The notes beneath the pieces were generated by a model. It was not told where the DNA came from. It made no database searches and saw nothing but the letters and a program-made list of their open reading frames with translations. A program made the translations under genes and the position numbers. Shown one piece after another: positions 1 to 64,000 of a DNA stretch of 64,000 nt. Every line of letters begins with the position of its first letter. The first letter of the stretch is position 1. Origin of the DNA: Candidatus Marinacidobacterales bacterium (GTDB lineage: Bacteria; Acidobacteriota; Vicinamibacteria; Marinacidobacterales; DATDRI01); assembly GCA_965219415.1 (NCBI GenBank), contig CBDCNP010000002.1, forward strand, positions 576,001 to 640,000, in the 5' to 3' direction.

Positions 1-1
1 C

Positions 2-202
2 GATTCCGAAGATGGGACCACCCAGCGGATTCGAACGACGCCCGGGCTTATGGCGGCCTACGAAGAGAAGTTTCAGGAGCACGCGCAGGAGATCGAGTCC
101 TATTGCTGGAAGTACGGCTGGGGGTACGTCCGGACCACGACCGAAACACCCTTCGAAGATCTCATCCTCCAGGTCTTCCGCCAAGACCGGTTCCTGAGAT
201 GA
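2..202 (+). CDS. C-terminal end of a probable DUF58-family (MoxR-associated vWA-like) protein, partial
   Basis: Frame 2 reads DSEDGTTQRIRTTPGLMAAYEEKFQEHAQEIESYCWKYGWGYVRTTTETPFEDLILQVFRQDRFLR*; its TGA overlaps the ATG of the next gene (ATGA 199-202), typical DUF58-BatA order. Confidence 0.65.
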   Translation, partial: DSEDGTTQRIRTTPGLMAAYEEKFQEHAQEIESYCWKYGWGYVRTTTETPFEDLILQVFRQDRFLR

Positions 203-1956
203 GGTTCCTTGCTCTCCCGTACTGGCAAGCCCTCTTGCTGGTTGGTCTGACCGCCGCTGCCATCGCTGTTCTCTATTGGCTGAAGCCACCGCCGCGACGC
301 CTGCTGGTGCCGTCCAACTTGTTGTGGCGGATGGTGCTCAAGGAACGAAAGTCGAGCTACGACCAGTTGCGCTGGCTGATCTCGTTACTTCTCGCGCTCG
401 CGATAGGCGCCGCCATGGCGCTAGCGGTTGGGCGTCCGGAAAACGATGGGACTCCGGTTCGAAACGTGAGGTTGATTCTAGATAACGGCCCCTCCATGGC
501 GACCCGCTCCTCGGATGGGCGCTCGCGTTGGGACCTTGCGATTGAGGCCACGGAGGGGATCCTTTCCGGGGGAAGCGAGGGTAGTCGGTTCCTCATCGTG
601 GACACGATGGGGCAGGCTACGTCCACCACCTGGGGCGACCGCCGACAAGCCAGAAAATCGCTCAGGGCGCTCTCGGTATCGCTGACCGGAGTCCCGGAGC
701 TGCCGCGACTCGATGCGAGCGACGCAGAAACGTATATCGTCTCCGACGGAGTGTCCCTCGAAGTTCCAGAGGGCTTGCCAGAGGGAACGCAGGCGATATC
801 GGCTTTCGAGCCGGCCGAGAACGTCGGCATCACCGCGTTCGAGATCCGCCCCGAACCGGCCGACCCTTTCCATTACCGGGCTTATCTCGAGGTTGGGAAT
901 TTCTCGACCCAATCGAAGCCGATCGACATTCAGATCGGAGGAGCCGGCCCGCATCGACGCGGCAGAAACATTACGTTGGACCCCGGCGAGGTTTTCTCGG
1001 AAGGCTTCGATCTTGCCGAGTTCCAAGGAGGAGCACTGCGGGCTACCGTGACGACACCCGGGGACGGATTCGAGCCCGACAACTTCGCCTTTTCCTACCT
1101 GCCCCCACATCGAAAGATGCGCGTTCTTCTGGTGAGTCGCGGGAATCAGTACCTCGAGACGGCGCTCCCCGCCGATCTCGGAGTCGACTTTTCGATGTTG
1201 ACTCCGGAACGGTTTGAAGAGCAGCGAGAACATAATCGTGCCGATGTCTTTATCTTCGATCGCTTTGAGCCCGATCCTCTGCCTGGTAGCCCCACCATCC
1301 TTTTTGGACCGCCCGGATCTGAAGTCATCGAAGGCCCGTACGTCGCGGGGCGCGCCACCGGCCATCCCGTCCTGCAATTCGTCGCCCTCGAGGACTTCTT
1401 CGTGGATCGCGCGAGGCGCGTGGACCCATCAGACGCTGAGATCGTTCTCGGAACCGAAGAAACTCCGTTGATCTTGGCTGTCGAGGAACCTACCCGGCGG
1501 CTCGCGGTGACATTCGACTTGGCCGACTCCAACTTCCCGCTCCAATCCGGCTTCCCGGTCTTCCTTTCGAACGCGCTGGCCTGGGCCACCGGCGAACCGT
1601 TGGCACTTGCGCATTCACTCGGCACGGTCGAAATTCCACTTCCCCATCCGACCATCACCGACCTCGAGGGTACGGAAATCCCTTGCCACCCTTTGATGGG
1701 TAAGTCCGTCTTCGAAGCGAGCGAGCCGGGCCTCTACACCGCGGTTCAGGGGAACCGGCGAGTGCGCGTGGCCGTCAACGTCACCGACCGACGGATTTCC
1801 GAAGTGAATCGCTCCACGCTTCCTCGGCAGGACGCTCGCCCAAGAAGTAAAGTGGCGGCCGGAGGAAGCGGAGAGCTATGGGTGTTCCTACTCGGCGCGG
1901 CGATTCTTCTACTTGTGCTCGAATGGTGGACCTACCACCGCCGCATCACAATCTAA
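199..1956 (+). CDS. BatA-like N-terminal double-TM / vWA domain membrane protein
   Basis: N-terminal 'LYWLKPPPRRLLVPSNLLW' BatA-type motif, vWA-like 'LILDNGPSM', C-terminal TM 'ELWVFLLGAAILLLVLEWW'; start at ATG 199. Confidence 0.8.
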   Translation: MRFLALPYWQALLLVGLTAAAIAVLYWLKPPPRRLLVPSNLLWRMVLKERKSSYDQLRWLISLLLALAIGAAMALAVGRPENDGTPVRNVRLILDNGPSMATRSSDGRSRWDLAIEATEGILSGGSEGSRFLIVDTMGQATSTTWGDRRQARKSLRALSVSLTGVPELPRLDASDAETYIVSDGVSLEVPEGLPEGTQAISAFEPAENVGITAFEIRPEPADPFHYRAYLEVGNFSTQSKPIDIQIGGAGPHRRGRNITLDPGEVFSEGFDLAEFQGGALRATVTTPGDGFEPDNFAFSYLPPHRKMRVLLVSRGNQYLETALPADLGVDFSMLTPERFEEQREHNRADVFIFDRFEPDPLPGSPTILFGPPGSEVIEGPYVAGRATGHPVLQFVALEDFFVDRARRVDPSDAEIVLGTEETPLILAVEEPTRRLAVTFDLADSNFPLQSGFPVFLSNALAWATGEPLALAHSLGTVEIPLPHPTITDLEGTEIPCHPLMGKSVFEASEPGLYTAVQGNRRVRVAVNVTDRRISEVNRSTLPRQDARPRSKVAAGGSGELWVFLLGAAILLLVLEWWTYHRRITI

Positions 1957-2230
1957 TTCGGGAACCGGTTATGTACTCCGCCCGGACGGAGTGCGCGGCT
2001 CTCCAAAAATAAAAGATCACTGAGAAAAATGGCTTATTTTTTACTTGACAGCTCTGGCGAAGCGATACGAAAAACGTGGCAGGTGTGATGTGGAGTGGGC
2101 CTGTACCTGCGATAAAGAAACGACAGTCACTCTCGTTGGCTTGGCTAGACTTTTCGCAAGTGTCTCGATGCATTCGCGTTCAACACACGCGAACACAGGG
2201 CGTCAAAAACGTCCATGCTATAAGTGGTGC

Positions 2231-3166
2231 ATGAACAAAAGAGATGACTTGAAATCACTTTCCCGACTATCGGATGACGAGCTGCTTGTTCAACTGTCAA
2301 ACGTTTTGAAACAGTCGAGGCGTTCTCGTTGCGCATATCGCCGAAGTCGATGCACGCAGACTGTATGCGCGTGAAGCATCATCATCGATGTTTCAGTATT
2401 GCGTCGACGTGTTGCACTTGTCCGAGGCAGAAGCCTACCTACGGATAGCCGCCGCACGGGCGTCGCGCCGACATCCGACGCTGCTGACGATGCTCGACGA
2501 TGGGCGTCTTCACTTGAGCGGCATCGCGGTGCTGGCGCCACACCTCACCGACACCAATTGCGAGGAGCTTCTGGCTCGAGCACAACCCACAAGTCCAAGC
2601 GTGAGCTCCTGGTGCTGGTGGTGGAGATTGCGCCGAAACCGGACGTCTCGCCCTCCATCCGGAAGCTCCCGAAGCAGCGACAGAAGCCGGCAAGCGAACA
2701 CCGTACGTCAGGCGCCGAAAGTACTCCGTCGGCCCGTCTGGAAAAAGTAGTCCAGCCCCTGAACCTGCCCCCGCCCCGGCTCCCCAAGCGGCTGACAAGC
2801 CGCCGGTCGTCGAGCCGCTGGCGCCTGCGCGCTACCGAGTGCAGTTCACCGCGAGCGCCGAGCTTCACGACAAGCTCCAACGGCTCGCAGCACTCATGCC
2901 GGGTGCCGACCCTCGCTTCCATGATCGAAACATCTGTAACGGAGAAACTCGAACGGCTCGAGGCCAAGCGCCTCGGCAAAGTCAAAAATCCGAGAAAGAG
3001 CCTCGAAGATGCCGACACCACGCCGGGAGTGCGCGGAATTCCCGCTCCGGTGAGGCGTTTCGTGTGGGCGCGCGACCAGGGCCAATGCACGTTTGAGAGC
3101 AGCGGCGGAAGACGATGTCCCGAGCGCCTAGGGCTGCAATTCCATCACGACGAACCGGGTCCGTGA
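2231..3166 (+). pseudogene. DUF222-like/HNH-endonuclease-associated protein, frameshifted and truncated
   Basis: Three frames join: 'LSRLSDDELL', 'SMFQYCVDVLHLSEAEAYLRIAAAR', 'IPAPVRRFVWARDQGQCTFESSGGRRC..LQFHH' (start of HNH domain); breaks off near 3160. Confidence 0.7.
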
Positions 3167-3457
3167 ACCGAAGCCGTCGTTTCCACTCTTTCCGGGCAGA
3201 GTTCAAGAATCGCCGCCCCTCCGTGCCGCCCTGCAACTCGCAACGAAGTTTGGTGCCGCACCCTAAGCCGTTTTCTAGCTCCCGCCAGCCGGAGACCGCC
3301 ACCTGTCTTCTTCTCGAAGGCGATGGATTCAAGCACCTTCGAAGTACGTGGCTTGCTATCGCTATTTACATTCCGCTTGCGGTGATCGTTTACAACGTAG
3401 GGAACTCGCCAATTGCCTTTGTGTCGGCCGCGTTCTACCGGGTGCTTTGTTTTTGTG

Positions 3458-5161
3458 TTATTCCGTTTCGGCTGGATCAACCGCCGGAAGCTTTCCGTTC
3501 TTGCCCGGCTTGCGATCGCCAGACCAGGCGACGTCGTAGACCATTTCGTGGGTGTCCCCACCGCTGTCCATCCAACCCTTCACGATCTGGATGCGGTCTA
3601 GGTTGCCGCCGATCGGATCCTTGATGGCGTAAACCATGAAGGTCGGCGCTCCGCTACCCGCGCGCGCCGGCAGATCGCCGCCCATGGGTACGCCCTTCGA
3701 ATACCCGGTGAAGGCCGGTGTGCGGCTATCGAGATCCGTCGTCGTGAAGTTCCAGCCGCGAAAAAGCGAACACCCATGCGGCTGCCGGTCGTGGCGTAGG
3801 TTTCCTTACGCTCCATCGCGTCGAAGATCGCCTCGCGGGTGTTCTCGGTCGCCCACACCGCGGCCAAACCGGAGGCGGCCAACTGCCATCCGTCGACTCT
3901 GCCCTTCTCGGACTCAAACATCGGGTGCTCCATGCGATGCGGGCTCGGCTCGTAGCCGGTGTGCTTGCCGAAGAAGTTGTCCTCCTGGGCGGTGGCGAGT
4001 GCGGTGTGGCTGTCGGTCGAGCCGACCTGGCCGAATTTATAGGGGTTCGTCCCTAGGCGCGATTCGATCACGAGGCCACGCTTCAGTGCCTCGCGGGCGT
4101 ATTCTCCGGCGAGCATGGCGTCGGTCTTGGCCTCGGAGAGGTCTAGATTGCCGACATCCCAGGTCTCATAATCCGCGAACTCGTCGTCGGGCGATAAGAA
4201 CGAGTGGGTCTCGCCGTCACCCTTGATCTGGGTCGTCTCGTAGAGCGGCTCCCAACGGTGACGCTGGGTCACGTAGTCCTCGTCGAACGCCCTGCCGTTC
4301 CACTGAGCCTCCAGCGGGAACATGATGCCGTTGGAGAGATTGCCGTTGTGAGCAATGGCGAGGACGTCGCCGCCGGTCTTTTCTTCGAAGTTCGCCAGCC
4401 ACTTCCAGAGGTCGCGCGGGTCGGCACTGCCTAACGGCGGATACGTCGTGTAGGCAACCATCTGCGAGGCTTTCGCGGCATCATCACGATAGATGATGAC
4501 CCGGTGCATGTTGCCGCCTCTGATCAGCGAGGTCCATTCGAAGCCGATGAAGGCGGTGAACTTTCCGGGATCGTTATACTCCTCAGCCGCTGCGATCGTG
4601 TCGTCCCACGCCGACTTGTACAACTTGGTATCGGGTCCATACATCAGGGCTTCTGGGAAATCGCCCTGTGAGAACATACCGATAAGCTCGAGCGCGACGC
4701 CGACGCCCTCGCCCGCCTGAATCCGGTCATACCAGTCCTGCCCCGTGGGATCGGCCAGGATGTTCGGCTTGCCCGCGTACAGATCGGGAAACCCATGTTG
4801 TCGGAATGATCGGCGATGACCAGCCAGTCCAATGGACGGGACAGCTTCACCGGCATGCCGGCTGAAGCGACCACCTCTTCGCCGCGCGCGAATCGATAAG
4901 CATCACGAAGGCCGAGCCTGTTCCCGAATGCGCCTGCGTCCATCGAGAGGGAAGTGTGCAGATGCGAGTCGCCCCAATACGGACGGCTCGCGAACCCTCG
5001 CCCGGCGCAGGGGGAATAACTCTTGCCCGGATAGGCGCTCGACAGTACCTCTTCGGCCTCGGGCGGCGGCCGGCAACTGAGCCGACAGCGGCGCGGCGAC
5101 GGCGGTGAGAGCAACGACTACGGATGAACCTGCTTAGCTTCTTCACGACTTCAACCTCCAT
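3458..5161 (-). pseudogene. DUF3604 (PHP-like metallohydrolase) protein, frameshifted, C-terminally truncated
   Basis: Motifs [54 protein letters not shown] and [11 protein letters not shown] spread over ORFs 4644-5114, 3598-4677 and 3458-3685. Confidence 0.85.
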
Positions 5162-5227
5162 GGGGGAAGAACTGCATAGAATGAACTTGCTTGGAGATCT
5201 CGTTCTGGACGAGATTCGTGGCAGAAC

Positions 5228-6334
5228 CTACTCCATTTTCCAAAAGTCGATACCCGAAGCCTGCTTGCCGACGTCGATGGACGCGCGAACCTCGAAGGTC
5301 TGAAGATCGATGACGTCCACCGTCCCCGGATCGTCACTGACTCCTTCGATGGAGACGAAGGCGAAGCGGTTGTCGGGGCTCACCGTCACGCCGTGAGTGA
5401 TCCGGCGGCTGGCAGGAACGCTGGCTAGCTCCTTCCCGGTCTCGAGATCCCAGACCGCGGTGGAGTTGTTCGGCTTGCAGGTCGCGAGGACCATCTTGCC
5501 GTCGGGGGTAACCGCCAAGTTGTAAGGCCCCTTCTGGGTGTGAAAGCGCCGCGTGATCTTCCAATCGGCCAAACTGACCTCGGCGATCTGGTTGGCGCCT
5601 TGAAGCGCGACATAGATGAAAGGCTTCGTCGGATGAGGCTGCACCCAAGTCGGCTTCACGACCGCCATCTGGTGACCCTCGCCATGGTGAACGGGAGCTG
5701 CGGTGTCGTCCTTGGTGAGGTGAAGCTTCCGGCCCACTTTGAGCTGCATCACATCGATCTCGTAAAGCGTATCGTCCATCATGCCCACCGAGTAGTGAAC
5801 CCTTCCGTCCGGGCTGGCTCTGGAGCCATGGGGCATCATGCCTTGTTCGATCTGCGCGATCTCGGTCATGGAGGCGGTGTCGATGACTGAGACGGTGCTG
5901 GGCTCCATGTCTCCGTGGAGATTGAAATTGACGACGAACATCAAGCCTGTGGTTCGGCTGATGTCCATGGTGGCGGGAAACAATCCCGCCTGGACGTCGC
6001 TGACGGAAACGTCGTCCCCCGTCTCGTACTTGAAGACCGATCCGTACGGTAGTCCATGCGCGATGGATACGTACCAATACCGACCGCTGGGTGATACGCG
6101 AATCCCGTGTGGCCCTTCGGTCTCGGTGGGAAAGACACCGACCTCGATGGTCTTGACGACTTCTCCACCTTCGGGACCGAACTTCACCAAGTGGACAGTG
6201 TCTTCGGACTCCGCCGCAACATAAACGTAGTAGTTTTTGTCAACCGGGTCGCCCGCGGCGCGGCGCGGAGCTCCGGTGATCGAAGCGGCTGCGAGGAGAG
6301 CCGCGGAGACGGCGACGAGTCCTCCGTGTCTCAT
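5228..6334 (-). CDS. Secreted YncE/YVTN-type beta-propeller protein
   Basis: Signal peptide; repeated 'PHG..SPDG', 'PYNLAVTPDGK' and 'HGVTVSPD' blades. Confidence 0.8.
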   Translation of the reverse strand: MRHGGLVAVSAALLAAASITGAPRRAAGDPVDKNYYVYVAAESEDTVHLVKFGPEGGEVVKTIEVGVFPTETEGPHGIRVSPSGRYWYVSIAHGLPYGSVFKYETGDDVSVSDVQAGLFPATMDISRTTGLMFVVNFNLHGDMEPSTVSVIDTASMTEIAQIEQGMMPHGSRASPDGRVHYSVGMMDDTLYEIDVMQLKVGRKLHLTKDDTAAPVHHGEGHQMAVVKPTWVQPHPTKPFIYVALQGANQIAEVSLADWKITRRFHTQKGPYNLAVTPDGKMVLATCKPNNSTAVWDLETGKELASVPASRRITHGVTVSPDNRFAFVSIEGVSDDPGTVDVIDLQTFEVRASIDVGKQASGIDFWKME

Positions 6335-8400
6335 GGGCTCGCGGGGTCCTTTTCATCATCGGGGGATACCAAGCGAACCGCCCAAAGCCCGCTGTGGAAG
6401 TCGGAGAAGACGATGGTGCCCTTGTGGGGTTGCGGTCCCCAGGCCATGGGTGAGTTCGGTACGTACGCCTCGGGATCGTCGGAATAAAAACGCCCCATCT
6501 CCCGACCCTGGGCGTATAGATCGCCCAGCAGCTCGCCTGAGACATCGAGCACGCGCAAGCCTCCCTGGTAGTAAGCCACGTACAGGACCTCCTGATCCCA
6601 ATCGATCCAGTAGTTGTGTACGCCGTAGTCCCCCACTTTGTAGTTAGCGACTTCCTTGGGATTGTCGAAATCGTCGAACTCGACGACATGGATCCAACCT
6701 CCCATTCGGGTAGGCAGTTTCGTTCCCGAGTTGAACGGCTCGTCTTCCGGAATCCGAGGATTCGGAAACGAGGTTTCGTCGCCGCCAAAAACGTAGAATT
6801 TTCCGGCCGACTTGCTCTTGAGCGGCCACACCGCGTGGTTCCAGCGGGTGATCTGATCGGCGCGGCCCATCTCGACCGGGCGAGCCGGTGAGCCACCTTT
6901 CCCTCCCCCGCCGACATCGACGAGGAGCAAGCCGTCCGTCCTTCCAGCTTGATAAGCGACGCCGTCGCGTACCCAAACATCGTGCACCGAGCGGCCAGGA
7001 CTGCTGGTCTCGAAGCGGCCAACGCGCGTGGGTTTGGTCGGATCTTCGATGTTGATGACGTCCCAGCGCCGGCCATTGTTCACCGCATAGACGTGGTTGT
7101 CGTAAACGAAAACGTTGTGCACCCCACCGGTGAGCTGATCGTCGAACGTGGAGAGTATCTTGACGTCTCGCGGGTTGCTCACATCGAGAATGACGATCCC
7201 GTTCCGACGATTCGACGCCCCCTCGCGGCTGATGACACAGATGCGACCGTCTTCAGAAACCTTGACGTCGTTGACCGTACGGGCGTCCACCTGCACGGTG
7301 TCGATAAGCTCCATGTTGGCCGGATCCGTCACGTCGTAGAAGTACGCGTTGCCTGGTCCGTTCCAGCTTCCGATGACCGCGTAGTCACGACCGTCCGCAC
7401 CCTCCCAGATCCATAGGTCCGACGTCCGGTGATCTGGAACTCGTGCTTCACCCACGAACTCGAATTTACGTGCCACGTCGCGCTGGGTGATTCGCACGCT
7501 TTCCCGGGCCACCGCCTCGCCCGACATCGCGACAACGGTATAAATGCCTTGCTGCTCCGCCACGAAGCGACCATCGTCGAGTATCATCGCCGCGGCTCCG
7601 GCGCCCAAAGACTCCGGGTGTGCCGGGTCGGGGCGATTTCGAAGAGAGAACGCAACCGGCACACTGTTTACGACCTTGCCCTGCGCGTCCTTGGCCACCG
7701 CCTGGAAACGGATCACGTCCCCGGTGCGGGCCTCCCGTTGAGAAGCGGTGAGCTCGATCGAGTGAACTGGGTTTGGTTCCACCTCGAACGTCAACGTCGC
7801 GCTGACGTTGTCCGCGGTGGCGGTCACGGTCGCCGTCCCAGGCACAAGCCCGGTCAGGTTTCCGAAGCCATCGGTTTCGGCAATCGCGGTGTCGCTGACT
7901 CCAAGCGTCGGAGCGATGTCGTGCCGTTCCCCCCCGCTCTCATCGACCCCGCTGACGCGAACCGGTATCGTTGTGCCCGCATACACCGTGGACGGGACGT
8001 CTACGATCTCGAGACTGATAAGCGGAGGCACCGGCACGGTGACCTCGAGCTTTCCCCGTATACCCGGATCGAGAAACCCGGTGTAGCTGTCGGGCTCGCC
8101 CTCGATGCGTTCCTCGGGCGACAGCGCGGTCACTGCGTGCTCCCCCGGCCGAATGGCCTTGGCGAGGCCGCCCGGGGTCACCTCGAGATAAATTCGGCTT
8201 CCGAAAAAAAGAACCTGGGCGTCGGGTAGGACGTTACCATCCGCGTCCTTGACCACTGCCTTGAGCTGCGCCGTCTCGCCCACCTTGAGCGTCAAAGTCG
8301 AAGGCTCTATCTCTACCGTCGCGGGTGCCTGCGCCAAGAGGGCAGCCGGGGTTAAGATAGCCAAGGCGACCAACAAGAGAGCCGTGGCGAATTCCTTCAT
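6331..8400 (-). CDS. Secreted Ig-like (Big_2) domain plus LVIVD-repeat protein
   Basis: Signal peptide; Ig-like 'TLTLKVGETAQLKAVVKDADG'; LVIVD repeats 'GIVILDVSNP', 'GGVHNVF', 'HDVWV', 'AYYQGGLRVLDVS'; stop overlaps next start. Confidence 0.8.
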   Translation of the reverse strand: MKEFATALLLVALAILTPAALLAQAPATVEIEPSTLTLKVGETAQLKAVVKDADGNVLPDAQVLFFGSRIYLEVTPGGLAKAIRPGEHAVTALSPEERIEGEPDSYTGFLDPGIRGKLEVTVPVPPLISLEIVDVPSTVYAGTTIPVRVSGVDESGGERHDIAPTLGVSDTAIAETDGFGNLTGLVPGTATVTATADNVSATLTFEVEPNPVHSIELTASQREARTGDVIRFQAVAKDAQGKVVNSVPVAFSLRNRPDPAHPESLGAGAAAMILDDGRFVAEQQGIYTVVAMSGEAVARESVRITQRDVARKFEFVGEARVPDHRTSDLWIWEGADGRDYAVIGSWNGPGNAYFYDVTDPANMELIDTVQVDARTVNDVKVSEDGRICVISREGASNRRNGIVILDVSNPRDVKILSTFDDQLTGGVHNVFVYDNHVYAVNNGRRWDVINIEDPTKPTRVGRFETSSPGRSVHDVWVRDGVAYQAGRTDGLLLVDVGGGGKGGSPARPVEMGRADQITRWNHAVWPLKSKSAGKFYVFGGDETSFPNPRIPEDEPFNSGTKLPTRMGGWIHVVEFDDFDNPKEVANYKVGDYGVHNYWIDWDQEVLYVAYYQGGLRVLDVSGELLGDLYAQGREMGRFYSDDPEAYVPNSPMAWGPQPHKGTIVFSDFHSGLWAVRLVSPDDEKDPASP

Positions 8401-8496
8401 GTTCTTCCTCCAATTTTTTGGGTCGACCGGACCGTACCTTACACCCTTGGGCGGGTCATGAAAAGCCTGACAAACCCAGACGATGACCGACGGCGC

Positions 8497-8516
8497 GATA
8501 GGATAGGATAGGATAG
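8497..8516. repeat. (GATAG)4 microsatellite in the divergent intergenic region
   Basis: gataggataggataggatag, followed by (gac)4 just upstream of ATG 8538. Confidence 0.8.
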
Positions 8517-8537
8517 GATGAGACGACGACGACCAAC

Positions 8538-11114
8538 ATGAGCCTCGGCTTCACCCACTATTGGCCCCTCCTGTTTATGCTGGCGGTCCCCTTCGTGTGG
8601 TGGATCCGGGTCCGCACCGCAACCGGGCTTACCCCTAGGCATCTGAGGCTTTCCGCTTTCGCGCGCTCCGCGGTCATCGTGCTTCTGGCGCTCGCGATCA
8701 TGCGCCCGGTTTGGAATCGCTCCGGCGGGTGGACATCGGTGGTCTACGTGCTCGACGTTTCTCGCAGCGTCTCCCCCGCCTTCGTGGATTCCGCAATTCG
8801 ATGGATGGCTCGGGCGACCGAAGAGGGCTCGCCATTGCATGCGCGCTATGTGGTCTTCGCGAAGGAGCCGGTCGTCGTAGAACAGCCGGAGGAAATCCGA
8901 TCGCTTTCCGTGTCCACTGGCGAGCCGAGCGCTTCCCAGAGAACTCAAATCATCCAAAGTTCCACCAACATCGAGAAAGCGCTCGGGCGGGCACTTCAAA
9001 ACTTCGCGCCGCATACCCTCAAGCGCTTGCTACTGCTTACCGATGGTAACGAGACCACGGGGGATCTGACGAAGGCTCTGTGGCTCGTCAAAGAAGAAGG
9101 TGTACGCGTGTTTGCCATGCCCGCCGCGGTGCGAGCTGACAAGGATTCCTGGATCGAGGCGATCGACGCACCAGAGGAAGTGAGAGCCGACGAACCCGTA
9201 GAAGTCGAAATACAAGTATTCAGTCGGGTGATCGACGAGAGGCCGATCGAGCTGCGCCGCTCCGGCATGCTCATCGCCGAGCGCGGCCTAGAATTGAAGC
9301 CCGGTGCAAACCGCAGCACCTTCGAGGTTCGTTTTCCCGAACAAGGCCTGGTAACCCTTCAGGCGAGCATCGGAGTGGACGGAAACACTTTCCCGGAGAA
9401 TGACAACTATTCGAAGTCGGTTTGGGTGGATGACCCGGCGCGGATCCTCTATGTGGAGGGCCACACCGCCAGCTCGCACTACCTCGAAAGAGCCCTTGCG
9501 GATGCGGGTATCGAAGTGGACACGGTTCCCCCGAGCGCCCTTTCCGGAAAGTCGAGCTCTCTAACCGACTACGACGCCATCATCCTTAGCGACCTACCGC
9601 CTCAAAGTCTCAGTGACGACCTGATGCATGCTATCGAGAGTTACGTCCGTGATGAGGGCGGCGGGCTCGTATTCGCGGGTGGCGAGTCCAGCTACGGTAA
9701 GGAAGGCTATTCCGGATCGCCGATCGAAACGGTCTTGCCAATCTGGTTTCGCGTCCAAGAAAAACGAAAGGATCTTGCACTCGTCATCACACTCGACAAG
9801 TCCTACAGCATGAGCGGGGACAAGATGGAGTTAGCCAAGGAGGCGACCTTGGCAGCCCTCAATCTCCTTCAAGATACGCACCGTTTCGGCTTGGTGACTT
9901 TCAACTGGGATCCCTACGTGACGGTTCCACTCCAACTGGCGGAAAACCGTGCTGAGATTCGCGACGAGATCCGTCGCGTTCAGGCGAGCGCTCAAACGAA
10001 TATTTTTCCCGCCTTGAGAAGCTCTTTCCGCCAACTGACCAGCACCGATGCCAAGGTCAAGCACATCATTCTCTTATCCGACGGCAAGACTTACCCCGAC
10101 GACTACCAAGGGCTCGTCGCCCGGATGGTGGAAGCCGACGTCACCATCTCGACGGTGGCGGTCGGTGAAGAAGCGGATCGTGATCTGCTTGCGCAAATTG
10201 CAGAATGGGGAAGAGGCCGAACTTATTACATCGAGGACGCCGCGCGCGTTCCACAGATCTTCATCGAGGAAACCCAGATAGCGGTCCAGGCGACGTTGGT
10301 CGAGGAGCCATTTCAACCGATCTTGAGCCGACCCATCGAGGCATTGATGGGAATCGATTTCTCAACCGCTCCCCCTCTGCGAGGCTATGTGAGTACTCAG
10401 CCGAAAGACACCGCCGAGGTCATACTCGAATCCGATTCCGGAGCGCCGATCTTGGCGCGCTGGCAATACGGGCTGGGCAAAACCGCCGCCTTCACCTCCG
10501 ACGTCAAAAACCGCTGGGGCGTCGAGTGGCTAAGTTGGCCGGGGTACGGGAAATTCTGGTCTCAGCTCGTTCGGGAAACGCTGAGAAATCCGCCGCCGCC
10601 GGAACTCGAGTTTCAGTTGCGGCGCGAAGGCGAAGAGGCGTTGATCAGCCTGACCGCCGTCAACGAAGAGGGTCGCTATATCGACGAGCTCGATCCAGAG
10701 TTCGAGATCGCCTACCCAAAGGGCGAGCAAGAACGCATGTCGCTGGCTCAGGTGGGGCCCGGCGCCTATCAAGCTCGAGTGCCCCTGGCGGCTTGGTCCG
10801 AATCCGCCTACATCTTTAATGTAACGGAGCCCGCCACCGAGGCGAGTCGGGCGCTGCACTACGAATACCCCGACGAATACCGCTTCTACCCGCCTCGCGT
10901 CGAGCTGTTGCGCACGGTCAGCGAGGAGACGGGGGGAAAACTCAATCCTGAAATCGAGGAGATCTTCGCAGACTACGGCGAGACGGTTTCCCGACCCGTG
11001 GAGCTGTGGCCGCTTCTCGCCATGCTCGCCCTCGCCGTCTACCTACTCGACATTGCTATCCGCCGGGCGCCGTGGGTTTGGGAGAGGCTGGAGACGAGTG
11101 CTAGGCCTAGTTAG
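8538..11114 (+). CDS. Double vWA domain / putative glutamine-amidotransferase-like membrane protein
   Basis: Two MIDAS-like motifs (DVSRSV, DKSYSM), LLTDGNET, ILLSDGK, GATase-like 'GGGLVFAGGESSYG', 'WQYGLGKTAAFTSD'; N- and C-terminal TM segments. Confidence 0.85.
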   Translation: MSLGFTHYWPLLFMLAVPFVWWIRVRTATGLTPRHLRLSAFARSAVIVLLALAIMRPVWNRSGGWTSVVYVLDVSRSVSPAFVDSAIRWMARATEEGSPLHARYVVFAKEPVVVEQPEEIRSLSVSTGEPSASQRTQIIQSSTNIEKALGRALQNFAPHTLKRLLLLTDGNETTGDLTKALWLVKEEGVRVFAMPAAVRADKDSWIEAIDAPEEVRADEPVEVEIQVFSRVIDERPIELRRSGMLIAERGLELKPGANRSTFEVRFPEQGLVTLQASIGVDGNTFPENDNYSKSVWVDDPARILYVEGHTASSHYLERALADAGIEVDTVPPSALSGKSSSLTDYDAIILSDLPPQSLSDDLMHAIESYVRDEGGGLVFAGGESSYGKEGYSGSPIETVLPIWFRVQEKRKDLALVITLDKSYSMSGDKMELAKEATLAALNLLQDTHRFGLVTFNWDPYVTVPLQLAENRAEIRDEIRRVQASAQTNIFPALRSSFRQLTSTDAKVKHIILLSDGKTYPDDYQGLVARMVEADVTISTVAVGEEADRDLLAQIAEWGRGRTYYIEDAARVPQIFIEETQIAVQATLVEEPFQPILSRPIEALMGIDFSTAPPLRGYVSTQPKDTAEVILESDSGAPILARWQYGLGKTAAFTSDVKNRWGVEWLSWPGYGKFWSQLVRETLRNPPPPELEFQLRREGEEALISLTAVNEEGRYIDELDPEFEIAYPKGEQERMSLAQVGPGAYQARVPLAAWSESAYIFNVTEPATEASRALHYEYPDEYRFYPPRVELLRTVSEETGGKLNPEIEEIFADYGETVSRPVELWPLLAMLALAVYLLDIAIRRAPWVWERLETSARPS

Positions 11115-11363
11115 TGCGCGATGAAAACATACCTACATTGTCGTAACCTGAAGACACAAGGGCCGTTGCAAGGTCCGGCGTCCTGATGGTAGCCTTGACG
11201 CTCGGTTAGGTTGGAAAATTACTCGATGGCCCTTCCGGCCCACACGCGAATCATCGTCGTGACGAACTGGTTCGAAGAGTTGAAGCGCCGCGCACCAACA
11301 GAAGACTGAGGGGCTTGACGATACAGTGTGGAAAGCGATAGACCAAAGTCCGGGGGAAAATTA

Positions 11364-12710
11364 GTGTCAACACAAAAACTGAGCGCGGTCGTCCTTTTTG
11401 TGGGTGTTTCCTGTATCGCTTCCTGGGCGGTCGAGCCTCCAGCCGACGCCGAAAAATACTGGGGGCAGTGGCGAGGTCCCTCGGCCACGGGCGTCTCATC
11501 GAATGGCAACCCGCCGCTCGAGTGGAGCGAGACCAAGAACGTCCGTTGGAAGATCGAGATCCCCGGCAAGGGATACGGAACGCCTGTCGTTTGGGGAGAT
11601 CGGATCTTCCTTCTAACCGCCGTACCCTCCGGAGAGCAAGCCGTGCCACCGCCGGAACCCGAACCCCAAGAGGGTGGCGAGCGCAGGAGAAGACCGAAGA
11701 TCACGCCCTCGAAGCAGAAGTTCGTCGTCATGGCGATCGATCGCCGAGACGGCTCCGTGCTCTGGGAAAAAACGGCCCGCGAAGCGCTTCCCCACGACGG
11801 CACCCATCCCGACGGAAGTTGGGCCTCCGCATCTGCGATCACCGATGGCCAGCACGTCTACGCCTACTTCGGTTCGCACGGGCTCTACTGCTTCGACATG
11901 AAGGGCAATCTAGTTTGGGAAGTCGATCTCGGCGACATGAAGACGCGGCGAGGATTCGGCGAAGGTAGCTCGCCGGTGCTCCATGGCGACAAGCTGGTGG
12001 TGAACTGGGACCACGAAGAACAATCCTTCATTGTTGCGCTCGACAAGACCACCGGAAAAGAGCTTTGGAGAACGAACCGCGACGAGATTACATCCTGGTC
12101 TTCACCACTGATCGCCGAGCACGACGGCAAGGCGCAGGTCATCACCAGCGCGACCAACCGCATCCGCAGCTATGATCTCGAGACCGGGAAGCAGATTTGG
12201 GACGCGAGTGGGATGACCGTCAACACGATCCCGACGCCGGTCGCCGGCGACGGCATGGTGTATGCGACAAGTGGCTTCCGCGGCAGTGCGCTGCTTGCCA
12301 TCAACCTGGCCGACGCCAAGGGAGACATCGACGGGTCGGGAGCCATCGCTTGGAAATACGACCGAGACACACCCTATGTGCCGTCACCCCTCCTCTACAA
12401 AGACACTATTTACTTCTTCAAGGTGAACTCGGGGATTCTTTCTTGCTTCGACGCGAAGACCGGAGAGCCGTACTACGGCCCGCAGCGTTTGGGAGACGTG
12501 GTGAACGTCTACGCGTCGCCAGTGGCAGCCCAAGACCGCGTTTACATCGCCGGTCGAGGGGGTACGACCTTGGTCATTCGACACGGGCCCAAGTTCGAAG
12601 TGCTGGCCACCAACGATTTGGACGACAGCATCGACGCGTCACCGGCGATCGTCGGCGACACGATTTATATTCGGGGCCACAGGAACCTCTACGCCATCGC
12701 CGAGCAGTAG
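11364..12710 (+). CDS. PQQ-binding-like (BamB-like) beta-propeller protein
   Basis: Signal peptide; 'WGQWRGP..G', 'PLEWS..KNVRWK', repeated ASP/SSP and 'TGKELW' blades. Confidence 0.85.
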   Translation: MSTQKLSAVVLFVGVSCIASWAVEPPADAEKYWGQWRGPSATGVSSNGNPPLEWSETKNVRWKIEIPGKGYGTPVVWGDRIFLLTAVPSGEQAVPPPEPEPQEGGERRRRPKITPSKQKFVVMAIDRRDGSVLWEKTAREALPHDGTHPDGSWASASAITDGQHVYAYFGSHGLYCFDMKGNLVWEVDLGDMKTRRGFGEGSSPVLHGDKLVVNWDHEEQSFIVALDKTTGKELWRTNRDEITSWSSPLIAEHDGKAQVITSATNRIRSYDLETGKQIWDASGMTVNTIPTPVAGDGMVYATSGFRGSALLAINLADAKGDIDGSGAIAWKYDRDTPYVPSPLLYKDTIYFFKVNSGILSCFDAKTGEPYYGPQRLGDVVNVYASPVAAQDRVYIAGRGGTTLVIRHGPKFEVLATNDLDDSIDASPAIVGDTIYIRGHRNLYAIAEQ

Positions 12711-12838
12711 CCGCCCAGCATAAAACGCGTGGTCGTTGGATCACGTGATCCATCCCGTGGGAGAAAGATTCCTGTAACACACTGTTAGTGAGGGGCTTAA
12801 CCGACCATTCCTTCGGCCGGGTTCGGCGGTAGCCTTGA

Positions 12839-12867
12839 TTGACAGACTTCTTTATTTCTTGTATTCT
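12839..12867 (+). promoter_or_regulatory. Sigma70-type promoter of the toxin-antitoxin operon
   Basis: TTGACA (12839-12844), 17-nt spacer, TATTCT (12862-12867); GGAGG RBS before ATG 12898. Confidence 0.65.
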
Positions 12868-12897
12868 TTACTTAGTGGAAAAATGGAGGCCGTCCCC

Positions 12898-13122
12898 ATG
12901 GAAATCAGCAAAGTGTCATCCAAGGGTCAAGTCACTCTTCCCAAGAAGATCCGGGAGAGCCTTGGGCTCGGCCCCGGAGATCTGATCGCATATGAGTTGG
13001 ACAACGGGGTCGTCTCGATTCGCCGATTGGACTCGTTCGATGCACCGTTTCACTCAGCACTCTCCGCCACGTTAGACGAGTGGAACACGCCCGAGGACGA
13101 CGAGGCGTTTCGTGATTTGTGA
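12898..13122 (+). CDS. AbrB/MazE-family antitoxin
   Basis: 'SKVSSKGQVTLPKKIRESLGLGPGD' AbrB motif; acidic tail 'EWNTPEDDEAFRDL'. Confidence 0.9.
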   Translation: MEISKVSSKGQVTLPKKIRESLGLGPGDLIAYELDNGVVSIRRLDSFDAPFHSALSATLDEWNTPEDDEAFRDL

Positions 13123-13441
13123 ACCTTGGGACGTAGTCGTCGTCCCCTTCCCATTTGTCAGGAGATCGGGGACCAAGCGAAGGCCGGCCTTAGTTCTCAG
13201 CAAGACGAGTTTCAACGAGGGCGGAAACACCGTTCTCGCGATGGTAACAACCCGGGCTCACCAGCCGTGGCCTGGCGATACGCCGATTGTGAGGCTCGAT
13301 GCAGCGGGTCTGGATGTGTCGTGCATCGTCCGGCTCAAGTTATTCACGCTCGACACCCGCTTGATCGTGCGGCGGATCGGACACCTGTCAGCGGTCGACA
13401 GTGAAAAGACTGCCGAACAGCTTCACCTACATGTAGGTTGA
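13112..13441 (+). CDS. PemK/MazF-family toxin (endoribonuclease)
   Basis: 'WDVVVVPFPF....KRRPALVLS' MazF motif; overlaps the antitoxin stop. Confidence 0.9.
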   Translation: MICEPWDVVVVPFPFVRRSGTKRRPALVLSKTSFNEGGNTVLAMVTTRAHQPWPGDTPIVRLDAAGLDVSCIVRLKLFTLDTRLIVRRIGHLSAVDSEKTAEQLHLHVG

Positions 13442-13472
13442 GCTCCGGATCCGCGGCGAGGATTGAAGCGGT

Positions 13473-16366
13473 TCAGCTCACCGGACCCAGGTAACGGTCG
13501 AGCCAGTCGAGGGTTTCTTTGATGAGCTCCGTGCGGGGTACGGAGTGCCCCTTATCATAGACGAACATCTTCTTGTGCTCTGGTGGCGTTCCCAGGAGCT
13601 CGAAGAATGGTTTCTGAGACGTCTCCGCGGGGAAGAAAAAGTCGTAACGTCCGTTGAGCATTAGCACCGGCAGCGTTATGCGCGGAACGAAATTGATTTG
13701 GTCCACCTCAGGCTGGGCTCTTTGAAAAAGGAATCCTCCGACGAGTAAGACACCGGCATCGAACCGCTCTTCCACCGCAAGCATGACTGCTCCTAAGTAG
13801 CCCCCCCAACTAGCACCAAAAAAAGCTAGCTTGTCGGCATCGATATCGTCGCGGGTCTCGAGATAGTCGATCGACCGAGGTCTTTCGCCCACATGATGAC
13901 GTGTTCTTTGAAAAAGTTGGTCTCGTCAGGGTAGTCGGAGTCCAAGCCGTCTCCTCGTTCATAGGTGCTCTTATAGATCGGCCACATGAGCGCGCGGCCA
14001 CTCTTGAGGAAAAAATCAATCCTCTGCGACCGCAGAGGCAGAGACTCACTGGACCTCGAATGAATGGCGCCTGAGCCGGGAAAATAAACCACGGTTTGGT
14101 ACGGCGGTGCCCCACGTTTCGGTAAGAAGAGGTAGGCAAACATCCGCTCGTTCCCGTAGGCCGTGTCCAACGCTATCTTCTGTTTGACCCAGTGCTCGGC
14201 GCTGTCGTCTTCCAACTCGACTTCGGCGTTGAGATCCGTCTTGTCGTAAGAATACAGTCTTTTGTAAATCTCGAAGGCTTCGTCTGAAACTGGCTCCTCG
14301 GCTCGATAATCCCGGAAAGGAACGTCTACGAGGGCGTTGAGAGCAGGCAGATTCTCGGGCCGTTCGAGGTATCTCATGCAGCGGAAGCCGTTCACCGGAG
14401 AACGATCCGTCGGTTCCTGCGTATACCCGTCGTTGAACGTGTAGTACTCGTCGTTCCATCCACCACCCAAGATAAATCTCTCACCCCGACCACTTTCGTT
14501 TAAGCACCACTCCCGCACGTTGCCGGCCATATCGAACGAGCCGTAAGGACTCATGCCACGATGACTCCCCACCGGGGCTGGACCACGACCAAAATTGCTC
14601 AGAGGGATGATCGCATCACTCATCCACGTTCCCGCAGCTTTGTTCCAGTGATAGATCGTGGGGAGAACCTTGCCCGCATACTCCGCATAGGCTGCAGCCT
14701 CATACCAACTCACACCTGTCACGGGGTGGTCACCTTCTCCCTGTCGGTAGTCTCCTGCTTCCCAGGTAGAGGGTCCCGGCCTCCCCGTCGCATCAACCAG
14801 ATCTGCCATGGCTTTTTCCCAAGGGAGCTGGCGACCGTTTTTGTTGAACTCATGACTCCAATATTCCCGTTTCTGGTAACCACCGGCGTCGACGAATTCT
14901 TTGAATTGGCGATTGGTGACCTCATATCTGTCGATCCAATAGTCGCCTAGCTCTCCAGGGTCCAAGTGCTCGAAGCCAGGCATAAACAGGGGAATCGCAC
15001 CTGTGGCTCGAACCATCCCGGAGGCAACGGAGTCTTCTTTGTCCAGGGTAATGTCCAGGTCCCCCATCTCGTGCACCCAGGCACCTTGTACCGTGGCAAA
15101 TCCTTCTTTGAGTATTTTGAACTCAGACGTGTCACGTGGCAGCGCCAGTCGGTCGATGGGCGTTTTACCAACGTGTTCCAGCTCCGCCCGGTAGGCGCCT
15201 ATGTGCACATCCGCGTCCGCCGGAGTGGTTTGAACGGAAATCTCCACCGCGAATTTCGGCCACAGCGAGTTGAGCAGAGGGTCGTCCGGAATAGATGCGC
15301 GCGCCCGTCGCGCGATTTCGAAGGCGCCACGATAATCTCCCTCCTCAGTGAGTCGCATGATCTCAGGCAACCCCTGCTCTCTCGCCCATCGCACCTTGCT
15401 GGTCGCCTGAAGAAACCAAATCGCTCCCACCGCCGGGGCGAAAATGAGTAAGAACGCCAGAAGGAACTTCCACCGGCCTTTCTTCTTGGGAGGCTCAACA
15501 TCTTCGACGGCGCGCAGTTCGGTCGTCGTCTCCTCCGACAGCGCTTCGATGGCGTTACCGACGTCGAGGGCCGTCTGAAGCCTTTCGTCGGGATTTTTCT
15601 TCAGACACCAATCAACGACTTGCTCGAGGCTCGGGGGAAGATTGCCTTTTTTCCTCAAAAGCGGGAGTGGATCGTCCTTGAGGATGGCCGACATGACGAC
15701 GCCGGCGGACTCCCCCCCGAAGGCCCTCTCGCCAGTGAGCATTTCAAAGAGGATGGCGCCGAAGGAGAACACATCCGATCGTTGCTCGGCGGATTGGCCG
15801 CGTACCTGCTCGGGAGACATGTACCCGACGGTTCCCATGATGGTTCCGGGTTCGGTGGCGCGCGTCCTCGTTGCTGAGTCTTCCCCACCTCCCTCTTCGG
15901 CTTGTTTGGCGAGCCCGAAGTCGAGGACCTTGACCTTGCCGTCTTTGGTAATAAATAGGTTCTCGGGCTTCAGGTCGCGATGCACGATGCCGCTGGCATG
16001 GGCCGCGGCCAACCCATCCACGATTTGCCGTGCGTAGCCGATCGCTTCGACCGGCGACATAGAGCCCTCTTCGAGTCGGTCTCGAAGCGTCTTACCTTCG
16101 AGAAGCTCCGTGACGGCGAAGATCACGCCTTGATCCTCACCGAAATCATGAATGGCAAGGACGTTGGGATGGGACAGAGCCGCGACGGCTCTTGCTTCGC
16201 GCTCGAAACGCTCGCGGCGCTCCGGTGAATCAGCCACGTCGGGGGGGAGTATTTTGAGGGCTACTTTACGGGCGAGCTTGGTGTCCTGGGCAACGAAGAC
16301 TTCTCCCATCCCTCCACTGCCAAGCTTCTCCAGAACCTTGTAGCGGCCGAGCGTTTTGCCAACCAC
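13473..16366 (-). CDS. Ser/Thr protein kinase - TM - FGE/sulfatase-modifying-like domain - alpha/beta hydrolase fusion (one frameshift near 13880)
   Basis: GSGGMGEV, VALK, HRDLKPEN, DFGLAK, YMSPEQ; TM; FGE-like 'IDRYEVTN', 'PVTGVSWYEAAAYA', 'DMAGNVREW'; hydrolase GASWGG..GRYD..GHS in ORF 13473-13892; GTG start after GGGAGG. Confidence 0.85.
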
Positions 16367-16509
16367 GAGTGCCTCCCGAGCGGATGACGGCGACCAGAAG
16401 ACGGTCGCAGCGCGACGGCGCCAATTATACAGCCGGGCCGCACGCAAGCGTACTGGCGTCTGGCTGCTTAACAAAAAGCGGCTGAAATCGTTTCCTTTCT
16501 ATCCGCGAG

Positions 16510-16860
16510 ATGCCGCAAAGCGCACGCAAGCAGAGTGCCTGGAAAGAGGTCTACACCATCGTTCGACGTATCCCCCGAGGACGGGTGATGAACTAACGGT
16601 CAGATCGCGCAACTTCTCCATCGGCCGCTGTCCGCACGTGCGGTCGGCTGGGCGATGCGACAATGTCCCGACGGCCTGCCCTGGCACCGTGTGGTGAACG
16701 CTTCCGGAGGCTGCTCCACCGATCCGATCACCTACCGGACCACCCCCCCGGCCTTCAACGCGCCCTCTTGGAAGCAGAAGGCGTGCGTTTCCGCCGAGAC
16801 AGCACCCTCGACCTCTCCCATTACCGCTGGTCACCCAGAAAACGACGCGCCGCCAACTAG
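16510..16860 (+). CDS. Alkyltransferase-like protein (MGMT/ATL family), frameshifted
   Basis: Joined frames give 'VYTIVRRIPRGRVM..GQIAQLL..ARAVGWAM..LPWHRVVN..QRALLEAEGV'; PWHRV (Trp in place of Cys) is the ATL signature. Confidence 0.8.
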
Positions 16861-16918
16861 ACGCGTCGGAAGGCGGCGTGGTATAAGCCAACCAGCCAGT
16901 AACGAAGGAAGGGAACCA

Positions 16919-19387
16919 ATGACGAAGCGGCTTTTTCTCTTCGTGCTTGTCTCCATTCCACTTTTCGTCGTGACGTCCTTTGCGCAAGACACCGGTCGCA
17001 TCGCTGGACGCGTCGCCCGCGAAGACGGAACCGGTGTAGGAGGGGTCACCGTTGTCATCAACGAGATTTCGATGGCCGACATCACGGACCAGGGAAGTTC
17101 CTTCGTCTTCGACAACGTGCCGGTAGGAACGTACTCGATCACGTTCATCTTGGGAGAAAGCTCCGACTCGGAGTCCGGCATCGAGGTAACGGCTGGCATG
17201 TCGGCAACCATCGAAAAAGCGGTCGACTGGGAGATCGGTTTCGTCGAGACTATGACCGTGACTTCGGCTTCCTTGCAAAGGGAGCGGATCGTAGAAGCGC
17301 CAGCCGCCATAAGTGTCGTCACCGAAGCACAGATCGCCAGTCGAGCCGCCTTCGGTCAGGTTCCAAAACTGGTGGAGTTCACGCCGGGCGCCAATGTGAC
17401 GCAGAGCGGACTCTACGATTTCAACGTCAACACCCGCGGTTTCAATAGCTCTTTGAACCGCCGCGTGGCCACACTAATAGACGGCCGAAATCCCGCCGTG
17501 CCGTTTCTGGGCGCCCAAGAATGGGCCGCCATTTCGTTCCCAGTAGACGATCTAGCCAGCGTCGAATTGCTGCGCGGCCCGAGCGCCGCCCTTTACGGCG
17601 CGAACGCATCCAGCGGTGTCTTGAACCTGACCTCGAAAGCTCCCCGGCAATCCCAGGGTGGCCAGGTTCGGTTCACCGTCGGAGAGATCGATACCGTTAA
17701 TCTCGACTTCCGCTGGGCCGGGGGCCTGGGCAACGATTGGTACATGAAGGCCGTCGCCGGGATGCGGAGAACGGGAGACTTCACGGTTTCGCGGACCTTC
17801 AACCCGGCCGATCCACTCGGCTCGGTCGAGTACGCTGTACCGTGTCTCGCACCGGGCCAAATCGATTGTCTACCTTTGGAGCGCGCGCCGCTCAACCCGT
17901 TGGACGACGACGAGATCTATTTCGGTGGGATCCGTTTCGACAAGTATCTTCGTAGCGGCAGCTTCTTCACTCTCGAAGGAGGCATGGCCAGTGTCAAGGG
18001 GCCGGTCTTTCAAACCGGACTCGGTCGCGTTCAATTGGGAGGGTCGGTCGATGGAGACGCTTCGTCGGTCAAACGCCCATGGGCGCGATTCAATTTCACT
18101 GCTCCACGGTGGAATTTCCTTTTTTATTACACCGGCCGTGATGCCCCGAACCAGTTGAACCTCCGCCCCGGCAATAATTTCGCGCTCGACACTTTCAATC
18201 TGCAGTTCGAAGGCCAATACAACTGGAGCTTTGCCCAAGACAAAGTCAGAGTCGTTTTGGGAGGCGCCTATGGACATGAAGACATCAACAGCGCCGACCC
18301 TGACAGCGGAAGACAAACCCTCATGTTCGAGCCGGTCACCGCCGATCGTGGAGCGGTTTTTGGCCAGGCGGACTGGAATATCACGGATCGGGTCAAGGTC
18401 ATCTTCGCGGGCCGGTTCGACGACAGCACCTTGTACGATGCCCAGTTCTCGCCCAAGGCGGCCGTCGTTTACAACTTCGATCCCAATCACACGATCCGCT
18501 TTACCTACAACCGGGCCTTCCAGGTGGCCAATTACTCCGAGTTTTACTTACAGGGGGACGTTGCGGCGCCGGCAGACCTGAGCGGTCTCGAGGCCTTCTG
18601 CACACCTTTCGGTGTGAACTGCGGTTTCACCAATCCGACTCGCGTGCTCGCCCTCGGCAACGAAAGCCTCGCGGTCGAGGAGATCCAAACCTTCGAGGTC
18701 GGCTATGCGGGGATCATCCAGCAGAAGGCCTTCTTCACCATCGACTACTACAACAGCCAGGCAAACGATTTCATTACCGACCTGTTGCCTCAGCTCGGAA
18801 GTTTCCCCGGCCAGCGAACCAATCCCAACTTCGGTCCGTGGGAGCCTCCCGGGGCACTGCCCCCACCGGTCGTGACCGCCATCCGTGGCCTGGCTCCTCC
18901 TATACTCTCGAACAACCTCGACGGCTCGAACATCCTGGCGGCCGTGTCCTACACGAATTTCGGTGAGGTGGACACCCAGGGCATCGAGATCGGTCTGAAC
19001 TACTACTTCGTGGATCCGTGGAGGTTTACGTTCGCCTACTCGTGGTTCGATTTCGACTCCAAGGAGAATCCGGCGTTCGACCGTCTGCTTGCGCCCAACT
19101 CACCGGAACACACTGTACGAACCGGACTCGGTTACGTCACCGACCGCTGGGACGCTGACTTCGGCGTCCGATGGGTTGACGATTTCTTATGGGCGGTGGG
19201 AGTCTTCCAAGGACCGGTGGAGTCTTACACGACCGTCGACGTGAGCGCTAACTTCCGCATCGTAGAGCACTGGAAGGTCGGAACCAATATCTCGAACTTG
19301 TTCGACAGCGTGCACTATGAGGCGTTCGGGGGAGACCTCCTGGGGCGGAGGGCGCTGGTTTATGTAGCGGTCGACTGGAAGAACTAG
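16919..19387 (+). CDS. TonB-dependent outer-membrane receptor with N-terminal carboxypeptidase-regulatory-like domain
   Basis: Signal peptide from ATG 16919; plug motifs 'RGFN', 'VELLRGPSAALYGANASSGVLN'; beta-barrel C-terminus. Confidence 0.9.
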   Translation: MTKRLFLFVLVSIPLFVVTSFAQDTGRIAGRVAREDGTGVGGVTVVINEISMADITDQGSSFVFDNVPVGTYSITFILGESSDSESGIEVTAGMSATIEKAVDWEIGFVETMTVTSASLQRERIVEAPAAISVVTEAQIASRAAFGQVPKLVEFTPGANVTQSGLYDFNVNTRGFNSSLNRRVATLIDGRNPAVPFLGAQEWAAISFPVDDLASVELLRGPSAALYGANASSGVLNLTSKAPRQSQGGQVRFTVGEIDTVNLDFRWAGGLGNDWYMKAVAGMRRTGDFTVSRTFNPADPLGSVEYAVPCLAPGQIDCLPLERAPLNPLDDDEIYFGGIRFDKYLRSGSFFTLEGGMASVKGPVFQTGLGRVQLGGSVDGDASSVKRPWARFNFTAPRWNFLFYYTGRDAPNQLNLRPGNNFALDTFNLQFEGQYNWSFAQDKVRVVLGGAYGHEDINSADPDSGRQTLMFEPVTADRGAVFGQADWNITDRVKVIFAGRFDDSTLYDAQFSPKAAVVYNFDPNHTIRFTYNRAFQVANYSEFYLQGDVAAPADLSGLEAFCTPFGVNCGFTNPTRVLALGNESLAVEEIQTFEVGYAGIIQQKAFFTIDYYNSQANDFITDLLPQLGSFPGQRTNPNFGPWEPPGALPPPVVTAIRGLAPPILSNNLDGSNILAAVSYTNFGEVDTQGIEIGLNYYFVDPWRFTFAYSWFDFDSKENPAFDRLLAPNSPEHTVRTGLGYVTDRWDADFGVRWVDDFLWAVGVFQGPVESYTTVDVSANFRIVEHWKVGTNISNLFDSVHYEAFGGDLLGRRALVYVAVDWKN

Positions 19388-19752
19388 AGGCAGTCGGTTG
19401 CGGGCCTCGGCTTCTTGACGACCAAAACCTTCATCGAGTCGCACGGCTCGCTGTGATGGGGCCAGCTGACGCCGATCGCATGGTGGGGCTGGTGGAGCTC
19501 GACTGGCGGCGTCGCCGCCAACGTGGTCTGGGTACCTAGCGGGAGTCCAAAAGACGTGCGGAAGAATTCGATCGCTTCATCGAGCCGACCATCCTCGGCC
19601 AAGCTGAGACCTCGATAGAAGTTCGCCGTCGAGGAGAACGCCGCAAAACCTGGGAAGCTCCAACCCGATGAATGGACAGGAACAAAGAGCATCCCGATCA
19701 AAACGATGGCGACAGCTGTCGCCTTGACGTCGGTAGGAACTCGCGCCCACAT
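19384..19752 (-). CDS. Hypothetical exported protein with one TPR-like helix pair
   Basis: Hydrophobic N-terminus; 'FYRGLSLAEDGRLDEAIEFFR'; GGGGAGG RBS upstream. Confidence 0.45.
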   Translation of the reverse strand: MWARVPTDVKATAVAIVLIGMLFVPVHSSGWSFPGFAAFSSTANFYRGLSLAEDGRLDEAIEFFRTSFGLPLGTQTTLAATPPVELHQPHHAIGVSWPHHSEPCDSMKVLVVKKPRPATDCL

Positions 19753-20289
19753 GGTTTTCCTCCCCTTAGACCTCGGGTTGTGTCTCGCAAGGCGGATGCC
19801 AGCTTGTGGGCGCTCGGGCGTAGGGCCCGCCTCCATTAAGCATCATGTTTTGAGCCATTTACGGGTGAGCCCGAACGGCGATTCGGACCTTGGCTCGAAG
19901 GCCTGCAAAGAAATTAGACAAGCCGCACGCGATCCGTTACAACTTCGCAATGGTTAAGAAACTCGCTTTGCCGTTGGTGGTTGTGGCGGCGGTTGCCTCT
20001 GGGATCGTGCTAGGCGCGGGCGCACCCGCCGAGGACGTAGAAATCGTTCCGCCCGCCGGCAGCGGCCACGACTTCTGGCCTCGCTGGCGGGGGCCCCTCC
20101 GGACAGGGAGTCGTGAACGGCACGGGCTATCCGGAAACATGGTCCGCGACTGAAAACGTCCAGTGGAAGGTGCGCGTCCCGGGGCAAGGAAATTCATCTC
20201 CCATCATTTGGGGTGACAAGGTCTTCCTGACCACCGCTTACGACGGCGGAAGGCGAATCGAGCTCTTGTCAATAGGTGTGTAAAAAAGT

Positions 20290-21534
20290 TCAGGCAGCAG
20301 CAACCTTCGACGACTCCGTTACCCTGTCTCCATCTTCAAATCGAACGCCCAGGTGAACCTCTCGCATCAGCTCCGGTGCGTTGAGCCGGCGAAAATTCTT
20401 CTCCGCAACCAGAAGCAGTTTGAAGATTGTCGCAGTGGCGGACTCGACTTTCTTGAACCTTTTGGCCGCATCCGTTCTCAATCTCAGTGCAGCGAACGGT
20501 GACTCCACGACGTTGCTCGTGCGAAGGTGTTGCCAGTGAGGCTTGGGAAAGGAATAGAAGCTGACCATCCGCTCCCAGTCCTCGTCGAGCACGTGCGCGG
20601 CCCCCGGAAGACCCTTGCGCAAGCACCAATCCTGGAACTTGGCCTTCTTCGTCTCGCACTCCTGCAGGCTGGTGGGGTAGGGGATCGCCGTCAACAGCGG
20701 CTTGGCCTGCGCCTGGTCCCTTTTCGGAATCCGGTCCAGTACGTTGAGGATTCGGTGGTTCCAGCACCGCTGCTCCTCAGCTTCTGGAAATACGTTTCGG
20801 GTCGCGGCCCAGATGCCGAGATGACCGTCACCGATCACCAAACGGGGACATCTCAGACCGCGCTTCTTCAGTCTCCGTAGCAGCGACGACCATGACGCTT
20901 CGGATTCTCGATGCCCGGCCTCCAGCGTCAGGACGATTTTCGTCCCGTCGGACAGGCCACCAACCGCAACTAGCACCGCCGCCTTGTCCTTCTCAAGGCC
21001 GGCCTTCACGTACACGCCATCTACCCACAGGGACACGAGCTCGAGTTCGTCCAGTGGGCGAGCTAGCCACTGCTCGTACTCTCCCTGCCATTTCTGTTTC
21101 AGCCGCGACACCGTGCTGGGAGAAAGTGGAGCGTCCTCCCCTAGAAGCCCGCGGAGCGCCAAATCGAAATCTCCGTGAGCTAGTCCATGCAGGTACAGCT
21201 CCGGAATCAACTCGCTCACCGTTTCGCTCCGACGCTTGAACAGCGGAAGCACTCGACTTTCGAACCTCTCCTCCACGTCCCCTACTCTCGGCCGGCGAAC
21301 CGTCACCGTGCCCACGCTCATCGTCAGCTTCCGAGGCTTACCGTATCCATTTCGATAGCCCGCCGTTGTGTCCACGGGCTTCCGTCTCTCCGATTTCTCA
21401 CGCCCGAGAAGCTCCGTGACTTCGGCTACCATCAGCTCCTGCACCCAATCCTGGATCTCGAGCCTCGCCCACTTCTCCAGCGACTCCCAAGCCACCCTTG
21501 ACGAGCTCCGTCGTCTTGTGGTCTTTTCCTTCAT
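20290..21534 (-). CDS. IS256-family (Mutator-type) DDE transposase
   Basis: 'YRNGY', 'WVDGVY', 'IGDGHLG', 'QRCWNH', 'RTSNVVES' motifs; intact ORF with GGAG RBS. Confidence 0.92.
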   Translation of the reverse strand: MKEKTTRRRSSSRVAWESLEKWARLEIQDWVQELMVAEVTELLGREKSERRKPVDTTAGYRNGYGKPRKLTMSVGTVTVRRPRVGDVEERFESRVLPLFKRRSETVSELIPELYLHGLAHGDFDLALRGLLGEDAPLSPSTVSRLKQKWQGEYEQWLARPLDELELVSLWVDGVYVKAGLEKDKAAVLVAVGGLSDGTKIVLTLEAGHRESEASWSSLLRRLKKRGLRCPRLVIGDGHLGIWAATRNVFPEAEEQRCWNHRILNVLDRIPKRDQAQAKPLLTAIPYPTSLQECETKKAKFQDWCLRKGLPGAAHVLDEDWERMVSFYSFPKPHWQHLRTSNVVESPFAALRLRTDAAKRFKKVESATATIFKLLLVAEKNFRRLNAPELMREVHLGVRFEDGDRVTESSKVAAA

Positions 21535-21608
21535 GGCGGTGTCTCCTTCCGTTGGCCCCTTCACGCCGTGTTTCGTGACGCGGAAGGTTACTCCGCCTTT
21601 ACTTTATT

Positions 21609-22993
21609 GGGTCTACGCGGATTCGTGTGGGTTGAAAACTGCATTTTTGGGTAATGGCGGAAGGAAAGCCGCCACGATCTTCAGCTTGAGATATTCCTCG
21701 TCGCGATAGCCGTAGGCGCGTCGTTGCAGAACACGGATTTTGTTGTTGACCCCTTCAACTAGGCCGAGACTGACTTTGTTCTCCGGATGACAGTAGGAGG
21801 CGATACCATCTCAATGGGACTCAATCATACCGGCGAACTTCTGGTACGGATGCAGGCGTTGCCATTTGAGGCTGTCTTTCCAACGGGTGAAAAAGGCGCG
21901 AGCGCCGCGTTCGGTGCGGTAATCCCAGAGTTGCCCGAAGGCCTCCTTCAAAATATAGGCGGTGTTCAGGCGCCGGTTGGCCTGGAGCAACTTTTTGAGT
22001 GCGCGGCGACCGTCTAGGCTCAGGTTCTCCCGCCGGGAAAGCAAAGTGTAACGCTGCCCCTTGATGTACGACCGGTCCTTGCCGCTGAGGCGTTTGTACT
22101 CACCGCGCCGGACCTCATCGAGGGCCTTTGACAGATGACGCATGATATGAAACTTGTCGAAGATGATCCGCGCATTAGGCGCGTTGTGAATCACCGAGTT
22201 CCGGAAGGGCTTCCACATATCCATGGCGGCCAGCTTGATACGGGCGCTTTTCTTTCCGCCCAGCGCCTTGAAGAACAAATCGATGTCGGTTTCTTTACGA
22301 CCCTCACCGCCCACCCAGATGGGACGCGCCCGCTCCAGGTCGCTGACAATGACGCGATAGTTATGTCCCTTGCGGATGGAGATCTCATCGACACCGATGG
22401 CCCGAGGCGCCGGTAGCCCCGCCCGGTCGACCTGCTCTTGCATGTAGAGCGTATCCAGAGCCTTCACCGTACCGTGGTGCAGACGTTCCATCTCGGCCAC
22501 CGCCTTGTTCGGCATATCCCGGCACAGCTTGCCCACATGCGTCGCAAAACGCTGGGTGTAGCGCGAGTTGTTCGCCAGCCAGTCTAGGTTGTTCTACATG
22601 CACACCGCCGCACCCAGAACAGTTGACGCGCCAACGCTCGTATTCCAGATAGATCCGCCAGCCTGCCAACGACAGGTCGCGGACCCGGCACACTTGCTTG
22701 TCATAGCGCCCCCGGCACCGTTGCCCACAGTAAGAGCACACAGCTGTTTTTTTCGCCTCTTGAGCTGGATGACGCGGGCGTATCGGTCACCGAATAGACC
22801 CTTCAATCCGGCACCAACCACGAAACCTGGCAGCGCAAACAGCGAGCGGATCGACTGGGAATTTTTCACTCGGTTAGCCTATCCTAAAAATGGACCACTT
22901 TTCAGCACCTGATGAAGTACTCGATACCTTTTCCACACAATGAGTTACACTGTTTTTCCGTCAGAACTTACCCACACGAATCCGCGTAAACCC
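21609..22993 (-). mobile_element. ISL3-family insertion sequence
   Basis: 24-bp IRs GGGTcTACGCGGATTCGTGTGGGT and ACCCACACGAATCCGCGTAaACCC; 8-bp duplication ACTTTATT at 21601-21608 and 22994-23001. Confidence 0.92.
21613..22869 (-). pseudogene. ISL3-family transposase, frameshifted
   Basis: Zn ribbon CSYC..CSGC, 'IGVDEISIRKGHNY', 'MDMWKPF', 'FDKFHI', 'EGVNNKIRVLQRRAYGYRD' over several frames. Confidence 0.88.
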
Positions 22994-24032
22994 ACTTTAT
23001 TTCCACACCTTCTGAGGGTAGCTCGGCGAATCTCGCTCCTCTGTTTCCAACGCTCGGACGGCGAGCTCCTGTGGGAGGTCTTTGCACCCAAGGCCACGCC
23101 GGAGAGTCCGCACCGCAAGAATGGACACGCCTCGGGAACACCGACAACCGATGGTGTGCGCGTCTACGCGTATCTAGGAAATCATGGCCTCATGGCGGTG
23201 GACCTCGCCGGCAAGGTGGCATGGCATCGGCCCTTCGCCGAGATGCCAGCCTTCCACGGCACTGCGGGCTCTCCCCTGATCTACAAAGACAGTGTCATCC
23301 TCTACCAGGACCACGAGGGTGGCACTTCGTTCGTGGCCGCGTTCGACAAGACCTCGGGCAAGGTGAAGTGGTCGACCCATCGCGACGAGACCGTGGGTTG
23401 GGGAACGCCCATCGTGATCCGCGTTGGGGACCGTGACGAGCTCATCGTGAGCAGTCAGAAACGTGTCTATGCGTACGATCCCGATACCGGCAAGGAGCTT
23501 TGGACCTGTGGCGGAAATCTATACGAAGTCATCCCCACCCCGGTTGTCGGCCACGGCCTCGTGTATTGTTCTTCAGGACGTGCCGGTCCGACCTTGGCGA
23601 TCCGACCCGGCGGCAGCGGCGACGTGACGGATACTCACGTGGTTTGGAAGAGCCCCAAAAGCTCTCCTTTCGTCCCCTCACCACTCCTGTACGACGACAC
23701 TACCTCTACATGGTGAATGACATGCTGAGCGTCGCGACGTGCTATGACGCGAAGAGTGGTGACGTCATGTGGCAAGGACGCCTCGGTGAGACGCAGCGGG
23801 AGGGATTCTCGGCCTCCCCGATCGGAGCGCAAGACAAGGTCTTCTTCACCAACGACCTGGGCGATACTTTTGTCTTGAAAGCCGGGCCGGAGTTCGAATT
23901 GCTACACGTCAACCGGCTCAATCAGCGAACGCTCGCTTCGCCCGCTTTGGTGGACGGTCATTGGTTCTTCCGGACCGAGAGTCACCTATTGAAGATCGGC
24001 AGCTGATTCGTACCGCCAAGGGAAACGGACGC

Positions 24033-24641
24033 CTAATCGGTCTCGGGCTTCTTCTTGGTGTAGACGATCTCCATGCTCTTCTGTTCGTTACCGTCCCCGT
24101 CTATCATGAACATCTCCAAGACGTACTTGTCCTCGCTCTCGATGCCAATCACGATCTTGCTCTTGACCGGCTTGCTCGTCATCGGGTCGAACCACTCGGA
24201 GTGGAAGACGATCGCGTTCTCTCCGGCGTCCCACTCGCCTTCGCTATAAGCGAGAGCGGTGCTCACACTATCGATCCAGGTGGACACGAACTTCTTTTTA
24301 AGGTTGTCGTATGCCCAGATACCCATTCCGTGGAACGTCTGCCCCATCATGTCGCCCTTGTACTCTTGATGTAGGTAACGCCCGTTGTAGAGCATCTTAT
24401 TCGCGCTCTTCCCCTTGGACTCTTGTGGCGGGGCCGAAGGATCCATCCAAAACTTGCTATGTGCATCCCACTCGCCGGCTAGGGCTTCGAGTTTCGTGTG
24501 GGGTTCGCCAGGCGTGGCCGCCTTCTCCATCGCTTCCATCATGGCCTTGTCTTCGGCGCTCATTTCCTGCGCCCAAGCGCCGGCTCCGAGGCCGATGACA
24601 AGGGTAAAGGTAAGACAAAACGCAAAAGTGAATGTTTTCAT
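24033..24641 (-). CDS. DUF1579-family exported protein
   Basis: Signal peptide; 'ATPGEPH..L..LAGEW', 'GRYL', 'F.GMG..AYDN..KKFVSTWIDS', 'MEIVY'. Confidence 0.8.
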   Translation of the reverse strand: MKTFTFAFCLTFTLVIGLGAGAWAQEMSAEDKAMMEAMEKAATPGEPHTKLEALAGEWDAHSKFWMDPSAPPQESKGKSANKMLYNGRYLHQEYKGDMMGQTFHGMGIWAYDNLKKKFVSTWIDSVSTALAYSEGEWDAGENAIVFHSEWFDPMTSKPVKSKIVIGIESEDKYVLEMFMIDGDGNEQKSMEIVYTKKKPETD

Positions 24642-24779
24642 GATTGGTTCCTCTCCGGATAGAGATTTTCGTCTGAGATTGAGTGGCCGAAGATACCCCC
24701 GCTCCATGAGCGTGTCAACCAGCTAAAGGCACTTCTTGCGGTCGTTCTTATGATCTAACATGGTTCTCACGTACCGTCG

Positions 24780-25499
24780 ATGAGCGACGACAACCTCTAC
24801 TTCCGCCAGCTACTTGCCGGACGGGATTTCGCTCGCAAGAATCCGATTGCCGGGCAGATGGTCAATTTCTGCTACCTCATCGGAGACCGCTCGACCCGGA
24901 AGGCGGTCGTGGTGGATCCGGCTTGGAACGTCAAAGATCTGGTCGACGCCGCGGAAAAGGACGGCATGGAGCTAGTCGGCGCCCTAGCCACTCACTACCA
25001 TCCCGATCACGTGGGTGGTGACCTCTTCGGCCACGATATCGAAGGACTGGCTCGACTCCTCGAGTTGAAGGGCATGAAGGTACACGTTCAGAAACCGGAA
25101 GCCGAGGGCGTCCGCCTCATGACGGGGTTGTCCGATACCGACCTGACGCTCCACGACGGCGGCGACCGGCTGAGCCTCGGTGACGTCGAAATCGAGTTCG
25201 TTCACACACCGGGACATACACCGGGGAGCCAGTGCTTCCTGGTGCGCGGCCGCCTAGTCTCGGGCGACACGCTTTTCGTTCAGGGATGTGGCCGAGTCGA
25301 CCTTCCGGGGGGCGATCCCGAAGAGATGTATCGGACCCTGACCGAGCGCTTGTCCAAGCTACCCGACGACGTGGTGCTCTACCCCGGTCACGACTACGCG
25401 GAAAAGCCGACCTCGACGCTCGGCGAGCAACGCCAGACCAACTATGCACTTCGTGTGTCCAGTTTGGATGACTGGCTCCGGATGATGGGACGCGGGTGA
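24780..25499 (+). CDS. MBL-fold metallohydrolase (glyoxalase II-like)
   Basis: THYHPDH, HTPGHTPGS, SGDTLF..GCGR, YPGHDY. Confidence 0.9.
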   Translation: MSDDNLYFRQLLAGRDFARKNPIAGQMVNFCYLIGDRSTRKAVVVDPAWNVKDLVDAAEKDGMELVGALATHYHPDHVGGDLFGHDIEGLARLLELKGMKVHVQKPEAEGVRLMTGLSDTDLTLHDGGDRLSLGDVEIEFVHTPGHTPGSQCFLVRGRLVSGDTLFVQGCGRVDLPGGDPEEMYRTLTERLSKLPDDVVLYPGHDYAEKPTSTLGEQRQTNYALRVSSLDDWLRMMGRG

Positions 25500-25714
25500 G
25501 CGGAAAAACGCGGGGCCCGAAAGAAATAACGCCGTCCCGGATTATTCACCTCAGAAATCATCCTTCGAGGATTCCTCCGGACAACATTCCGCTGCTCACG
25601 ATTTGTGCAAACTGGAGGAGCGCTTACGGTGACGCGGGTCCGGAGACATCCGTCGACAAGTTCTCAACACCCATTTCCACAGAAAATGTTAGTCGAGGCC
25701 CGCACGTCTCTTAA

Positions 25715-26858
25715 ATGACCTACCTGACTCTCGCCCTTTTCGTCTTTTGGGGGCTTCTCACGATTCAGACGATCGTAAACTTACTCGTCTTTCGGCGACT
25801 GAAACCCGCCGACCCGCCCGGCGAACGAGCGAATTGGCCGATGGTGTCTATTGTCATACCCGCGCGCAACGAAGAAAGAGACATCGGCCTGACGTTGGAT
25901 GCGGCTTTAGCACAAGACTATCCCAGCTTCGAAGTCGTCGTCGTCGATGACGGCTCGACCGACGGCACGGCAAAAGAGATGCCAGCGACCCGCGGCTCGT
26001 GCCAGTATCCTGCCCTCCCCTCCCCGAAGGATGGTTGGGCAAACCACATGCTCTGTCCAACGGGACCGCGATCGCCCGCGGGCGATGGCTTCTCTTGATG
26101 GACGCCGACGTTCGCTTGGCTCCCGCTGCGCTCCGCCAAGGGGTCGGCCGCGCGGCGTCGGAAGGCTGGGATCACCTTGCACTCCTACCTCACTTCGAAC
26201 GGGAGGGGTTTTGGGAGGGGGTCGCCATGCCCTCCCTACCGGTCTTCTTTTTCATTTTCTCCCCTCGTTCGTCGCGCTCTCCCGACGTCGAAAGTTGGCC
26301 TTCGGCGGTGGCGCCTTCAACCTCGTTCGGCGGGAAGCCTACGACACGATCGGCGGCCATAGCCGGCTTGCCGCCTCGGTCGTCGACGACGTCCGCCTGG
26401 CGATTGAGCTGAAAGCGGCTGGATTCAACACTCGCATGCAGCTTGGGCCTTCCCTGCTGCGAATCCGCATGTACCGAGGGCTGGGCGAGATCGTCGAGGG
26501 ATTCACCAAGAACGCTCACGCTGTCTGGAGAGGTCGCGAGCCCCTTCTTGTCGTCGCGTCCTCAGTGCTCCTGGCTCTGAACGTCTTTCCTTTCTTTTGG
26601 CTGCCCTGGGCAATGAGCATTCCATCCCAGGCCTTGTCCCCACCGCTGGTGTGGCTCGGAGCGAGCCTGGCGCTGCTCGTGGCGTGCCGATCGGCGATCC
26701 AATGGTGGTTGGGCTTCCCCTGGTGGCCGATACTGTTTCACCCGCTATCGGTCCTCGTAGGCTTCGTGATCGTGGCTCGCTCGCTGCGTATGGTCTACGT
26801 GGAAGGGATCGTCCGGTGGCGGGGTCGAGAATACCGGAGCGACACGACGAGTTTCTGA
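25715..26858 (+). CDS. Glycosyltransferase family 2 (HpnB/CrtQ-like), frameshifted
   Basis: 'VSIVIPARNEE', 'VVDDGSTDGT', 'PEGWLGKPHAL', 'MDADV', 'DDVRLA', 'RMY', C-terminal 'WRGREY' over three frames. Confidence 0.85.
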
Positions 26859-27034
26859 CCTTCACGGTTTCCACTCGCCCCTTCGCCCTCGACGTCCGCT
26901 TGCGCCACACTCCCATCCCGGAAACGAACGCCTCGAAACAATAGGACCGGCTAAGTACGGTTTCTAGGGGCTTGCGAATGGCATTCATGTTGCACATCCT
27001 TGTCGTTGGGAGCCCTTAGCGAAACGGGAAAGTC

Positions 27035-29496
27035 ATGGATACCTTGCTCCAAGACCTCCGCTACGGCATCCGGACGCTTCTCAAGCGGCCCGGGTTCACT
27101 TTGGTGGTCGCCTTGACGCTCGCGCTCGGAATCGGCTCGAACACCACCATATTCAGCGTGGTGAATAGCGTCCTTCTTAGGCCGCTTCCCTATCACGACC
27201 CCGCAAACCTCGTCCTGCTGAAGACAGTGCTGCCCGAGCAAGGGCGGGTCCGACCTGCCAGCTCCGGGCCCGAGCTCTTCGACTACCGCCAGCAGTCCAG
27301 ATCGTTCTCTCGGCTGGGAGGAATCTGGTACCGGCCGGGTGCCCTGACCGACGATGCCATCGAGCCCGAAAGAGATCGATATGGGATTCGTCTCGGCAGG
27401 TTTTTTGGACACGCTCGGGATCGAGCCGACAATGGGCCGTTTCATCGCCGACGAAGAAGACATCGTCAACTCCCCCCCGCGTCATCGTGCTCGCACATTC
27501 GCTTTGGAAGCGCCGCTATGGGGCCGACCCGAACATCGTGGGCAGCCCGATAGAGTTCGACGGGATTCCCCATACGGTCGTGGGCGTCATGCCCGAGGGT
27601 TTCCAAATGCTCTTGCCTCCCGAAGCCGGGGTGCCGGCGCGACTCGACGCCTGGGTCTCGTGGAATGGCGGATATGACCAACTTCTTCGCGGGTGGAGAA
27701 TCTTTACTCTCGTGGGCCGCCTGGCGCCGAAGGTGACCGTCGAGCAAGCACAGGCAGAGATACGAACCGTGGCCGAGAGAGTCGAGGCCGACAACTTCGA
27801 GGACTATGAAGGCTCGGGACTCGACATCGAGCTCGACCGACTGCATAGCGATGTCGTAGCTCAAGTGCGACCGAGCCTCCTGCTACTTCTTGGTGCGGCT
27901 GGTTTCGTCCTGCTCATCGCGTGTGCCAACGTCGCCAACCTCTTTCTCGTCTGCGCCAGCGGAACCGAGAGCGAGATGGTGGTGCGAGCGGCACTCGGTG
28001 CCAGTCGTTGGCGTCTCCTCCGACAGCGCGTGACGGAAAGCGCCCTCATCTCCTCCCTTGGTGCCGGGCTGGGTTTGTTATTGGCCCAGCGGGGCATCGA
28101 AGGCTTGAAGCTCCTTCAACCCGGAAACTTGCCGCGCGTGGACGAGCTCAGCCTGGACTGGCGGGTTCTCGGTCTGGTGATGGCGACAGCCGTCCTGACC
28201 GCGCTGGTTTTCGGCGCGGTGTCTTCGGTCCGCATCTTCCGAAAGGGTGATGACTCGGTAGCCCTCAAAGTGGGGGCGCGATCTCTCGGCGATTCCGGCC
28301 GTCAACGCACGCGCCGACTTCTGGTTGTAGGTGAATTGGCTCTTTCGTTCATGCTTCTGGTCGGCGCAGGGTTGCTCGTCAGAAGCTTCGTGCTCCTGGC
28401 GGGAGTCGACCCCGGGTTCAACCCGGGGGGCGTACTCACGATGAAACTGTCCTTAGTCGACAGCCACTATCGGTACAGCGAGCCTCTGAAGATGGCGGAG
28501 TTCTACCGACAGCTTCTCTCCCGCGTCAAAGATCTCCCGGGCGTCGAGGCGGTGGGTGCGGCAACCGAGCTCCCACTGGACGGGCAGTCATTCCACCTCG
28601 CGCCATACGCCTATGAGACCCCGGAAGGTGTGCTCGAGTGGGATAGGGTCGCCGCCAACTACCTCACGGTGACTCCTGGTTGGTTCGAGTCCATCGGCGC
28701 GCGACTGAAAGTAGGACGTTTCTTCGAATGGACAGACGATCTCGATCATCCAAACGTGGTCATCATCGATGACAAGTTGGCGCAAATGGTTTGGCCGGGG
28801 CGCGATCCAATCGGTGAGCGTCTACAGATCGAGGTCTACTTGAACGGCGGTCGACCCGTATGGGCCGAAGTCATCGGTGTCGTCGAGCATCTTCGACAGC
28901 ATCCCAGCCAGATCGGTGTCGAACAAGTCTACGTCCCGCACCAACAGTCGCCCATGCGCACGATGGCCCTCGCCATTCGAAGCGATGTCGACGATCGGAC
29001 CGTGGCCGGCGCGGTCAGGAACGAAGTGCGCCAGCTCAATGCCGACCAGCCGGTTCACGGCGTGCGCCCCTACGCAGAGTATTTCGCCGAGTCGATGGCC
29101 GCTACTCGGTTTTCGCTCTCACTTTTGGCTCTGTTCGCAGTGATGGCGCTCGCTCTCGCTTCGGTAGGGATCTACGGGGTCATCGCCTACAGCGTTAGCC
29201 AACGAACGAGGGAGATCGGCGTTCGGCTCGCCATGGGTGCGACGCCACAACGAATTCTCAGATCGATACTCGGACAAGGGGCGGTCCTGACCGTGGCGGG
29301 CTTGACGCTCGGGTTGCTCGGAGCGGTCACGCTCTCGAGCTTCCTCGCTAGCTTTCTTTACGGCGTCACCGCGACCGATCCACTAACCTTCACGACGATT
29401 CCAATCGTGTTGGCTCTGGTGGCACTGGCTGCCTGCTACCTGCCGGCGCGTCGTGCCTCGCGGCTCGAGCCGACGCGGGCGTTGCGAGAAGAGTAG
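27035..29496 (+). CDS. ADOP-family (acidobacterial duplicated orphan) ABC permease, frameshifted near 27370 and 27480
   Basis: '[21 protein letters not shown]', '[12 protein letters not shown]', '[14 protein letters not shown]', '[17 protein letters not shown]'. Confidence 0.9.
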
Positions 29497-29521
29497 TTCG
29501 AAAAGAACTGGAGGTTTTGCA

Positions 29522-30310
29522 ATGAGCACCTTGTTTCAACAATTCCGATTGGCTCGTCGCCGTCATAGCGGCTTCGGTCTTCGCCCTGCTTCCGCGCCTG
29601 CCAGAGTCGGTCGCGGTGGGGGGCGGCGCCCGCTTCGGGCAACGCGCCACTGCCGGGGTCGCTGGACGCCGCATGCAACGATTGCTCGTCGTCTCTCAGA
29701 TAGCCGTTTGCTTCGTGCTTCTCATCGGCGCCACCTTACTTCTGCGAACGCTTTTCAACCTGCAGCAAGCCGAGGCGGGAGTGGATGCAGAAGAAGTGCT
29801 CGCGATGGAGGTCCCGATTCTCGGTGCACGCTCCACCGACGAACGGCGCACTTATTACCAGACGATCCGTGAACGCGTGGCAGCCTTGCCCAGCGTACGC
29901 GATGCTGCTCTCGGGAGCGTCGTTCCGTTGCGCGGGGCGCCGACCGGGCTCGCTGCCTTTCTCACGACAATGGAGTTTCGCATCGAGGGCCGGGAGGCGG
30001 AACCGGGTGCCCCCCAGCCACGAGCCGACTACCGCAGCGTGAGTACCGAGTACTTTCGGACTTTGGGCATCACCTTGATGAACGGACGCTGGCTCGAGGG
30101 GACGGACCGCGCCGACGCTTCTAAAGTTGTCGTGATCAACCAGTCGTTCGCGAAACGCTACTTTCCCGATCAAGACCCGGTGGGGAGGCGTATCGCCTGG
30201 AGCGGTGACATCGTGAGCCGCATCGGCATCAGTGACGAGTGGCGGACGATTGTAGGCGTGGTCTCGGACACCAAGGACTATGGCGTCGATGCCCAGGTCC
30301 CGCACGCGGT
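29522..30310 (+). pseudogene. Second ADOP permease remnant, internally deleted and truncated
   Basis: Start-like 'MSTLFQQFRLARR' jumps to the mid-protein 'RLLVVSQIAVCFVLLIGATLLLR'; ADOP similarity stops near 30310. Confidence 0.75.
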
Positions 30311-30790
30311 CTCGGGCGGCAAAGTAACCAGTCTGTTCCCCCGCAGCGATAAGAACGTCATGCTTCCCAGCTTACCAATCTCTGGACTGAGTTCTTCGAT
30401 CCGATTTCGTCCAAACGGAGAACTCTGAGCTTGCCAAGCTTTACTATTCCGTCCGGCAGGGCGGCAATCTGATTGTCGTTAACATAAAGCTCCTCCAAGC
30501 GCGAGAGAGCGCTAAGCTCGTCGGGCAGGGATCGCAGTTGGTTGTGGGATAGATAAAGTCGCTCGAGGGTTTTCACTCTGCCGATCTCGGGCGGCAGCAC
30601 GGTGAGTCCCCATGCCGAGAGGTCGAGCCATGACCGGCCTTGCCGTTCGGCTTCGCGAATGGCTATCATCGCGTTCCAAAACGATCGGAGCGCCTTCATT
30701 CCGTCTCCGAGAGACCGCACCTCCAGATTGGCCCCTGGAAGATCGTGGTCGACCGCCTCCAAGCGACCGCCCAGGTGTTGGGAAAGAAGC
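30311..30790 (-). pseudogene. Leucine-rich-repeat segment, probably the C-terminal extension of the S9 peptidase; truncated
   Basis: LRRs 'LDLSAWGLTVLPPEIG', 'LERLYLSHNQLRSLPDELS', 'LEELYVNDNQIAALPDGI' and, after a shift, 'IEELSPEIGKLGSMTFLSLRGNRLVTLPPE'. Confidence 0.75.
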
Positions 30791-32546
30791 CTTCGGTGAT
30801 GGCTTGGAAAGACAGCGTGTTCTCGGCTCGAACGAAGCCATGGCCTTCGTCGGGATAGCGCACACAGGTCACCGGAAGGCGGTGCGTTTGCATCGCCCGA
30901 ACCATCTGGTCCGATTCTCTTCGCTTCACGCACGGGTCGTTCATTCCGTGGCCGATAAGGAGAGGCTTACGGATGCGACGAGCATGGAGCGCAGGTGAGC
31001 GCTCCGCGAGTTGCCGGTACTCTTTTTTGTCGCGCGGTGCGCGAAAAATTTCACCGTTCGTCAGGTCCGAGCAACCCACTAAGTCGACGCCGCAGGCAAA
31101 AAGGTCTGGTGTAAACGCGAGGCCTGAGAGTGCCGCGTAACCGCCGTAGCTCGCACCCATGATCGCGATGCGCGACTTGTCGGCAATACCGAAATCAGCT
31201 GCCCAGGTGACCGCATCGATAAGATCGTTCTGCATCGCCCCGCCCCAGAGACCCCTGCCTGCGTTCACAAAGTCCTTTCCGAAACCCGTCGAGCCTCGAA
31301 AATTCACGCTCAGCACCGCGTATCCCCGATTCGCCAACCACTGATGATCCGGGTGGTAACCCCACTCATCGCGAGCGTGGGGCCCTCCGTGGACCAGCAG
31401 GACCATGGGCAAAGGCGTTGGCGGTCGAAGCCTCTCATCGCCGAGGTCCAACCACGCCGGCAAGGTCAAGTAGCTGTTGAGCAAGAGCCCATCGCGAGCC
31501 CGGATAGCAAGCTCTCGCATGCGGGCTAGATTCACTCGCTGCAGAGCTTCCCGAGCGGCGAAGAGGAAACGCGCCCGACGGTTCGTGCGGTCGTACAAGT
31601 AGTAGCGACCCGGCTCCACGTCGGATTCGTAAGTGACGAGCCAGAGCTCACCGTCTGTTGACTGCCTCACGACTCTCAGGCGGCCATGCTTGAACAGCGA
31701 TTGCAGGTATTTCTCATCGGAGAAGGCCCCCGTCTCTTCATTTTCAACGCCTTTATCGGATGTACTCTCCTCGCGGCCGGTAGCCACATCGATCGTTTTG
31801 AAGATGGGTTGGTCACCCACTCGGCTGTCGACCACGTGCACGAGCTCACCCGTGCTGTCCACACCCAGGATCTCGATGGTGAAGGAATCCTCACAGGGAA
31901 TCGTCAGAAGAGGCGTCCACCCCTCGGAGGGGCTCACTTTGAGTACTTCCCTATCCCCGTTTCGGTAGCGAATCGCCAACCGTACGCAGTAGTCATCGTC
32001 CAAGACCAAACGTTCGAAGACGTAGTTCATCAAGAAGAACGTCCGCTCGCCGGTCTCGACGTTCGCCTTGTATAGATCATAGTGATTGGCATCGCGCCCG
32101 TTGATCCCGATCATGATCTCCGAGGGTCGTTTAGCGCTCATTTTCTCGACGCGAGCAACACCGAGTAGCTTGCTCACTGCATTCGCCACCGGCCGACGTT
32201 CCGGCGCTCTTTTTGCATTGGAGAGGTTCCGGTCCTGTTTAGTAAATACATTCACCGAATGCACTTCCCTTTTCTCGTCACCGTCATAGTCCCGCACATA
32301 GATGATGTGCTCGTGGGTGTAAGCCCAGAAGTGGTACCGAATTCCGGGCTTCCTGGTGGACGTGATGGCTCGGGCGGCTTCCAGGTCCTCGGCCGGCGCC
32401 ACCCATATGTTCAGGACGCCGTCGACGGGCGCCAGGAAGCTTATGTGAGCGCCGTCTCGACTGAGGTCTACATCGGCCTTTTCCGGATTCCCGAAAAACA
32501 CGCTCCGAGGAATCAGGGGATCCTGTCGCCTGTGACTCACCGTCAT
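30696..32546 (-). CDS. S9 (prolyl oligopeptidase/acylaminoacyl peptidase) family peptidase
   Basis: 'LIPRSVFFGNPE', 'VHGGP', 'NFRGSTGFG', nucleophile GASYGG, 'NDPCV', 'DEGHG'. Confidence 0.9.
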   Translation of the reverse strand: MTVSHRRQDPLIPRSVFFGNPEKADVDLSRDGAHISFLAPVDGVLNIWVAPAEDLEAARAITSTRKPGIRYHFWAYTHEHIIYVRDYDGDEKREVHSVNVFTKQDRNLSNAKRAPERRPVANAVSKLLGVARVEKMSAKRPSEIMIGINGRDANHYDLYKANVETGERTFFLMNYVFERLVLDDDYCVRLAIRYRNGDREVLKVSPSEGWTPLLTIPCEDSFTIEILGVDSTGELVHVVDSRVGDQPIFKTIDVATGREESTSDKGVENEETGAFSDEKYLQSLFKHGRLRVVRQSTDGELWLVTYESDVEPGRYYLYDRTNRRARFLFAAREALQRVNLARMRELAIRARDGLLLNSYLTLPAWLDLGDERLRPPTPLPMVLLVHGGPHARDEWGYHPDHQWLANRGYAVLSVNFRGSTGFGKDFVNAGRGLWGGAMQNDLIDAVTWAADFGIADKSRIAIMGASYGGYAALSGLAFTPDLFACGVDLVGCSDLTNGEIFRAPRDKKEYRQLAERSPALHARRIRKPLLIGHGMNDPCVKRRESDQMVRAMQTHRLPVTCVRYPDEGHGFVRAENTLSFQAITEGFFPNTWAVAWRRSTTIFQGPIWRCGLSETE

Positions 32547-32776
32547 TTCGTCCCTCTTCTCGATTGGGCAGAAGTCAAGGGTAAAGTGGCGCCAAATCCC
32601 GGCCGGCCGATTCCAAGCTACGGGGGCTGGTCCCGCTCGGCGCTATTCAATTTTTTTGGCTGTTCATCTAACTAATGCGGAAAGTTGGGTCCTTTTGGCT
32701 CAACCAGAAGGGTTTTTTGAGGGGTCCGAAGGGGTTTTTCCCAACTGTTCGCCGAGGGGGGCCAGACGCGGCACTG

Positions 32777-32792
32777 CGTGATCCGGATCACA
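32777..32792. promoter_or_regulatory. CRP/FNR-family-like palindromic operator
   Basis: CGTGA-TCCGGA-TCACA versus consensus TGTGA-N6-TCACA; perfect 14-bp palindrome GTGATCCGGATCAC in a divergent intergenic region. Confidence 0.5.
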
Positions 32793-32955
32793 CTTCCTGA
32801 AAATCGGATTTTCTTCCATAATGGATTATGATAGGTTTACTGCGTGCTGTGACGGGAGTCGAAGACTCCGAGTGCGCCGTTCGCAGTTTCTACGAAGATC
32901 CCGTCTACCCCAGACGCGCCGCACTCGTGGCCGGCCCCTCGAAGCCCTTTAAGCC

Positions 32956-33555
32956 GTGAGAACTCTTCTGGACGTAATCCAGGAGTGGGCCGCACTCAAC
33001 GACGCCAAGACGGTCGCGGGCGGCACGCTACCCCCCGCAGAAGAAAAACGCTGGGAAGATTTGAGGACGTTTTACGACTTTGTCATGGCGCAGGAAGGGC
33101 TTTGCGAAAAGCCAGCCAGTCGTTTCTCCGCCGACGACATCCGCAGCACGGTGACGACGCGGGATCGCCTTCGCGTGAACACCGACATGGAAATCGTTGT
33201 CATTAAGAACGGGACCGCCGAGCGCGCCCAAGTAAGAAACCTGAGCTGCGGAGGTGTGCTTCTGCTATGCGACACACCCTTCGATAAAGGACACGGACTC
33301 ACCGTCCAACTCGCCAGCGTCGCGAGGGGCGCGGGAATCCTGCCCGCGGAGAGTGAAGTGGTGTGGCTCGTCGATCAGGGGGTCTCCGACTTGTCGTTCC
33401 GCTACAAAATGGGGGCGCGTTTCCTCGACCTTGGGCACACCGAACGAACCAGCCTGGACTACTTCGTGGTGGACAGCCTCGAGAACAAGCTACTCTCGCT
33501 GCGCCGTGACGCATTGGACCCGGAGTTCCTTCGCCGAGAGCAGATCGTCCTGTAA
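32956..33555 (+). CDS. PilZ-domain protein
   Basis: 'RDRLRV' (RxxxR-like), 'NLSCGGVLL', 'SEVVW', 'MGARF'. Confidence 0.75.
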   Translation: MRTLLDVIQEWAALNDAKTVAGGTLPPAEEKRWEDLRTFYDFVMAQEGLCEKPASRFSADDIRSTVTTRDRLRVNTDMEIVVIKNGTAERAQVRNLSCGGVLLLCDTPFDKGHGLTVQLASVARGAGILPAESEVVWLVDQGVSDLSFRYKMGARFLDLGHTERTSLDYFVVDSLENKLLSLRRDALDPEFLRREQIVL

Positions 33556-33601
33556 GAACTTCCTCCTGGACGTCGAGTCCTCACCTGCTAAACTCCTCGC
33601 G

Positions 33602-34072
33602 ATGTCGCCTTTCTTGGGTGGAAAAGGGCTCGCCTGGGCAAAGCAGAACCTGCCACGGATTCCGCTTCTCGTAAACCTCGCTTGGGGCCTCCTCCGGGAT
33701 CCGAGGGTTCCGGTGTCCCTCAAGGCAGTCCTATTGGGAGTGCTCGCCTATGTGGCGAGCCCGCTGGACCTCATCCCGGATTTCATCCCGGTCCTAGGTC
33801 GAGTCGACGATCTACTGGTCCTGCTCGCGGCCATGGAAATGTTCACTCGGTTGGCTCCGCCCGAAGTCGTTGCCGAGATCGAAGAGAAGTACCGGGAAGG
33901 TCACGGCCCCCTCCGCACCGACTTGGAAGCCGCCGAGAAACACCTGGGGCGGCTTTGGACCTGGGCGGTCCCGAAGGTCGAGCGGCTTGCCCAGAAGTAC
34001 AAGAAGCGGGTGGACAACGAGGCCTTCGTTCGCGACGTCAAAGGAAAAACCCCTCCGCCGCCCAGCGCCTAA
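33602..34072 (+). CDS. YkvA/DUF1232-family membrane protein
   Basis: 'DPRVP..LK......AYVASPLDLIPDFIPVLGRVDD'. Confidence 0.9.
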   Translation: MSPFLGGKGLAWAKQNLPRIPLLVNLAWGLLRDPRVPVSLKAVLLGVLAYVASPLDLIPDFIPVLGRVDDLLVLLAAMEMFTRLAPPEVVAEIEEKYREGHGPLRTDLEAAEKHLGRLWTWAVPKVERLAQKYKKRVDNEAFVRDVKGKTPPPPSA

Positions 34073-34140
34073 TTCCTTGCCTCATCTCTGAGGCCGCGTT
34101 ACAATCCTCGCCGCTTTTGACACCTTCGAGAATGTTCAGA

Positions 34141-35508
34141 ATGGCAAGTAACGAGCCCGGAAGCGCGAGCCTTCGCTTCTGCTACGCGTCGGTCTTTTGG
34201 CTGATCGTGCCGGGCGTTTTCGGCCTGATTCTAGCCACTTTCTTGTACGTCCCAGCCCTGGCCGACCAGCTCCCTCTCTCCATCAAGCCGTACTTGAGCT
34301 TCGGCCGGCTGAGACCGGCTCACGTGAACCTCGCGATCTTCGGTTGGCTCTCGCAGGTCTATTATGCCGGCATCCTCTTCATTATCCCTCGGCTCCTCCG
34401 CACCGAGCTCTACAGCGAGCGGCTCGCCAACGTGAACTGGTGCCTCTGGAATCTCATGGTCGCCGCGACGCTTATCACTCTTCCGATGGGACACACCCAA
34501 GGCCGCGAGTACGCGGAGATGATATGGCCGCTCGATCTGCTGTTCATTCTGAACATCGTGCTGTTGGCGATCAACATCTGGGGAACCGTTTCCCGCCGGC
34601 GCGAGCCCAAGATCTACGTGAGCGTCTGGAACTTCATGGCGGCAACGATGGTCATGGTGCCCATCTACGCGGTCGGCAACAAGATTTGGGATCCCTCCGG
34701 TGCCTACTACGGCATGAACGACAACATCGTGAACTACTTCTATGTTCACAATCTATTCAACGCATGGTTTACGACCGCGGGGATCGGGCTGGCTCTTTAT
34801 CTTCTGCCGAAGCTCACCGGAAAAGCGCTCTACAGTCACCGCCTAGGACTCTGGGGACTCTGGAGCGTCTGGACCGGACAACATCACCAACTCTACAGCC
34901 CGGCGCCCGATTGGTTGGAGTACCTCACCATCGTCTTCAGCATTCTGGCAGCCGTGCCGACGACGGCGTTCATGGTCAACTTCTTCATGACCATGCGCAC
35001 ACGCTGGCACCTCGCCGCTCAAGACGTCGCGCTTCGTTTCTTTGCGACCGGAGCGATCTTCTGGGGGCTCACCTGCGTGCAAGGCATCTCTCACTCGTTT
35101 CGAACTTTTTCGATGGTCGTGCATTTTACGAACTGGGTGGTTGGACACTCGCACCTTGCCTTTATGGCGGCCTACAGTTTTTGGGCTTTCGCACTCATCT
35201 ATCTGATCGTGCCGACACTCAGCGGCCGAAACATCTACAGCAAGAAACTGATGGAGTGGCACTATTGGCTGACCACGCTCGGCATGTTGATCTTCATGAT
35301 CTCGATGTGGGTGGCGGGGCTCATCCAAGGACAAAACTGGTCTTCTTATACGATCCCGTTCCTGCAAACCGTGATATCGATGAAACCTTACTTCGGGGCT
35401 CGCCTTATTGGGGGCGCCATCGCCGGCATCGGGATCGGTTGCTTCGCGTGGAATATCTGGCGGACGGCGCGCAGCGGAACCCGTATTGCAAATGAGAGTA
35501 GACAATGA
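34141..35508 (+). CDS. ccoN: cbb3-type (C-family) heme-copper oxidase subunit I homologue with divergent active site
   Basis: 'FGRLRPAHVN', 'TQGREYAE', 'YVHNLFN', 'WTGQHH', 'HFTNWVVGHSH'; about 12 TM helices; all six His ligands present. Confidence 0.85.
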   Translation: MASNEPGSASLRFCYASVFWLIVPGVFGLILATFLYVPALADQLPLSIKPYLSFGRLRPAHVNLAIFGWLSQVYYAGILFIIPRLLRTELYSERLANVNWCLWNLMVAATLITLPMGHTQGREYAEMIWPLDLLFILNIVLLAINIWGTVSRRREPKIYVSVWNFMAATMVMVPIYAVGNKIWDPSGAYYGMNDNIVNYFYVHNLFNAWFTTAGIGLALYLLPKLTGKALYSHRLGLWGLWSVWTGQHHQLYSPAPDWLEYLTIVFSILAAVPTTAFMVNFFMTMRTRWHLAAQDVALRFFATGAIFWGLTCVQGISHSFRTFSMVVHFTNWVVGHSHLAFMAAYSFWAFALIYLIVPTLSGRNIYSKKLMEWHYWLTTLGMLIFMISMWVAGLIQGQNWSSYTIPFLQTVISMKPYFGARLIGGAIAGIGIGCFAWNIWRTARSGTRIANESRQ

Positions 35509-35990
35509 GACCTAACCTGGTCTACCTTATCGGCGGCTCCCTGATCAGCTTGTTGCTCGGGATTATCGTCACCATTATTATCCCTGCGCAGGATCCGATC
35601 GGGCCTTCGCCGTTGGCCCAATCCTATTCCGAAGAAGAATTGAGGGGGCGTGATATCTATCTACGTGAGGGGTGCCATTACTGCCATACCCAGCAAGTCC
35701 GTGAGCCCGAGGCGGATCGTGGGATGGTGCGCCAGCGAGGCGATATCGGACCCGAGTCCGTACCGGGAGATTTCTACTATCAGTCCCCGGTTTTCTGGGG
35801 CACCCTCCGCCAGGGCATGGACTTGGCTCACGTCGCCTCCCGGAAGGGTATCGGAGACAACGTGGGCTGGCATGAGGACCACTTCAAAAACCCCCGGGCG
35901 TGGTCGCCCGGAACGGTCATGCCGTCCTATGACTATCTGTCTGCGGAAGAGATTCAGGCGCTCACCGCATATATATTGACGTTGAGGTAG
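35505..35990 (+). CDS. ccoO: cbb3-type subunit II (monoheme cytochrome c)
   Basis: N-terminal TM; 'GRDIYLREGCHYCHTQQVR', 'RQGMDLA', 'MPSY'; ATGA overlap with ccoN. Confidence 0.85.
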   Translation: MRPNLVYLIGGSLISLLLGIIVTIIIPAQDPIGPSPLAQSYSEEELRGRDIYLREGCHYCHTQQVREPEADRGMVRQRGDIGPESVPGDFYYQSPVFWGTLRQGMDLAHVASRKGIGDNVGWHEDHFKNPRAWSPGTVMPSYDYLSAEEIQALTAYILTLR

Positions 35991-35994
35991 GTCT

Positions 35995-36156
35995 ATGGTG
36001 TTCCCCGCAACTTGGCTGGTGCTGGCGACGGTAGCCATCATCTTGGTGCTCTTCGGCCTCGGGTACTACTGGGCGCGGAGCCACGGGCAGTTCGACGACA
36101 TCGAGATGGCGAAGTACTCCATGCTCGATAACGACAAGACCAACGATGAGCACTAA
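35995..36156 (+). CDS. ccoS: cbb3 oxidase assembly protein CcoS/FixS (53 aa, absent from the ORF track)
   Basis: MVFPATWLVLATVAIILVLFGLGYYWARSHGQFDDIEMAKYSML..; the 'W....GQFDD' signature. Confidence 0.8.
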   Translation: MVFPATWLVLATVAIILVLFGLGYYWARSHGQFDDIEMAKYSMLDNDKTNDEH

Positions 36157-36397
36157 AGGAGCGCGGGAAGTACCGCCGGGCCACGACGATTTCGGGGGTG
36201 AGGTGCTGGTCGCCAACGGAAAACCGCCGCGTTGGGTGACCAAGGTTCCCTATCTGGCAATGGCGTTGGCGCTCGGGTACTACGCGCTGGTCCAGGCCAC
36301 CGATCCGGTAAACCTGGTCTTTGCGTCACTGTTCGTGATTTGGTTTCTCTACACACCCATTGCCCAGAAGAAGGGCTGGTTTTTCATCCCGATGTGA
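36146..36397 (+). CDS. Small two-TM membrane protein in the cco operon
   Basis: Overlaps ccoS end; 'N.KPPRW' followed by two hydrophobic helices. Confidence 0.6.
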   Translation: MSTKGAREVPPGHDDFGGEVLVANGKPPRWVTKVPYLAMALALGYYALVQATDPVNLVFASLFVIWFLYTPIAQKKGWFFIPM

Positions 36398-36493
36398 CAT
36401 GCCGAGGGGAGGTGACATCGATCAAATAGATTGAACAACTGCTTAGTGTGTCTCATCTTTTTTCAATTCACGCATTGAACTTGGAGGAAAGAA

Positions 36494-36928
36494 ATGGCCG
36501 ACAGAGCCGAACAAGCAAACAAGTATATGGAAGAGAAGATGTTCTTCACTCCCCGCATGTTCAAAGTAACCAACACGCTGGCACCGGAAGTCGGGGAGCG
36601 CTTCGCCGATTTTTACGAGTCGGTGTGGGCGGACGGCAACCTGCCCCGCAAGATCAAAGAGCTAATGTTCGTCTCCATTGGCGTGGCTTACATGTCGCCA
36701 CGCTGCATCATCCACGTTCAGCCCGCCATCAAGGCCGGTGCCACGGACGGCGAGATCTTCGAGTCAGTGTCGGTCGGTATGCTGGCGGCTGGGTTCGTGC
36801 CCGGCGGACCAGGCATCCCCTATGCCTTCGAATATGCCGCCAAGACGCTGGACATTGCAGCCAAGATCCGTAAGGGCGAAGACTTCGAGTATCTCCCTGG
36901 ACCCAAGTTCGACAAGGGCGTCGGCTAA
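36494..36928 (+). CDS. Carboxymuconolactone decarboxylase (CMD/AhpD) family protein
   Basis: 'GNLPRKIKELMFVSIGV....RCIIH...AIKAGATDGEI'; GGAGG RBS. Confidence 0.85.
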   Translation: MADRAEQANKYMEEKMFFTPRMFKVTNTLAPEVGERFADFYESVWADGNLPRKIKELMFVSIGVAYMSPRCIIHVQPAIKAGATDGEIFESVSVGMLAAGFVPGGPGIPYAFEYAAKTLDIAAKIRKGEDFEYLPGPKFDKGVG

Positions 36929-36943
36929 GGACAACCGTCTCTG

Positions 36944-36990
36944 CGCAGACGGGGGTCGGACAAACTTAGGGCTCCCGTCTGCTTTCTCTT
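36944..36990 (+). terminator. GC hairpin with pyrimidine tail (possible terminator or processing stem)
   Basis: GCAGACGGG...CCCGTCTGC followed by TTTCTCTT. Confidence 0.4.
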
Positions 36991-37007
36991 CTAAGACAGA
37001 ACAACAC

Positions 37008-37814
37008 ATGAGTGAGCAGAAATTTCCTAATGACGGTCTTCTGGTCGGCTCCGCCTGGCTGGCCGACCATTTGAACGATGCGGATTTGCGACTGGTGGAA
37101 GTGACGGCGCCCGGTGCCGGATACAAGTTCGGGCATGTCGCAGGCGCCGTCTATCTGAATCTCGACGATGTGTTGACCGGGAAAGCCACCGGCGTCGAGC
37201 GAACGGTGGGCCCCATCGAAGAAGTGGCCGCCCTCCTTGGCCGACTGGGCCTTTCCCGAGACAAGACGATCGTCGTCTACGACGAGTTCGGGGGTACCCG
37301 GGCCTCACAAGCTTTTTGGCTTCTCGAGTACTTGGGCTGTGAGCAGGTGCATTCACTGGAAGGCGGCATCGAACGCTGGCTCGCCGAAAACCGCCCGACG
37401 ACGAGCGAGGCGCCCGATGTCCGAGAGGCGACCTTTACTCCCGCGATTCGTGAAGAGCGTCTCGCAACCGCGGATTGGATCTTGGATCGCCTAGAGAATT
37501 CCGATGTATCGGTCATCGACGCTCGCTCACCCGAGGAGTACGAAGACGGCCATATCCCGGGGGCCAGGAATCGATCCTGGGACAAGACTTTAGCGCGAAA
37601 AGCCTACCAGGCCTTTCGATCGCCCGAAGACCTAAAACGTGAATTCTCCGAGCTGGGTGCAAGCGAAGACAAAGAGATCGTCGCCTACTGCATGACGGGC
37701 GCGCGCTCCTCACACATCTACCTCGCTTTGCGTCTGTTGGGTTACACTCGGGTCCGGAATTATGACGGGTCCTGGACGGAATGGGGGTCCAGACGGGACC
37801 TACCAAAGGCCTGA
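37008..37814 (+). CDS. Two-domain sulfurtransferase (rhodanese/TST-MST family)
   Basis: 'GHVAGAV', 'IDARSPEEY..GHIPGA', active loop 'YCMTGARS', C-terminal 'NYDGSWTEW'. Confidence 0.92.
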   Translation: MSEQKFPNDGLLVGSAWLADHLNDADLRLVEVTAPGAGYKFGHVAGAVYLNLDDVLTGKATGVERTVGPIEEVAALLGRLGLSRDKTIVVYDEFGGTRASQAFWLLEYLGCEQVHSLEGGIERWLAENRPTTSEAPDVREATFTPAIREERLATADWILDRLENSDVSVIDARSPEEYEDGHIPGARNRSWDKTLARKAYQAFRSPEDLKREFSELGASEDKEIVAYCMTGARSSHIYLALRLLGYTRVRNYDGSWTEWGSRRDLPKA

Positions 37815-37892
37815 CAAGCCTGAAAGGCCTGACAGAGCTGACGCGTAACCGCGTTGCAAGGCCGGTAATTTCATCTTAGGAGGATTAGGAAA

Positions 37893-39065
37893 ATGGCTAC
37901 CAGTCAACTACCGCTGTTCCCGGTTACCGTCGTGGGCAGCTGGCCGAGACCCCAGTATCTCTTGGACGCGCTCAGGAAGCGCCAAAAGGGGAAGCTGAGC
38001 TTCGAAGAGTTTCAGAAAGTCGCCGACAAGGCGGTGTTGGAGCAGCTACGCTACCAAGACGAAGCGGGCGTCGACATTGTCAGCGATGGCGAGCAACGCC
38101 GAGACAATTTCTACTCGTTCGTCGTAGAGAAGCTGGACGGCGTCGAGCTGATGACCTTGGCGGATCTCATGGACCACGTCGAGGACAAAGCGGGGTTCGA
38201 CTCCATCCTGCGCAGCATGGACGCTCCGGCCTTCGGTATCAAGAACCCGACGGTAACCGGAAAGATAAAACCCAAGATGTCGCTGTCGCTCGACGAGTAC
38301 GAGTTCCTGAAACAGCATACCGACAAGCCCATCAAAATTCCCCTCCCTGGCCCATACATCTTGATCCGATCCATGTGGGTCAAAGGCGTCTCGGACAAGA
38401 TCTACCCCACCCAGGAAGATCTGGCCGTGGATATCGTCAAAATTCTTCGTGACGAGCTCATCGCCCTTCGTGATGCCGGAGTCGACTTCGTGCAATTCGA
38501 CGAACCCGTGCTCACCGACGTCGCTTTCAACCCTGCGGTGAAGGAACGCACGTTCATGTGCGCCTCGATGGCGGCGTCCTCGGGTGATCCGACCAAAGAG
38601 CTCCTGCTGGCGACGCGCATGATGAACAGTATCGTCGACGGCGTCGATGGCATCCGCACCGGCGTCCACGTGTGCCGTGGTAACTGGAGCCGCAAGGACG
38701 AGGTGTTGCTCAAGGGAAGCTATGAGCCGCTGGTCCCGACCATGATGGGGATGCATCTCGATCAGCTCGTCCTCGAGTACGCAACACCGCGTGCCGGTGA
38801 GCTCGCGGCCTTCTCGCACCATCCCAAGGAAAAGGAGATCGGACTGGGCGTTGTCAATCCTCGAACCGACGAGATGGAGTCGCCGGACTCGGTGGTCGAG
38901 CGAGTCAACGAGGCCCTGAAGTACTTCAAGCCCGAGCAGATTTATCTCAACCCCGATTGCGGTTTCGGAACCTTCGCCGAGCGGCCGATGAATCCTGCAG
39001 GGATCGCGGGAAAGAAATTGGCCGTCATCGGTGAGGCGGCCAAGAAGCTCCGTGCAAGCCACTAG
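37893..39065 (+). CDS. Single-barrel cobalamin-independent methionine synthase II family (MetE-like) Zn thiol alkyltransferase
   Basis: 'VVGSWPRP', 'DGEQRR', 'QFDEP', Zn ligands HVC(RGN), E(YA), NPDCGF; no N-terminal folate-binding barrel. Confidence 0.88.
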   Translation: MATSQLPLFPVTVVGSWPRPQYLLDALRKRQKGKLSFEEFQKVADKAVLEQLRYQDEAGVDIVSDGEQRRDNFYSFVVEKLDGVELMTLADLMDHVEDKAGFDSILRSMDAPAFGIKNPTVTGKIKPKMSLSLDEYEFLKQHTDKPIKIPLPGPYILIRSMWVKGVSDKIYPTQEDLAVDIVKILRDELIALRDAGVDFVQFDEPVLTDVAFNPAVKERTFMCASMAASSGDPTKELLLATRMMNSIVDGVDGIRTGVHVCRGNWSRKDEVLLKGSYEPLVPTMMGMHLDQLVLEYATPRAGELAAFSHHPKEKEIGLGVVNPRTDEMESPDSVVERVNEALKYFKPEQIYLNPDCGFGTFAERPMNPAGIAGKKLAVIGEAAKKLRASH

Positions 39066-39145
39066 CAGGGTGCTGAAAAATTCGCGGCACACTGCGCGAG
39101 GAGCCATCAGCTGTCCCGAAGCCGCTTGCCAGAAGGAACGGGGGG

Positions 39146-39232
39146 GGCCCCGCCGCACTGATGAAGGAGCGAACCCGCGTGGGCCGTCAAACTAGGTCGT
39201 TGCTGAAACTGGACGTGACCAGGCGGCGGGCC
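39146..39232 (+). ncRNA. Hammerhead-like three-way-junction motif, cleavage triplet missing
   Basis: Stem GGCCcCGCCGC/GCGGCGGGCC, CTGATGA (39158-64), stem II, GAAA (39205-08), stem CTGG/CCAG. Confidence 0.3.
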
Positions 39233-39315
39233 GATGAAAGTTCGCCGAGCGAAGAGCGAGGCGCCAAGCGCGCGAACGAGGAGTGAGCGCGCATTGAGCA
39301 TAGGATGAAAGAGTT

Positions 39316-39843
39316 ATGGAAGAATCGACCAAAATTAACGGGTTGGACATTGAGGAGACCCGGGAAGCCATCAAGACCGTAAGCGCCGTGGAGGGGGCAC
39401 CGAAGGCCCCCAAGAAATCACGGTGCAAATGGTTGACCGGTCTCAAATTCAGGACCTACGTACGGAACCACGTCTTCCTCGTCGATGAGCCCGCACACCT
39501 CGCGGGCGAGGATGAAAGCCCTAACTCGATGGAGTATGTGCTGGGAGCCTACGCCGCGTGTTTGGCCACCGGCTTCGTTCTCAACGCCAGCCAGAAGGGT
39601 ATCGAAATCCACAACCTCGAAGTGGCCGTGGACTCGACTCAGAACAACGTATTCACGTTTCTGGGTCTGGGGGGCGAAGGACACGCCGGGTTCGACACTA
39701 TCAACGCCAAGCTCTTCGTTCAGGCCGATGCGGACGAGGCCACGCTAAAAGACGTTTGGGCCCAGACCGTGGACACCTCTCCGGTGCACAACTCTCTGGC
39801 CCGGCCGGTGACCATCAATCCTGAGGTCGAGATCATTCCGTAG
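39316..39843 (+). CDS. OsmC/Ohr-family protein
   Basis: 'VDEPAHLAGEDESPNSMEYVLGAYAACL', 'TSPVHNSL..PV'; single active Cys. Confidence 0.88.
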   Translation: MEESTKINGLDIEETREAIKTVSAVEGAPKAPKKSRCKWLTGLKFRTYVRNHVFLVDEPAHLAGEDESPNSMEYVLGAYAACLATGFVLNASQKGIEIHNLEVAVDSTQNNVFTFLGLGGEGHAGFDTINAKLFVQADADEATLKDVWAQTVDTSPVHNSLARPVTINPEVEIIP

Positions 39844-39915
39844 CTCCTAGGTCAGATTTCGGATCGCCGCCTGGCCTGCCTCGGACCCCCAAGGTCTGGT
39901 CTGCCTGACCCGAAA

Positions 39916-41316
39916 CTACCCTCCGGAAGCCTGGGGAGTGAGGGTGTATCCGAGAGCTTCGGCTGCCTTTTGTAAACCGTTGATGTGGTTTTGGCGAAAA
40001 CGGTCTTCGAAGGCGCGTTCGCCGATATCGATGTAATCGTGGCCATATTTGAGCATGCGGAAGACGAGCTGGGCGAGCTTGCGTGCTGTAGCAAAGACGG
40101 CGGTTTTGCCATCTTTACGGCGAGCAGTGCGGCGATAGTAAGCGCCTAGGGCGGTCTTGGAGCGGGAGAGAGATACAGCGGCCATACGTAAGGCACCGGC
40201 GATGCGATTGGAGCCGGCGCCGTTGCGGCGTTTGGAGAGTTGTTTACCGCCGGAGATAGGGCGACGTGGGGCGAGATGTAGCCATGAGACGAAGAATTTT
40301 TCGAAAGGGAAATCAGAGAGGTCGAATCCGATCTCGGTGAGGACAATGGCGGCGGTGGTTGGACTGATTCCGTCGATCCTGGTGAGGTCGCATCCAGCAA
40401 AACGCCACAGCTCGTTGCGCAGTTCGCTCTCGCCCCGATGCTGCATGTCGTATCGTTTTTGCGGATTTGGATGAGCTGGCACGTTGTGGTGTCTGCGTTG
40501 TGGCGGCTGGAGTTCGATGAGCACTTCAAGGATACGCTGGTCGAACAGTTCGACTTCGGCTTGTAGCGCATCGTAGAGACGCAGAGCCGATGCGAGGTTG
40601 AAAAGATGCTCGTCACGCCAAGTGCCGGTAAGATGCTCGGCGATCTCCTCTTCGCTCTTCTTGCAGCGTTGGTCACGAAATGCAGCCAGCTTTGACGGGT
40701 CACGCTCACCATCAACGATGGCGCGCACGATGAGCATGCCTGTGACGCCGGTAATGTCGGTCACTGCACGATGGACCTGAACGTTCATTTGGTCCAGAGA
40801 TTTCTGTATCCATTGAATAGCTCGACTACACTGCTCGATGAGGCTGCAACGCTGTCGGTGAAGCGAGCGTAGGCGGCAGATCGACTCACCAGGACGAAAC
40901 GAGCCTCGCAACAGACCACAGCTGTGTAACAGCTGCAGCCACTGACAGTCATGCATATCGGTTTTACGCCCGGGGACGTTTTTTAACTGTCGAGCATTTA
41001 CCAGCACCACTTCAAGACCCCGCGATTCAAGCAACTCATAAATCGGAATCCAATAGACGTAGGTGCTTTCCATCGCAACCGATTCGACTCCTTGCTCGAT
41101 GAGCCAATCCCCCATTTGATTCAAAGACGGTGTCGTTGGGGAAAACACCCGCACGTTCACTTTACCGTCCGACAAGGCCGGCCCACATACCCAATGCTCA
41201 CGACTGCCAATATCGATGCCTGCTACCTTCGACCTTGTCACCGGCAGCGATTGCGGCGACAGATTCTTCGACTTCCTACCACTCTTTTTCACGCGCTTGT
41301 GCATCACTGACCTCAC
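39916..41316 (-). CDS. IS110-family DEDD transposase/recombinase
   Basis: 'AGIDIG', 'MESTYVYW', 'KTDMHDCQWL', 'ISGGK' (catalytic Ser), 'ATARKLA'; intact ORF. Confidence 0.92.
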   Translation of the reverse strand: MRSVMHKRVKKSGRKSKNLSPQSLPVTRSKVAGIDIGSREHWVCGPALSDGKVNVRVFSPTTPSLNQMGDWLIEQGVESVAMESTYVYWIPIYELLESRGLEVVLVNARQLKNVPGRKTDMHDCQWLQLLHSCGLLRGSFRPGESICRLRSLHRQRCSLIEQCSRAIQWIQKSLDQMNVQVHRAVTDITGVTGMLIVRAIVDGERDPSKLAAFRDQRCKKSEEEIAEHLTGTWRDEHLFNLASALRLYDALQAEVELFDQRILEVLIELQPPQRRHHNVPAHPNPQKRYDMQHRGESELRNELWRFAGCDLTRIDGISPTTAAIVLTEIGFDLSDFPFEKFFVSWLHLAPRRPISGGKQLSKRRNGAGSNRIAGALRMAAVSLSRSKTALGAYYRRTARRKDGKTAVFATARKLAQLVFRMLKYGHDYIDIGERAFEDRFRQNHINGLQKAAEALGYTLTPQASGG

Positions 41317-41329
41317 ATGTATTTTGTGA

Positions 41330-41490
41330 GTGAAGGCTCCGGCCCGAGATGGCGATTGTTAGGATTCTGACCCTGGGGAGTGCTTCCGTTCAAAGCCTCG
41401 CCAATGATAGGGAGCCGGATCGGACCCAAGCTCGTCCTGGGGCATTAGTGCACCAGTGGTGCTACGGGGTTTAGCTGCCGGGGCCTTCAC
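41330..41490 (-). ncRNA. Candidate IS110 bridge RNA in the non-coding upstream end
   Basis: Closed by a 14-bp IR (41330-43 / 41477-90); contains short copies of both junction sequences. Confidence 0.5.
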
Positions 41491-41540
41491 CGACAACCCT
41501 TTTATCAGCTCAGGTAGTTTCTCGCCTGATAGGGCCGGCC

Positions 41541-42655
41541 TCACGAAGGCCGCCGAAGCTCGACTACACCCTCACTCCCCAGCACTGCGAGAGGTCGTTT
41601 CGGGTCAAGTGCTGTCCAACCGAATCCCCGGCGAACGTACCGGTCTTCGCCGGACGCAGGATCACGTGATCCAAGATTGGAAACGGTCGCACGCTGTAGG
41701 ACTCCAGAGTCTCGGGAAATCATGCCGGCGCTGGCTCGCGGTTCGGTCTGGAAGCCAGACGGTTTTCTCTGAGAACGTCTCTTTAGGGGCAAGGGCTTTT
41801 CGATGACACCCAATGGCCCTTCCCAAGTCAGCCGGTTGGGAGCCCAGCCCTTGACCTTCAATCGCCCTCCGGTGATCGCCGCGTGACAGACCGCGCAGAG
41901 CGTGTGGAGATTCCAGGTCTCATCGGGACCGCCACGAGCCCGCGGAATGATGTGATTCGCGGTTAGAGCGGTTCGATTACTGCACCCGGGCCGGGTGCAC
42001 TTCCATCCGTCCCGCTCCGCGACTTTCCGAACATAGCCACCGTCAGTTTCCGGACCGTCTCCGAATGCAGGCGTTGTTGCATACCCACAAAGCGCCTCCG
42101 CGCACATGAGGTCGAAGACTTCGATGTCGCTCAGTGTTTTCCCCGCCAATCGCTCGAGGGCTTCCCGCGCCTGCTCCCAAGCTTCGACGCGTTCGCCCTT
42201 CGAGAACAAAGAAGAGGGATTTCCTCGTCGTCGGAGGCTGTTTCCTTTTCACTTCCTGCTCGAGCTGACGATTGCTCATGCTGTTACAGCGGTCGAGCCA
42301 CTTGGCCTCGGTCTTCGGTGTCGCGACTTTCACGACTTCCCTCGCCTTGGTCCAAGGAATGTCCCCTCGCCGGAAGGCCTTCTTCAACCTAGGCAACTCT
42401 TCGAAACGCTCCGCCATGTGCAACAGCGAGCGCGTCTTTCGATCCTCGAAGCCGAGACTTTCGCGGGCGTAGTCGACGGTCGAGGCAAAGCCGTACCTGA
42501 GATAAAGCCGTCGGGTCTCGACTTCCTGAAGATAGAAGCACAAGACGGACTCCACGCGGCGATGCACGCGGGCCGCGGCGACGAGGCCCCGATCGACCTC
42601 GCTCGGGGGGAAGACCTTTCTTCATTTCGAGAGCGGCTGCAGCAGACAGGGACAT
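41541..42655 (-). pseudogene. DUF222-like/HNH endonuclease protein, frameshifted
   Basis: 'LYLRYGFASTVDYARESLG', 'IPWTKAREV', HNH 'ERDGWKCTRPGC....HIIPRARGGPDETWNLHTLCAVCH'. Confidence 0.8.
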
Positions 42656-43072
42656 GACACTAACTCCTTTTAAAATGAATGGCTTAACAAGAAATCTTCA
42701 CACTTCAATATAGGAGTATGTTAGGTGAAAGTCAAGAGTATTTAAGTTGTGTAATTATCTGAAAACAAAAGGATTAGAAGAAAAATCGGATGGTGAGAGA
42801 TCTGGGCGTTACCTCTTAACTTGCTGATAAAAAGCCACTTGCCTACTGCTTCGCGTCAAGACCGGATGTGATCGAAGGTCCGAGTCCCCCGAGCCGCCCG
42901 GGGTGTTCTGCTTCCCCTCTGGTCAAGTCCTATCGGCTAGGACAAACCGAAGCTTCCGCTACACCTTCAGTCCCCTATACCTGCTGGACGGTCGTTCCGC
43001 CGCGGCTAGCCTCATGGCAACTCCCCATCTTGGCAGCAAGCCAGTTCAATCTTGTAAAATACCCAGTTGACG

Positions 43073-43966
43073 ATGAAGAACCTGGTTCCACTGCCGTATC
43101 GCCGTGTCTCCGTCCAGCCTTACCAAGGCCAGATGACGGAGCCAGCCATCCGCGCCCACCTGATGGGCCGCGAGACCTATCGGCGCACGGATTTCGTCGT
43201 CCTCAGGCAGGGGCAACAGACCGCGGTCGTCGAGGTCACTGCCCCCGACCGAGAGAGCCTCTTCAGCCCCATCGATTCCGTCCGCATCGTGGCCCTGCCC
43301 GAAACATGTGTCTTCGTCGAAGCCTCAGAGACCGACCCGGCCAACCCGTCCTCCCTCGCCGCCAAGGCGCACGAGCTCGGAATCGAAGGCGAGCAAACAC
43401 TCGTGGTACGCGGCAAGTACGAGCACGTCGGTTTCATTCATCACCCCGAACCAATGGTCATCCGTGTCGTGGAGGTCTCTCCGCCCGAGCCACCCAAATT
43501 GTTCGACCTCGCCCAACGCGTACTCGGTTACGCGGAGCTTCCACCGATCCGGTTGGAGCTCACACGGATCGACCTGATCGAGCTCGCCGAAGGCCACTCT
43601 CCTTCCTCCTTCTTAGTGCCTTGCCGCTCTGGAGGACTGGAAGCGCTCAAGGCGCCGGTGCACTTTCTGGACGAGCGCCCCGAGCGGCACGACTGGACGA
43701 TGATCGGATGCGAACGCAGTTTGCAGTTCCACCGCCATTTCTACGGCGACGAGCCGCCCCGCATAGAGCTCTGCCCTCGCCAACTGGCGGGCAACAACGA
43801 CACACCAACGCTACTCAAATGCTGCCTGCTCGAGTTCGACACCGAGCTCGACGGAAGCACGGTGGCGGCGCCGTGGGGTGCCGACTTGGCGATGGTGGAA
43901 AAGGCCATCCGCCAACTCGTGGCGGTCGCCGAGCCCGCACCCGCCGGCGCATCTAAAGTTCCCTGA
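43073..43966 (+). CDS. Cys-rich hypothetical protein, first gene of the comA operon (possible XcbA-like / metal-binding)
   Basis: Long intact ORF with GC-rich third positions; Cys motifs PCR, GCERS..FH, CP, KCCL; 25 nt upstream of comA. Confidence 0.75.
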   Translation: MKNLVPLPYRRVSVQPYQGQMTEPAIRAHLMGRETYRRTDFVVLRQGQQTAVVEVTAPDRESLFSPIDSVRIVALPETCVFVEASETDPANPSSLAAKAHELGIEGEQTLVVRGKYEHVGFIHHPEPMVIRVVEVSPPEPPKLFDLAQRVLGYAELPPIRLELTRIDLIELAEGHSPSSFLVPCRSGGLEALKAPVHFLDERPERHDWTMIGCERSLQFHRHFYGDEPPRIELCPRQLAGNNDTPTLLKCCLLEFDTELDGSTVAAPWGADLAMVEKAIRQLVAVAEPAPAGASKVP

Positions 43967-43991
43967 CCGCAATCACCGGAGGAAAGCCTTC

Positions 43992-44828
43992 ATGACCAAA
44001 GCCTGGACTGCCATCTTTCCCGAACTGGCGGCCCGCTCGCGCAAGCCGCGCACTCGCGGGGTGACGATGCTCCTCGACAAGTGCCAGGGCCCCTCGGCCA
44101 CCGAAGATCTCTTGGCGATGTCGGGTGACTACATCGACTTCTGGAAGATGTCCTACGGGACATCGGCTCTCCTCGACGATGGTTTCCTACGTCGTAAGAT
44201 CGAAACCATCGGCCAGCACGACATCATCGTGCATCCCGGCGGTACATTGGCCGAATACGCGATCATGCAAGGTGTCTGCCGAGAATACGTCCGACACTGC
44301 CAGACCCTCGGCTTCACCGGCGTCGAGATTTCGGATGGCACCATCGAGCTCGCGCCCGGTGCCCGACGGGATGCGATTCGGTACGCACGGGATCTCGGCT
44401 TAACCGTTGTCACCGAGGTGGGCAAGAAAGACCCCAACGAACAACCTCCGGTGGAGCTACTCGCAGAGCAAGCACTGGCCGACTTCGATTCGGGAGCCTC
44501 CTGGGTGATCGTCGACGCGCGGGAGTCTGGCCGAGGAGTCGGGGTATTCGATGCGGATGGCTCCGTCCGCGAGGACGCGGTGGATGCCATGGTCGACATC
44601 CTAGAAGGCCATCTCGATAAGATGATCTGGGAGACACCGCTCAAGAAACAGCAGGAGTACTTCGTCATTCGCTTCGGGCCGCACATCGGGCTGGGCAACA
44701 TCCAACCGCGCGACGTCCTGGCGCTGGAAGCGATGCGCACCGGGATCCGCTTCGAGACGTTCCACGCTTTTGCCAAGAAGCTCCTCGAGGAAGCCCAGCA
44801 GGCTCGAGAGACGGCGGACGAGGGATAA
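43992..44828 (+). CDS. comA: Phosphosulfolactate synthase (ComA/XcbB)
   Basis: 'RKPRTRGVTMLLDK', 'YIDFWK..YGTS', 'PGGTLAE', 'VEISDGTI', 'TEVGKK', 'ARESG', 'WETP', 'LGNI', 'LEAMRTG.R'. Confidence 0.92.
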   Translation: MTKAWTAIFPELAARSRKPRTRGVTMLLDKCQGPSATEDLLAMSGDYIDFWKMSYGTSALLDDGFLRRKIETIGQHDIIVHPGGTLAEYAIMQGVCREYVRHCQTLGFTGVEISDGTIELAPGARRDAIRYARDLGLTVVTEVGKKDPNEQPPVELLAEQALADFDSGASWVIVDARESGRGVGVFDADGSVREDAVDAMVDILEGHLDKMIWETPLKKQQEYFVIRFGPHIGLGNIQPRDVLALEAMRTGIRFETFHAFAKKLLEEAQQARETADEG

Positions 44829-44837
44829 AGGATCGCG

Positions 44838-46415
44838 ATGGTGTTTGGCGAACCCCCGTCCGACGAGCTCATCCGAACCGCGTACGCACGCGAAGCGGGC
44901 GACACGGCTATCCTTTGTAAGGGGATGAGCCTGGCCGACATCGCCCACGTCGTGGGGCTGGTCGAATCCAAGATCATTCCCCGCCAAGCGGGAGGCGAGC
45001 TCCTGTGGGCATTGCTGGAAATCCATCCTTCACCGCCGATGGATTTTGCTGTCGATCCCGCCCGCGGTGATTCCTACTCCAACCGGGAGTCCTACCTGAG
45101 AATGCTTACCCCCTCGACCGGGTGGCTGTCGGTGGGCCGAGCGAGACGTGAGTCCACGACCACCGGTTATCGAATCACCGTCCGAGAGCGGCTGCTGAGC
45201 TTGGCCGGCGCACTCGGCGACTGCGCTACGGCGGCACTCGAGCAATGTGACGCGCATCGAGCGACTCTCTTCCCCGACTACACCTACCTGCAGCCGGCTC
45301 AACCGACGGTGTTCGCGCATTACCTGCTCACGTTCGTCTACCCAATGCTCCGGGACCTCGAGCGTCTCGGGGGCGCCTTCGCGCGTACCAACGTTTCGCC
45401 GGCCGGGTGTGGGAGCGTCAACGGAAGCCGACTCCCCTTGGACCGCGAAGCGCTGTCCGCCATGCTCGGCTTCGATCGCCCCATCCCGCATGCACGCGAC
45501 GCCATGTGGCAGGCGGACGGTCCGATCGAAAACGCCGCCCTCATCACTGGAGCGCTGGTCAACCTCGACCGCTTGGCCGAAGACCTGCAGATCTTTTCGA
45601 CATCGGAGTTCGGGCTCGTCGAGTTGGCCGACCGCCACGCGCGCGCGAGCGTGATCATGCCGCAGAAGAAAAACCCGTACTCGCTCGCCTATCTCCGCGG
45701 GCTCGCCGGGGCCTCCATCGGCACTCTCGCTGCGATGGCTGCGGTCGCGAAGACACCTTCCGGACAGATCGACAATCGCATGTTCGCCTATGGCGACGTA
45801 CCACGGGCGCTCGATCACGCGGCGGACGCAGCACGCTTGATGGCCGACGTGCTCCGAGGGATCACGGTGAAGACGGATGTCGCCGAGCGTCGAGCCGCTC
45901 AAGACTTTCTCGGTGCGACCGATTTAGCGGAAGTCATCATGATCGAGTGCGAGATCGACTATAAGACGGCGCACCGCATCGTGGCTCGGGCCATCCGCGA
46001 AGCGCTCGACTCGGGCGAATCGGGGTTGTCCGTGAAACGGCTGGAAGCGAGCGCCGAAGCCACCGTTGGAAAACAGCTCGGTCTCTCGAAGAACAGAATT
46101 CGCGAATCGCTCGACCCGGCGAGTATCGTCGCGACACGCAGCGGCATCGGTGGCGCAGCGAGCGAATCGGTGGGTGAGATGATCGCCGAATGCAGGAAGG
46201 GCCTGAAGGAAAATGAAACGTGGCGTCTCACCACGGGAAGGAAGCTCGTCGAGGCCGAAACTCGGCTGGGAATGAAGGCCACGGTACTGAAGATCGTGCC
46301 CGCCGAGGGGGACGGCTCATCTGGAGCCGAGCGAGCCGAATCGGATTCTTGGGAAAAGGAGTTCGAAGATCTTCCCAAGATGCCTCCGGGGCGCCGCCGG
46401 TTTCCAGCCGAATGA
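44838..46415 (+). CDS. Argininosuccinate-lyase-like (aspartase/fumarase superfamily) enzyme, candidate XcbC
   Basis: 'YTYLQPAQP', 'SPAGCG', 'RLAEDL', variant signature 'SVIMPQKKNP', 'TDLAE'; follows comA. Confidence 0.85.
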   Translation: MVFGEPPSDELIRTAYAREAGDTAILCKGMSLADIAHVVGLVESKIIPRQAGGELLWALLEIHPSPPMDFAVDPARGDSYSNRESYLRMLTPSTGWLSVGRARRESTTTGYRITVRERLLSLAGALGDCATAALEQCDAHRATLFPDYTYLQPAQPTVFAHYLLTFVYPMLRDLERLGGAFARTNVSPAGCGSVNGSRLPLDREALSAMLGFDRPIPHARDAMWQADGPIENAALITGALVNLDRLAEDLQIFSTSEFGLVELADRHARASVIMPQKKNPYSLAYLRGLAGASIGTLAAMAAVAKTPSGQIDNRMFAYGDVPRALDHAADAARLMADVLRGITVKTDVAERRAAQDFLGATDLAEVIMIECEIDYKTAHRIVARAIREALDSGESGLSVKRLEASAEATVGKQLGLSKNRIRESLDPASIVATRSGIGGAASESVGEMIAECRKGLKENETWRLTTGRKLVEAETRLGMKATVLKIVPAEGDGSSGAERAESDSWEKEFEDLPKMPPGRRRFPAE

Positions 46416-46439
46416 CCGCTCCCGTCAGAGCCTAACGTC

Positions 46440-47819
46440 ATGCCATCTCACATTTCCGATTCGCTGATCTACCGGGGTTCATGGGGAACCGAGGAGACGC
46501 GTGCGATATTCGACGACGTGCCCCGAACCCGCGCGTGGCTCGAGATCCTGGCGGTGCTCGCGGAAAGCCAAGCGGAGGTGGGTCTCATCCCCGCCGACGA
46601 TGCCCAGAAAGTGGCGCGCGCCTGCCGAGAGATGACGCTCGACGCCGAGTTCTTCGAGGAGGTCCGCAAGGGTTTCGAGGAAACGAATCACACCACGCTC
46701 GGCCTCATTCGCGCCGTCCAGAAGCGTTGCCCGGAAGGGTCCGGCGAATGGGTCTACTACGGTGCCACCGTGCAAGACATCGCCGACACCTGGACCATGA
46801 TGGCGGTCGCGCAAGTCTGGTCCATCGCGTTCCGAGAGTCGAGAGCGCTCGAAGAGAATCTTCTTCGACTGGCGGAGACACACAAAAACACGGTCATGGC
46901 CGGTCGCACGCACGGCCAGCCGGGACTACCTATCACCTTCGGTTTCAAGGCAGCGGTTTGGGCGAGCGAAACTCGACGCCACATCGCGCGCCTCAAAGAC
47001 ATTAGACATCGCCTCGGAGTGGGGCAACTTGCGGGCGGCGTAGGCAGCATGTCCTCGTTGGGCCCGCAGGCGTTCACGCTGCAGGAAAAGTTCTGTTCTC
47101 GTCTGGGGCTTCAATCGCCGGATATCTCATGGACCACCGCGCGGGACGTTCTGGTGGAGTGGTTCCAGCTGCTCACTTTGATATCAGGTACCGCGGACAA
47201 GATGGGGCATGAGATCTACAACCTGCAGCGTCCCGAGATCGGCGAGGTCAGTGAAGGTTTCGTACCGGGAACGGTGGGGAGCATCACCATGCCACACAAG
47301 CGTAACCCCGAGATCGCGGAGCACCTGGGAACGCTGGCAAGAGTGATCCGACACAACACGGCTCTCCTGGCTGAATCTCAAGTGCACGACCACGAGCGGG
47401 ACGGACGGGCTTGGAAATCGGAGTGGGCGGTTCTCGCCGAGACCTCGATGGCGGCGGCGAAATTGCTCGAGTTAACCAACACAATGACCGAACATCTCGA
47501 CGTCCACGCCGACCGGGCGCTCGCTAATCTGGAAGCGAGCCAAGGCTTCGTGCTGTCAGAAGCCGTCATGCTGAAGCTTGCGGAGTATGTTGGCAAGCAA
47601 AGTGCCCACACGCTGGTGTACGAGACCGCGATGAAGGCACACGACGAGGGGCGTCCGCTAAAGGACGCCATTCTGAAGAATGATGCCATCTGCAAGCACC
47701 TGTCCGCGGAGGCCATCGAGGATCTGTTCGACTACCGGCGACATGCGGGTTTCTGTAGCGAGCAAGTCGATCGGGTGCTGGAGCGGGCGAGGAAGGAGAG
47801 GGAGAGCGACTCGGAATGA
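46440..47819 (+). CDS. Adenylosuccinate-lyase-like enzyme, candidate XcbD
   Basis: 'GATVQDI.DT', 'GRTHGQ..LPITFG.K', variant signature 'GSITMPHKRNP', 'HERD', C-terminal ADSL domain. Confidence 0.85.
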   Translation: MPSHISDSLIYRGSWGTEETRAIFDDVPRTRAWLEILAVLAESQAEVGLIPADDAQKVARACREMTLDAEFFEEVRKGFEETNHTTLGLIRAVQKRCPEGSGEWVYYGATVQDIADTWTMMAVAQVWSIAFRESRALEENLLRLAETHKNTVMAGRTHGQPGLPITFGFKAAVWASETRRHIARLKDIRHRLGVGQLAGGVGSMSSLGPQAFTLQEKFCSRLGLQSPDISWTTARDVLVEWFQLLTLISGTADKMGHEIYNLQRPEIGEVSEGFVPGTVGSITMPHKRNPEIAEHLGTLARVIRHNTALLAESQVHDHERDGRAWKSEWAVLAETSMAAAKLLELTNTMTEHLDVHADRALANLEASQGFVLSEAVMLKLAEYVGKQSAHTLVYETAMKAHDEGRPLKDAILKNDAICKHLSAEAIEDLFDYRRHAGFCSEQVDRVLERARKERESDSE

Positions 47820-48235
47820 AAACCTATTTCTACATCGGGCTGGCACTGATTCCACTCACCTTCGGAGCGTGTGGCAACGGAGCCGGCTCCAAGAGTGCCG
47901 AAGCCAACATCAAACCCCTCCCTATCGGCAACCCGGCAGACGGAGAAAGCGTCTTCATGGGTACGTGCATCAAGTGCCACGGCAAAGATGCAACCGGAAT
48001 CGAAGGTTCAGGAACGAACCTGACCATCAGCGATTTCGTCAGAAATCATGCGGATGCCGAGTTGGTGGACTACATCAAGACCGGACGCCCGATGAACGAC
48101 CCACTCAACACGACGGGCATCGCCATGCCCCCGTACGGCGCCAATCCGATGCTAACCGATCAGGATCTCGCAGACGTCGTTTCGTACCTCAGGACCGTCC
48201 TTAGAACCTCGACCATGGAAAACAACGACAAGTGA
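47816..48235 (+). CDS. Monoheme cytochrome c, probable lipoprotein
   Basis: Lipobox-like FGAC; CIKCH heme motif; distal 'AMPPYG'; ATGA overlap with the upstream lyase. Confidence 0.85.
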   Translation: MKTYFYIGLALIPLTFGACGNGAGSKSAEANIKPLPIGNPADGESVFMGTCIKCHGKDATGIEGSGTNLTISDFVRNHADAELVDYIKTGRPMNDPLNTTGIAMPPYGANPMLTDQDLADVVSYLRTVLRTSTMENNDK

Positions 48236-48251
48236 CGAAGAGACAACCAAT

Positions 48252-49247
48252 ATGTCGACACCCTCTCGTTTCGAGCTAGCCATTCTACCTACACCCCTCG
48301 TCGAGGCCTCGCGTTTATCGCGAGCTCTCGAGGGTCCCCGAATCCTTATCAAGCGCGACGACCTGACGGGTTTCGGTTTCGGTGGCAACAAAGTACGTGG
48401 ACTCGAGTATTCCATCGCCGACGCCACCGCCAAAGAAGCCGATGTTGTCGTCACCGGTGCGGGACCGCAATCGAATCACATCCGCGCCACCGCGGCCGCG
48501 GCGCGGGCAGCGGGGCTCGATGTGGTCGCCGTCATGCACGGCGAGCGACCCGCCGAGACGCAGGGCAATCTTCTTCTCGATCAATGGCTAGATGTCGAGA
48601 CGCGATTCACAAATGATCCCGACCGCAGCCTCTTGGATCAAAAGATCGAGGAAGTCGCGGAGGAGCTCCGGCAATCGGGGCGACGACCGTATGTCATTCC
48701 TCGGGGAGGTTCTTCGGCGATCAGTGCCTGCGGTTACGTGCAGTGTGCCCGCGAATTGGGAGACCAGCTCGTAGATCTAGGTGCTCGACCGCACTGGCTG
48801 ATCCTGGCCACCGGAGGCGGCGGCACGCATGCGGGCCTCCTCGCCGGTTCGAAGATCTACGATGCGCCGTATCGCATTCTCGGTGTCACCGTAAGCCGCC
48901 CGGCCGATGAGTGCGAGGAGCGGATCGCACACCTGGCCCGCGAGGCGGCACAGCTCTTCCGACCTCAAGGGGAAGCCATCCACATCACCCCCGACGACAT
49001 CTCGGTCCGCGACGGTTTTATCGGTGACGGGTATGGGATCCCCTCACCTGAGGGCATCGAAGCGATCCGCCTGCTGAGCCGGACAGAGGGGTTGTTCTTG
49101 GATCCGACTTACACCGGTAAGGCCATGGCGGGGCTCATCGGCGAGATCCGATCGGGGCGCATTAGAAAAGGCGAGACGGTCGTCTTCGTTCACACCGGCG
49201 GAGAGCCTGCCCTCTTTGCCCACCCGGAGATCGCGACGCGTTCATGA
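48252..49247 (+). CDS. PLP-dependent D-cysteine desulfhydrase/ACC deaminase family protein, candidate XcbE
   Basis: 'PTPL', 'IKRDDL...FGGNKVR', 'QSNH', 'TEGLFLDPTYTGK', 'FVHTGG'. Confidence 0.9.
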   Translation: MSTPSRFELAILPTPLVEASRLSRALEGPRILIKRDDLTGFGFGGNKVRGLEYSIADATAKEADVVVTGAGPQSNHIRATAAAARAAGLDVVAVMHGERPAETQGNLLLDQWLDVETRFTNDPDRSLLDQKIEEVAEELRQSGRRPYVIPRGGSSAISACGYVQCARELGDQLVDLGARPHWLILATGGGGTHAGLLAGSKIYDAPYRILGVTVSRPADECEERIAHLAREAAQLFRPQGEAIHITPDDISVRDGFIGDGYGIPSPEGIEAIRLLSRTEGLFLDPTYTGKAMAGLIGEIRSGRIRKGETVVFVHTGGEPALFAHPEIATRS

Positions 49248-50326
49248 AGAAGAGCCTGCCCGCTGCGACGTACCTGACTGCCACGCTCTTACTAGTCTTA
49301 CTCACAGGGCTCACCGGCGGCGCGCCGCGGGAAGAGCCTCACGCCATCTGGGAAGCCGACAACCCGATCCAGCCGATCCCCGCGAGTCCTCTGGGCATAG
49401 ATATACGGCTCCATCGCCTGAAGGACCCCCCCACTCCCGAAACGGTGCGACTCGGTCGATGGCTTTTTTTCGATGAACGACTCTCTGCCGATGGGACGGT
49501 CTCCTGCGGGACCTGCCATCGTCCGGAGAACGCGTTTTCCGAGCCGAAACCGGTGTCGACCGGAGTTCATGGGCAAACGGGAACCCGCAAGGCCCCGACG
49601 ATCGTAAACCTGTCGAGAAGCCTCTACCCATCTCTCTTTTGGGACGGTCGAGCCGCAACGCTCGAAGCACAGGCTCTGCTCCCGATCGTCAATCCGATCG
49701 AAATGGGAAACAGCGTGGAGGCGGCTCTCGAAACACTTCGCTCCATCGAGGGTTACCGGAAGTATTTCGAGGAAGCCTTTGGATCACGCGAGGTCACCCC
49801 ACAACGCGTAACACGTGCCATCGCCGATTACGAGAGGACACGACGGAGTGGCAACTCGCCTTGGGACCGATGGAGCGCCGGAGATGCGAGCGCGCTTTCC
49901 GATGCGGCGCAGTTGGGAAGGCAAATCTTCTTTGGAAGGGGACGCTGCACGCGTTGCCATAACGCGCCGGATTTCACCGACGACGAGTTCCACAACGAAG
50001 GCATCGGATGGGTTCCCGAGACACAATCCTTCCTCGACGAGGGTCGCTTCGCGGTGAGCAAATTGGGCACCGATCGGGGCGCGTTCAAGACTCCCACTCT
50101 ACGGGACGTCGGCCTCCACCCGCCCTTCATGCACGACGGTTCCATCGCAACCCTCCGAGAGGTCGTTGAACACTACAACCGAGGGGGAAACCCCAATCCC
50201 TACCTGGATCCCGTTATCGAACCGCTCGACCTGAAGGAGCCGCAGCTCGAAGGGCTCGTCGCGTTCCTCGAAGCGCTCGCCGGCGAAAGCTACCGGGACG
50301 AGGCGCCCGCAACTTTCCCCAAATGA
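49244..50326 (+). CDS. Diheme cytochrome c peroxidase/MauG-family protein
   Basis: Two CxxCH motifs (CGTCH, CTRCH), 'FWDGRA', 'NPIEMG', 'FKTPTLR', 'MHDGS'; ATGA overlap. Confidence 0.9.
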   Translation: MKKSLPAATYLTATLLLVLLTGLTGGAPREEPHAIWEADNPIQPIPASPLGIDIRLHRLKDPPTPETVRLGRWLFFDERLSADGTVSCGTCHRPENAFSEPKPVSTGVHGQTGTRKAPTIVNLSRSLYPSLFWDGRAATLEAQALLPIVNPIEMGNSVEAALETLRSIEGYRKYFEEAFGSREVTPQRVTRAIADYERTRRSGNSPWDRWSAGDASALSDAAQLGRQIFFGRGRCTRCHNAPDFTDDEFHNEGIGWVPETQSFLDEGRFAVSKLGTDRGAFKTPTLRDVGLHPPFMHDGSIATLREVVEHYNRGGNPNPYLDPVIEPLDLKEPQLEGLVAFLEALAGESYRDEAPATFPK

Positions 50327-50434
50327 TCGACTGAACGCGCGCGCCTCGCGGTCAACCTCCTATTTGACCGATGGAAGCCCGAAAAATAGAATACGCCCGC
50401 CCAAGCAAAGGATTTAAGGAGAGGAAAACCCACG

Positions 50435-53400
50435 ATGAACAACCCCCACAATCACCGAACCGCCTTCATCGTCGCTCTGCTGCTGGTCGCGGTGTCGCTC
50501 AACGCCGCTGCCGAGTCCTATGATCCGAACGTTTACCAAAGCCTGGAGTGGCGTCTCATTGGTCCGCACCGGGGCGGCCGCGTGACAACGGCGGTAGGCG
50601 TTCCCGGACAAGAAAACGTCTACTACCAGGGGGCCACCGGTGGCGGCGTTTGGAAAACCACAGATGCCGGACTCTCCTGGAAGAACATCTCCGACGGTTT
50701 TTTCAAGACCGGCTCGGTGGGCGCGATCGCCGTAGCGCCGTCCAATCCCAATGTCCTCTACGTAGGCATGGGAGAGGTCTGCATCCGGAGCAACTTCTCG
50801 CACGGAGACGGGGTCTACAAATCGACCGACGCCGGCAAAACATGGACCCATATCGGGCTCTCCGACTCCCGCCAGATCGGCCAGATCCGCATCCATCCTG
50901 AAAACCCTGACCTGGTCTACGTCGCGGCACTGGGCCACGTCTTCGGTCCCAATGAGGAACGAGGAGTCTTTCGCTCCAAGGACGGGGGGAACAGCTGGGA
51001 GAAAATCCTTTACATAAATGACAAGACCGGCGCGGTCGACCTGAGCCTGGACGTCACGAGACCCGACGTCATCTACGCAGCCATGTGGCAAGTCATTCGA
51101 AAACCATGGGGAATCCTGCCGCAAGGGCCGGGAAGTGGTATCTACAAAACGACGAACGGCGGAGATTCCTGGGAAGAGCTCACCGGCGGATTGCCGGGGA
51201 CGGATCTCGGTAGGATTGGTGTCTCGGTCTCTCCCATCAATCCCAACCGAGTCTGGGCGCTGGTCGAAGCCGACGGCGGCGATCTTTTTCTTTCCGACGA
51301 CGCCGGCGCCAATTGGTCTATGGTGAACCACGACTTTCACCTGCAACGCCGACCCTACTATTACGGCCACATCTATGCCGACTCTCAGGAGGTCGACACG
51401 GTCTACGTCCTCACCTCTCCCTTCATGAAGTCGATCGACGCGGGAAAATCCTTCGAGCACGTCGAAGTGCCCCACGGGGACAACCACAACCTTTGGATCG
51501 CTCCCGACAACAACAAACGCATGATCAACGCCAACGACGGTGGCGCCAACGTTTCCTTCGACGGAGGCAAGAGTTGGAGCCGAGTCGATAACCAGCCTAC
51601 CGCTCAGTTCTACTGGGTCATCACCGACGACCGATTCCCCTACCGCGTCTACGGTGCCCAGCAAGACAACACCACCGTCTCCATTGCCAGCCGGACCGCA
51701 ACTCCCGGAATTGCGGCGAGCGATTGGTACGCAGTGGCGGGCGGCGAGAGTGGTTACATTGCTCCCAAACCGGGAGACCCGGACGTCACCTACGGTGGCA
51801 GCTATTGGGGATTTATGACCCGTCACGATCGCCGCAACGGTGAAAACCGCGATGTTTCCCCTTGGCCGGCGCGGCCCATGGGGCGGGTGGGAGCAGGACT
51901 CAAGTACCGTTTCAACTGGACGTATCCGATTGTGATCTCGCCGCATGACCCCAACACCGTCTACGTCGGGGCAAACGTTTTGTTCCGCTCCACGAACGAA
52001 GGGCAGACCTGGGACGCAATCAGCCCCGACCTAACTCATGACGACAAGAGCAAACAGCAGCTGGCTCGACTCTCCGACTTCTACTGCACGATCACTTCCA
52101 TCACCGAGTCGAAGCTGCAAAAGGGTTTGCTCTGGGTGGGGTCCGATGACGGGAGGGCCCACCTGACCCGGAATGGAGGGCGAGACTGGCTCGAGGTCAC
52201 ACCTCCCGAAATGGAAGCGTGGAGCCGCATCAACCTGATCGAGTCCTCGCCTCATGAGGCTGGCTCGGCGTACATGGCGGTGAACCGCTACCACCTCGAC
52301 GACTACCGACCGTACATCTACAAGACGAAGGACTTCGGGCAAAGCTGGAAATTGGTCGGGAAAGGCATCGCCGAAGATGCGTTCGTAAGAACGGTGCGCG
52401 AAGATCCCGAAAGGCGGGGGCTCCTCTACGCCGGTACTGAAACGGGGGTCTATGTCTCTTGGGACGACGGAGAGAACTGGCAATCGCTGCAACGCAACCT
52501 GCCCGTTGTGCCGATTACCGACCTCGCGGTCAAGAACGATGACCTAGTCGCCGCCACTCAAGGCCGCGCCTTCTGGATCCTGGATGATCTAACCGCACTG
52601 CATCAGCTCACCCCCGACGCCGCCGCTTCTCCCGTATTTCTTTTCGAGCCGCGCGCGGCCTACCGCGTGAGAAGGGGCCGCTCGTTTCTCCGGGACCCCA
52701 ACGTCGGCCAGAATCCCCCCGACGGCGTCATTGTGGACTTTCTGCTTCAAGAGGGTTCAGACGAAGCGAGCCTCGAATTTCTAGATGCCGATGGCACCAT
52801 CATAAAGACATTCTCGAGCTCGGACGAGGCGTCGAACGTGACCGCGGAAAAAGGGCTCAATCGTTTCGTTTGGGATCTGCGCTATCCCGATGGATCCGAT
52901 CTCACAAATGGCAGCCACCTGTTCGGCGGCAACCTCCGTGGGCCCATGGCCGTCCCGGGCATTTATCGGGTCCGCCTAACCGCGGCGGGTGAAACGAAAA
53001 GTGCTTCTTTCGAGATCAAAAAAGATCCGAGGGTAGCTGCCACCCGCGAAGATCTTCAGGCACAATTCGACTTGCTCATAGAGGTCCGCGACGGTGTGAG
53101 CGATGCCCACCAAGCCGCGAACAAGATACTCGCCGTGAAAAAACGTCTTCAGGATGTATCGCCTGGCAACGAAAATATAGACAAGCGGTTGAAGGAGGTC
53201 GACGGGAAGCTAACGGCAGTCCTCGACGAACTGGTGGAGTTTCGCTTCCGCGGCATCGACGACCAGATGCTCGTCTACCCGCTGCAGCTGAATGCAAAGA
53301 TCGCATCTTTACAGAGAGTGGTCGCGAGCGCCGAACATCGACCCACCGATCAGTCGGTGGATGTCTTTAGAGAGCTACGGTCTCAGCTCGACACGCAGCT

Positions 53401-53506
53401 CAGCAGGGTCGACGCCATCATGGCGAACGACGTCAAGGCGCTGAACCGATTGCTCAGAGACAAGGGCCTCCGCGAAGTGAGCACCGACCGGGCCGAGCCG
53501 GAGTGA
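50435..53506 (+). CDS. Secreted VPS10/BNR-repeat (sortilin-like) glycosyl-hydrolase-like protein
   Basis: Signal peptide; many Asp-box repeats (KTTDAG.SW, KSTDAGKTW, RSKDGG.SW); 'WRLIGP.RGGR'. Confidence 0.88.
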   Translation: MNNPHNHRTAFIVALLLVAVSLNAAAESYDPNVYQSLEWRLIGPHRGGRVTTAVGVPGQENVYYQGATGGGVWKTTDAGLSWKNISDGFFKTGSVGAIAVAPSNPNVLYVGMGEVCIRSNFSHGDGVYKSTDAGKTWTHIGLSDSRQIGQIRIHPENPDLVYVAALGHVFGPNEERGVFRSKDGGNSWEKILYINDKTGAVDLSLDVTRPDVIYAAMWQVIRKPWGILPQGPGSGIYKTTNGGDSWEELTGGLPGTDLGRIGVSVSPINPNRVWALVEADGGDLFLSDDAGANWSMVNHDFHLQRRPYYYGHIYADSQEVDTVYVLTSPFMKSIDAGKSFEHVEVPHGDNHNLWIAPDNNKRMINANDGGANVSFDGGKSWSRVDNQPTAQFYWVITDDRFPYRVYGAQQDNTTVSIASRTATPGIAASDWYAVAGGESGYIAPKPGDPDVTYGGSYWGFMTRHDRRNGENRDVSPWPARPMGRVGAGLKYRFNWTYPIVISPHDPNTVYVGANVLFRSTNEGQTWDAISPDLTHDDKSKQQLARLSDFYCTITSITESKLQKGLLWVGSDDGRAHLTRNGGRDWLEVTPPEMEAWSRINLIESSPHEAGSAYMAVNRYHLDDYRPYIYKTKDFGQSWKLVGKGIAEDAFVRTVREDPERRGLLYAGTETGVYVSWDDGENWQSLQRNLPVVPITDLAVKNDDLVAATQGRAFWILDDLTALHQLTPDAAASPVFLFEPRAAYRVRRGRSFLRDPNVGQNPPDGVIVDFLLQEGSDEASLEFLDADGTIIKTFSSSDEASNVTAEKGLNRFVWDLRYPDGSDLTNGSHLFGGNLRGPMAVPGIYRVRLTAAGETKSASFEIKKDPRVAATREDLQAQFDLLIEVRDGVSDAHQAANKILAVKKRLQDVSPGNENIDKRLKEVDGKLTAVLDELVEFRFRGIDDQMLVYPLQLNAKIASLQRVVASAEHRPTDQSVDVFRELRSQLDTQLSRVDAIMANDVKALNRLLRDKGLREVSTDRAEPE

Positions 53507-53560
53507 CCGACGGTCTGGCCACGCGATGAAGATCTTGATAACCTTGCCGGAATTCCCACC

Positions 53561-54034
53561 ATGACCGCGAGGCTCGATCATCTGAAGGACTCTTACCGCG
53601 TGCTGGGGGCTCGGCTAAACGCCCCCCCGGAAGAGCTCAAGCGGGTGTACCGGAGCCTGGTCAAGCAGTGGCACCCCGATCGCTACCCGGCACGCTCCGT
53701 GGAACAGGAAGAGGCTTCCCTCCGAATGAGGCAAATCAACATTGCGTACCGTGAGGTTCGTAACGCCCCTCTCCGCTACTTCGATCCTGTCGCGCCCCGG
53801 GCGGAGGCGGTGATTCCCCCTGCCGTCATGAGATCGTGGCAGCATAGGTCATCGTCGTTCGATTCCGTGATCACCGGGATGCGCTTTTTTGTAGGCGCGT
53901 TCTTCGGCGCCGCGTTCGGGGTCATGATGATGTTCCGTTCCGTCCCGGCCCCCTGGCTGTACGGACCGATCTTGGCGGCTGTGCGGCCGGTTACCTGGCG
54001 GTACGCGTGGGTGACGAGGTCTGGGAAGTCTTGA
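53561..54034 (+). CDS. J-domain (DnaJ-like) membrane protein
   Basis: 'YRVLG', 'QWHPDR', 'IN.AY'; C-terminal TM. Confidence 0.75.
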   Translation: MTARLDHLKDSYRVLGARLNAPPEELKRVYRSLVKQWHPDRYPARSVEQEEASLRMRQINIAYREVRNAPLRYFDPVAPRAEAVIPPAVMRSWQHRSSSFDSVITGMRFFVGAFFGAAFGVMMMFRSVPAPWLYGPILAAVRPVTWRYAWVTRSGKS

Positions 54035-54125
54035 CGACGCCTTTCGGGAAGGCATGAGACGGCGACTGCCCTTTCAATCGACCTAGAGTGAGTCTCTCGA
54101 ATTGTGCTAGCATATACCCCGCCTT

Positions 54126-54533
54126 ATGATTAAGCACAAGCCGCTCTTCACGTCGGAGGCCGTTACCCGAGGCGTTCGAGTGCACGTCGTCTGCAAGTAC
54201 TCCCCCGACCACTCTCAGCCTGAAGTGAACCGCTGGTTCTTCCTCTACACTGTCAAGATCGCCAACGAAGGGACGGAACCGGTCCAACTTGTGAGCCGTC
54301 ACTGGATCATCGAAGACGCCGACGGCAACGTGGAAGAAGTACGGGGACCGGGCGTAGTGGGGCAGCAGCCCGATCTCGCTCCCGGTGAGTCCTTTCAGTA
54401 CACGTCCGGCTGCCCGCTGACGACCCCGTTCGGCTCGATGCGCGGCACGTACCAAATGGTGTCGGAAGCAGGCGCGAGCTTCGACGCGAACATCGCCCCC
54501 TTCACCCTCAGCGAGCCTTACACGATTCACTAG
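54126..54533 (+). CDS. apaG: ApaG protein
   Basis: 'VQLVSRHWII.DADG', 'VRGPGVVGQQP', 'YTSGCPLTTPFGSMRGTY'. Confidence 0.95.
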   Translation: MIKHKPLFTSEAVTRGVRVHVVCKYSPDHSQPEVNRWFFLYTVKIANEGTEPVQLVSRHWIIEDADGNVEEVRGPGVVGQQPDLAPGESFQYTSGCPLTTPFGSMRGTYQMVSEAGASFDANIAPFTLSEPYTIH

Positions 54534-54610
54534 GCACTAGCATTCCACCTTTATTTGTCGATGGACCCTATTCCCCAGGAGATCTTTTCGAGGACTTCCG
54601 CCCGTTTCGG

Positions 54611-55438
54611 ATGAGCGAAAAACCAATGGCGAAAAAGAAACACAAACTCACCGCAAGAAACGCCGACAAACACTGGTTGTATGAACAGAGTGTTCAAGCA
54701 CCCGAGGCGGACACTCGGTTTTTCGCTCGTTATTACAAGAAACTCACTGGTCGGAACGCTCGCGTCATGCGAGAAGATTTTTGCGGGACTGCCGCGCTTT
54801 CATGTCACTGGGTAAAGCTGCACCGAGAAAACCATTCCATCGGTGTGGATTTCGATGCCTCGGTACTCAAGTGGTCACGCGCGCACAATGTCAGTGAGCT
54901 GACCGAAGAACAGCGAGGGCGTCTGCACCTGATTCGAAACAACGTACTTACGGTTCGCCATCCGAAGGCCGACGTCGTAGCCGCCATGAACTTTAGCTAC
55001 TCGATTTTCAAAACCCGCGAAACGCTCGGCGCATACATCAAGAACGCCTACCGCTCTTTGAACAAGCGCGGTGTCCTCTGCATGGATGCATGGGGCGGCC
55101 CTGACACCCTCATCACAGACGTAGAAAAACGCCGACAGCACGGTTTTACCTATGTGTGGGACCAAGCCGACTTCGACCCGATCACGTTTCATATTCTTTG
55201 CAAGATCCACTTCGAGTTTCGTGACGGCTCGCGGATGCGCAACGCGTTCGTCTACGACTGGCGTCTGTGGACGCTACCGGAGATGCAGGAGCTCATGGTC
55301 GAGGCCGGTTTCAAAGATGTGCACGTCCTCTGGGAGGGCACGGAGCGTGGCACCGGAACAGGCAACGGTGTCTTTCGCCGCGCCAGCAAAGGAGGAGACG
55401 AGGCGGCGTGGATCGCCTATGTCATCGGTCGAAAGTGA
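54611..55438 (+). CDS. Class I SAM-dependent methyltransferase-like protein
   Basis: 'LYEQSVQ.PE', 'REDFCGTA', 'GVDFD', 'NFSY', 'AFVYDWRLWTLPE'. Confidence 0.8.
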   Translation: MSEKPMAKKKHKLTARNADKHWLYEQSVQAPEADTRFFARYYKKLTGRNARVMREDFCGTAALSCHWVKLHRENHSIGVDFDASVLKWSRAHNVSELTEEQRGRLHLIRNNVLTVRHPKADVVAAMNFSYSIFKTRETLGAYIKNAYRSLNKRGVLCMDAWGGPDTLITDVEKRRQHGFTYVWDQADFDPITFHILCKIHFEFRDGSRMRNAFVYDWRLWTLPEMQELMVEAGFKDVHVLWEGTERGTGTGNGVFRRASKGGDEAAWIAYVIGRK

Positions 55439-55442
55439 TGCA

Positions 55443-56348
55443 GTGGGCCTAAACCAAGGCTACTCCTATCGAAAGACATTGGGCTCGGAAGCCGCCGATC
55501 TCACCGTCCTCGAATACCTCGGCCGAAGCTTCCGACATTCTTCCCCGGATCAGTGGCGAGCTAGGATCGAAGCGGGACTCGTCCTGCTCGACGGAGAGCC
55601 CGTCGCTTCCGGTGAAGCCATCCACGCCGGTCAAACTCTGGTATGGCTTCGACCGCCCTGGCAAGAACCGAGTGCCCCCGTTTCCTTCGCAGTCCTCCAC
55701 GAGGACGAGCACCTGCTGGCTATTGCCAAACCGGCCGGGCTTCCGACACTTCCCGGTGGCGGCTTCCTGGCCAACACGCTTCTCGGTATCGTGCGCAAAC
55801 ACTATCCAGAAGCGACGCCCCTTCACCGATTGGGCCGTGCGACGTCCGGGATCATGCTCTGGGCACGAACCGGTCTGGCACGTCGCAGGTTGCGGCAAGC
55901 TTGGGAAACAGACGTGGTCAGAGTGTACCGGGCGTTGGTCCAAGGCGTGATCCTTGAGGAGGAACTAACCGTCGAAACACCCATCGGGCCGGTACCGCAC
56001 TTGCTGCTGGGTACCGTCCATGCGGCGACCCCCTCCGGCAAGCCTTCTCAGAGTCGGGTCCGCACGCTCGGGCGATCGAGCGACACGTCCTTGGTCGAGG
56101 TTCTATTGGAAACCGGGAGGCCCCATCAAATCCGTATCCACCTCGCAGCGGCCGGCTATCCACTGGTTGGAGATCCGCTTTACGAGATGGGTGGCGTGCC
56201 GAAAGCGAAGAGTCGTGCCCTGCCGGGAGACCTCGGCTACCTACTCCACTCGGAGCGGATTACTTTCCGGCATCCCAATACTGAGCGACTCATGGAGGTG
56301 GCGTGTCTTCCACCGCCGCTTCTTAGAACACCCAGAAACACCTTATAA
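55443..56348 (+). CDS. RluA-family pseudouridine synthase homologue (HRLG variant)
   Basis: 'KPAGLPT', 'HRLGRATSG', 'TGRPHQIRIHL...G.PLVGD.LY', 'LHS'. Confidence 0.85.
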   Translation: MGLNQGYSYRKTLGSEAADLTVLEYLGRSFRHSSPDQWRARIEAGLVLLDGEPVASGEAIHAGQTLVWLRPPWQEPSAPVSFAVLHEDEHLLAIAKPAGLPTLPGGGFLANTLLGIVRKHYPEATPLHRLGRATSGIMLWARTGLARRRLRQAWETDVVRVYRALVQGVILEEELTVETPIGPVPHLLLGTVHAATPSGKPSQSRVRTLGRSSDTSLVEVLLETGRPHQIRIHLAAAGYPLVGDPLYEMGGVPKAKSRALPGDLGYLLHSERITFRHPNTERLMEVACLPPPLLRTPRNTL

Positions 56349-56358
56349 TATTCTTCCT

Positions 56359-57090
56359 ATGTCGCGCACCGCCGCCGCGCTCATCATCGGGAACGAGATC
56401 CTGTGCGGCAAGATCCAAGAGAAGAATCTCGGTCAGCTCGCCAAACTCTTGCGACGGCTCGGCATCCATCTAGACCGGGTCGTGATAGTGACGGACAAGG
56501 TGGAGACCATCTCCAAAGAAGTAGCGGCGCTCTCTTCATCCCATGACTTCCTCTTCACGAGCGGCGGAGTCGGCCCAACCCACGACGACGTCACGATGGA
56601 GGGGGTCGCTGCTGCTTTCGGTGTACCGGTGGTGAGCGATCCCGTCCTCGAAGGGAAACTGCGAAGCCACTTCGGGAACAGCATCAACGAGAGCCACCTC
56701 CGCTTGGCACTGGTACCGAAGGGTGCCCAGCTACTCTCCAAGGCCGAGTCGCTTTGGCCGGCGACGGTCATGGAAAACGTCTGGATCCTGCCGGGCATTC
56801 CGGAAGTGTTTCAGAAGAAACTGCCGATCGTGGAAGAGCACTTGGGCGGAGACCTTCCATTCCTTTCGCGCGCGGTTTACACCAAGCTGGATGAAGCCGA
56901 TCTCGCTCATATGCTGAACAAAGTCGTGGGCAGCCACCCGACGGTCGACATCGGCTCCTACCCGACGTGGGCCGATCAAAAATACAACACCAAGCTGACC
57001 TTCGACGGGAAGGACGAGGGCGCCATTACCCGAGCGGTGGATGAGTTCGTAGCCTTGCTGCCCGATGGCGAGCCCCAATGGATCGAATAG
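56359..57090 (+). CDS. Molybdopterin-binding / CinA N-terminal domain protein
   Basis: 'IIGNEIL.GK', 'TSGGVGPTHDDVT', 'LPGIP', 'IGSYP'. Confidence 0.85.
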   Translation: MSRTAAALIIGNEILCGKIQEKNLGQLAKLLRRLGIHLDRVVIVTDKVETISKEVAALSSSHDFLFTSGGVGPTHDDVTMEGVAAAFGVPVVSDPVLEGKLRSHFGNSINESHLRLALVPKGAQLLSKAESLWPATVMENVWILPGIPEVFQKKLPIVEEHLGGDLPFLSRAVYTKLDEADLAHMLNKVVGSHPTVDIGSYPTWADQKYNTKLTFDGKDEGAITRAVDEFVALLPDGEPQWIE

Positions 57091-57116
57091 CCCTTCGGAG
57101 GGGCGAGGAGGTACCC

Positions 57117-58566
57117 ATGAGGTCGATCGTTTCCATATCTTTTTGTCTCCTCTTTTCCGCCACGGTGCACGCTCAGTTCTTCGAGCCCGATGTCTATGAG
57201 GCTCGGCGAGAGGTCGTGCTCGAAAAGCTGGGTGAGGCGATGGCTATCGTTCCTGGGTACTCCGGGGCGCTGGGCATGGGGGTCTACCGACAGTCGACTC
57301 ACCTCATTTACTTGGCAGGTGTGGAAGCTCCCAACGCCTATTTGCTCCTGGACGGTCGGTCGAAACGGACGCTGTTGTTCCTTCCCGAGCTTACTCAGTT
57401 CCTAAGGCCGCAGTTCCCTACCGAGGACAAAGAGGCACTGCTGGAAGCGCCCTGGAATCGTCCTCCAGGACGCCTTTCTCCTGGGAGTGCAGGCGGTGGC
57501 ATCGACGGGAATCGAAGAGGTCTACAGCCTGGCAGCCTTCTGGGACGAGGTCGAGCCGTTGGCCCGTCAGGCCTCGCGGATCTTCGTCGATTACGACGAC
57601 CGAACGATCTGGGCACCGTCCCCTTTGGGGCCCCTCCGAACACCGGGCCGACAAGTGGCGGACCGTCTGCAGGATCTATTGCCCACCAAGCAGCTAGAAA
57701 ACCTCGCCCCCATGATCCGCAAGATGCGGCTCGTGAAAGACCAGGCCGAGATCGACACTCTCCGACGCGGCGTAGAGATAACGTGTAACGGTATCAACGA
57801 AGTGATACGAACGGTCCGCCCCGGGATGACGGAGCTCGAAGTGGCGGGACTCCTGGACTACGAATGGAAGAAGCAAGGAGGGCAGCGCGTCGCCTTCGAT
57901 TCCATCATCCATTCCGGCCCTACCTCGATGCTCTATTTCACCATGCCCTGGGAAACTTATGACGCCTATTCCCGACGGATCGAACAGAGCGACCTCGTGT
58001 TCGTCGACGTCGGCACGGAGTACAACTTCTACGGTACCGATGTTTGCCGCACTGTTCCCGCTTCGGGACGTTTCGACCCCATACAGCGAAAGTACTACCA
58101 GATCGTCCTGGAGGCATCGAATGCTGCTTTGGCGCACATTCGCCCCGGGGCAATGATGGAAGACGTCGTCCGCGCGTCGGCGGAAGTGTTCAAGAAGCAC
58201 GGTCTCGATGAGTACGAGAACATTGCCACCGTGGGGATCGACAACATTTGGGGCCCCATGCCGTCGCCCACTCACTACGTAAACCGGGCGAAGGGTCTCC
58301 TTGCCGGGGTTCGCGATTTAGGCCACCACGTGGGCCTCCGAGCGGTGGAAGGCCGCGACTACGGCGAGCCAATGCAAGCGGGATGGATGTTCACGGTCGA
58401 GCCGAAACTCTTCGTCATCGACCAAAGATTCGGAATCATGATCGAGGATCAAGTGCTGGTGACCGAAGACGGCATGGAGAATCTCTCTCGATCGTCCCCG
58501 AGGACGGTGGAAGAGATCGAGGCGCTCATGGCAAGGGGGCCTTCGACTGACTCCGGACGCCGCTGA
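57117..58566 (+). CDS. Secreted Xaa-Pro aminopeptidase (M24B), frameshift near 57485
   Basis: Signal peptide; 'RLVKD..EI', 'VDVG', 'DVCRT', 'GHHVGL', 'TVEP', 'IEDQVLVT'. Confidence 0.85.
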
Positions 58567-58595
58567 ACGCCGCTATTGCCGAATCGAGGTTGTCG

Positions 58596-59000
58596 ATGGC
58601 AGGAATGTCTTCTCCAAGCGAGCCCGCGAATCGGCCGGTGGAACGAAAGCACGGCGTAAGCTCCGAGCGGGAGCGTCGATGGGGAGTCATCGGCAGCATT
58701 TCGGGCAGCCTCGTCGGTGGCGGGGCCGCCCTGGTCGGCGTCTTCATCGACGGCATGCCCTGGTATGCGTCGGGCGCCTATCCTCGCGTGTTTGTAGAAC
58801 AGCGGCTCCTCGCGATCGACATCTACTTGATGGCGGTGCTTGTCGTCGGCATGGCGTTTTCGACCGCCGGGATCGTGTATTCTCGCCGCAGCCCTTACCC
58901 CAGGACCGACGCCTTCGGCGCGGGTTTGATGGGAACGATCTTGATGGCCCTGGGCGGCGTCATTCTCTTCATTCGCCTCGTGGCGCTCATCCGAGGATAG
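58596..59000 (+). CDS. Hypothetical membrane protein (3 TM)
   Basis: Three hydrophobic segments; co-oriented with the operon. Confidence 0.55.
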   Translation: MAGMSSPSEPANRPVERKHGVSSERERRWGVIGSISGSLVGGGAALVGVFIDGMPWYASGAYPRVFVEQRLLAIDIYLMAVLVVGMAFSTAGIVYSRRSPYPRTDAFGAGLMGTILMALGGVILFIRLVALIRG

Positions 59001-59012
59001 CCTCGCCGCTGC

Positions 59013-61047
59013 TCACTCCGACATTGGCAAAGCATCTACGCGATCGGGCGGCGCCTTCTCCCAGACATGAGCCCTTCCCAGGGCGTGCTTTTCGAACCAA
59101 TCGAGCTCGACGTTCATCTTGAACAACTCGTGGCGGAGCTCCCGCCAGCCATGAGGCTCTCGCGGCGCAATGTCCAGATGGGTGGGGACACCATTCGTCC
59201 GAAGAGCTCGGTAGAGCTCTACCGACTGCGGAGGCGGCACCCGAACGTCGTTCTCTCCAACGAGAACGATGGTCGGCGTCTTGACTTTCCAAATGTCTTT
59301 TAGGGGCGAGTGCTCCCAGTAGACTTCGATGGGCGCGTTCTTCTGCCAAGGCGTGCCGCCGAACCAGGGAGTCCGATAGATGCGAACGTCACTCTGGCCG
59401 TACATGGAAATCCAGTTCACCGCGCCGGCTCCCGAGGACGCTGCTTTGAAGCGGTCGGTGTGGGTGATGATCTTGTTGGTCATGTGTCCCCCGCCGCTCC
59501 AACCCATCTTGGCCATCCGCTCTCCGTCGGCGATGCCAAGCTCGATGACGTGATCGACACCTGCCATGACATCCAGGTGCGCGTTCTGGTAGTAATGGCC
59601 GACCATGTCACGGAGAAACGGGTCACCGTACCCCGTGCTGCCCCGGTAGTTCGGCTTGAGGACCGCATACCCTTTGGCCGCCAGCACCGGGATGTAGTCT
59701 CTCCATCGGGGGAATCCGAACTTGTCGGATGATGCGGGCCCGCCATGCGTTTGGACGACGAGGGGGTAACGCTGCCCGGGTTGGTAGTCCAGTGGATAGA
59801 ACAGGAGCCCCTCCGCGGTCACACCATCGGCACCCTTCCACTGGATCGCTTCTTGACGCGGTAGCACGAAATCTTTAGACACATAACCAAACACGTCGGT
59901 GGTACGCTTCGGCCTTCCCTCTCGGCTCGCGTCTAGCGTCCACACGTCACCTGGGTTCGTCGGCTCGCCGATGCTGAAGACGTGGCGAGACGCCTTTGGA
60001 ACATATGTCCAGCTTCTCACCGCGTGGTCGCCGTTCGTGAGTTGCGTCAGCTTCTCGGTGGTCACATCGACCGCAAACAGTTCGCGACAAACTCCGGTGT
60101 TGGCGGTGAAGTAAATCGATTTACCGTCAGCCAACCAGCTGGCGTCGTCTATCCCGTGTGGAAGGTCAGACAATAGAAGCCGCGGCTCGCCACCGGTTGC
60201 GTTGACGACAAAGAGGTTCCCGTTGTAGTACGTCTCGAAGTCTTCATTGGAGCCGGTTCGAAACAGAACCACCGCGTTGTCGGGGGAAAGCTCGGCGCCT
60301 CATTCCACCACGGCATTGTCGGTGAGCCGGGCCGCGTCTTCCCCGTTAGCATCCATGACCCATACCTCACTCTCGTCCGAGTCGTCGAAGAGTGGTGTGG
60401 GAGCGCGGTGCAACGCAATTCGCGAACCGTCCAGGGAAAACCTATAGCCCAGGATCGAGTAATCCCCCTCGGTGATCCTTTCTTCGACTCTTTCGTCAGC
60501 CGAGACTCGCCACAAGTGATGCTGCTTGTAGTCCTCGTCGAGGGCCGGGACGTCGTCCTCTTTTTCTTCTCGTGTCTTCTCTTCCTCTGTTTTGGCATCC
60601 GCAGCCAGGAAATAGAGAGACGCCCCGTCCGGAGCCCACTCGATCATCGAGACTGCCGTCTCGTGCTCGGTGACACGTTCCGCCTCGCCACCATGTGGAT
60701 CAATCACGTAAATCTGCTTTTCCTCATCGTTCCCTCGCTTGGCGATGAAGGCGACACCGCTACCGTCGGGCGACCACCGCGGGCGCGACTCTCCCTCGGT
60801 CCCGTTCGTCAACTGAATGTGGACTGAGCCATCCGTTTTCGACAGCCAAATGTGACGAATCCTTTTGTTCTCTTCCCAGTTAGCTTCCGCGAGAACGAAC
60901 ACCACTTCGTCGCCGCTCGTTAAGCACGGGCACTTCGAGGAGATCGACGAGTGTCATGGGACGCTTGGCCTCGCCGATGGCTCCAGACGCCATCATCAAG
61001 ACGAGGCCGGACGACGACAGAATGAATGAGCTCCATTGAGTCTTCAT
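59013..61047 (-). CDS. Secreted S9-family peptidase with PD40 propeller, frameshifted
   Basis: Signal peptide; 'PRWSPDG' repeats; 'HGGP', 'NYRGSTGYG', GWSGGG, 'DVRVP', 'EPHG' across ORFs 60880-61086, 60300-60905 and 59013-60272. Confidence 0.85.
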
Positions 61048-61206
61048 GAGCTTTCCCCCTTTTACTCGGGGGAGATTGTACAACATAGCGAGGGCATGTG
61101 CCTGATAGACAAGGGGTTAGGGAACGTCGTTTTTTCTGAAACCCTTTCCATCGTTTTTCCGTCTTATGAGAAGGATGAGTTCACTAATTTCTGAAGGAGA
61201 TCCCCG

Positions 61207-61725
61207 ATGAAACAGCTCTTGAGTCGTCTTTTCCTGTTCGGATCGCTTCTGGCCAGTCCGGCATGGGCCTCACAGCAGGTGGTAGAGACCATCGACAAAA
61301 GCTTTACTGTCGATGGCACTCCCGAGATCGACGTCCAGAACGTCGACGGCCCGATCACGATTACCGCCCACCCAAGTTCTGACATCAAAGTAAGAGCCAT
61401 CAAAGAGGTCCATAGGGCCGCTAGCGATGCCGATGCAAAGCAGGCCGCCGACAAGGTGATGGTGGAGATAAATCAAGTCGGCAACCGTATCGAGATGGCG
61501 GCGGAGTACCCCAGAAGCGCTTTCTCATTCGGCCGTGGGCCGTACGTCATCGTCCGTTTCGAGATTTCGACACCTAGGAAGAGTGACGTAGACGCCCACG
61601 CCGTCGATGGTTCTATCGAGGTCGTTGGCCTCGAGGGACGCTTGCAACTCCAGACCGTCGACGGCGATCTTGGAGTGCGGTCTTGTTTGGGTGAGATTTC
61701 CGCTCAACCGTGGACGGAGATTTAG
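61207..61725 (+). CDS. DUF4097/adhesin-like beta-strand repeat protein, probably truncated
   Basis: Signal peptide; 'NVDGPI', 'VDGSI', 'TVDGDL' repeats; AGGAG RBS. Confidence 0.65.
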   Translation: MKQLLSRLFLFGSLLASPAWASQQVVETIDKSFTVDGTPEIDVQNVDGPITITAHPSSDIKVRAIKEVHRAASDADAKQAADKVMVEINQVGNRIEMAAEYPRSAFSFGRGPYVIVRFEISTPRKSDVDAHAVDGSIEVVGLEGRLQLQTVDGDLGVRSCLGEISAQPWTEI

Positions 61726-61870
61726 GATCCGTCCCGCTTCCCGTGGAAATAAGAATGGCGTAACCTCCGGTTAAGCAAAACGAAACCGCGCCTGGAAAGG
61801 CGAGGAGGAGGATTACGCCATGAAGAAGCCTACCACCATATTGAAGGAGTCTGTAAGCGAAGAGTCTGCG

Positions 61871-62502
61871 CCGTGCTATTCAACTGAATCCCAGTTACGC
61901 GACCGCGCACCACTGGCTCGGAAGTCATTTCGCGAAGCTAGGGCGATTCGCCGAAGGCTTAGCAGAAATGGATCGTGCCCTAAAGCTCGACCCCTTGTCG
62001 CTTATCATCAATACCGAGCGAGGACAGGCTCTCTACTTGGCACGGCGCTACGGCGAGGCGGAAACCCAACTCACCGAAGCGCTCGCCTTGGACGAGGACT
62101 TCGCGCCAGCTCACTCCGTCCTTGCGTTGGTCTACCTTCAGACCCAGATGTACGAGCATGCGCTCGCGGCCCGCCGAGGCAGTACGGGAATTGGAGAAGG
62201 ACAGTCCGACCGGCCTAGTCTTAGCTGGCTTAGCTCATGCGGCGGCCGGTAGGAGCACCGAGGCAGGAGCCATACTAGACCAGCTCGCGAGGCTTGCCGG
62301 AAGACAATACGTCTCTCCGGTGCACCTGGCGACCCTTTCTGCCTACCTCGACGACCGAGAGGAGGCGTTGCGATGGATGGAGAAAGCCTTCGACGAGAGG
62401 GCTACCGACCTTCGCTTCCTCAAAGTCGATCCCCTGTTCGATCCAATTCGCTCCCATCCCCGTTTCCCTGAACTGCTTCGCCGCATGAATTTCCCAGAGT
62501 GA
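61871..62502 (+). pseudogene. C-terminal TPR remnant of a TolB-like/TPR regulator
   Basis: 'RAIQLNPSYATAHHWLG', 'ALKLDPLSLII', 'YVSP', 'LKVDPLFDPIRSHPRF.ELLRRM' across frames; no N-terminus. Confidence 0.7.
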
Positions 62503-62704
62503 GTGTGAAGCGCGGCACGCTTCGTTTCACAAACGTCTGGTCCGTTCAGAAGATGGAATCAACCGTTTTAGCAGTGTGAAAAGTTTCCGACTGCAGGCTG
62601 CGCGAACGGAGCGAGCACTAGAGAGGACGAGCAAGGCCCAAGTTCGTTGCGGGAGGTTTTGGGCGAGCACTATAATGCCGATAGCTCGAACCTGAGAGCA
62701 GGCC

Positions 62705-64000
62705 GTGCCGACGTCCCAATCGTCCACCCCCATACGCTTTGGGGACTTCGAAGTCGATCCGCGCGCCGGTGAGCTACGGAAGCACGGTCGCCTGATCAAG
62801 CTCCAAGAACAACCCATCCAACTCTTGCTCTTGCTCCTTCAGCATCCAGGCGAAGTCGTAACCCGGGAAGAGGCGCGAAACGCTCTCTGGAAAGACGATA
62901 CGTTCGTCGACTTCGACCATGGGCTCGGCGCGGCATTGAATCGTTTGCGCGCCGCCCTAGGCGACTCCGCAAGCAATCCTCGTTTCATCGAAACGCTGCC
63001 TCGCCACGGATATCGTTTCATTCTGCCAGTCGAGGACGCAGCAAACAGAAAAGACGCGGTGTCCACCGACGGCTCGCAAGAGCTCGCCGGCCGACCCGCG
63101 CAAAAAATCCTCCGGTACGCAACGGTCGGAACTCTTGCAACCGCCGTCCTCTTTGGAGCGACCTATCTCGCCCGGTGGCAGCTCTCACCCGTCCCAAACC
63201 CCGCGCAAGGGAAGGTCATGCTGGCGGTCCTGCCACTGGACAACTTCGATGGCGATCTGGAACGCGATTACTTCAGCGACGGGCTCACCGAGGAGATCAT
63301 CACTCACCTCGGCCAAGTGAATCCGAGGCGGCTGGGAGTCATCGCTCGCACATCCGTTATGGCTTACAAAGACTCGAACAAATCGATCGATCAGATCGGT
63401 CGGGAGCTGGGTGTGAGCTACGTGCTCGAGGGGAGCGTTCGGCGGGAGGGACAGCGGGTAAGGATCACCGCACAGCTCATTGAGGTCGCGGACCAGACAC
63501 ACCTCTGGGCCCAGACCTACGACCGTGATTTGCGTGAAGTCCTGGCTTTACAGAGTGACGTGTCCGGTCGCATCAGCCAAGCGCTGGCGGTCGAAGTACT
63601 CCCCGCTAACGATGGGACGCCATCTCGCCCCGCTGTGGTGCACCCTGCTGCCCACGAGGCTTACCTGAAAGGGCTCTACTTCCGGGACACCATGACCGAG
63701 GAAGGCTACAAAAAAGGCATCGAGTACTTCAAAGAGGCGGTCGAACTGGACAAGGACTTCGCCCCGGCCTACGCGGGTATGGCCGGGTGCCATTGTCTGC
63801 TGTCCGGACACGGACTCGAAGTGCTGCCCCCAAAGGAAGCCATGCCAGTAGCGAAGGTGGCGGCACAGAAAGCCCTCGAGTTAGACGATAGGCTCGCGGA
63901 AGCGCACGCGGTGATGGGAATGGTACATATGAAGTTCGACTGGGACTTTGAAGCCGCTGAGAAAGACTTCCGCCGTGCCATTGAGCTCAACTCGAGCTAC
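62705..64000 (+). CDS. Winged-helix (CadC/OmpR-type) - TM - TolB-like - TPR regulator, runs off the window
   Basis: Read from the sequence: 'RFGDFEVD..AGELRKHG..IKLQEQP', 'FVDFDHGL', 'PRFIETLPRHGYRF', 'LAVLPLDN', 'YFSDGLTEEII', 'VLEGSVRR', TPRs. Confidence 0.88.
   Translation, partial: MPTSQSSTPIRFGDFEVDPRAGELRKHGRLIKLQEQPIQLLLLLLQHPGEVVTREEARNALWKDDTFVDFDHGLGAALNRLRAALGDSASNPRFIETLPRHGYRFILPVEDAANRKDAVSTDGSQELAGRPAQKILRYATVGTLATAVLFGATYLARWQLSPVPNPAQGKVMLAVLPLDNFDGDLERDYFSDGLTEEIITHLGQVNPRRLGVIARTSVMAYKDSNKSIDQIGRELGVSYVLEGSVRREGQRVRITAQLIEVADQTHLWAQTYDRDLREVLALQSDVSGRISQALAVEVLPANDGTPSRPAVVHPAAHEAYLKGLYFRDTMTEEGYKKGIEYFKEAVELDKDFAPAYAGMAGCHCLLSGHGLEVLPPKEAMPVAKVAAQKALELDDRLAEAHAVMGMVHMKFDWDFEAAEKDFRRAIELNSSY

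Follow-up and report, generated by a model that had tools for sequence, protein, structure and literature searches.

A MesD-like, putative sulfur-relay cassette adjoins xcb genes in a probable modular gene island of an acidobacterium

The window, the whole 64,000-nucleotide stretch of Candidatus Marinacidobacterales DNA that was analysed (genome G000), carries at positions 33682-50326 what we consider, with a probability of roughly 0.55, to be a modular gene island of ~16.6 kb, in which a MesD-like sulfur-relay cassette adjoins the xcb genes, the three units are also found apart and the chemistry of the cassette does not need coenzyme M (CoM). Unit 1 would consist of a divergent cbb3-type CcoN/CcoO pair, a small membrane protein and a one-Cys CMD protein; unit 2 would be the rhodanese/short MetE/OsmC-like cassette (the triad); and unit 3 would comprise xcbA-comA(xcbB)-xcbC-xcbD-xcbE with an additional cytochrome c gene and, in this case only, a MauG-like gene. 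Such an island would bring together in an acidobacterium a complete bacterial CoM operon, an unusual oxidase and a widespread, unstudied methionine-synthase-like cassette. Its features are given below, with NCBIfam scores set against the model cut-offs.

33682-35508, + strand: divergent cbb3-type oxidase subunit I, CcoN-like (Pfam COX1, 272.5 bits)
35505-35990, + strand: short CcoO-like mono-haem subunit with a CHYCH motif (Pfam FixO, 96.7 bits)
36146-36397, + strand: conserved protein of 83 aa, hydrophobic in its C-terminal half (tblastn conservation)
36494-36928, + strand: CMD-family protein with a single Cys71-x-x-His74 (Pfam CMD, 34.5 bits)
37008-37814, + strand: two-domain rhodanese, active-site Cys in the loop CMTGARS (Pfam Rhodanese, 137 bits, two stretches)
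37893-39065, + strand: short single-barrel MetE-like Zn enzyme (Pfam Meth_synt_2, 113 bits)
39060-39312, no strand: MITE-like dispersed repeat of 253 nt in the intergenic space that separates the MetE-like gene from the OsmC-like gene (matches in G000)
39316-39843, + strand: OsmC-like protein, one-Cys variant with C82 and Ser155 (Pfam OsmC, 63.3 bits)
39844-43068, no strand: inserted DNA of 3,225 bp between the OsmC-like gene and xcbA (blastn of relatives)
39904-41543, - strand: multi-copy IS110-family element, transposase at 39916-41316 (NF033542, 248.5 bits against 140)
41541-42209, - strand: HNH endonuclease ORF in a single-copy inserted segment (Pfam HNH, 37.2 bits)
43073-43966, + strand: XcbA-family protein, DUF7714 (NF052538, 446.5 bits against 150)
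43992-44828, + strand: phosphosulfolactate synthase ComA/XcbB (TIGR03849, 298.8 bits against 280)
44838-46415, + strand: XcbC-like aspartase/fumarase-superfamily enzyme (NF052535, 569.5 bits against 575, just below)
46440-47819, + strand: XcbD, 3-sulfopropionylcysteine synthase (NF052536, 652.5 bits against 600)
47816-48235, + strand: mono-haem cytochrome c, signal-like stretch at the N terminus (Pfam Cytochrome_CBB3, 42 bits)
48252-49247, + strand: XcbE-like PLP enzyme (NF052537, 398.6 bits against 450)
49244-50326, + strand: MauG/MbnH-like di-haem peroxidase (Pfam CCP_MauG, 190 bits)

The xcb genes most likely make CoM as in Xanthobacter, judging from their orthology, that is, from NCBIfam scores and 44-67% identity to the proteins of Xanthobacter autotrophicus Py2. 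The same five families stand in the same order as in the Py2 xcbABCDE cluster, as far as the available text of Wu et al. (2022; PMC9457059) describes it; there, the final step of CoM synthesis in Xanthobacter falls to XcbA as its [2Fe-2S] reductase, and sulfite and cysteine are substrates of ComA and XcbD, respectively. Identity to the Py2 copy is 57-67% for XcbA, 48% for ComA (whose ATG is preceded by GGAGGA), 44% for the XcbC-like protein, 51% for XcbD and 49% for the XcbE-like protein, which scores 332 bits with the CuyA model. XcbA, ComA and XcbD lie above their cut-offs. Unlike the Py2 cluster, that of the window has XcbC and XcbE scoring below theirs, a cytochrome c gene between xcbD and xcbE, a MauG-like gene after xcbE and no 2-KPCC or SDR genes in its block, and its host is an acidobacterium (class Vicinamibacteria) in which no EaCoMT was found and an SDIMO-type monooxygenase (PF02332) appears only as a marginal 25.3-bit match. 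The two low scores, the cytochrome c gene, embedded and conserved in the operons of the window, G001, G003, G018, L026 and L108, and a P450 in L026, L027 and L034 would fit an operon whose product is a modified or oxidised sulfonate instead of free CoM, acted on by the cytochrome c, the MauG-like peroxidase and the adjacent oxidase. We regard this as very unlikely in view of five Xcb orthologues in canonical order and so similar to characterised proteins; moreover, the MauG-like gene is a variable part of the block: neither G001 nor any of 80 xcbA loci gave a match at its position, and it lacks conservation even inside the genus.

A sequence-only reading of this DNA had placed CMD, rhodanese, MetE-like and OsmC genes on the + strand at 36494-39843, upstream of the CoM operon and split from it only by mobile DNA. 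All four genes were found there, and what separates them from the operon is indeed an insert of IS110 and HNH DNA: when G003, G006 and L108 are aligned to the window by blastn, their sequence passes from 39843 to 43069. Only 2 nt lie between the TAG stop of the OsmC-like gene and the GTG start codon of xcbA in G006 and L108, against 78 nt in G003, so that the contiguous + strand block predicted for DNA free of the insertions exists in these three relatives and also in Anaerolineae. Mobile or repeated DNA has struck the island three times in G000, as the HNH element, the IS110 element and the 253-nt repeat. Contigs break at the IS110 ends (39904 and 41543), and the depth of this element is ~188-199 against ~29 (run X2). 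The HNH segment (41621-42736) is at flank depth in the same run and is common to G001, at the same site and with 81% identity. The 253-nt repeat, with a depth of 283 against ~26-30 (run X2), has at least 50 matches in G000 (3 near full length, 82-87% identity), and the MetE-like/OsmC-like spacer, filled by it in the window, is only ~22 nt in G001.

The conserved block begins upstream of CMD, with the CcoN/CcoO pair and the small membrane ORF (33682-36397). All three units occur together in the window, G001, G003, G006, L026 and L108, with the CcoN-like gene syntenic in each of these relatives. Within the family, oxidase, triad and xcb form one island, jointly present or absent: CcoN, the MetE-like gene and XcbA were all found in G000, G001, G003 and G006, none of them was found in G002, G004, G005 or G007, and G018 and G026 carry decayed copies. 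Homologues of the upstream genes are also syntenic with comA clusters in a second phylum, since Anaerolineae loci carry the full block (L026) or the triad adjoining xcbA (L024 and L031). Wherever triad and xcbA co-occur, the triad lies immediately 5' (the window, G001, G003, G006, L024, L026, L031, L108, L109 and L114). The two are almost certainly co-transcribed in relatives, and a triad directly 5' of xcbA, with the 2-nt spacer of G006 and L108, has the look of a functional operon, which counts against the modular reading that we prefer; according to the latter, the adjacency would result from the assembly of both into a single transferable island of sulfur metabolism.

The units are nevertheless also found apart. 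The triad stands alone in G054/L012, L112, L113, L116 and L117, and its core occurs with oxidase and CMD in L120 and L121, where the 3.3 kb downstream of CMD hold no xcbA. Oxidase and CMD adjoin xcbA without the triad in the Anaerolineae xcb loci L030, L036 and L038, which does not support the proposed joint thiol/redox system; L033 likewise has oxidase and CMD without the triad, with a second CMD and FolD ORFs between CMD and xcbA. The rhodanese/MetE-like/OsmC-like triad is an independent, widespread and uncharacterised cassette family. Among the best 80 of 498 metagenome relatives of the MetE-like protein, 67 have an OsmC-like gene no more than 3 kb away, as do all 38 loci whose flanks extend for 2 kb or more in both directions; within the same best 80 of 498, a rhodanese is nearby in 33 and xcbA in only 3 (and in 1 of those 38). 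Seven of 400 other genomes sampled from the acidobacterial phylum have MetE-like homologues (41-60% identity), and XcbA was found in 0/400. The great majority of the MetE-like protein's family thus occurs without xcb.

The active-site Cys of the rhodanese is kept in 31 of 32 homologues, all of which cover the position. Its ORF opens at 36678 and its start is likely the ATG at 37008; the 3-mercaptopyruvate sulfurtransferase model gives 133.9 bits, against a cut-off of 250. The MetE-like protein has predicted Zn ligands H259, C261, E295 and C356, and its homocysteine-type residues S16, E67 and D203 align with E. coli MetE S433, E484 and D599, named as substrate-binding in the available text of Price et al. 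(2021; PMC7857596). All 14 clade members examined and 78-80 of the 80 metagenome homologues retain these three, whose conservation suggests, from sequence alignment, that the cassette Zn enzyme, closest to the MesD core methionine synthase, would bind an amino-acid thiol such as homocysteine. Like MesD/MesX, as the latter are described in the part of that source available, it is a short MetE without the folate-binding half, keeps the four Zn and three homocysteine residues, occurs beside MetH in aerobes (5/5 genomes checked have MetH, and full-length MetE was not found in them) and seems to rely on a partner protein of its own. It differs in that MesD (3RPD), although its best solved relative, matches with only 102 bits, in that the partner is the OsmC-like protein (with or without rhodanese) and not DUF1852, and in an extra Cys223 inside a family-specific insertion (residues ~208-240). 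C223 is present in 80/80 metagenome homologues; in two relatives, L015 and L020, a stop codon aligns with it, which is TGA in L015, the L020 gene having two TGA, and such an in-frame TGA may possibly encode selenocysteine. Cys223 would be an extra reactive Cys of the enzyme, which the Cys of the rhodanese and that of the one-Cys OsmC-like protein (C82 in 54/66 homologues, Ser155 in 63/63 covering the position) would serve as a sulfur relay.

The sequence-only reading had instead seen in the MetE-like protein a new CoM S-alkyl or S-methyl transferase, with the rhodanese giving sulfite or persulfide, CMD and OsmC recycling the thiol and CoM serving these aerobes as a thiol for detoxification or as a carrier. 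Besides the tight adjacency to xcbA in two phyla, this draws on the company that xcb clusters keep: MetE-family Zn transferases do accompany them, as EaCoMT (XecA/EtnE, '2-hydroxypropyl-CoM lyase') orthologues in 42/80 xcbA loci and as a second xcb-associated MetE-like family of 11 sequences, and the slot upstream of xcbA is occupied in other xcb loci by Zn thiol methyltransferases of the MtaA/CmuA family, so that position argues for a CoM-using role. Like EaCoMT, the window's protein is a single MetE-type barrel of ~370-390 aa with an intact His-x-Cys...Glu...Cys zinc site, encoded next to xcb genes. No EaCoMT, MtaA-type methyltransferase, MtrH, RACo or MCR was found in G000, whose single URO-D match (442 bits) is taken to be HemE, and the MetE-like enzyme is still a candidate by elimination because no other recognisable CoM-using enzyme is present in that genome. 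A clade-specific link is also possible because a single clade of 20 rows (quick tree, SH-aLRT 98) holds every xcb-linked copy, yet five members of this clade (L113, L116, L117, L120 and L121) are without xcbA over 3.4-7 kb beyond the MetE-like gene.

We consider CoM use by this enzyme unlikely. It is only 23% identical to XecA, sits on a separate deep branch far from EaCoMT and has the Cys223-bearing insertion that EaCoMT lacks. It keeps Ser16 and Glu67, two residues that both xcb-associated MetE families have lost: at the first position all 43 EaCoMTs examined carry Asn, and at the second 41 carry Arg and 2 Lys, while the second family shows Gly/Ala and Gln/Ala there; an acidic Glu in the thiol pocket would suit an amino group better than a sulfonate. 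The scarcity of xcbA among its relatives (absent from 77 loci of the best 80 of 498, and from the acidobacterial sample that yielded seven homologue genomes) points the same way. AhpD and OsmC/Ohr peroxidases use a two-Cys arrangement; the single Cys of CMD (C-x-x-H) and the single conserved one of the OsmC-like protein do not show it, which speaks against the proposed thiol recycling. In lying on laterally transferred islands outside classical alkene degraders, the xcb genes resemble the etnE/CoM clusters of methanotrophs and other Proteobacteria (PMC11507031), met again here in 42/80 xcbA loci; those clusters, however, carry true EaCoMT and 2-KPCC/SDR or CoA-transferase/ligase genes, of which the window has none. 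Overall, the sequence-only interpretation is partly supported.

The triad might alternatively serve CoM biosynthesis, as an accessory supply module that xcb acquired in this lineage, the rhodanese freeing sulfite from thiosulfate for ComA and the relay or the MetE-like enzyme handling sulfur amino acids. The substrates of ComA and XcbD, the conserved rhodanese Cys and the constant 5' position on the same strand with short spacers are all in keeping with this. We nonetheless find it quite unlikely: a rhodanese occurs in 5/80 xcbA loci and the other 75 have neither rhodanese nor triad within 10 kb, hence xcb generally has no need of the triad, and most cassettes are far from any xcb.

As to the first unit, the CcoN-like protein, whose translation probably begins with the ATG at 34132, scores 288 bits with the NCBIfam ccoN model (cut-off 583), and the CcoO-like protein 86.7 bits with ccoO (cut-off 200). 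The 83-aa protein has no family match in Pfam or NCBIfam, and tblastn matches to it occur in 8/80 xcbA loci and in G001, G003 and G006. CMD homologues are found in 10/80 xcbA loci, and Cys71 and His74 are kept in all nine whose alignment covers both positions.

The block of genes at 33.7–50.3 kb, all of them on the + strand, is arranged as follows.

start of the block, + strand: CcoN-like and CcoO-like oxidase subunits (Pfam COX1 and FixO)
after the CcoO-like gene, + strand: a conserved 83-aa ORF, hydrophobic in its C-terminal half
5' of an interruption, + strand: consecutive genes for a CMD protein, a two-domain rhodanese, a 390-aa MetE-like protein and an OsmC-like protein (the last three, at 37008–39843, are here called the cassette)
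3' of the interruption, + strand: XcbA-family gene, comA, xcbC, xcbD, cytochrome c, xcbE-like and MauG-like genes, in this order

The top NCBIfam models for the oxidase pair were cbb3 ccoN and ccoO, with scores far below their cut-offs. Models for the bacterial coenzyme M (CoM) pathway, which according to PMC9457059 was worked out in Xanthobacter, now exist in NCBIfam and were used with their cut-offs. The XcbA-family [2Fe-2S] reductase gene scored 446.5 bits (NF052538, cut-off 150; 57–67% identity to Xanthobacter autotrophicus Py2), ComA/XcbB, the phosphosulfolactate synthase, 298.8 bits (TIGR03849, cut-off 280) and XcbD, the adenylosuccinate-lyase-like cysteine adduct synthase, 652.5 bits (NF052536, cut-off 600). 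XcbC, the argininosuccinate-lyase-like phosphate eliminase, came slightly below its cut-off of 575 with 569.5 bits (NF052535; 44% identity to Py2), and the PLP enzyme XcbE below its cut-off of 450 with 398.6 bits (NF052537; 332 bits with the CuyA model; 49% identity to Py2). Based on these scores and on the 44–67% identity of the five Xcb proteins to their biochemically characterised Py2 counterparts, the CoM operon is the part of the finding that represents a known kind of system. Judged by sequence it is a genuine xcb cluster, in a host where none was expected, an acidobacterium of the class Vicinamibacteria, and its product, predicted through orthology to the Py2 genes, is probably CoM. G+C content is 0.56–0.59 across the cassette versus 0.62–0.64 across xcbA–xcbC, a contrast that hints at separate origins but is too weak to rely on. 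Promoter and terminator consensus scans showed no excess of sites over shuffled sequences (3 versus 3.9 and 17 versus 14.2).

The sequence-only reading held that mobile DNA parts the upstream genes from the CoM operon, and that without it all of them would form one + strand block. Both points were borne out by blastn of relatives against the window: base 39843 abuts base 43069 in three relatives, which delimits the inserted DNA as 39844–43068, and in G006 (a genome of the same family) and metagenome locus L108 a spacer of 2 nt separates the OsmC-like stop codon TAG from the xcbA start codon GTG, as against 78 nt in the family genome G003. The block is almost certainly a single transcript in such insert-free relatives. 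Within the insert, the transposase of an element at ~39904–41543 scored 248.5 bits with NF033542 (cut-off 140), the depth of this stretch was ~6–7x that of its flanks in run X2, and contigs end at 39904 and 41543; this multi-copy element with a DEDD transposase belongs to the IS110 family. The HNH ORF lies on a single-copy segment of the insert, which is present at the same site, with 81% identity, in G001, a genome of the same genus. No read contig joined the two sides of 39844–43068 in four DNA runs, and the insert-free form of the strain was not found in them; one contig from run X10 passes from 39841 into the IS110 element. A further dispersed repeat of 253 nt (39060–39312) sits between the MetE-like and OsmC-like genes. 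It has at least 50 matches in the window's own genome (G000), three of them near full length at 82–87% identity, and is absent from G001, which has ~22 nt at this site.

In order to see what might use CoM, we searched G000, which is 96% complete, for known CoM-dependent enzymes. No epoxyalkane:CoM transferase (EaCoMT) was found, the best match to XecA being the MetE-like gene itself at 32.9 bits, nor were MtrH, RACo or the MCR alpha subunit. One URO-D-family gene (442 bits) is presumably HemE, no MtaA-type methyltransferase was found, and the di-iron monooxygenase family gave a marginal 25-bit match only.

XcbA is common outside the phylum, with 1,920 protein clusters at E <= 1e-10, among which all top matches bearing a source name were Chloroflexota or Anaerolineales. 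Contigs of one genome per bacterial or archaeal species yielded 161 confirmed XcbA stretches, and the best 80 of these 161 loci were analysed. An XecA orthologue at >=60% identity was found in 42 of the best 80, using as anchors the annotated '2-hydroxypropyl-CoM lyase' of pXAUT01 and the EtnE proteins of Nocardioides JS614 and Mycolicibacterium NBB4. These EaCoMT-bearing loci usually also hold 2-KPCC-like, SDR, CoA-transferase and ligase genes, and according to PMC11507031 clusters of this class have largely been described already for methanotrophs. They fall in the range L042–L101 (for example, L046 1984–9920, L066 5115–8140 and L045 5674–20693) and come from Burkholderiales, Alphaproteobacteria, Methylococcales, Ktedonobacteria and others; SauS-like genes also occur, and in most of the 42 loci the orthologue is 68–82% identical to XecA. 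The best 80 of 161 xcbA loci yielded no SDIMO alpha subunit within 10 kb. In pXAUT01 itself (L103), an XcbA-like stretch at 16786–17642 lies directly upstream of comA with its matches split over two reading frames. It has no CDS in the PLSDB gene table, the published xcbA has a different locus tag, and the stretch may be a frameshifted copy or an annotation gap.

In 9 or 10 Anaerolineales xcbA loci, MtaA/CmuA-family methyltransferases, a corrinoid protein, a RACo activase and an MtrH-like protein are encoded in place of EaCoMT, an arrangement that suggests a role for CoM as a bacterial methyl carrier; our literature search found no paper on xcb within a corrinoid methyltransferase system of Anaerolineales. 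Loci of this kind include L034 (1156–12853), L035 (2145–10024), L025 (8640–12883), L024, L028, L029 and L039, with an MtrH-like gene between comA and xcbC in L034, L025 and L035, and corrinoid methyltransferase genes downstream of xcbE in L033 and L036. Up to three MtaA/CmuA-family (URO-D) genes are present in Anaerolineales xcb loci, plus a cobalamin adenosyltransferase. In three Anaerolineae loci, L026 (13328–14620), L027 and L034, xcbC and xcbD flank a gene for a cytochrome P450, and another P450 gene immediately precedes the MetE-like gene of L111 (3–596). A DUF1326 and PpoB2 (copper chaperone) pair is found between xcbD and xcbE in L027 and L034; the stretches noted for P450 and DUF1326/PpoB2 are 5130–6461 and 9744–11166 in L027, and 14577–15806 and 17186–18628 in L034.

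The full block of the window type was found again in the Anaerolineae locus L026 among the best 80 of 161 xcbA loci, and in L024 and L031 the cassette adjoins xcbA, with 70–78% identity of the MetE-like protein. The neighbourhood survey that the sequence-only reading called for thus finds the MetE-like gene syntenic with xcb beyond the window. Such linkage accounted for five of the best 80 of 161 xcbA loci, two of them from the window's own relatives; the rhodanese occurred in the same five, CMD homologues in 10 and the window-type CcoN in 6. The cassette is absent from L030, L036 and L038, where CMD is followed directly by xcbA, and from L033, where CMD and xcbA are separated by a FolD gene and a second CMD. 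Weak 'rhodanese' matches in L034, L036 and L038, together with N-terminal matches, were not counted; they arise from an over-long query (from 36678) that overlaps CMD in another frame. The MauG/MbnH-like di-haem peroxidase gene at 49244–50326, 3' of xcbE, is missing from the corresponding position in G001, and no match to it was found in the best 80 of 161 xcbA loci or in the G003 flank examined.

Among the family genomes compared (completeness 73–96%), the MetE-like gene, XcbA and the window-type CcoN are all present in G000, G001, G003 and G006, and searches of G002, G004, G005 and G007 yielded none of them. Functional coupling was considered from this perfect co-occurrence of MetE-like and XcbA (four genomes with both, four with neither) and rejected, as the oxidase gene shows the same pattern: the unit of presence and absence is the whole island, so a link between the MetE-like protein and CoM gains no independent support from the co-occurrence. 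XcbA was found in none of 400 other genomes sampled from the phylum (0/400). A MetE-like homologue at 41–60% identity was found in 7/400, and G054 has the rhodanese, MetE-like and OsmC-like genes alone. A decayed island is visible in G018, from another family of the order (L021 16592–19399 and L022 1–7146), in the order truncated CcoN, DDE transposase, xcbA, comA, frameshifted xcbC, xcbD, cytochrome c and a second DDE transposase; no xcbE was found in it. A truncated CcoN from a decayed island also lies at G026:C1:3641493-3642263, with no XcbA match.

We then approached the region from the MetE-like gene, scanning metagenome contigs with an alignment of its clade. This retrieved 498 relatives, of which the best 80 (55–91% identity) were examined. 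An OsmC-like gene lay within 3 kb of the MetE-like gene in 67 of the best 80 of 498 loci, and in 38/38 of those with 2 kb or more of sequence on each side. A rhodanese was nearby in 33 of these 80, and xcbA in 3 (L108, L109 and L114), or 1 of the 38. Further recurrent neighbours were an acyl-CoA-dehydrogenase-like protein and a periplasmic binding protein. In L120 and L121 the MetE-like gene is accompanied by the window-type CcoN/CcoO and CMD, by SAM methyltransferases and by extra OsmC-like genes; the 3.3 kb on the downstream side of CMD yielded no xcbA. Their gene order is unlike that of the window, and in them the link between oxidase/CMD unit and cassette is independent of the CoM genes. 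The order in L120 and in L121 (2916–11884) is OsmC-like, SAM methyltransferase, OsmC-like, O-methyltransferase, MetE-like, OsmC-like, CcoN, CcoO, CMD. Cassettes of this type, related to methionine synthase and bearing an additional Cys or Sec, are widespread and unstudied; outside the subscription journals, we found no paper on them or on xcb in Acidobacteriota or Anaerolineae. We favour, at a probability of about 0.55, a reading in which the region would be a modular island, with an independent MesD-like sulfur-relay cassette placed 5' of xcbA.

The sequence-only reading proposed instead that the MetE-like protein alkylates CoM and that CMD and OsmC recycle the thiol. In a quick maximum-likelihood tree (IQ-TREE), from which L015, L020 and L107 (internal stops) and metagenome rows with a best match of <330 aa were omitted, all 10 xcb-linked MetE-like copies fell within one 20-row clade (SH-aLRT 98). 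The other 10 copies have no known xcb link, and in five of these (L113, L116, L117, L120 and L121) xcbA is absent from the 3.4–7 kb beyond the MetE-like gene. EaCoMTs and a second xcb-associated MetE-like family formed distant branches. The CoM-alkylation mechanism is unsupported, being opposed by the cassette distribution, by the residues of the thiol pocket (below) and by the finding that the island is present or absent as a whole. We consider it unlikely and do not drop it altogether, because the OsmC-like/xcbA junction is tight, the xcb-linked MetE-like copies fall together in one clade, G000 shows no alternative CoM user, and the same slot in sister loci is occupied by known CoM-type methyltransferases.

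According to Price et al. 2021 (PMC7857596), E. coli MetE binds zinc through H641, C643, E665 and C726 and its substrate through S433, E484 and D599. We aligned 14 window-clade members, 43 EaCoMTs and 11 members of the second MetE-like family with MAFFT, and found the zinc ligands retained in all three groups. The likeness of the MetE-like protein to EaCoMT in its His-x-Cys...Cys ligands, noted in the sequence-only reading, is real: H259, C261, E295 and C356 align in 43/43 EaCoMTs. The homocysteine-site Ser, Glu and Asp are kept in 14/14 window-clade members and in 78–80 of 80 sequences (the best 80 of 498 metagenome homologues). In place of Ser16 and Glu67 of the window protein, EaCoMTs have Asn (43/43) at the MetE S433 site and Arg or Lys (41 and 2 of 43) at the E484 site, with Asp at the third, and these sites hold Gly/Ala, Gln/Ala and Ile in the second family (11 sequences); Asn with Arg/Lys as the mark of EaCoMT is our reading of this alignment rather than a published criterion. 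Judged from these residues, the pocket for the amino-acid end of homocysteine has been remodelled in both families for which the sulfonate thiol CoM is a plausible substrate, and not in the window protein. Nor is the latter an EaCoMT orthologue, as it is 23% identical to XecA, whereas known members are 47–82% identical to one another, and long, well-supported tree branches set the two apart.

The core methionine synthases MesA–D combine the zinc ligands HCEC with the homocysteine Ser/Glu/Asp, and all seven residues are present in the window protein. Its closest solved structure is 3RPD, identified in PMC7857596 as MesD. The match amounts to only 102 bits, which places the protein outside MesD; the MesD partner DUF1852 (MesX) is not among the genes of the block, the partner of the window family being the OsmC-like protein in 38/38 loci. 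G000, G001, G003, G054 and G425 all encode MetH, and no full-length MetE was detected in them, which leaves a plausible niche for a B12-independent methionine-synthase-like enzyme, and a like niche has been argued for MesD by Price et al. (PMC7857596). Methyl-CoM as the methyl donor to homocysteine was set aside as chemically unfavourable, a thioether presumably not being an activated donor.

The window clade carries an insertion with an invariant Cys223 (80/80 in the best 80 of 498 metagenome homologues). In two acidobacterial relatives, L015 and L020, an in-frame stop, reported as TGA, aligns exactly with this position, which suggests a Cys/Sec pair and therefore that Cys223 may be a reactive residue.

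Canonical OsmC/Ohr thiol peroxidases have two catalytic cysteines, and AhpD has a CxxC active site, also with two. In the OsmC-like protein, C82 is the sole conserved cysteine (54/66 homologues), C37 is not conserved, and Ser155 is found in 63/63 homologues covering the site, where a canonical-looking homologue in L033 has Cys. Unlike AhpD, the CMD protein has a single cysteine, Cys71, in C-I-I-H, and C-x-x-H is present in 9/9 xcb-locus homologues covering the site. With a single conserved cysteine each, the two are not obviously peroxidases.

With a complete xcb operon in an acidobacterium where searches for EaCoMT, MtaA-type methyltransferase and MCR found none, and with the breadth of XcbA (161 stretches and 1,920 clusters), at least one bacterial role of CoM probably still awaits description. 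A specific proposal is that Vicinamibacteria and some Anaerolineae would make CoM while lacking every known CoM-dependent enzyme, and that their missing CoM user would be the xcb-linked short-MetE subclade, with its zinc site and Cys223 and with the rhodanese and an OsmC-like carrier feeding it, in a new oxygen-linked CoM thiol system with the cbb3-type oxidase, cytochrome c and one-Cys CMD; we hold this to be quite improbable. What CoM does in these bacteria is a question worth pursuing, and the island offers a concrete, testable site for it and for the chemistry of the cassette.

Two other groups of MetE-like sequences were encountered. Members of the second family lie beside xcb/EaCoMT genes in Ktedonobacteria and Burkholderiales (L046 790–1839, L047 5512–6552, L051 ~6765, L069 ~904 and L078 ~3664), with ~30% identity to XecA, intact zinc ligands and all three homocysteine-site residues substituted. 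The genome of the window also has a MetE-like paralogue of ~28% identity (G000:C3:811163-812161; L107 6167–7159), in which an in-frame TGA aligns with the zinc-ligand Cys of the His-x-Cys motif ('FHL*RGN'); the paralogue either uses selenocysteine as a metal ligand or is a pseudogene.

Follow-up and report, generated by a model that had tools for sequence, protein, structure and literature searches.

A bacterial coenzyme M operon in a conserved block of non-epoxide genes

Coenzyme M (CoM) is the "methanogen" cofactor, and in bacteria the CoM genes are usually accompanied by alkene/epoxide genes. The stretch of DNA analysed here (64,000 nucleotides; the window) carries CoM genes of the type of Xanthobacter autotrophicus Py2, which raises the question of whether the host makes CoM and what it might serve. 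The host appears to be acidobacterial, as an earlier note made from the sequence had supposed, because the nearest relative is a Candidatus Marinacidobacterales MAG (Acidobacteriota, Vicinamibacteria). The DNA identity is 84-89% in aligned blocks totalling about 14 kb, which include genes outside the xcb cluster.

The xcb operon and its products

An intact xcbA-xcbB-xcbC-xcbD-(cytochrome c)-xcbE operon is present in the window (Table 1). The earlier note had listed comA, ArgH-like, PurB-like, cytochrome c, and D-cysteine-desulfhydrase-like genes on the forward strand between 43073 and 49247; all of them were found again by open reading frames, Pfam, and NCBIfam, and the claimed xcbB-C-D-E order was right. 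However, the gene that starts at 43073 is xcbA, left unlisted in the note, and comA (xcbB) begins only at 43992. As xcbA is present, the cluster is one gene more complete than claimed.

Table 1. Positions in the window of the operon, the upstream genes, and the inserted elements
Feature	Position	Strand	Description	Model match (bits)
ccoN-like	34129-35508	+	subunit I, divergent C-family (cbb3-type) haem-copper oxidase	Pfam COX1 272.5
ccoO-like	35505-35990	+	mono-haem subunit II	Pfam FixO 96.7; PRK14487 98.6 vs 218
AhpD-like	36494-36922	+	thiol-redox protein (carboxymuconolactone decarboxylase family); found by tblastn	
Rhodanese	37008-37814	+	two-domain, thiosulfate/3-mercaptopyruvate sulfurtransferase type	Pfam Rhodanese, two stretches, 137.4
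Core-MetE-like	37893-39065	+	Zn thiol methyltransferase, 390 aa, catalytic domain only	Pfam Meth_synt_2 113.2
OsmC-like	39316-39843	+	OsmC-like protein	Pfam OsmC 63.3
IS110-family insertion sequence	39904-41543	-	transposase 39916-41316	transpos_IS110 248.5 vs 140
HNH-endonuclease element	41541-43040	-	ORF 41541-42209 and AT-rich spacer; 3' limit approximate	Pfam HNH 37.2
xcbA	43073-43966	+	[2Fe-2S] reductase; Pfam DUF7714	NF052538 446.5 vs cut-off 150
xcbB/comA	43992-44828	+	phosphosulfolactate synthase; ATG start	TIGR03849 298.8 vs 280; Pfam ComA 273.1
xcbC	44838-46415	+	ArgH-like lyase	NF052535 569.5 vs cut-off 575; argH model 257.9
xcbD	46440-47819	+	PurB-like lyase	NF052536 652.5 vs cut-off 600; purB model 292.6
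Cytochrome c	47816-48235	+	mono-haem, lipoprotein-type signal; between xcbD and xcbE	Pfam Cytochrome_CBB3 42; Cytochrom_C 39.9
xcbE	48252-49247	+	PLP enzyme, D-Cys-desulfhydrase-like	NF052537 398.6 vs cut-off 450; CuyA next at 332.3
MauG/CCP-like	49244-50326	+	di-haem peroxidase; two CxxCH motifs	Pfam CCP_MauG 190.2

The genes are tightly packed: there are 4-base overlaps at the xcbD/cytochrome c and xcbE/mauG-like junctions, and the remaining gaps are 9-25 bases. Each of XcbA to XcbE scores best on its own NCBIfam model, with A, B, and D above the cut-offs and C and E slightly below the curated ones. In tblastn against the 8.05 Mb genome, each of the five Py2 proteins gave a single match (62, 48, 43, 50, and 47% identity for XcbA to XcbE, respectively), and all matches were at this locus; therefore, the gene pattern is not due to chance. 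None of the five frames is broken, and each aligns with its Py2 counterpart over almost the full length. The cytochrome c has one CxxCH motif, and its N-terminal region ends in LTFGAC.

Residues specific to the respective families are also retained. Five cysteines are invariant across 11 aligned sequences of XcbA, a protein family known, to our knowledge, from the CoM pathway only. The loop of XcbC is R-A/T-S...PQK.N, common to the XcbC clade, whereas its ArgH counterpart is GSSxMPxKxN. The XcbD motif GSITMPHKRNP is the same in Py2 and JS614; that of the genome's own PurB is GSSSMPHKRNP. The PLP lysine of XcbE is kept, the lysine of GGNK(V/I)R being invariant in five of five aligned sequences.

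PMC9457059 states that the Py2 Xcb enzymes produce CoM in vitro and that XcbA is the required fifth enzyme of the bacterial pathway, reducing sulfoethanethioaldehyde to CoM. By homology to Py2, XcbB would add sulfite to PEP, XcbC would eliminate phosphate to give sulfoacrylate, and XcbD would add L-cysteine to it. XcbE would then use PLP to release sulfoethanethioaldehyde from 3-sulfopropionyl-cysteine, and the [2Fe-2S] enzyme XcbA would reduce this product to CoM. The rhodanese might supply XcbB with sulfite from thiosulfate. CoM is very probably made by this host.

Another reading takes the two lyases and the PLP enzyme as ordinary ArgH, PurB, and DcyD, with comA beside them by chance; Pfam indeed assigns only the generic families Lyase_1, ASL_C2, ADSL_C, and PALP. 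However, separate argH and purB genes elsewhere in the genome score far above the equivalog cut-offs (TIGR00838, 523.3 bits against 279.5; TIGR00928, 550.5 bits against 326.2), whereas the window copies are below them and score much higher on the Xcb models. A separate fumC likewise lies at another site. The tree places XcbC and XcbD of the window inside the clades of the Py2 proteins and the JS614 homologues, apart from the genome's own ArgH and PurB; both are nested among Chloroflexota-labelled sequences. The pathway-specific XcbA, moreover, adjoins them. The ordinary identity is contradicted by the model scores, the tree, and the separate housekeeping genes and deserves practically no credence; the distinction from ArgH and PurB assumed in the earlier note was correct.

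Alkene and epoxide genes in the genome

The genome searched comprises 8.05 Mb and is estimated to be 96% complete. No orthologue of XecA/EtnE was found in it: the best XecA match had 23% identity and was outside the XecA clade. 2-KPCC was likewise not found, the best match being 25.6% identical. The soluble di-iron monooxygenase family (PF02332) gave a single genome-wide match of 25.3 bits in an ORF of 218 residues, and the Cu-monooxygenase family (PF02461) gave none, as did the controls of the same search. The Py2 hydroxypropyl-CoM dehydrogenases XecD and XecE, used as queries, matched many SDR genes, at least eight each (best 38% and 43%), and P450 genes are present. This means that no alkene/epoxide pathway is detectable in the genome, and the absence that the earlier note had reported for the window extends to it. 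As all five CoM genes are present without alkene/epoxide genes, CoM probably has another bacterial job.

The upstream block and related loci

The operon is the downstream half of a larger conserved block, ccoN-ccoO-ahpD-like-rhodanese-core-MetE-like-osmC-xcbABCD-cytc-xcbE. Comparison with related loci (designated by L numbers) shows that the upstream part, 4-9 kb away, belongs with the operon, and that these surroundings are informative. L082 and L083 carry the block uninterrupted, with osmC abutting xcbA: in L082, OsmC occupies 6048-6623, and the xcbA start of the window aligns at 6623. In the window, the IS110 and HNH elements split the block and separate the upstream half from xcbA. The IS110 copy, one of 10 genome matches of at least 1 kb at about 99% identity or more, is absent from the matching place in L082 and L083. 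The HNH element, the second part of the insertion and also missing there, is present in L009 (81% DNA identity), and contig C1 carries a paralogue of it at 83% identity.

The ccoN-like frame is open from 33682; homology to relatives starts at about 34129, and colinearity with L082 and L083 at 34117-34129. It scores 288.4 bits on the NCBIfam ccoN model (cut-off 583) and is 64-87% identical to the ccoN upstream of xcbA in L014, L082, L083, and L091; no second copy was found in the genome (tblastn, 1e-6). The ccoO-like protein is 73-90% identical to those of the same four loci and L087. The AhpD-like protein is 90% identical to the product of the L082 CMD gene (Pfam CMD, 40.8 bits) and shows weak NCBIfam matches to AhpD-domain families tied to arsenosugar biosynthesis and ArsM. 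The rhodanese (PRK11493, 133.9 bits against 250) has an ORF opening at 36678; its likely start at 37008 is based on homologues of 268-271 residues (L082 and L011) and the sequence. In L082, ccoN is directly preceded by the gene of an MBL-fold protein that weakly resembles GloB and the sulfur dioxygenase Blh; it is 79% identical to window positions 24780-25499.

Loci were grouped by XcbD or XcbA identity to the window into 42 related and 57 other (proteobacterial-type) ones; the reference for this grouping is the Xcb proteins of the window itself, and the loci counted are mutually related and non-independent. The related loci belong to Anaerolineales, to one further acidobacterial MAG, and to metagenome contigs that carry no label; in sixteen of them, 3 kb or more could be seen upstream of xcbA, and these were regarded as informative. 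XecA, at 60% identity or more, is found in 0/42 related loci (0/16 informative), in contrast to 44/57 of the other group (44/50 with visible upstream sequence). Instead, the related loci contain MtaA-like URO-D genes, i.e., MtaA-like Zn methyltransferases (12/42; 10/16 informative), corrinoid protein (11/42; 9/16), RACo activase (10/42; 9/16), MtrH (15/42), AhpD-like protein (9/42; 8/16), OsmC (7/42; 6/16), ccoN/O (5/42; 5/16), and MetE-like protein with rhodanese (4/42; 4/16). All of these were found in 0/57 loci of the other group. The cytochrome c, at 50% identity or more, is present in 8/42 and 0/57 loci, respectively.

Several Anaerolineales loci have MtrH between xcbB and xcbC, and OsmC and AhpD-like genes occur in both corrinoid-type and window-type loci. 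In each of the 10 MtaA-like proteins examined, His-x-Cys is kept together with a later Cys, a ligand set that a preprint (PMC10418091) describes as the mark of S/Se-methyltransferases. In L082 and L083, the xcb genes stand in the same order at a DNA identity of 72-77%; for L009 and L101, the figure is 86-87%. Such divergence with all frames open suggests purifying selection. The operon belongs to a separate xcb clade, new here, which Anaerolineales (Chloroflexota) have in common with a small acidobacterial lineage, and in which Zn-dependent thiol methyltransferases, thiol-redox proteins, and sulfur-transfer proteins take the place of the epoxide-pathway genes. Of 401 genomes sampled from the phylum, only that of the window was found to have the XcbA family.

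It should be mentioned that the MauG-like gene overlaps the xcbE stop, yet is no conserved member of the block: it follows xcbE in only one of the 42 related loci (L101) and is absent in L009, L082, and L083. A 58% paralogue is present on contig C1.

Possible use of coenzyme M

The lack of XecA in the clade and the non-epoxide neighbours support a use of CoM other than alkene oxidation, as the earlier note had proposed. The leading guess is S-methyl transfer; its main rival is a thiol with a protective or persulfide-carrying role. A CoM operon in a conserved non-epoxide block, with CoM used in S-methyl transfer, is probably the best overall explanation; if true, the cofactor would do another bacterial job besides alkene/epoxide use. 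In the Anaerolineales relatives, the transfer might proceed via MtaA-like enzymes, the corrinoid protein, and MtrH. In the window genome, the core-MetE-like enzyme might transfer methyl groups, for example, between CoM and homocysteine, a tentative and somewhat doubtful proposal. Methyl transfer is weakest here: RACo is absent from the window genome and the acidobacterial relative, no methyl-CoM source is visible, and the URO-D family gives one match in each of the two (97-102 bits) but also matches nine control genomes.

EaCoMT (XecA) belongs to the MetE-family Zn enzymes. The MetE-like protein (best solved structure 3RPD, E 4e-28) forms its own clade in the tree, separate from XecA. It retains the zinc ligands HxC, E, and C and the homocysteine-binding S, E, and D positions, residue roles being taken from PMC7857596. 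In XecA, the CoM-binding enzyme, two of these positions hold Asn and Arg, whereas the MetE-like protein has Ser, Glu, and Asp as in MetE; it therefore probably does not take CoM as its thiol in the way that XecA does. Its identity to genes at the same position is 98, 91, 91, and 78% in L009, L082, L083, and L011, respectively. Linkage with xcb is seen in two independent lineages only, the acidobacterial one (window, L009, L082, and L083) and L011. In the order of the L011 genome, a close MetE-like gene occurs in 1/301 sampled genomes, L011's own, and the window genome encodes a MetH of full length (1696 bits); the MetE-like gene is therefore not a common one in that order, and methionine synthesis does not require it. 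At the protein level, more than 120 metagenomic clusters are 69-93% identical to the MetE-like protein.

In the main rival reading, CoM replaces glutathione as a low-molecular-weight thiol that protects or carries persulfide, and the MetE-like gene is a passenger. OsmC and the AhpD-like protein would reduce peroxides or disulfides with CoM, the rhodanese (joined by TusA-DsrE proteins in relatives) would load sulfane sulfur on CoM or release sulfite, and a tie to micro-oxic conditions would come from the cytochrome c and the ccoNO oxidase. OsmC, AhpD-like protein, and rhodanese suit such a role at least as well as methyl transfer. The distribution of OsmC and AhpD-like genes over both locus types and their absence from the other group point the same way, as do OsmC after the L099 cluster, TusA-DsrE before ccoNO in L014 and L091, and the MBL-fold protein of L082. 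In addition, glutathione synthetase (PF02955) and E. coli-type GshA (PF04262) were not found in the genome by a search that covered these two families. However, the rarity of XcbA in the phylum means that the lineage as a whole manages without CoM, and MtrH inside the operon and the MtaA-like, corrinoid, and RACo genes flanking it in 9-10 of the 16 informative loci would be left unexplained. A protective role is thus rather unlikely, and S-methyl transfer is preferred.

CoM might also trap epoxides or small electrophiles through non-orthologous enzymes, with the MetE-like protein as a CoM alkyltransferase and a P450 or other oxygenase as the epoxide source. The family relationship to XecA, the position of the genome's best XecA match within the block, and the P450 genes are in favor; methanotrophs with etnE but without alkene monooxygenase, described in PMC11507031, are a precedent. 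This use is nevertheless improbable, considering the low identity to XecA, the homocysteine-type residues, the lack of a 2-KPCC-like reductase, the many SDR matches, and the lack of XecA orthologues in the related loci; a 54% XecC-like gene is found only in the sister-type L099 and L100. Finally, the operon might yield no CoM, either because its enzymes have drifted to a related sulfonate or because the block is silent horizontally acquired cargo disabled by IS110/HNH. The subthreshold XcbC and XcbE scores would fit, the insertion parts xcbA from any promoter of the upstream genes, and the promoter signal is not above chance (6 sites against 4.1 expected). This seems hardly probable either, since the frames, the gene order, and the clade-specific catalytic-loop residues are kept, and L009, with an insertion at the matching place, still has intact xcb genes.

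The xcb operon

Six closely packed genes, all on the plus strand, fill positions 43073-49247 (ORF calling, Pfam and NCBIfam). The earlier note had taken the first of them for comA. It is xcbA (NF052538), a gene absent from the list given there, and the cluster is thus one gene more complete than claimed. In the available text of PMC9457059, XcbA is the fifth and final enzyme of the coenzyme M (CoM) pathway, and the enzymes of Xanthobacter autotrophicus Py2 form phosphosulfolactate, sulfoacrylate and CoM in vitro.

Features of the window (scores in bits)
Feature	Position	Strand	Remarks
Kinase/FGE-sulfatase protein	13826-16474	-	882 aa
Mutator- and ISL3-family transposase genes	20290-22536		adjoining
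cbb3-like oxidase genes (ccoN, ccoO)	34129-35990		ccoN 288, cut-off 583
AhpD-like gene	36494-36922		missed by the ORF caller, recovered by tblastn
MetE-like gene	37893-39065		390 aa
IS110-family element	39904-41543	-	NCBI model name "RNA-guided transposase"
HNH-endonuclease element	41541-43040	-	between the IS110 copy and xcbA; counterpart in L009 at 8488-9687
AT-rich stretch	42650-42830		180 bp, after the HNH ORF
xcbA	43073-43966	+	NF052538 446.5, cut-off 150; Pfam DUF7714
xcbB/comA	43992-44828	+	TIGR03849 298.8, cut-off 280; Pfam ComA 273.1; ATG start read from the translation
xcbC	44838-46415	+	NF052535 569.5, cut-off 575 (5.5 under); argH model 257.9
xcbD	46440-47819	+	NF052536 652.5, cut-off 600; purB model 292.6
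Cytochrome c gene	47816-48235	+	139 aa, mono-haem; overlaps the xcbD stop; best model ccoP, 41.3, cut-off 179.95
xcbE	48252-49247	+	NF052537 398.6, cut-off 450; runner-up family CuyA 332.3
Second insertion relative to L082 and L083	49235-54102		
MauG/CCP-like di-haem gene	49244-50326	+	overlaps the xcbE stop
BNR/sortilin-Vps10 repeat protein	50435-53506		1023 aa
Class-I SAM methyltransferase-like ORF	54611-55438		weak

By its score, XcbB is a ComA-family phosphosulfolactate synthase. XcbA (a predicted [2Fe-2S] reductase), XcbC (an ArgH-like lyase) and XcbD (a PurB-like lyase) each belong with their xcb families by NCBIfam score, identity and residues, and the assignment of XcbC and XcbD is also seen in a tree. 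For XcbE, a putative PLP enzyme with the D-Cys-desulfhydrase/ACC-deaminase fold, the XcbE family scores best though below its cut-off; the position of the gene is conserved and the lysine motif is retained. The Py2 proteins, taken from the annotated plasmid record, were searched by tblastn against the genome of the window (3 contigs totalling 8.05 Mb, with an estimated completeness of 96.3% and contamination of 8.45%). The identities were 62% for XcbA, 48% for XcbB, 43% for XcbC, 50% for XcbD and 47% for XcbE, over nearly the full length, and each query matched the genome once, always at the window locus.

In the alignments, the XcbC loop reads R-A-S-V-I-M-P-Q-K-K-N where the ArgH encoded elsewhere in the genome has GSSLMPQKRN; XcbC from Py2 and from JS614, the second comparison strain, shows a change of this kind as well. 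The XcbD loop, GSITMPHKRNP, is that of Py2 and JS614, compared with GSSSMPHKRNP in the genome's own PurB. The XcbE lysine motif GGNK(V/I)R is invariant in 5/5 aligned sequences, and five Cys residues of XcbA are invariant among 11. It should be mentioned that these motif readings are our own alignment observations and not published signatures.

The Py2 cluster (pXAUT01, Xaut_5051-5055; Wu et al. 2022, PMC9457059) contains the same five families, XcbE of the window being a probable member of its own, in the same order, A-B-C-D-E, and shares with the window the XcbC and XcbD loop substitutions, the XcbA Cys set and the PLP lysine of XcbE. Judged from the sequence, the operon in the window very probably makes CoM. 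The two clusters differ in their surroundings: in the window a cytochrome c gene lies between xcbD and xcbE, and ccoNO, AhpD-like, rhodanese, MetE-like and OsmC genes lie upstream. Moreover, the Py2 genes are on a plasmid, whereas those of the window are on a chromosome-sized contig of an acidobacterial host and fall in a separate clade. The ccoN, ccoO, cytochrome c and xcb genes are single-copy in the genome, and the GC content of the window shows no anomaly.

The earlier note had proposed a comparison of the two lyases with housekeeping copies, and its outcome agrees with their assignment as XcbC and XcbD. The genome has a separate argH (TIGR00838, 523.3 bits; cut-off 279.5), a separate purB (TIGR00928, 550.5 bits; cut-off 326.2) and a separate fumC elsewhere. 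In a maximum-likelihood tree of 34 lyases, built by a quick method and rooted at the midpoint (some long branches were flagged), XcbC and XcbD of the window lie within clades holding the Py2 and JS614 proteins, and the genome's own ArgH and PurB branch outside these clades.

Epoxide-pathway genes and two groups of xcb loci

In Py2, the xcb cluster directly follows xecA, xecC, xecD and xecE, and the alkene monooxygenase genes are on the same plasmid (PMC9457059, available text); no orthologue of xecA or xecC and no alkene monooxygenase gene was found in the genome of the window. The lack of an alkene pathway claimed previously for the window extends to the whole genome in the XecA, 2-KPCC and PF02332 searches. 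For XecA/EtnE, the epoxyalkane:CoM transferase, no orthologue was found in the genome, the best match (23%) being the MetE-like gene of the window itself. For XecC/2-KPCC, the 2-ketopropyl-CoM reductase/carboxylase, again none was found: the best tblastn matches in the genome were 22-25.6% identical, and the same query scores 54-70% on true orthologues in other loci. Queries with the hydroxypropyl-CoM dehydrogenases XecD and XecE matched many SDR genes at 33-43%, the best at C3:388535-389260, far from the window; these are indistinguishable from ordinary SDRs. No soluble di-iron alkene monooxygenase was found, since the genome search with PF02332 gave one 25.3-bit match only. This match (C3:747154-747624) was rejected as an alkene monooxygenase: it is a 218-aa ORF belonging to no NCBIfam family, about 107 kb from the window. 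The copper monooxygenase family PF02461 gave zero matches in the genome, and MesX (DUF1852, PF08908) was not found either; because no control genome matched in either search, these two absences are weak. P450 genes are present. It is likely that CoM is used outside the classical epoxide pathway in this genome.

Two known situations are comparable. In the etnE-linked clusters of methanotrophs (Methylohalobius crimeensis, Methylocystis), the available text of PMC11507031 reports CoM genes without an alkene monooxygenase, as in the window; those clusters retain etnE/xecA (64-80% identity with Py2 XecA) and, in most cases, the dehydrogenases and the reductase, whereas the clade of the window has none of them. 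Archaeal-type comABCDE genes in "Anaeropigmentia" (Desulfobacterota) and 14 other bacterial genomes are likewise reported without a propylene pathway (bioRxiv 10.1101/2021.03.22.436540, available text), and the phyla named there include Acidobacteriota and Chloroflexota. However, those genes were assigned by KEGG orthologies and are stated to be distinct from xcbC, xcbD and xcbE, whereas the window has the bacterial xcb type.

An XcbA scan with one genome per species gave 66 loci and an XcbD scan of metagenomes gave 33 more, 99 in total. A single reference set of proteins from the window, Py2 and Anaerolineales served to annotate all of them by tblastn, and a subset was also annotated with Pfam and NCBIfam. 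They were split by identity to the window: XcbD of at least 66%, otherwise XcbA of at least 63.5%. The 57 more distant loci are nearly all from Pseudomonadota, many of them methanotrophs and Burkholderiales; many methanotroph-type etnE-linked loci were recovered, for example L020, L026, L049 and L058. This group has the classical arrangement, with XecA of at least 60% in 44/57 (44/50 where at least 3 kb upstream of xcbA is visible), XecC in 30/57 and XecD/E in 35/57. The 42 closer loci comprise 33 unlabelled metagenome contigs and 9 loci from genomes, namely one Candidatus Marinacidobacterales MAG (L009) and eight Anaerolineales/Anaerolineae/Promineifilaceae MAGs. An XecA orthologue was found in 0/42 of these (0/16 with visible upstream sequence). 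Instead, they carry a different set of partner genes, all of which were found in 0/57 of the distant loci. In reading these counts, it should be noted that the loci are interrelated and many are short, that the groups were set by similarity to the window, and that the partner references came from the closer group.

Partner genes in the closer group of xcb loci
Gene	Closer loci	With visible upstream sequence
MtrH	15/42	
PduO-type adenosyltransferase	13/42	
MtaA-like URO-D genes	12/42	10/16
Corrinoid protein	11/42	9/16
RACo activase	10/42	9/16
AhpD-like genes	9/42	8/16
OsmC	7/42	6/16
ccoN/O	5/42	5/16
MetE-like + rhodanese pair	4/42	4/16

Two loci, L099 and L100, are of a third type, in which a XecC-like reductase (54%) is accompanied by a distant XecA-like gene, an aldehyde dehydrogenase, an SDR and two subunits of a CoA-transferase. 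They also hold xcbA-E, an ADP-forming acyl-CoA synthetase and OsmC, and their XcbD is 69% identical to that of the window. This cluster looks like the ethene/vinyl-chloride type and, among epoxide-linked relatives, is the one nearest to the window's clade.

Several further features of the loci were observed. Operons of the Anaerolineales type have extra genes between xcbC/xcbD and xcbE (L012, L015, L084-L090, L092, L093, L095, L098 and L103), encoding a cytochrome P450, a 594-aa protein without family, DUF1326 and a protein of the PpoB2 "copper chaperone" family; among the closer loci, 13/42 have DUF1326 and 7/42 have PpoB2. Genes for DsrE2 and a TusA-DsrE fusion, a sulfur-relay signature, lie directly upstream of ccoN in L014 (4495-6421) and L091 (689-1498). 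In Burkholderiales-type loci (L025, L027, L028, L029, L031, L032, L036 and L042), a second MetE-family gene lies about 3 kb upstream of xcbA. Its product shares about 30% identity with XecA, groups with that of L099 in a clade sister to XecA, and has DGA where XecA has DGR and MetE has DGE.

The MetE-like protein and possible roles of CoM

The MetE-like protein consists of the catalytic domain alone (Meth_synt_2, Pfam). None of the NCBIfam methionine-synthase models reached its cut-off on this protein, the best being PRK04326 (201.1 of 406). The closest solved structure is 3RPD (E 4e-28), which Price et al. 2021 (PMC7857596, available text) assigned to MesD. In a careful tree of 26 MetE-family proteins, the MetE-like protein forms its own clade with those of L009, L082, L083 and the related locus L011, and long branches part this clade from the XecA clade, from the Burkholderiales paralogues that are sister to XecA, and from the genome's two other MetE-like genes. 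The alignment shows that the zinc ligands are kept, in the motifs HVC, LEY and DCG (four ligands, HCEC), as are the three homocysteine-binding positions (S/E/D) in GS, DGE and DEP; XecA has GN and DGR at two of these. The roles of these residues in MetE are as described in the accessible part of PMC7857596. The protein therefore resembles the core (folate-independent) methionine synthases MesA-MesD (PMC7857596; core-MetE PMC7005905; both as available) in its single catalytic domain and its zinc and homocysteine residues. It is, however, less than 30% identical to every MetE-family comparison protein used. By NCBIfam scores and partner genes (a corrinoid protein donor, or MesX in the case of MesD), no described MesA-D family with its partner was matched. 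Its linkage is also different: it is conserved with CoM biosynthesis and not with the Wood-Ljungdahl pathway, and no corrinoid protein partner is present in the window's genome. A full-length MetH (1696.3 bits) is encoded in the genome, and more than 120 close metagenomic homologue clusters of the MetE-like protein were found. From these sequence features the protein is read as an accessory enzyme resembling core methionine synthases but of a type not yet described, which probably binds homocysteine or a similar amino-acid thiol.

The partner genes of the Anaerolineales relatives suggest a possible role in methyl transfer. Three URO-D proteins of these loci score best on MtaA/CmuA and methylcobalamin:CoM methyltransferase models (132-210 bits, below the cut-offs), MtbC/MtgC is the best-scoring type for the corrinoid protein, and xcbB and xcbC have an MtrH gene between them. 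The aligned URO-D proteins (10/10) retain His-x-Cys and a Cys further on; the His-Cys-Cys ligand set is given as the mark of S- or Se-methyltransferases in the available text of a preprint by Kountz and Balskus (PMC10418091). The make-up of the type 1 mlp clusters described there (at least two MtaA-like proteins, a corrinoid protein and an activase) is present in L010, L013, L015 and L016. The Anaerolineales loci match this make-up, with three MtaA-like proteins having His-Cys-Cys, a corrinoid protein and RACo beside xcbA, and add xcbABCDE and MtrH to it. According to that preprint, as available, three mlp clusters examined in detail lack a folate methyltransferase and methyl-selenide or methyl-sulfur substrates are favoured; the same text contains no mention of CoM biosynthesis, xcb, phosphosulfolactate, Chloroflexota, Anaerolineales or Acidobacteria. 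In L011, the genes run RACo, MtaA-like, corrinoid protein, adenosyltransferase, rhodanese, MetE-like, OsmC, xcbA, xcbB, MtrH. By analogy, this string looks like a soluble equivalent of the methyl-H4MPT:CoM methyltransferase of methanogens, joined to a methionine synthase of the MesA kind; MesA is predicted to take methyl groups from MtrA, and the position of the MetE-like gene beside the corrinoid protein and RACo fits the corrinoid donors predicted for MesA-C (Price et al., PMC7857596, available text).

Transfer of S-methyl groups is tentatively taken as the most likely role of CoM in this genome, at a likelihood clearly short of even. A more specific proposal, which is doubtful as it stands, is that the Anaerolineales, and by inheritance this acidobacterium, make CoM as a methyl carrier in a soluble bacterial counterpart of Mtr/MtaA. 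In such a scheme, MtrH would move the methyl group between methyl-folate and the corrinoid protein, and the MtaA-like Zn enzymes would move it between the corrinoid protein and CoM. The MetE-like protein, as a fifth kind of core methionine synthase, would tie the methyl pool to homocysteine, and the acidobacterial version would be a reduced form retaining the MetE-like step alone. If this is true, methyl-CoM would occur in aerobic or micro-aerobic bacteria without methanogenesis or alkene metabolism. The upstream part of this scheme was looked for in the acidobacterial genomes: the window's genome is without a type 1 mlp cluster, having one URO-D-family match (96.9 bits) and no RACo, and tblastn for MtrH, DUF6951 and MtaA-like proteins gave nothing in this genome or that of L009. 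Each of these two genomes has one URO-D-family match (97-102 bits; the family also matches 9 control genomes), and RACo is absent from both. Therefore, if CoM carries a methyl group here, the route of the methyl onto CoM is not visible. Some of the same genes admit another explanation, in which CoM would be a thiol-redox or persulfide carrier. AhpD-like, OsmC, sulfur transferase and ccoNO genes, which are common to both arrangements, fit such a role equally well, the genome is without glutathione synthetase and E. coli-type GshA, and the gene directly beside ccoN in L082 encodes an MBL-fold protein weakly similar to GloB and sulfur dioxygenase. The redox or persulfide role is rated as somewhat less likely than methyl transfer.

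The xcb pathway itself is already known, and a 2024 comparative study (PMC11507031, available text) gives CoM biosynthesis genes as known only from methanogens and aerobic alkene users. Among the papers listed by the literature searches, there was no report of xcb in Chloroflexota or Acidobacteriota, nor of xcb beside MtaA-like or MetE-like genes. Bacterial CoM has so far been tied to one job, the carrying of alkene-derived epoxides; an xcb clade free of epoxide genes is a lead to a second bacterial use, in soil-, sediment- and groundwater-type lineages (Anaerolineales, Vicinamibacteria-like). If this use is methyl transfer, bacterial cycling of C1, sulfur and selenium methyl groups would be linked to a cofactor thought diagnostic of archaea, CoM would be a candidate thiol substrate for the uncharacterised mlp-type methyltransferase clusters, and the core methionine synthase of undescribed type would gain a suggested methyl donor or acceptor. 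In metagenomes and metabolomes, CoM and comA are no longer simple methanogen markers. CoM analogues such as bromoethanesulfonate may have off-target effects, and xcb-carrying bacteria may feed CoM to methanogens needing an external supply.

The conserved block and mobile DNA

In L082 and L083 (72-77% DNA identity), the genes ccoN-ccoO-AhpD-like-rhodanese-MetE-like-OsmC-xcbA-B-C-D-cytochrome c-xcbE form an uninterrupted block, in which the end of OsmC meets the start of xcbA. The window is colinear with these two loci across 34129-39843 and 43069-49234, with two insertions between. The IS110-family element has 10 genome matches of at least 1 kb at about 99% identity or more, the window copy counted, and no Rfam family was matched in or beside it. 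In run X2, one of four sequencing runs whose contigs were compared, the depth over this part is about ten times higher, as expected of an element in several copies. The OsmC/IS110 boundary is bridged by contigs of X2 and X7; over 38800-44200, no contig joining across the IS110/HNH insertion and no evidence of an IS-free form of the block were found in X2, X7, X10 or X12. The HNH element is common to the window and L009 at 81% DNA identity, and contig C1 carries an 83% paralogue. The ORF of the element, 222 aa long in the window and 372 aa long in L009, weakly matches the HNH part of IscB and is followed by an AT-rich stretch. Between OsmC and xcbA, L009 carries one Mutator-family transposase and one of the rve type. 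The Mutator- and ISL3-family genes of the window, taken with the IS110 copy, mark a region rich in mobile elements.

The further insertion relative to L082 and L083, after xcbE (49235-54102), contains the MauG-like gene, the BNR/sortilin protein and a DnaJ-domain gene. The BNR/sortilin protein, which weakly matches the F510_1955 glycosylhydrolase family, is found in L009 at 85% and is absent from L082 and L083, and is thus part of this insertion. The MauG-like gene was rejected as a core member of the block, being found in only 1/42 related loci. Beyond this insertion the window is again colinear with the two loci, through ApaG, the weak ORF resembling a methyltransferase, a pseudouridine synthase (RluD-like) and a CinA-like gene, taken to be a housekeeping flank. 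The methyltransferase-like ORF was rejected as a CoM methylase, as it is weak and sits in this flank shared with L082 and L083.

The XcbA family was found in 1/401 sampled genomes of the window's phylum, the window's own, and a close MetE-like gene in 1/301 sampled genomes of the order of the L011 genome, again that genome itself. In the 34-lyase tree, XcbC and XcbD from the acidobacterial lineage are nested in a set of sequences with Chloroflexota labels. This rarity and this nesting suggest that the block moved from Chloroflexota into the acidobacterial lineage, the direction being read from a tree rooted by the other clade only. In L082, L083, L101 and L009, which are 72-87% identical in DNA, the block is retained between the same flanks; the acquisition is therefore not recent, and the genes have been kept intact.

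The ccoN and ccoO genes belong to the one C-family (cbb3-like) oxidase found in the genome by tblastn. This divergent oxidase has no adjoining ccoP and accompanies the xcb block in two phyla. Judged from its best model, the mono-haem cytochrome c of the operon may be the third subunit of the oxidase.

As to regulation, no Rfam family reached its gathering score in the window, L082, L083, L011 or L016, and none was found at E ≤ 1 within 32500-44000, so that there is no riboswitch clue. Over 32500-51000, a scan for promoters and terminators was uninformative, with 6 promoter-like sites (4.1 expected) and 20 terminator-like sites (16.0 expected). The 22 public runs that were found to match 43073-50326 include no RNA run. 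Elsewhere in the window, a single protein combines a Ser/Thr protein kinase domain with an FGE-sulfatase (formylglycine-generating enzyme-like) domain.
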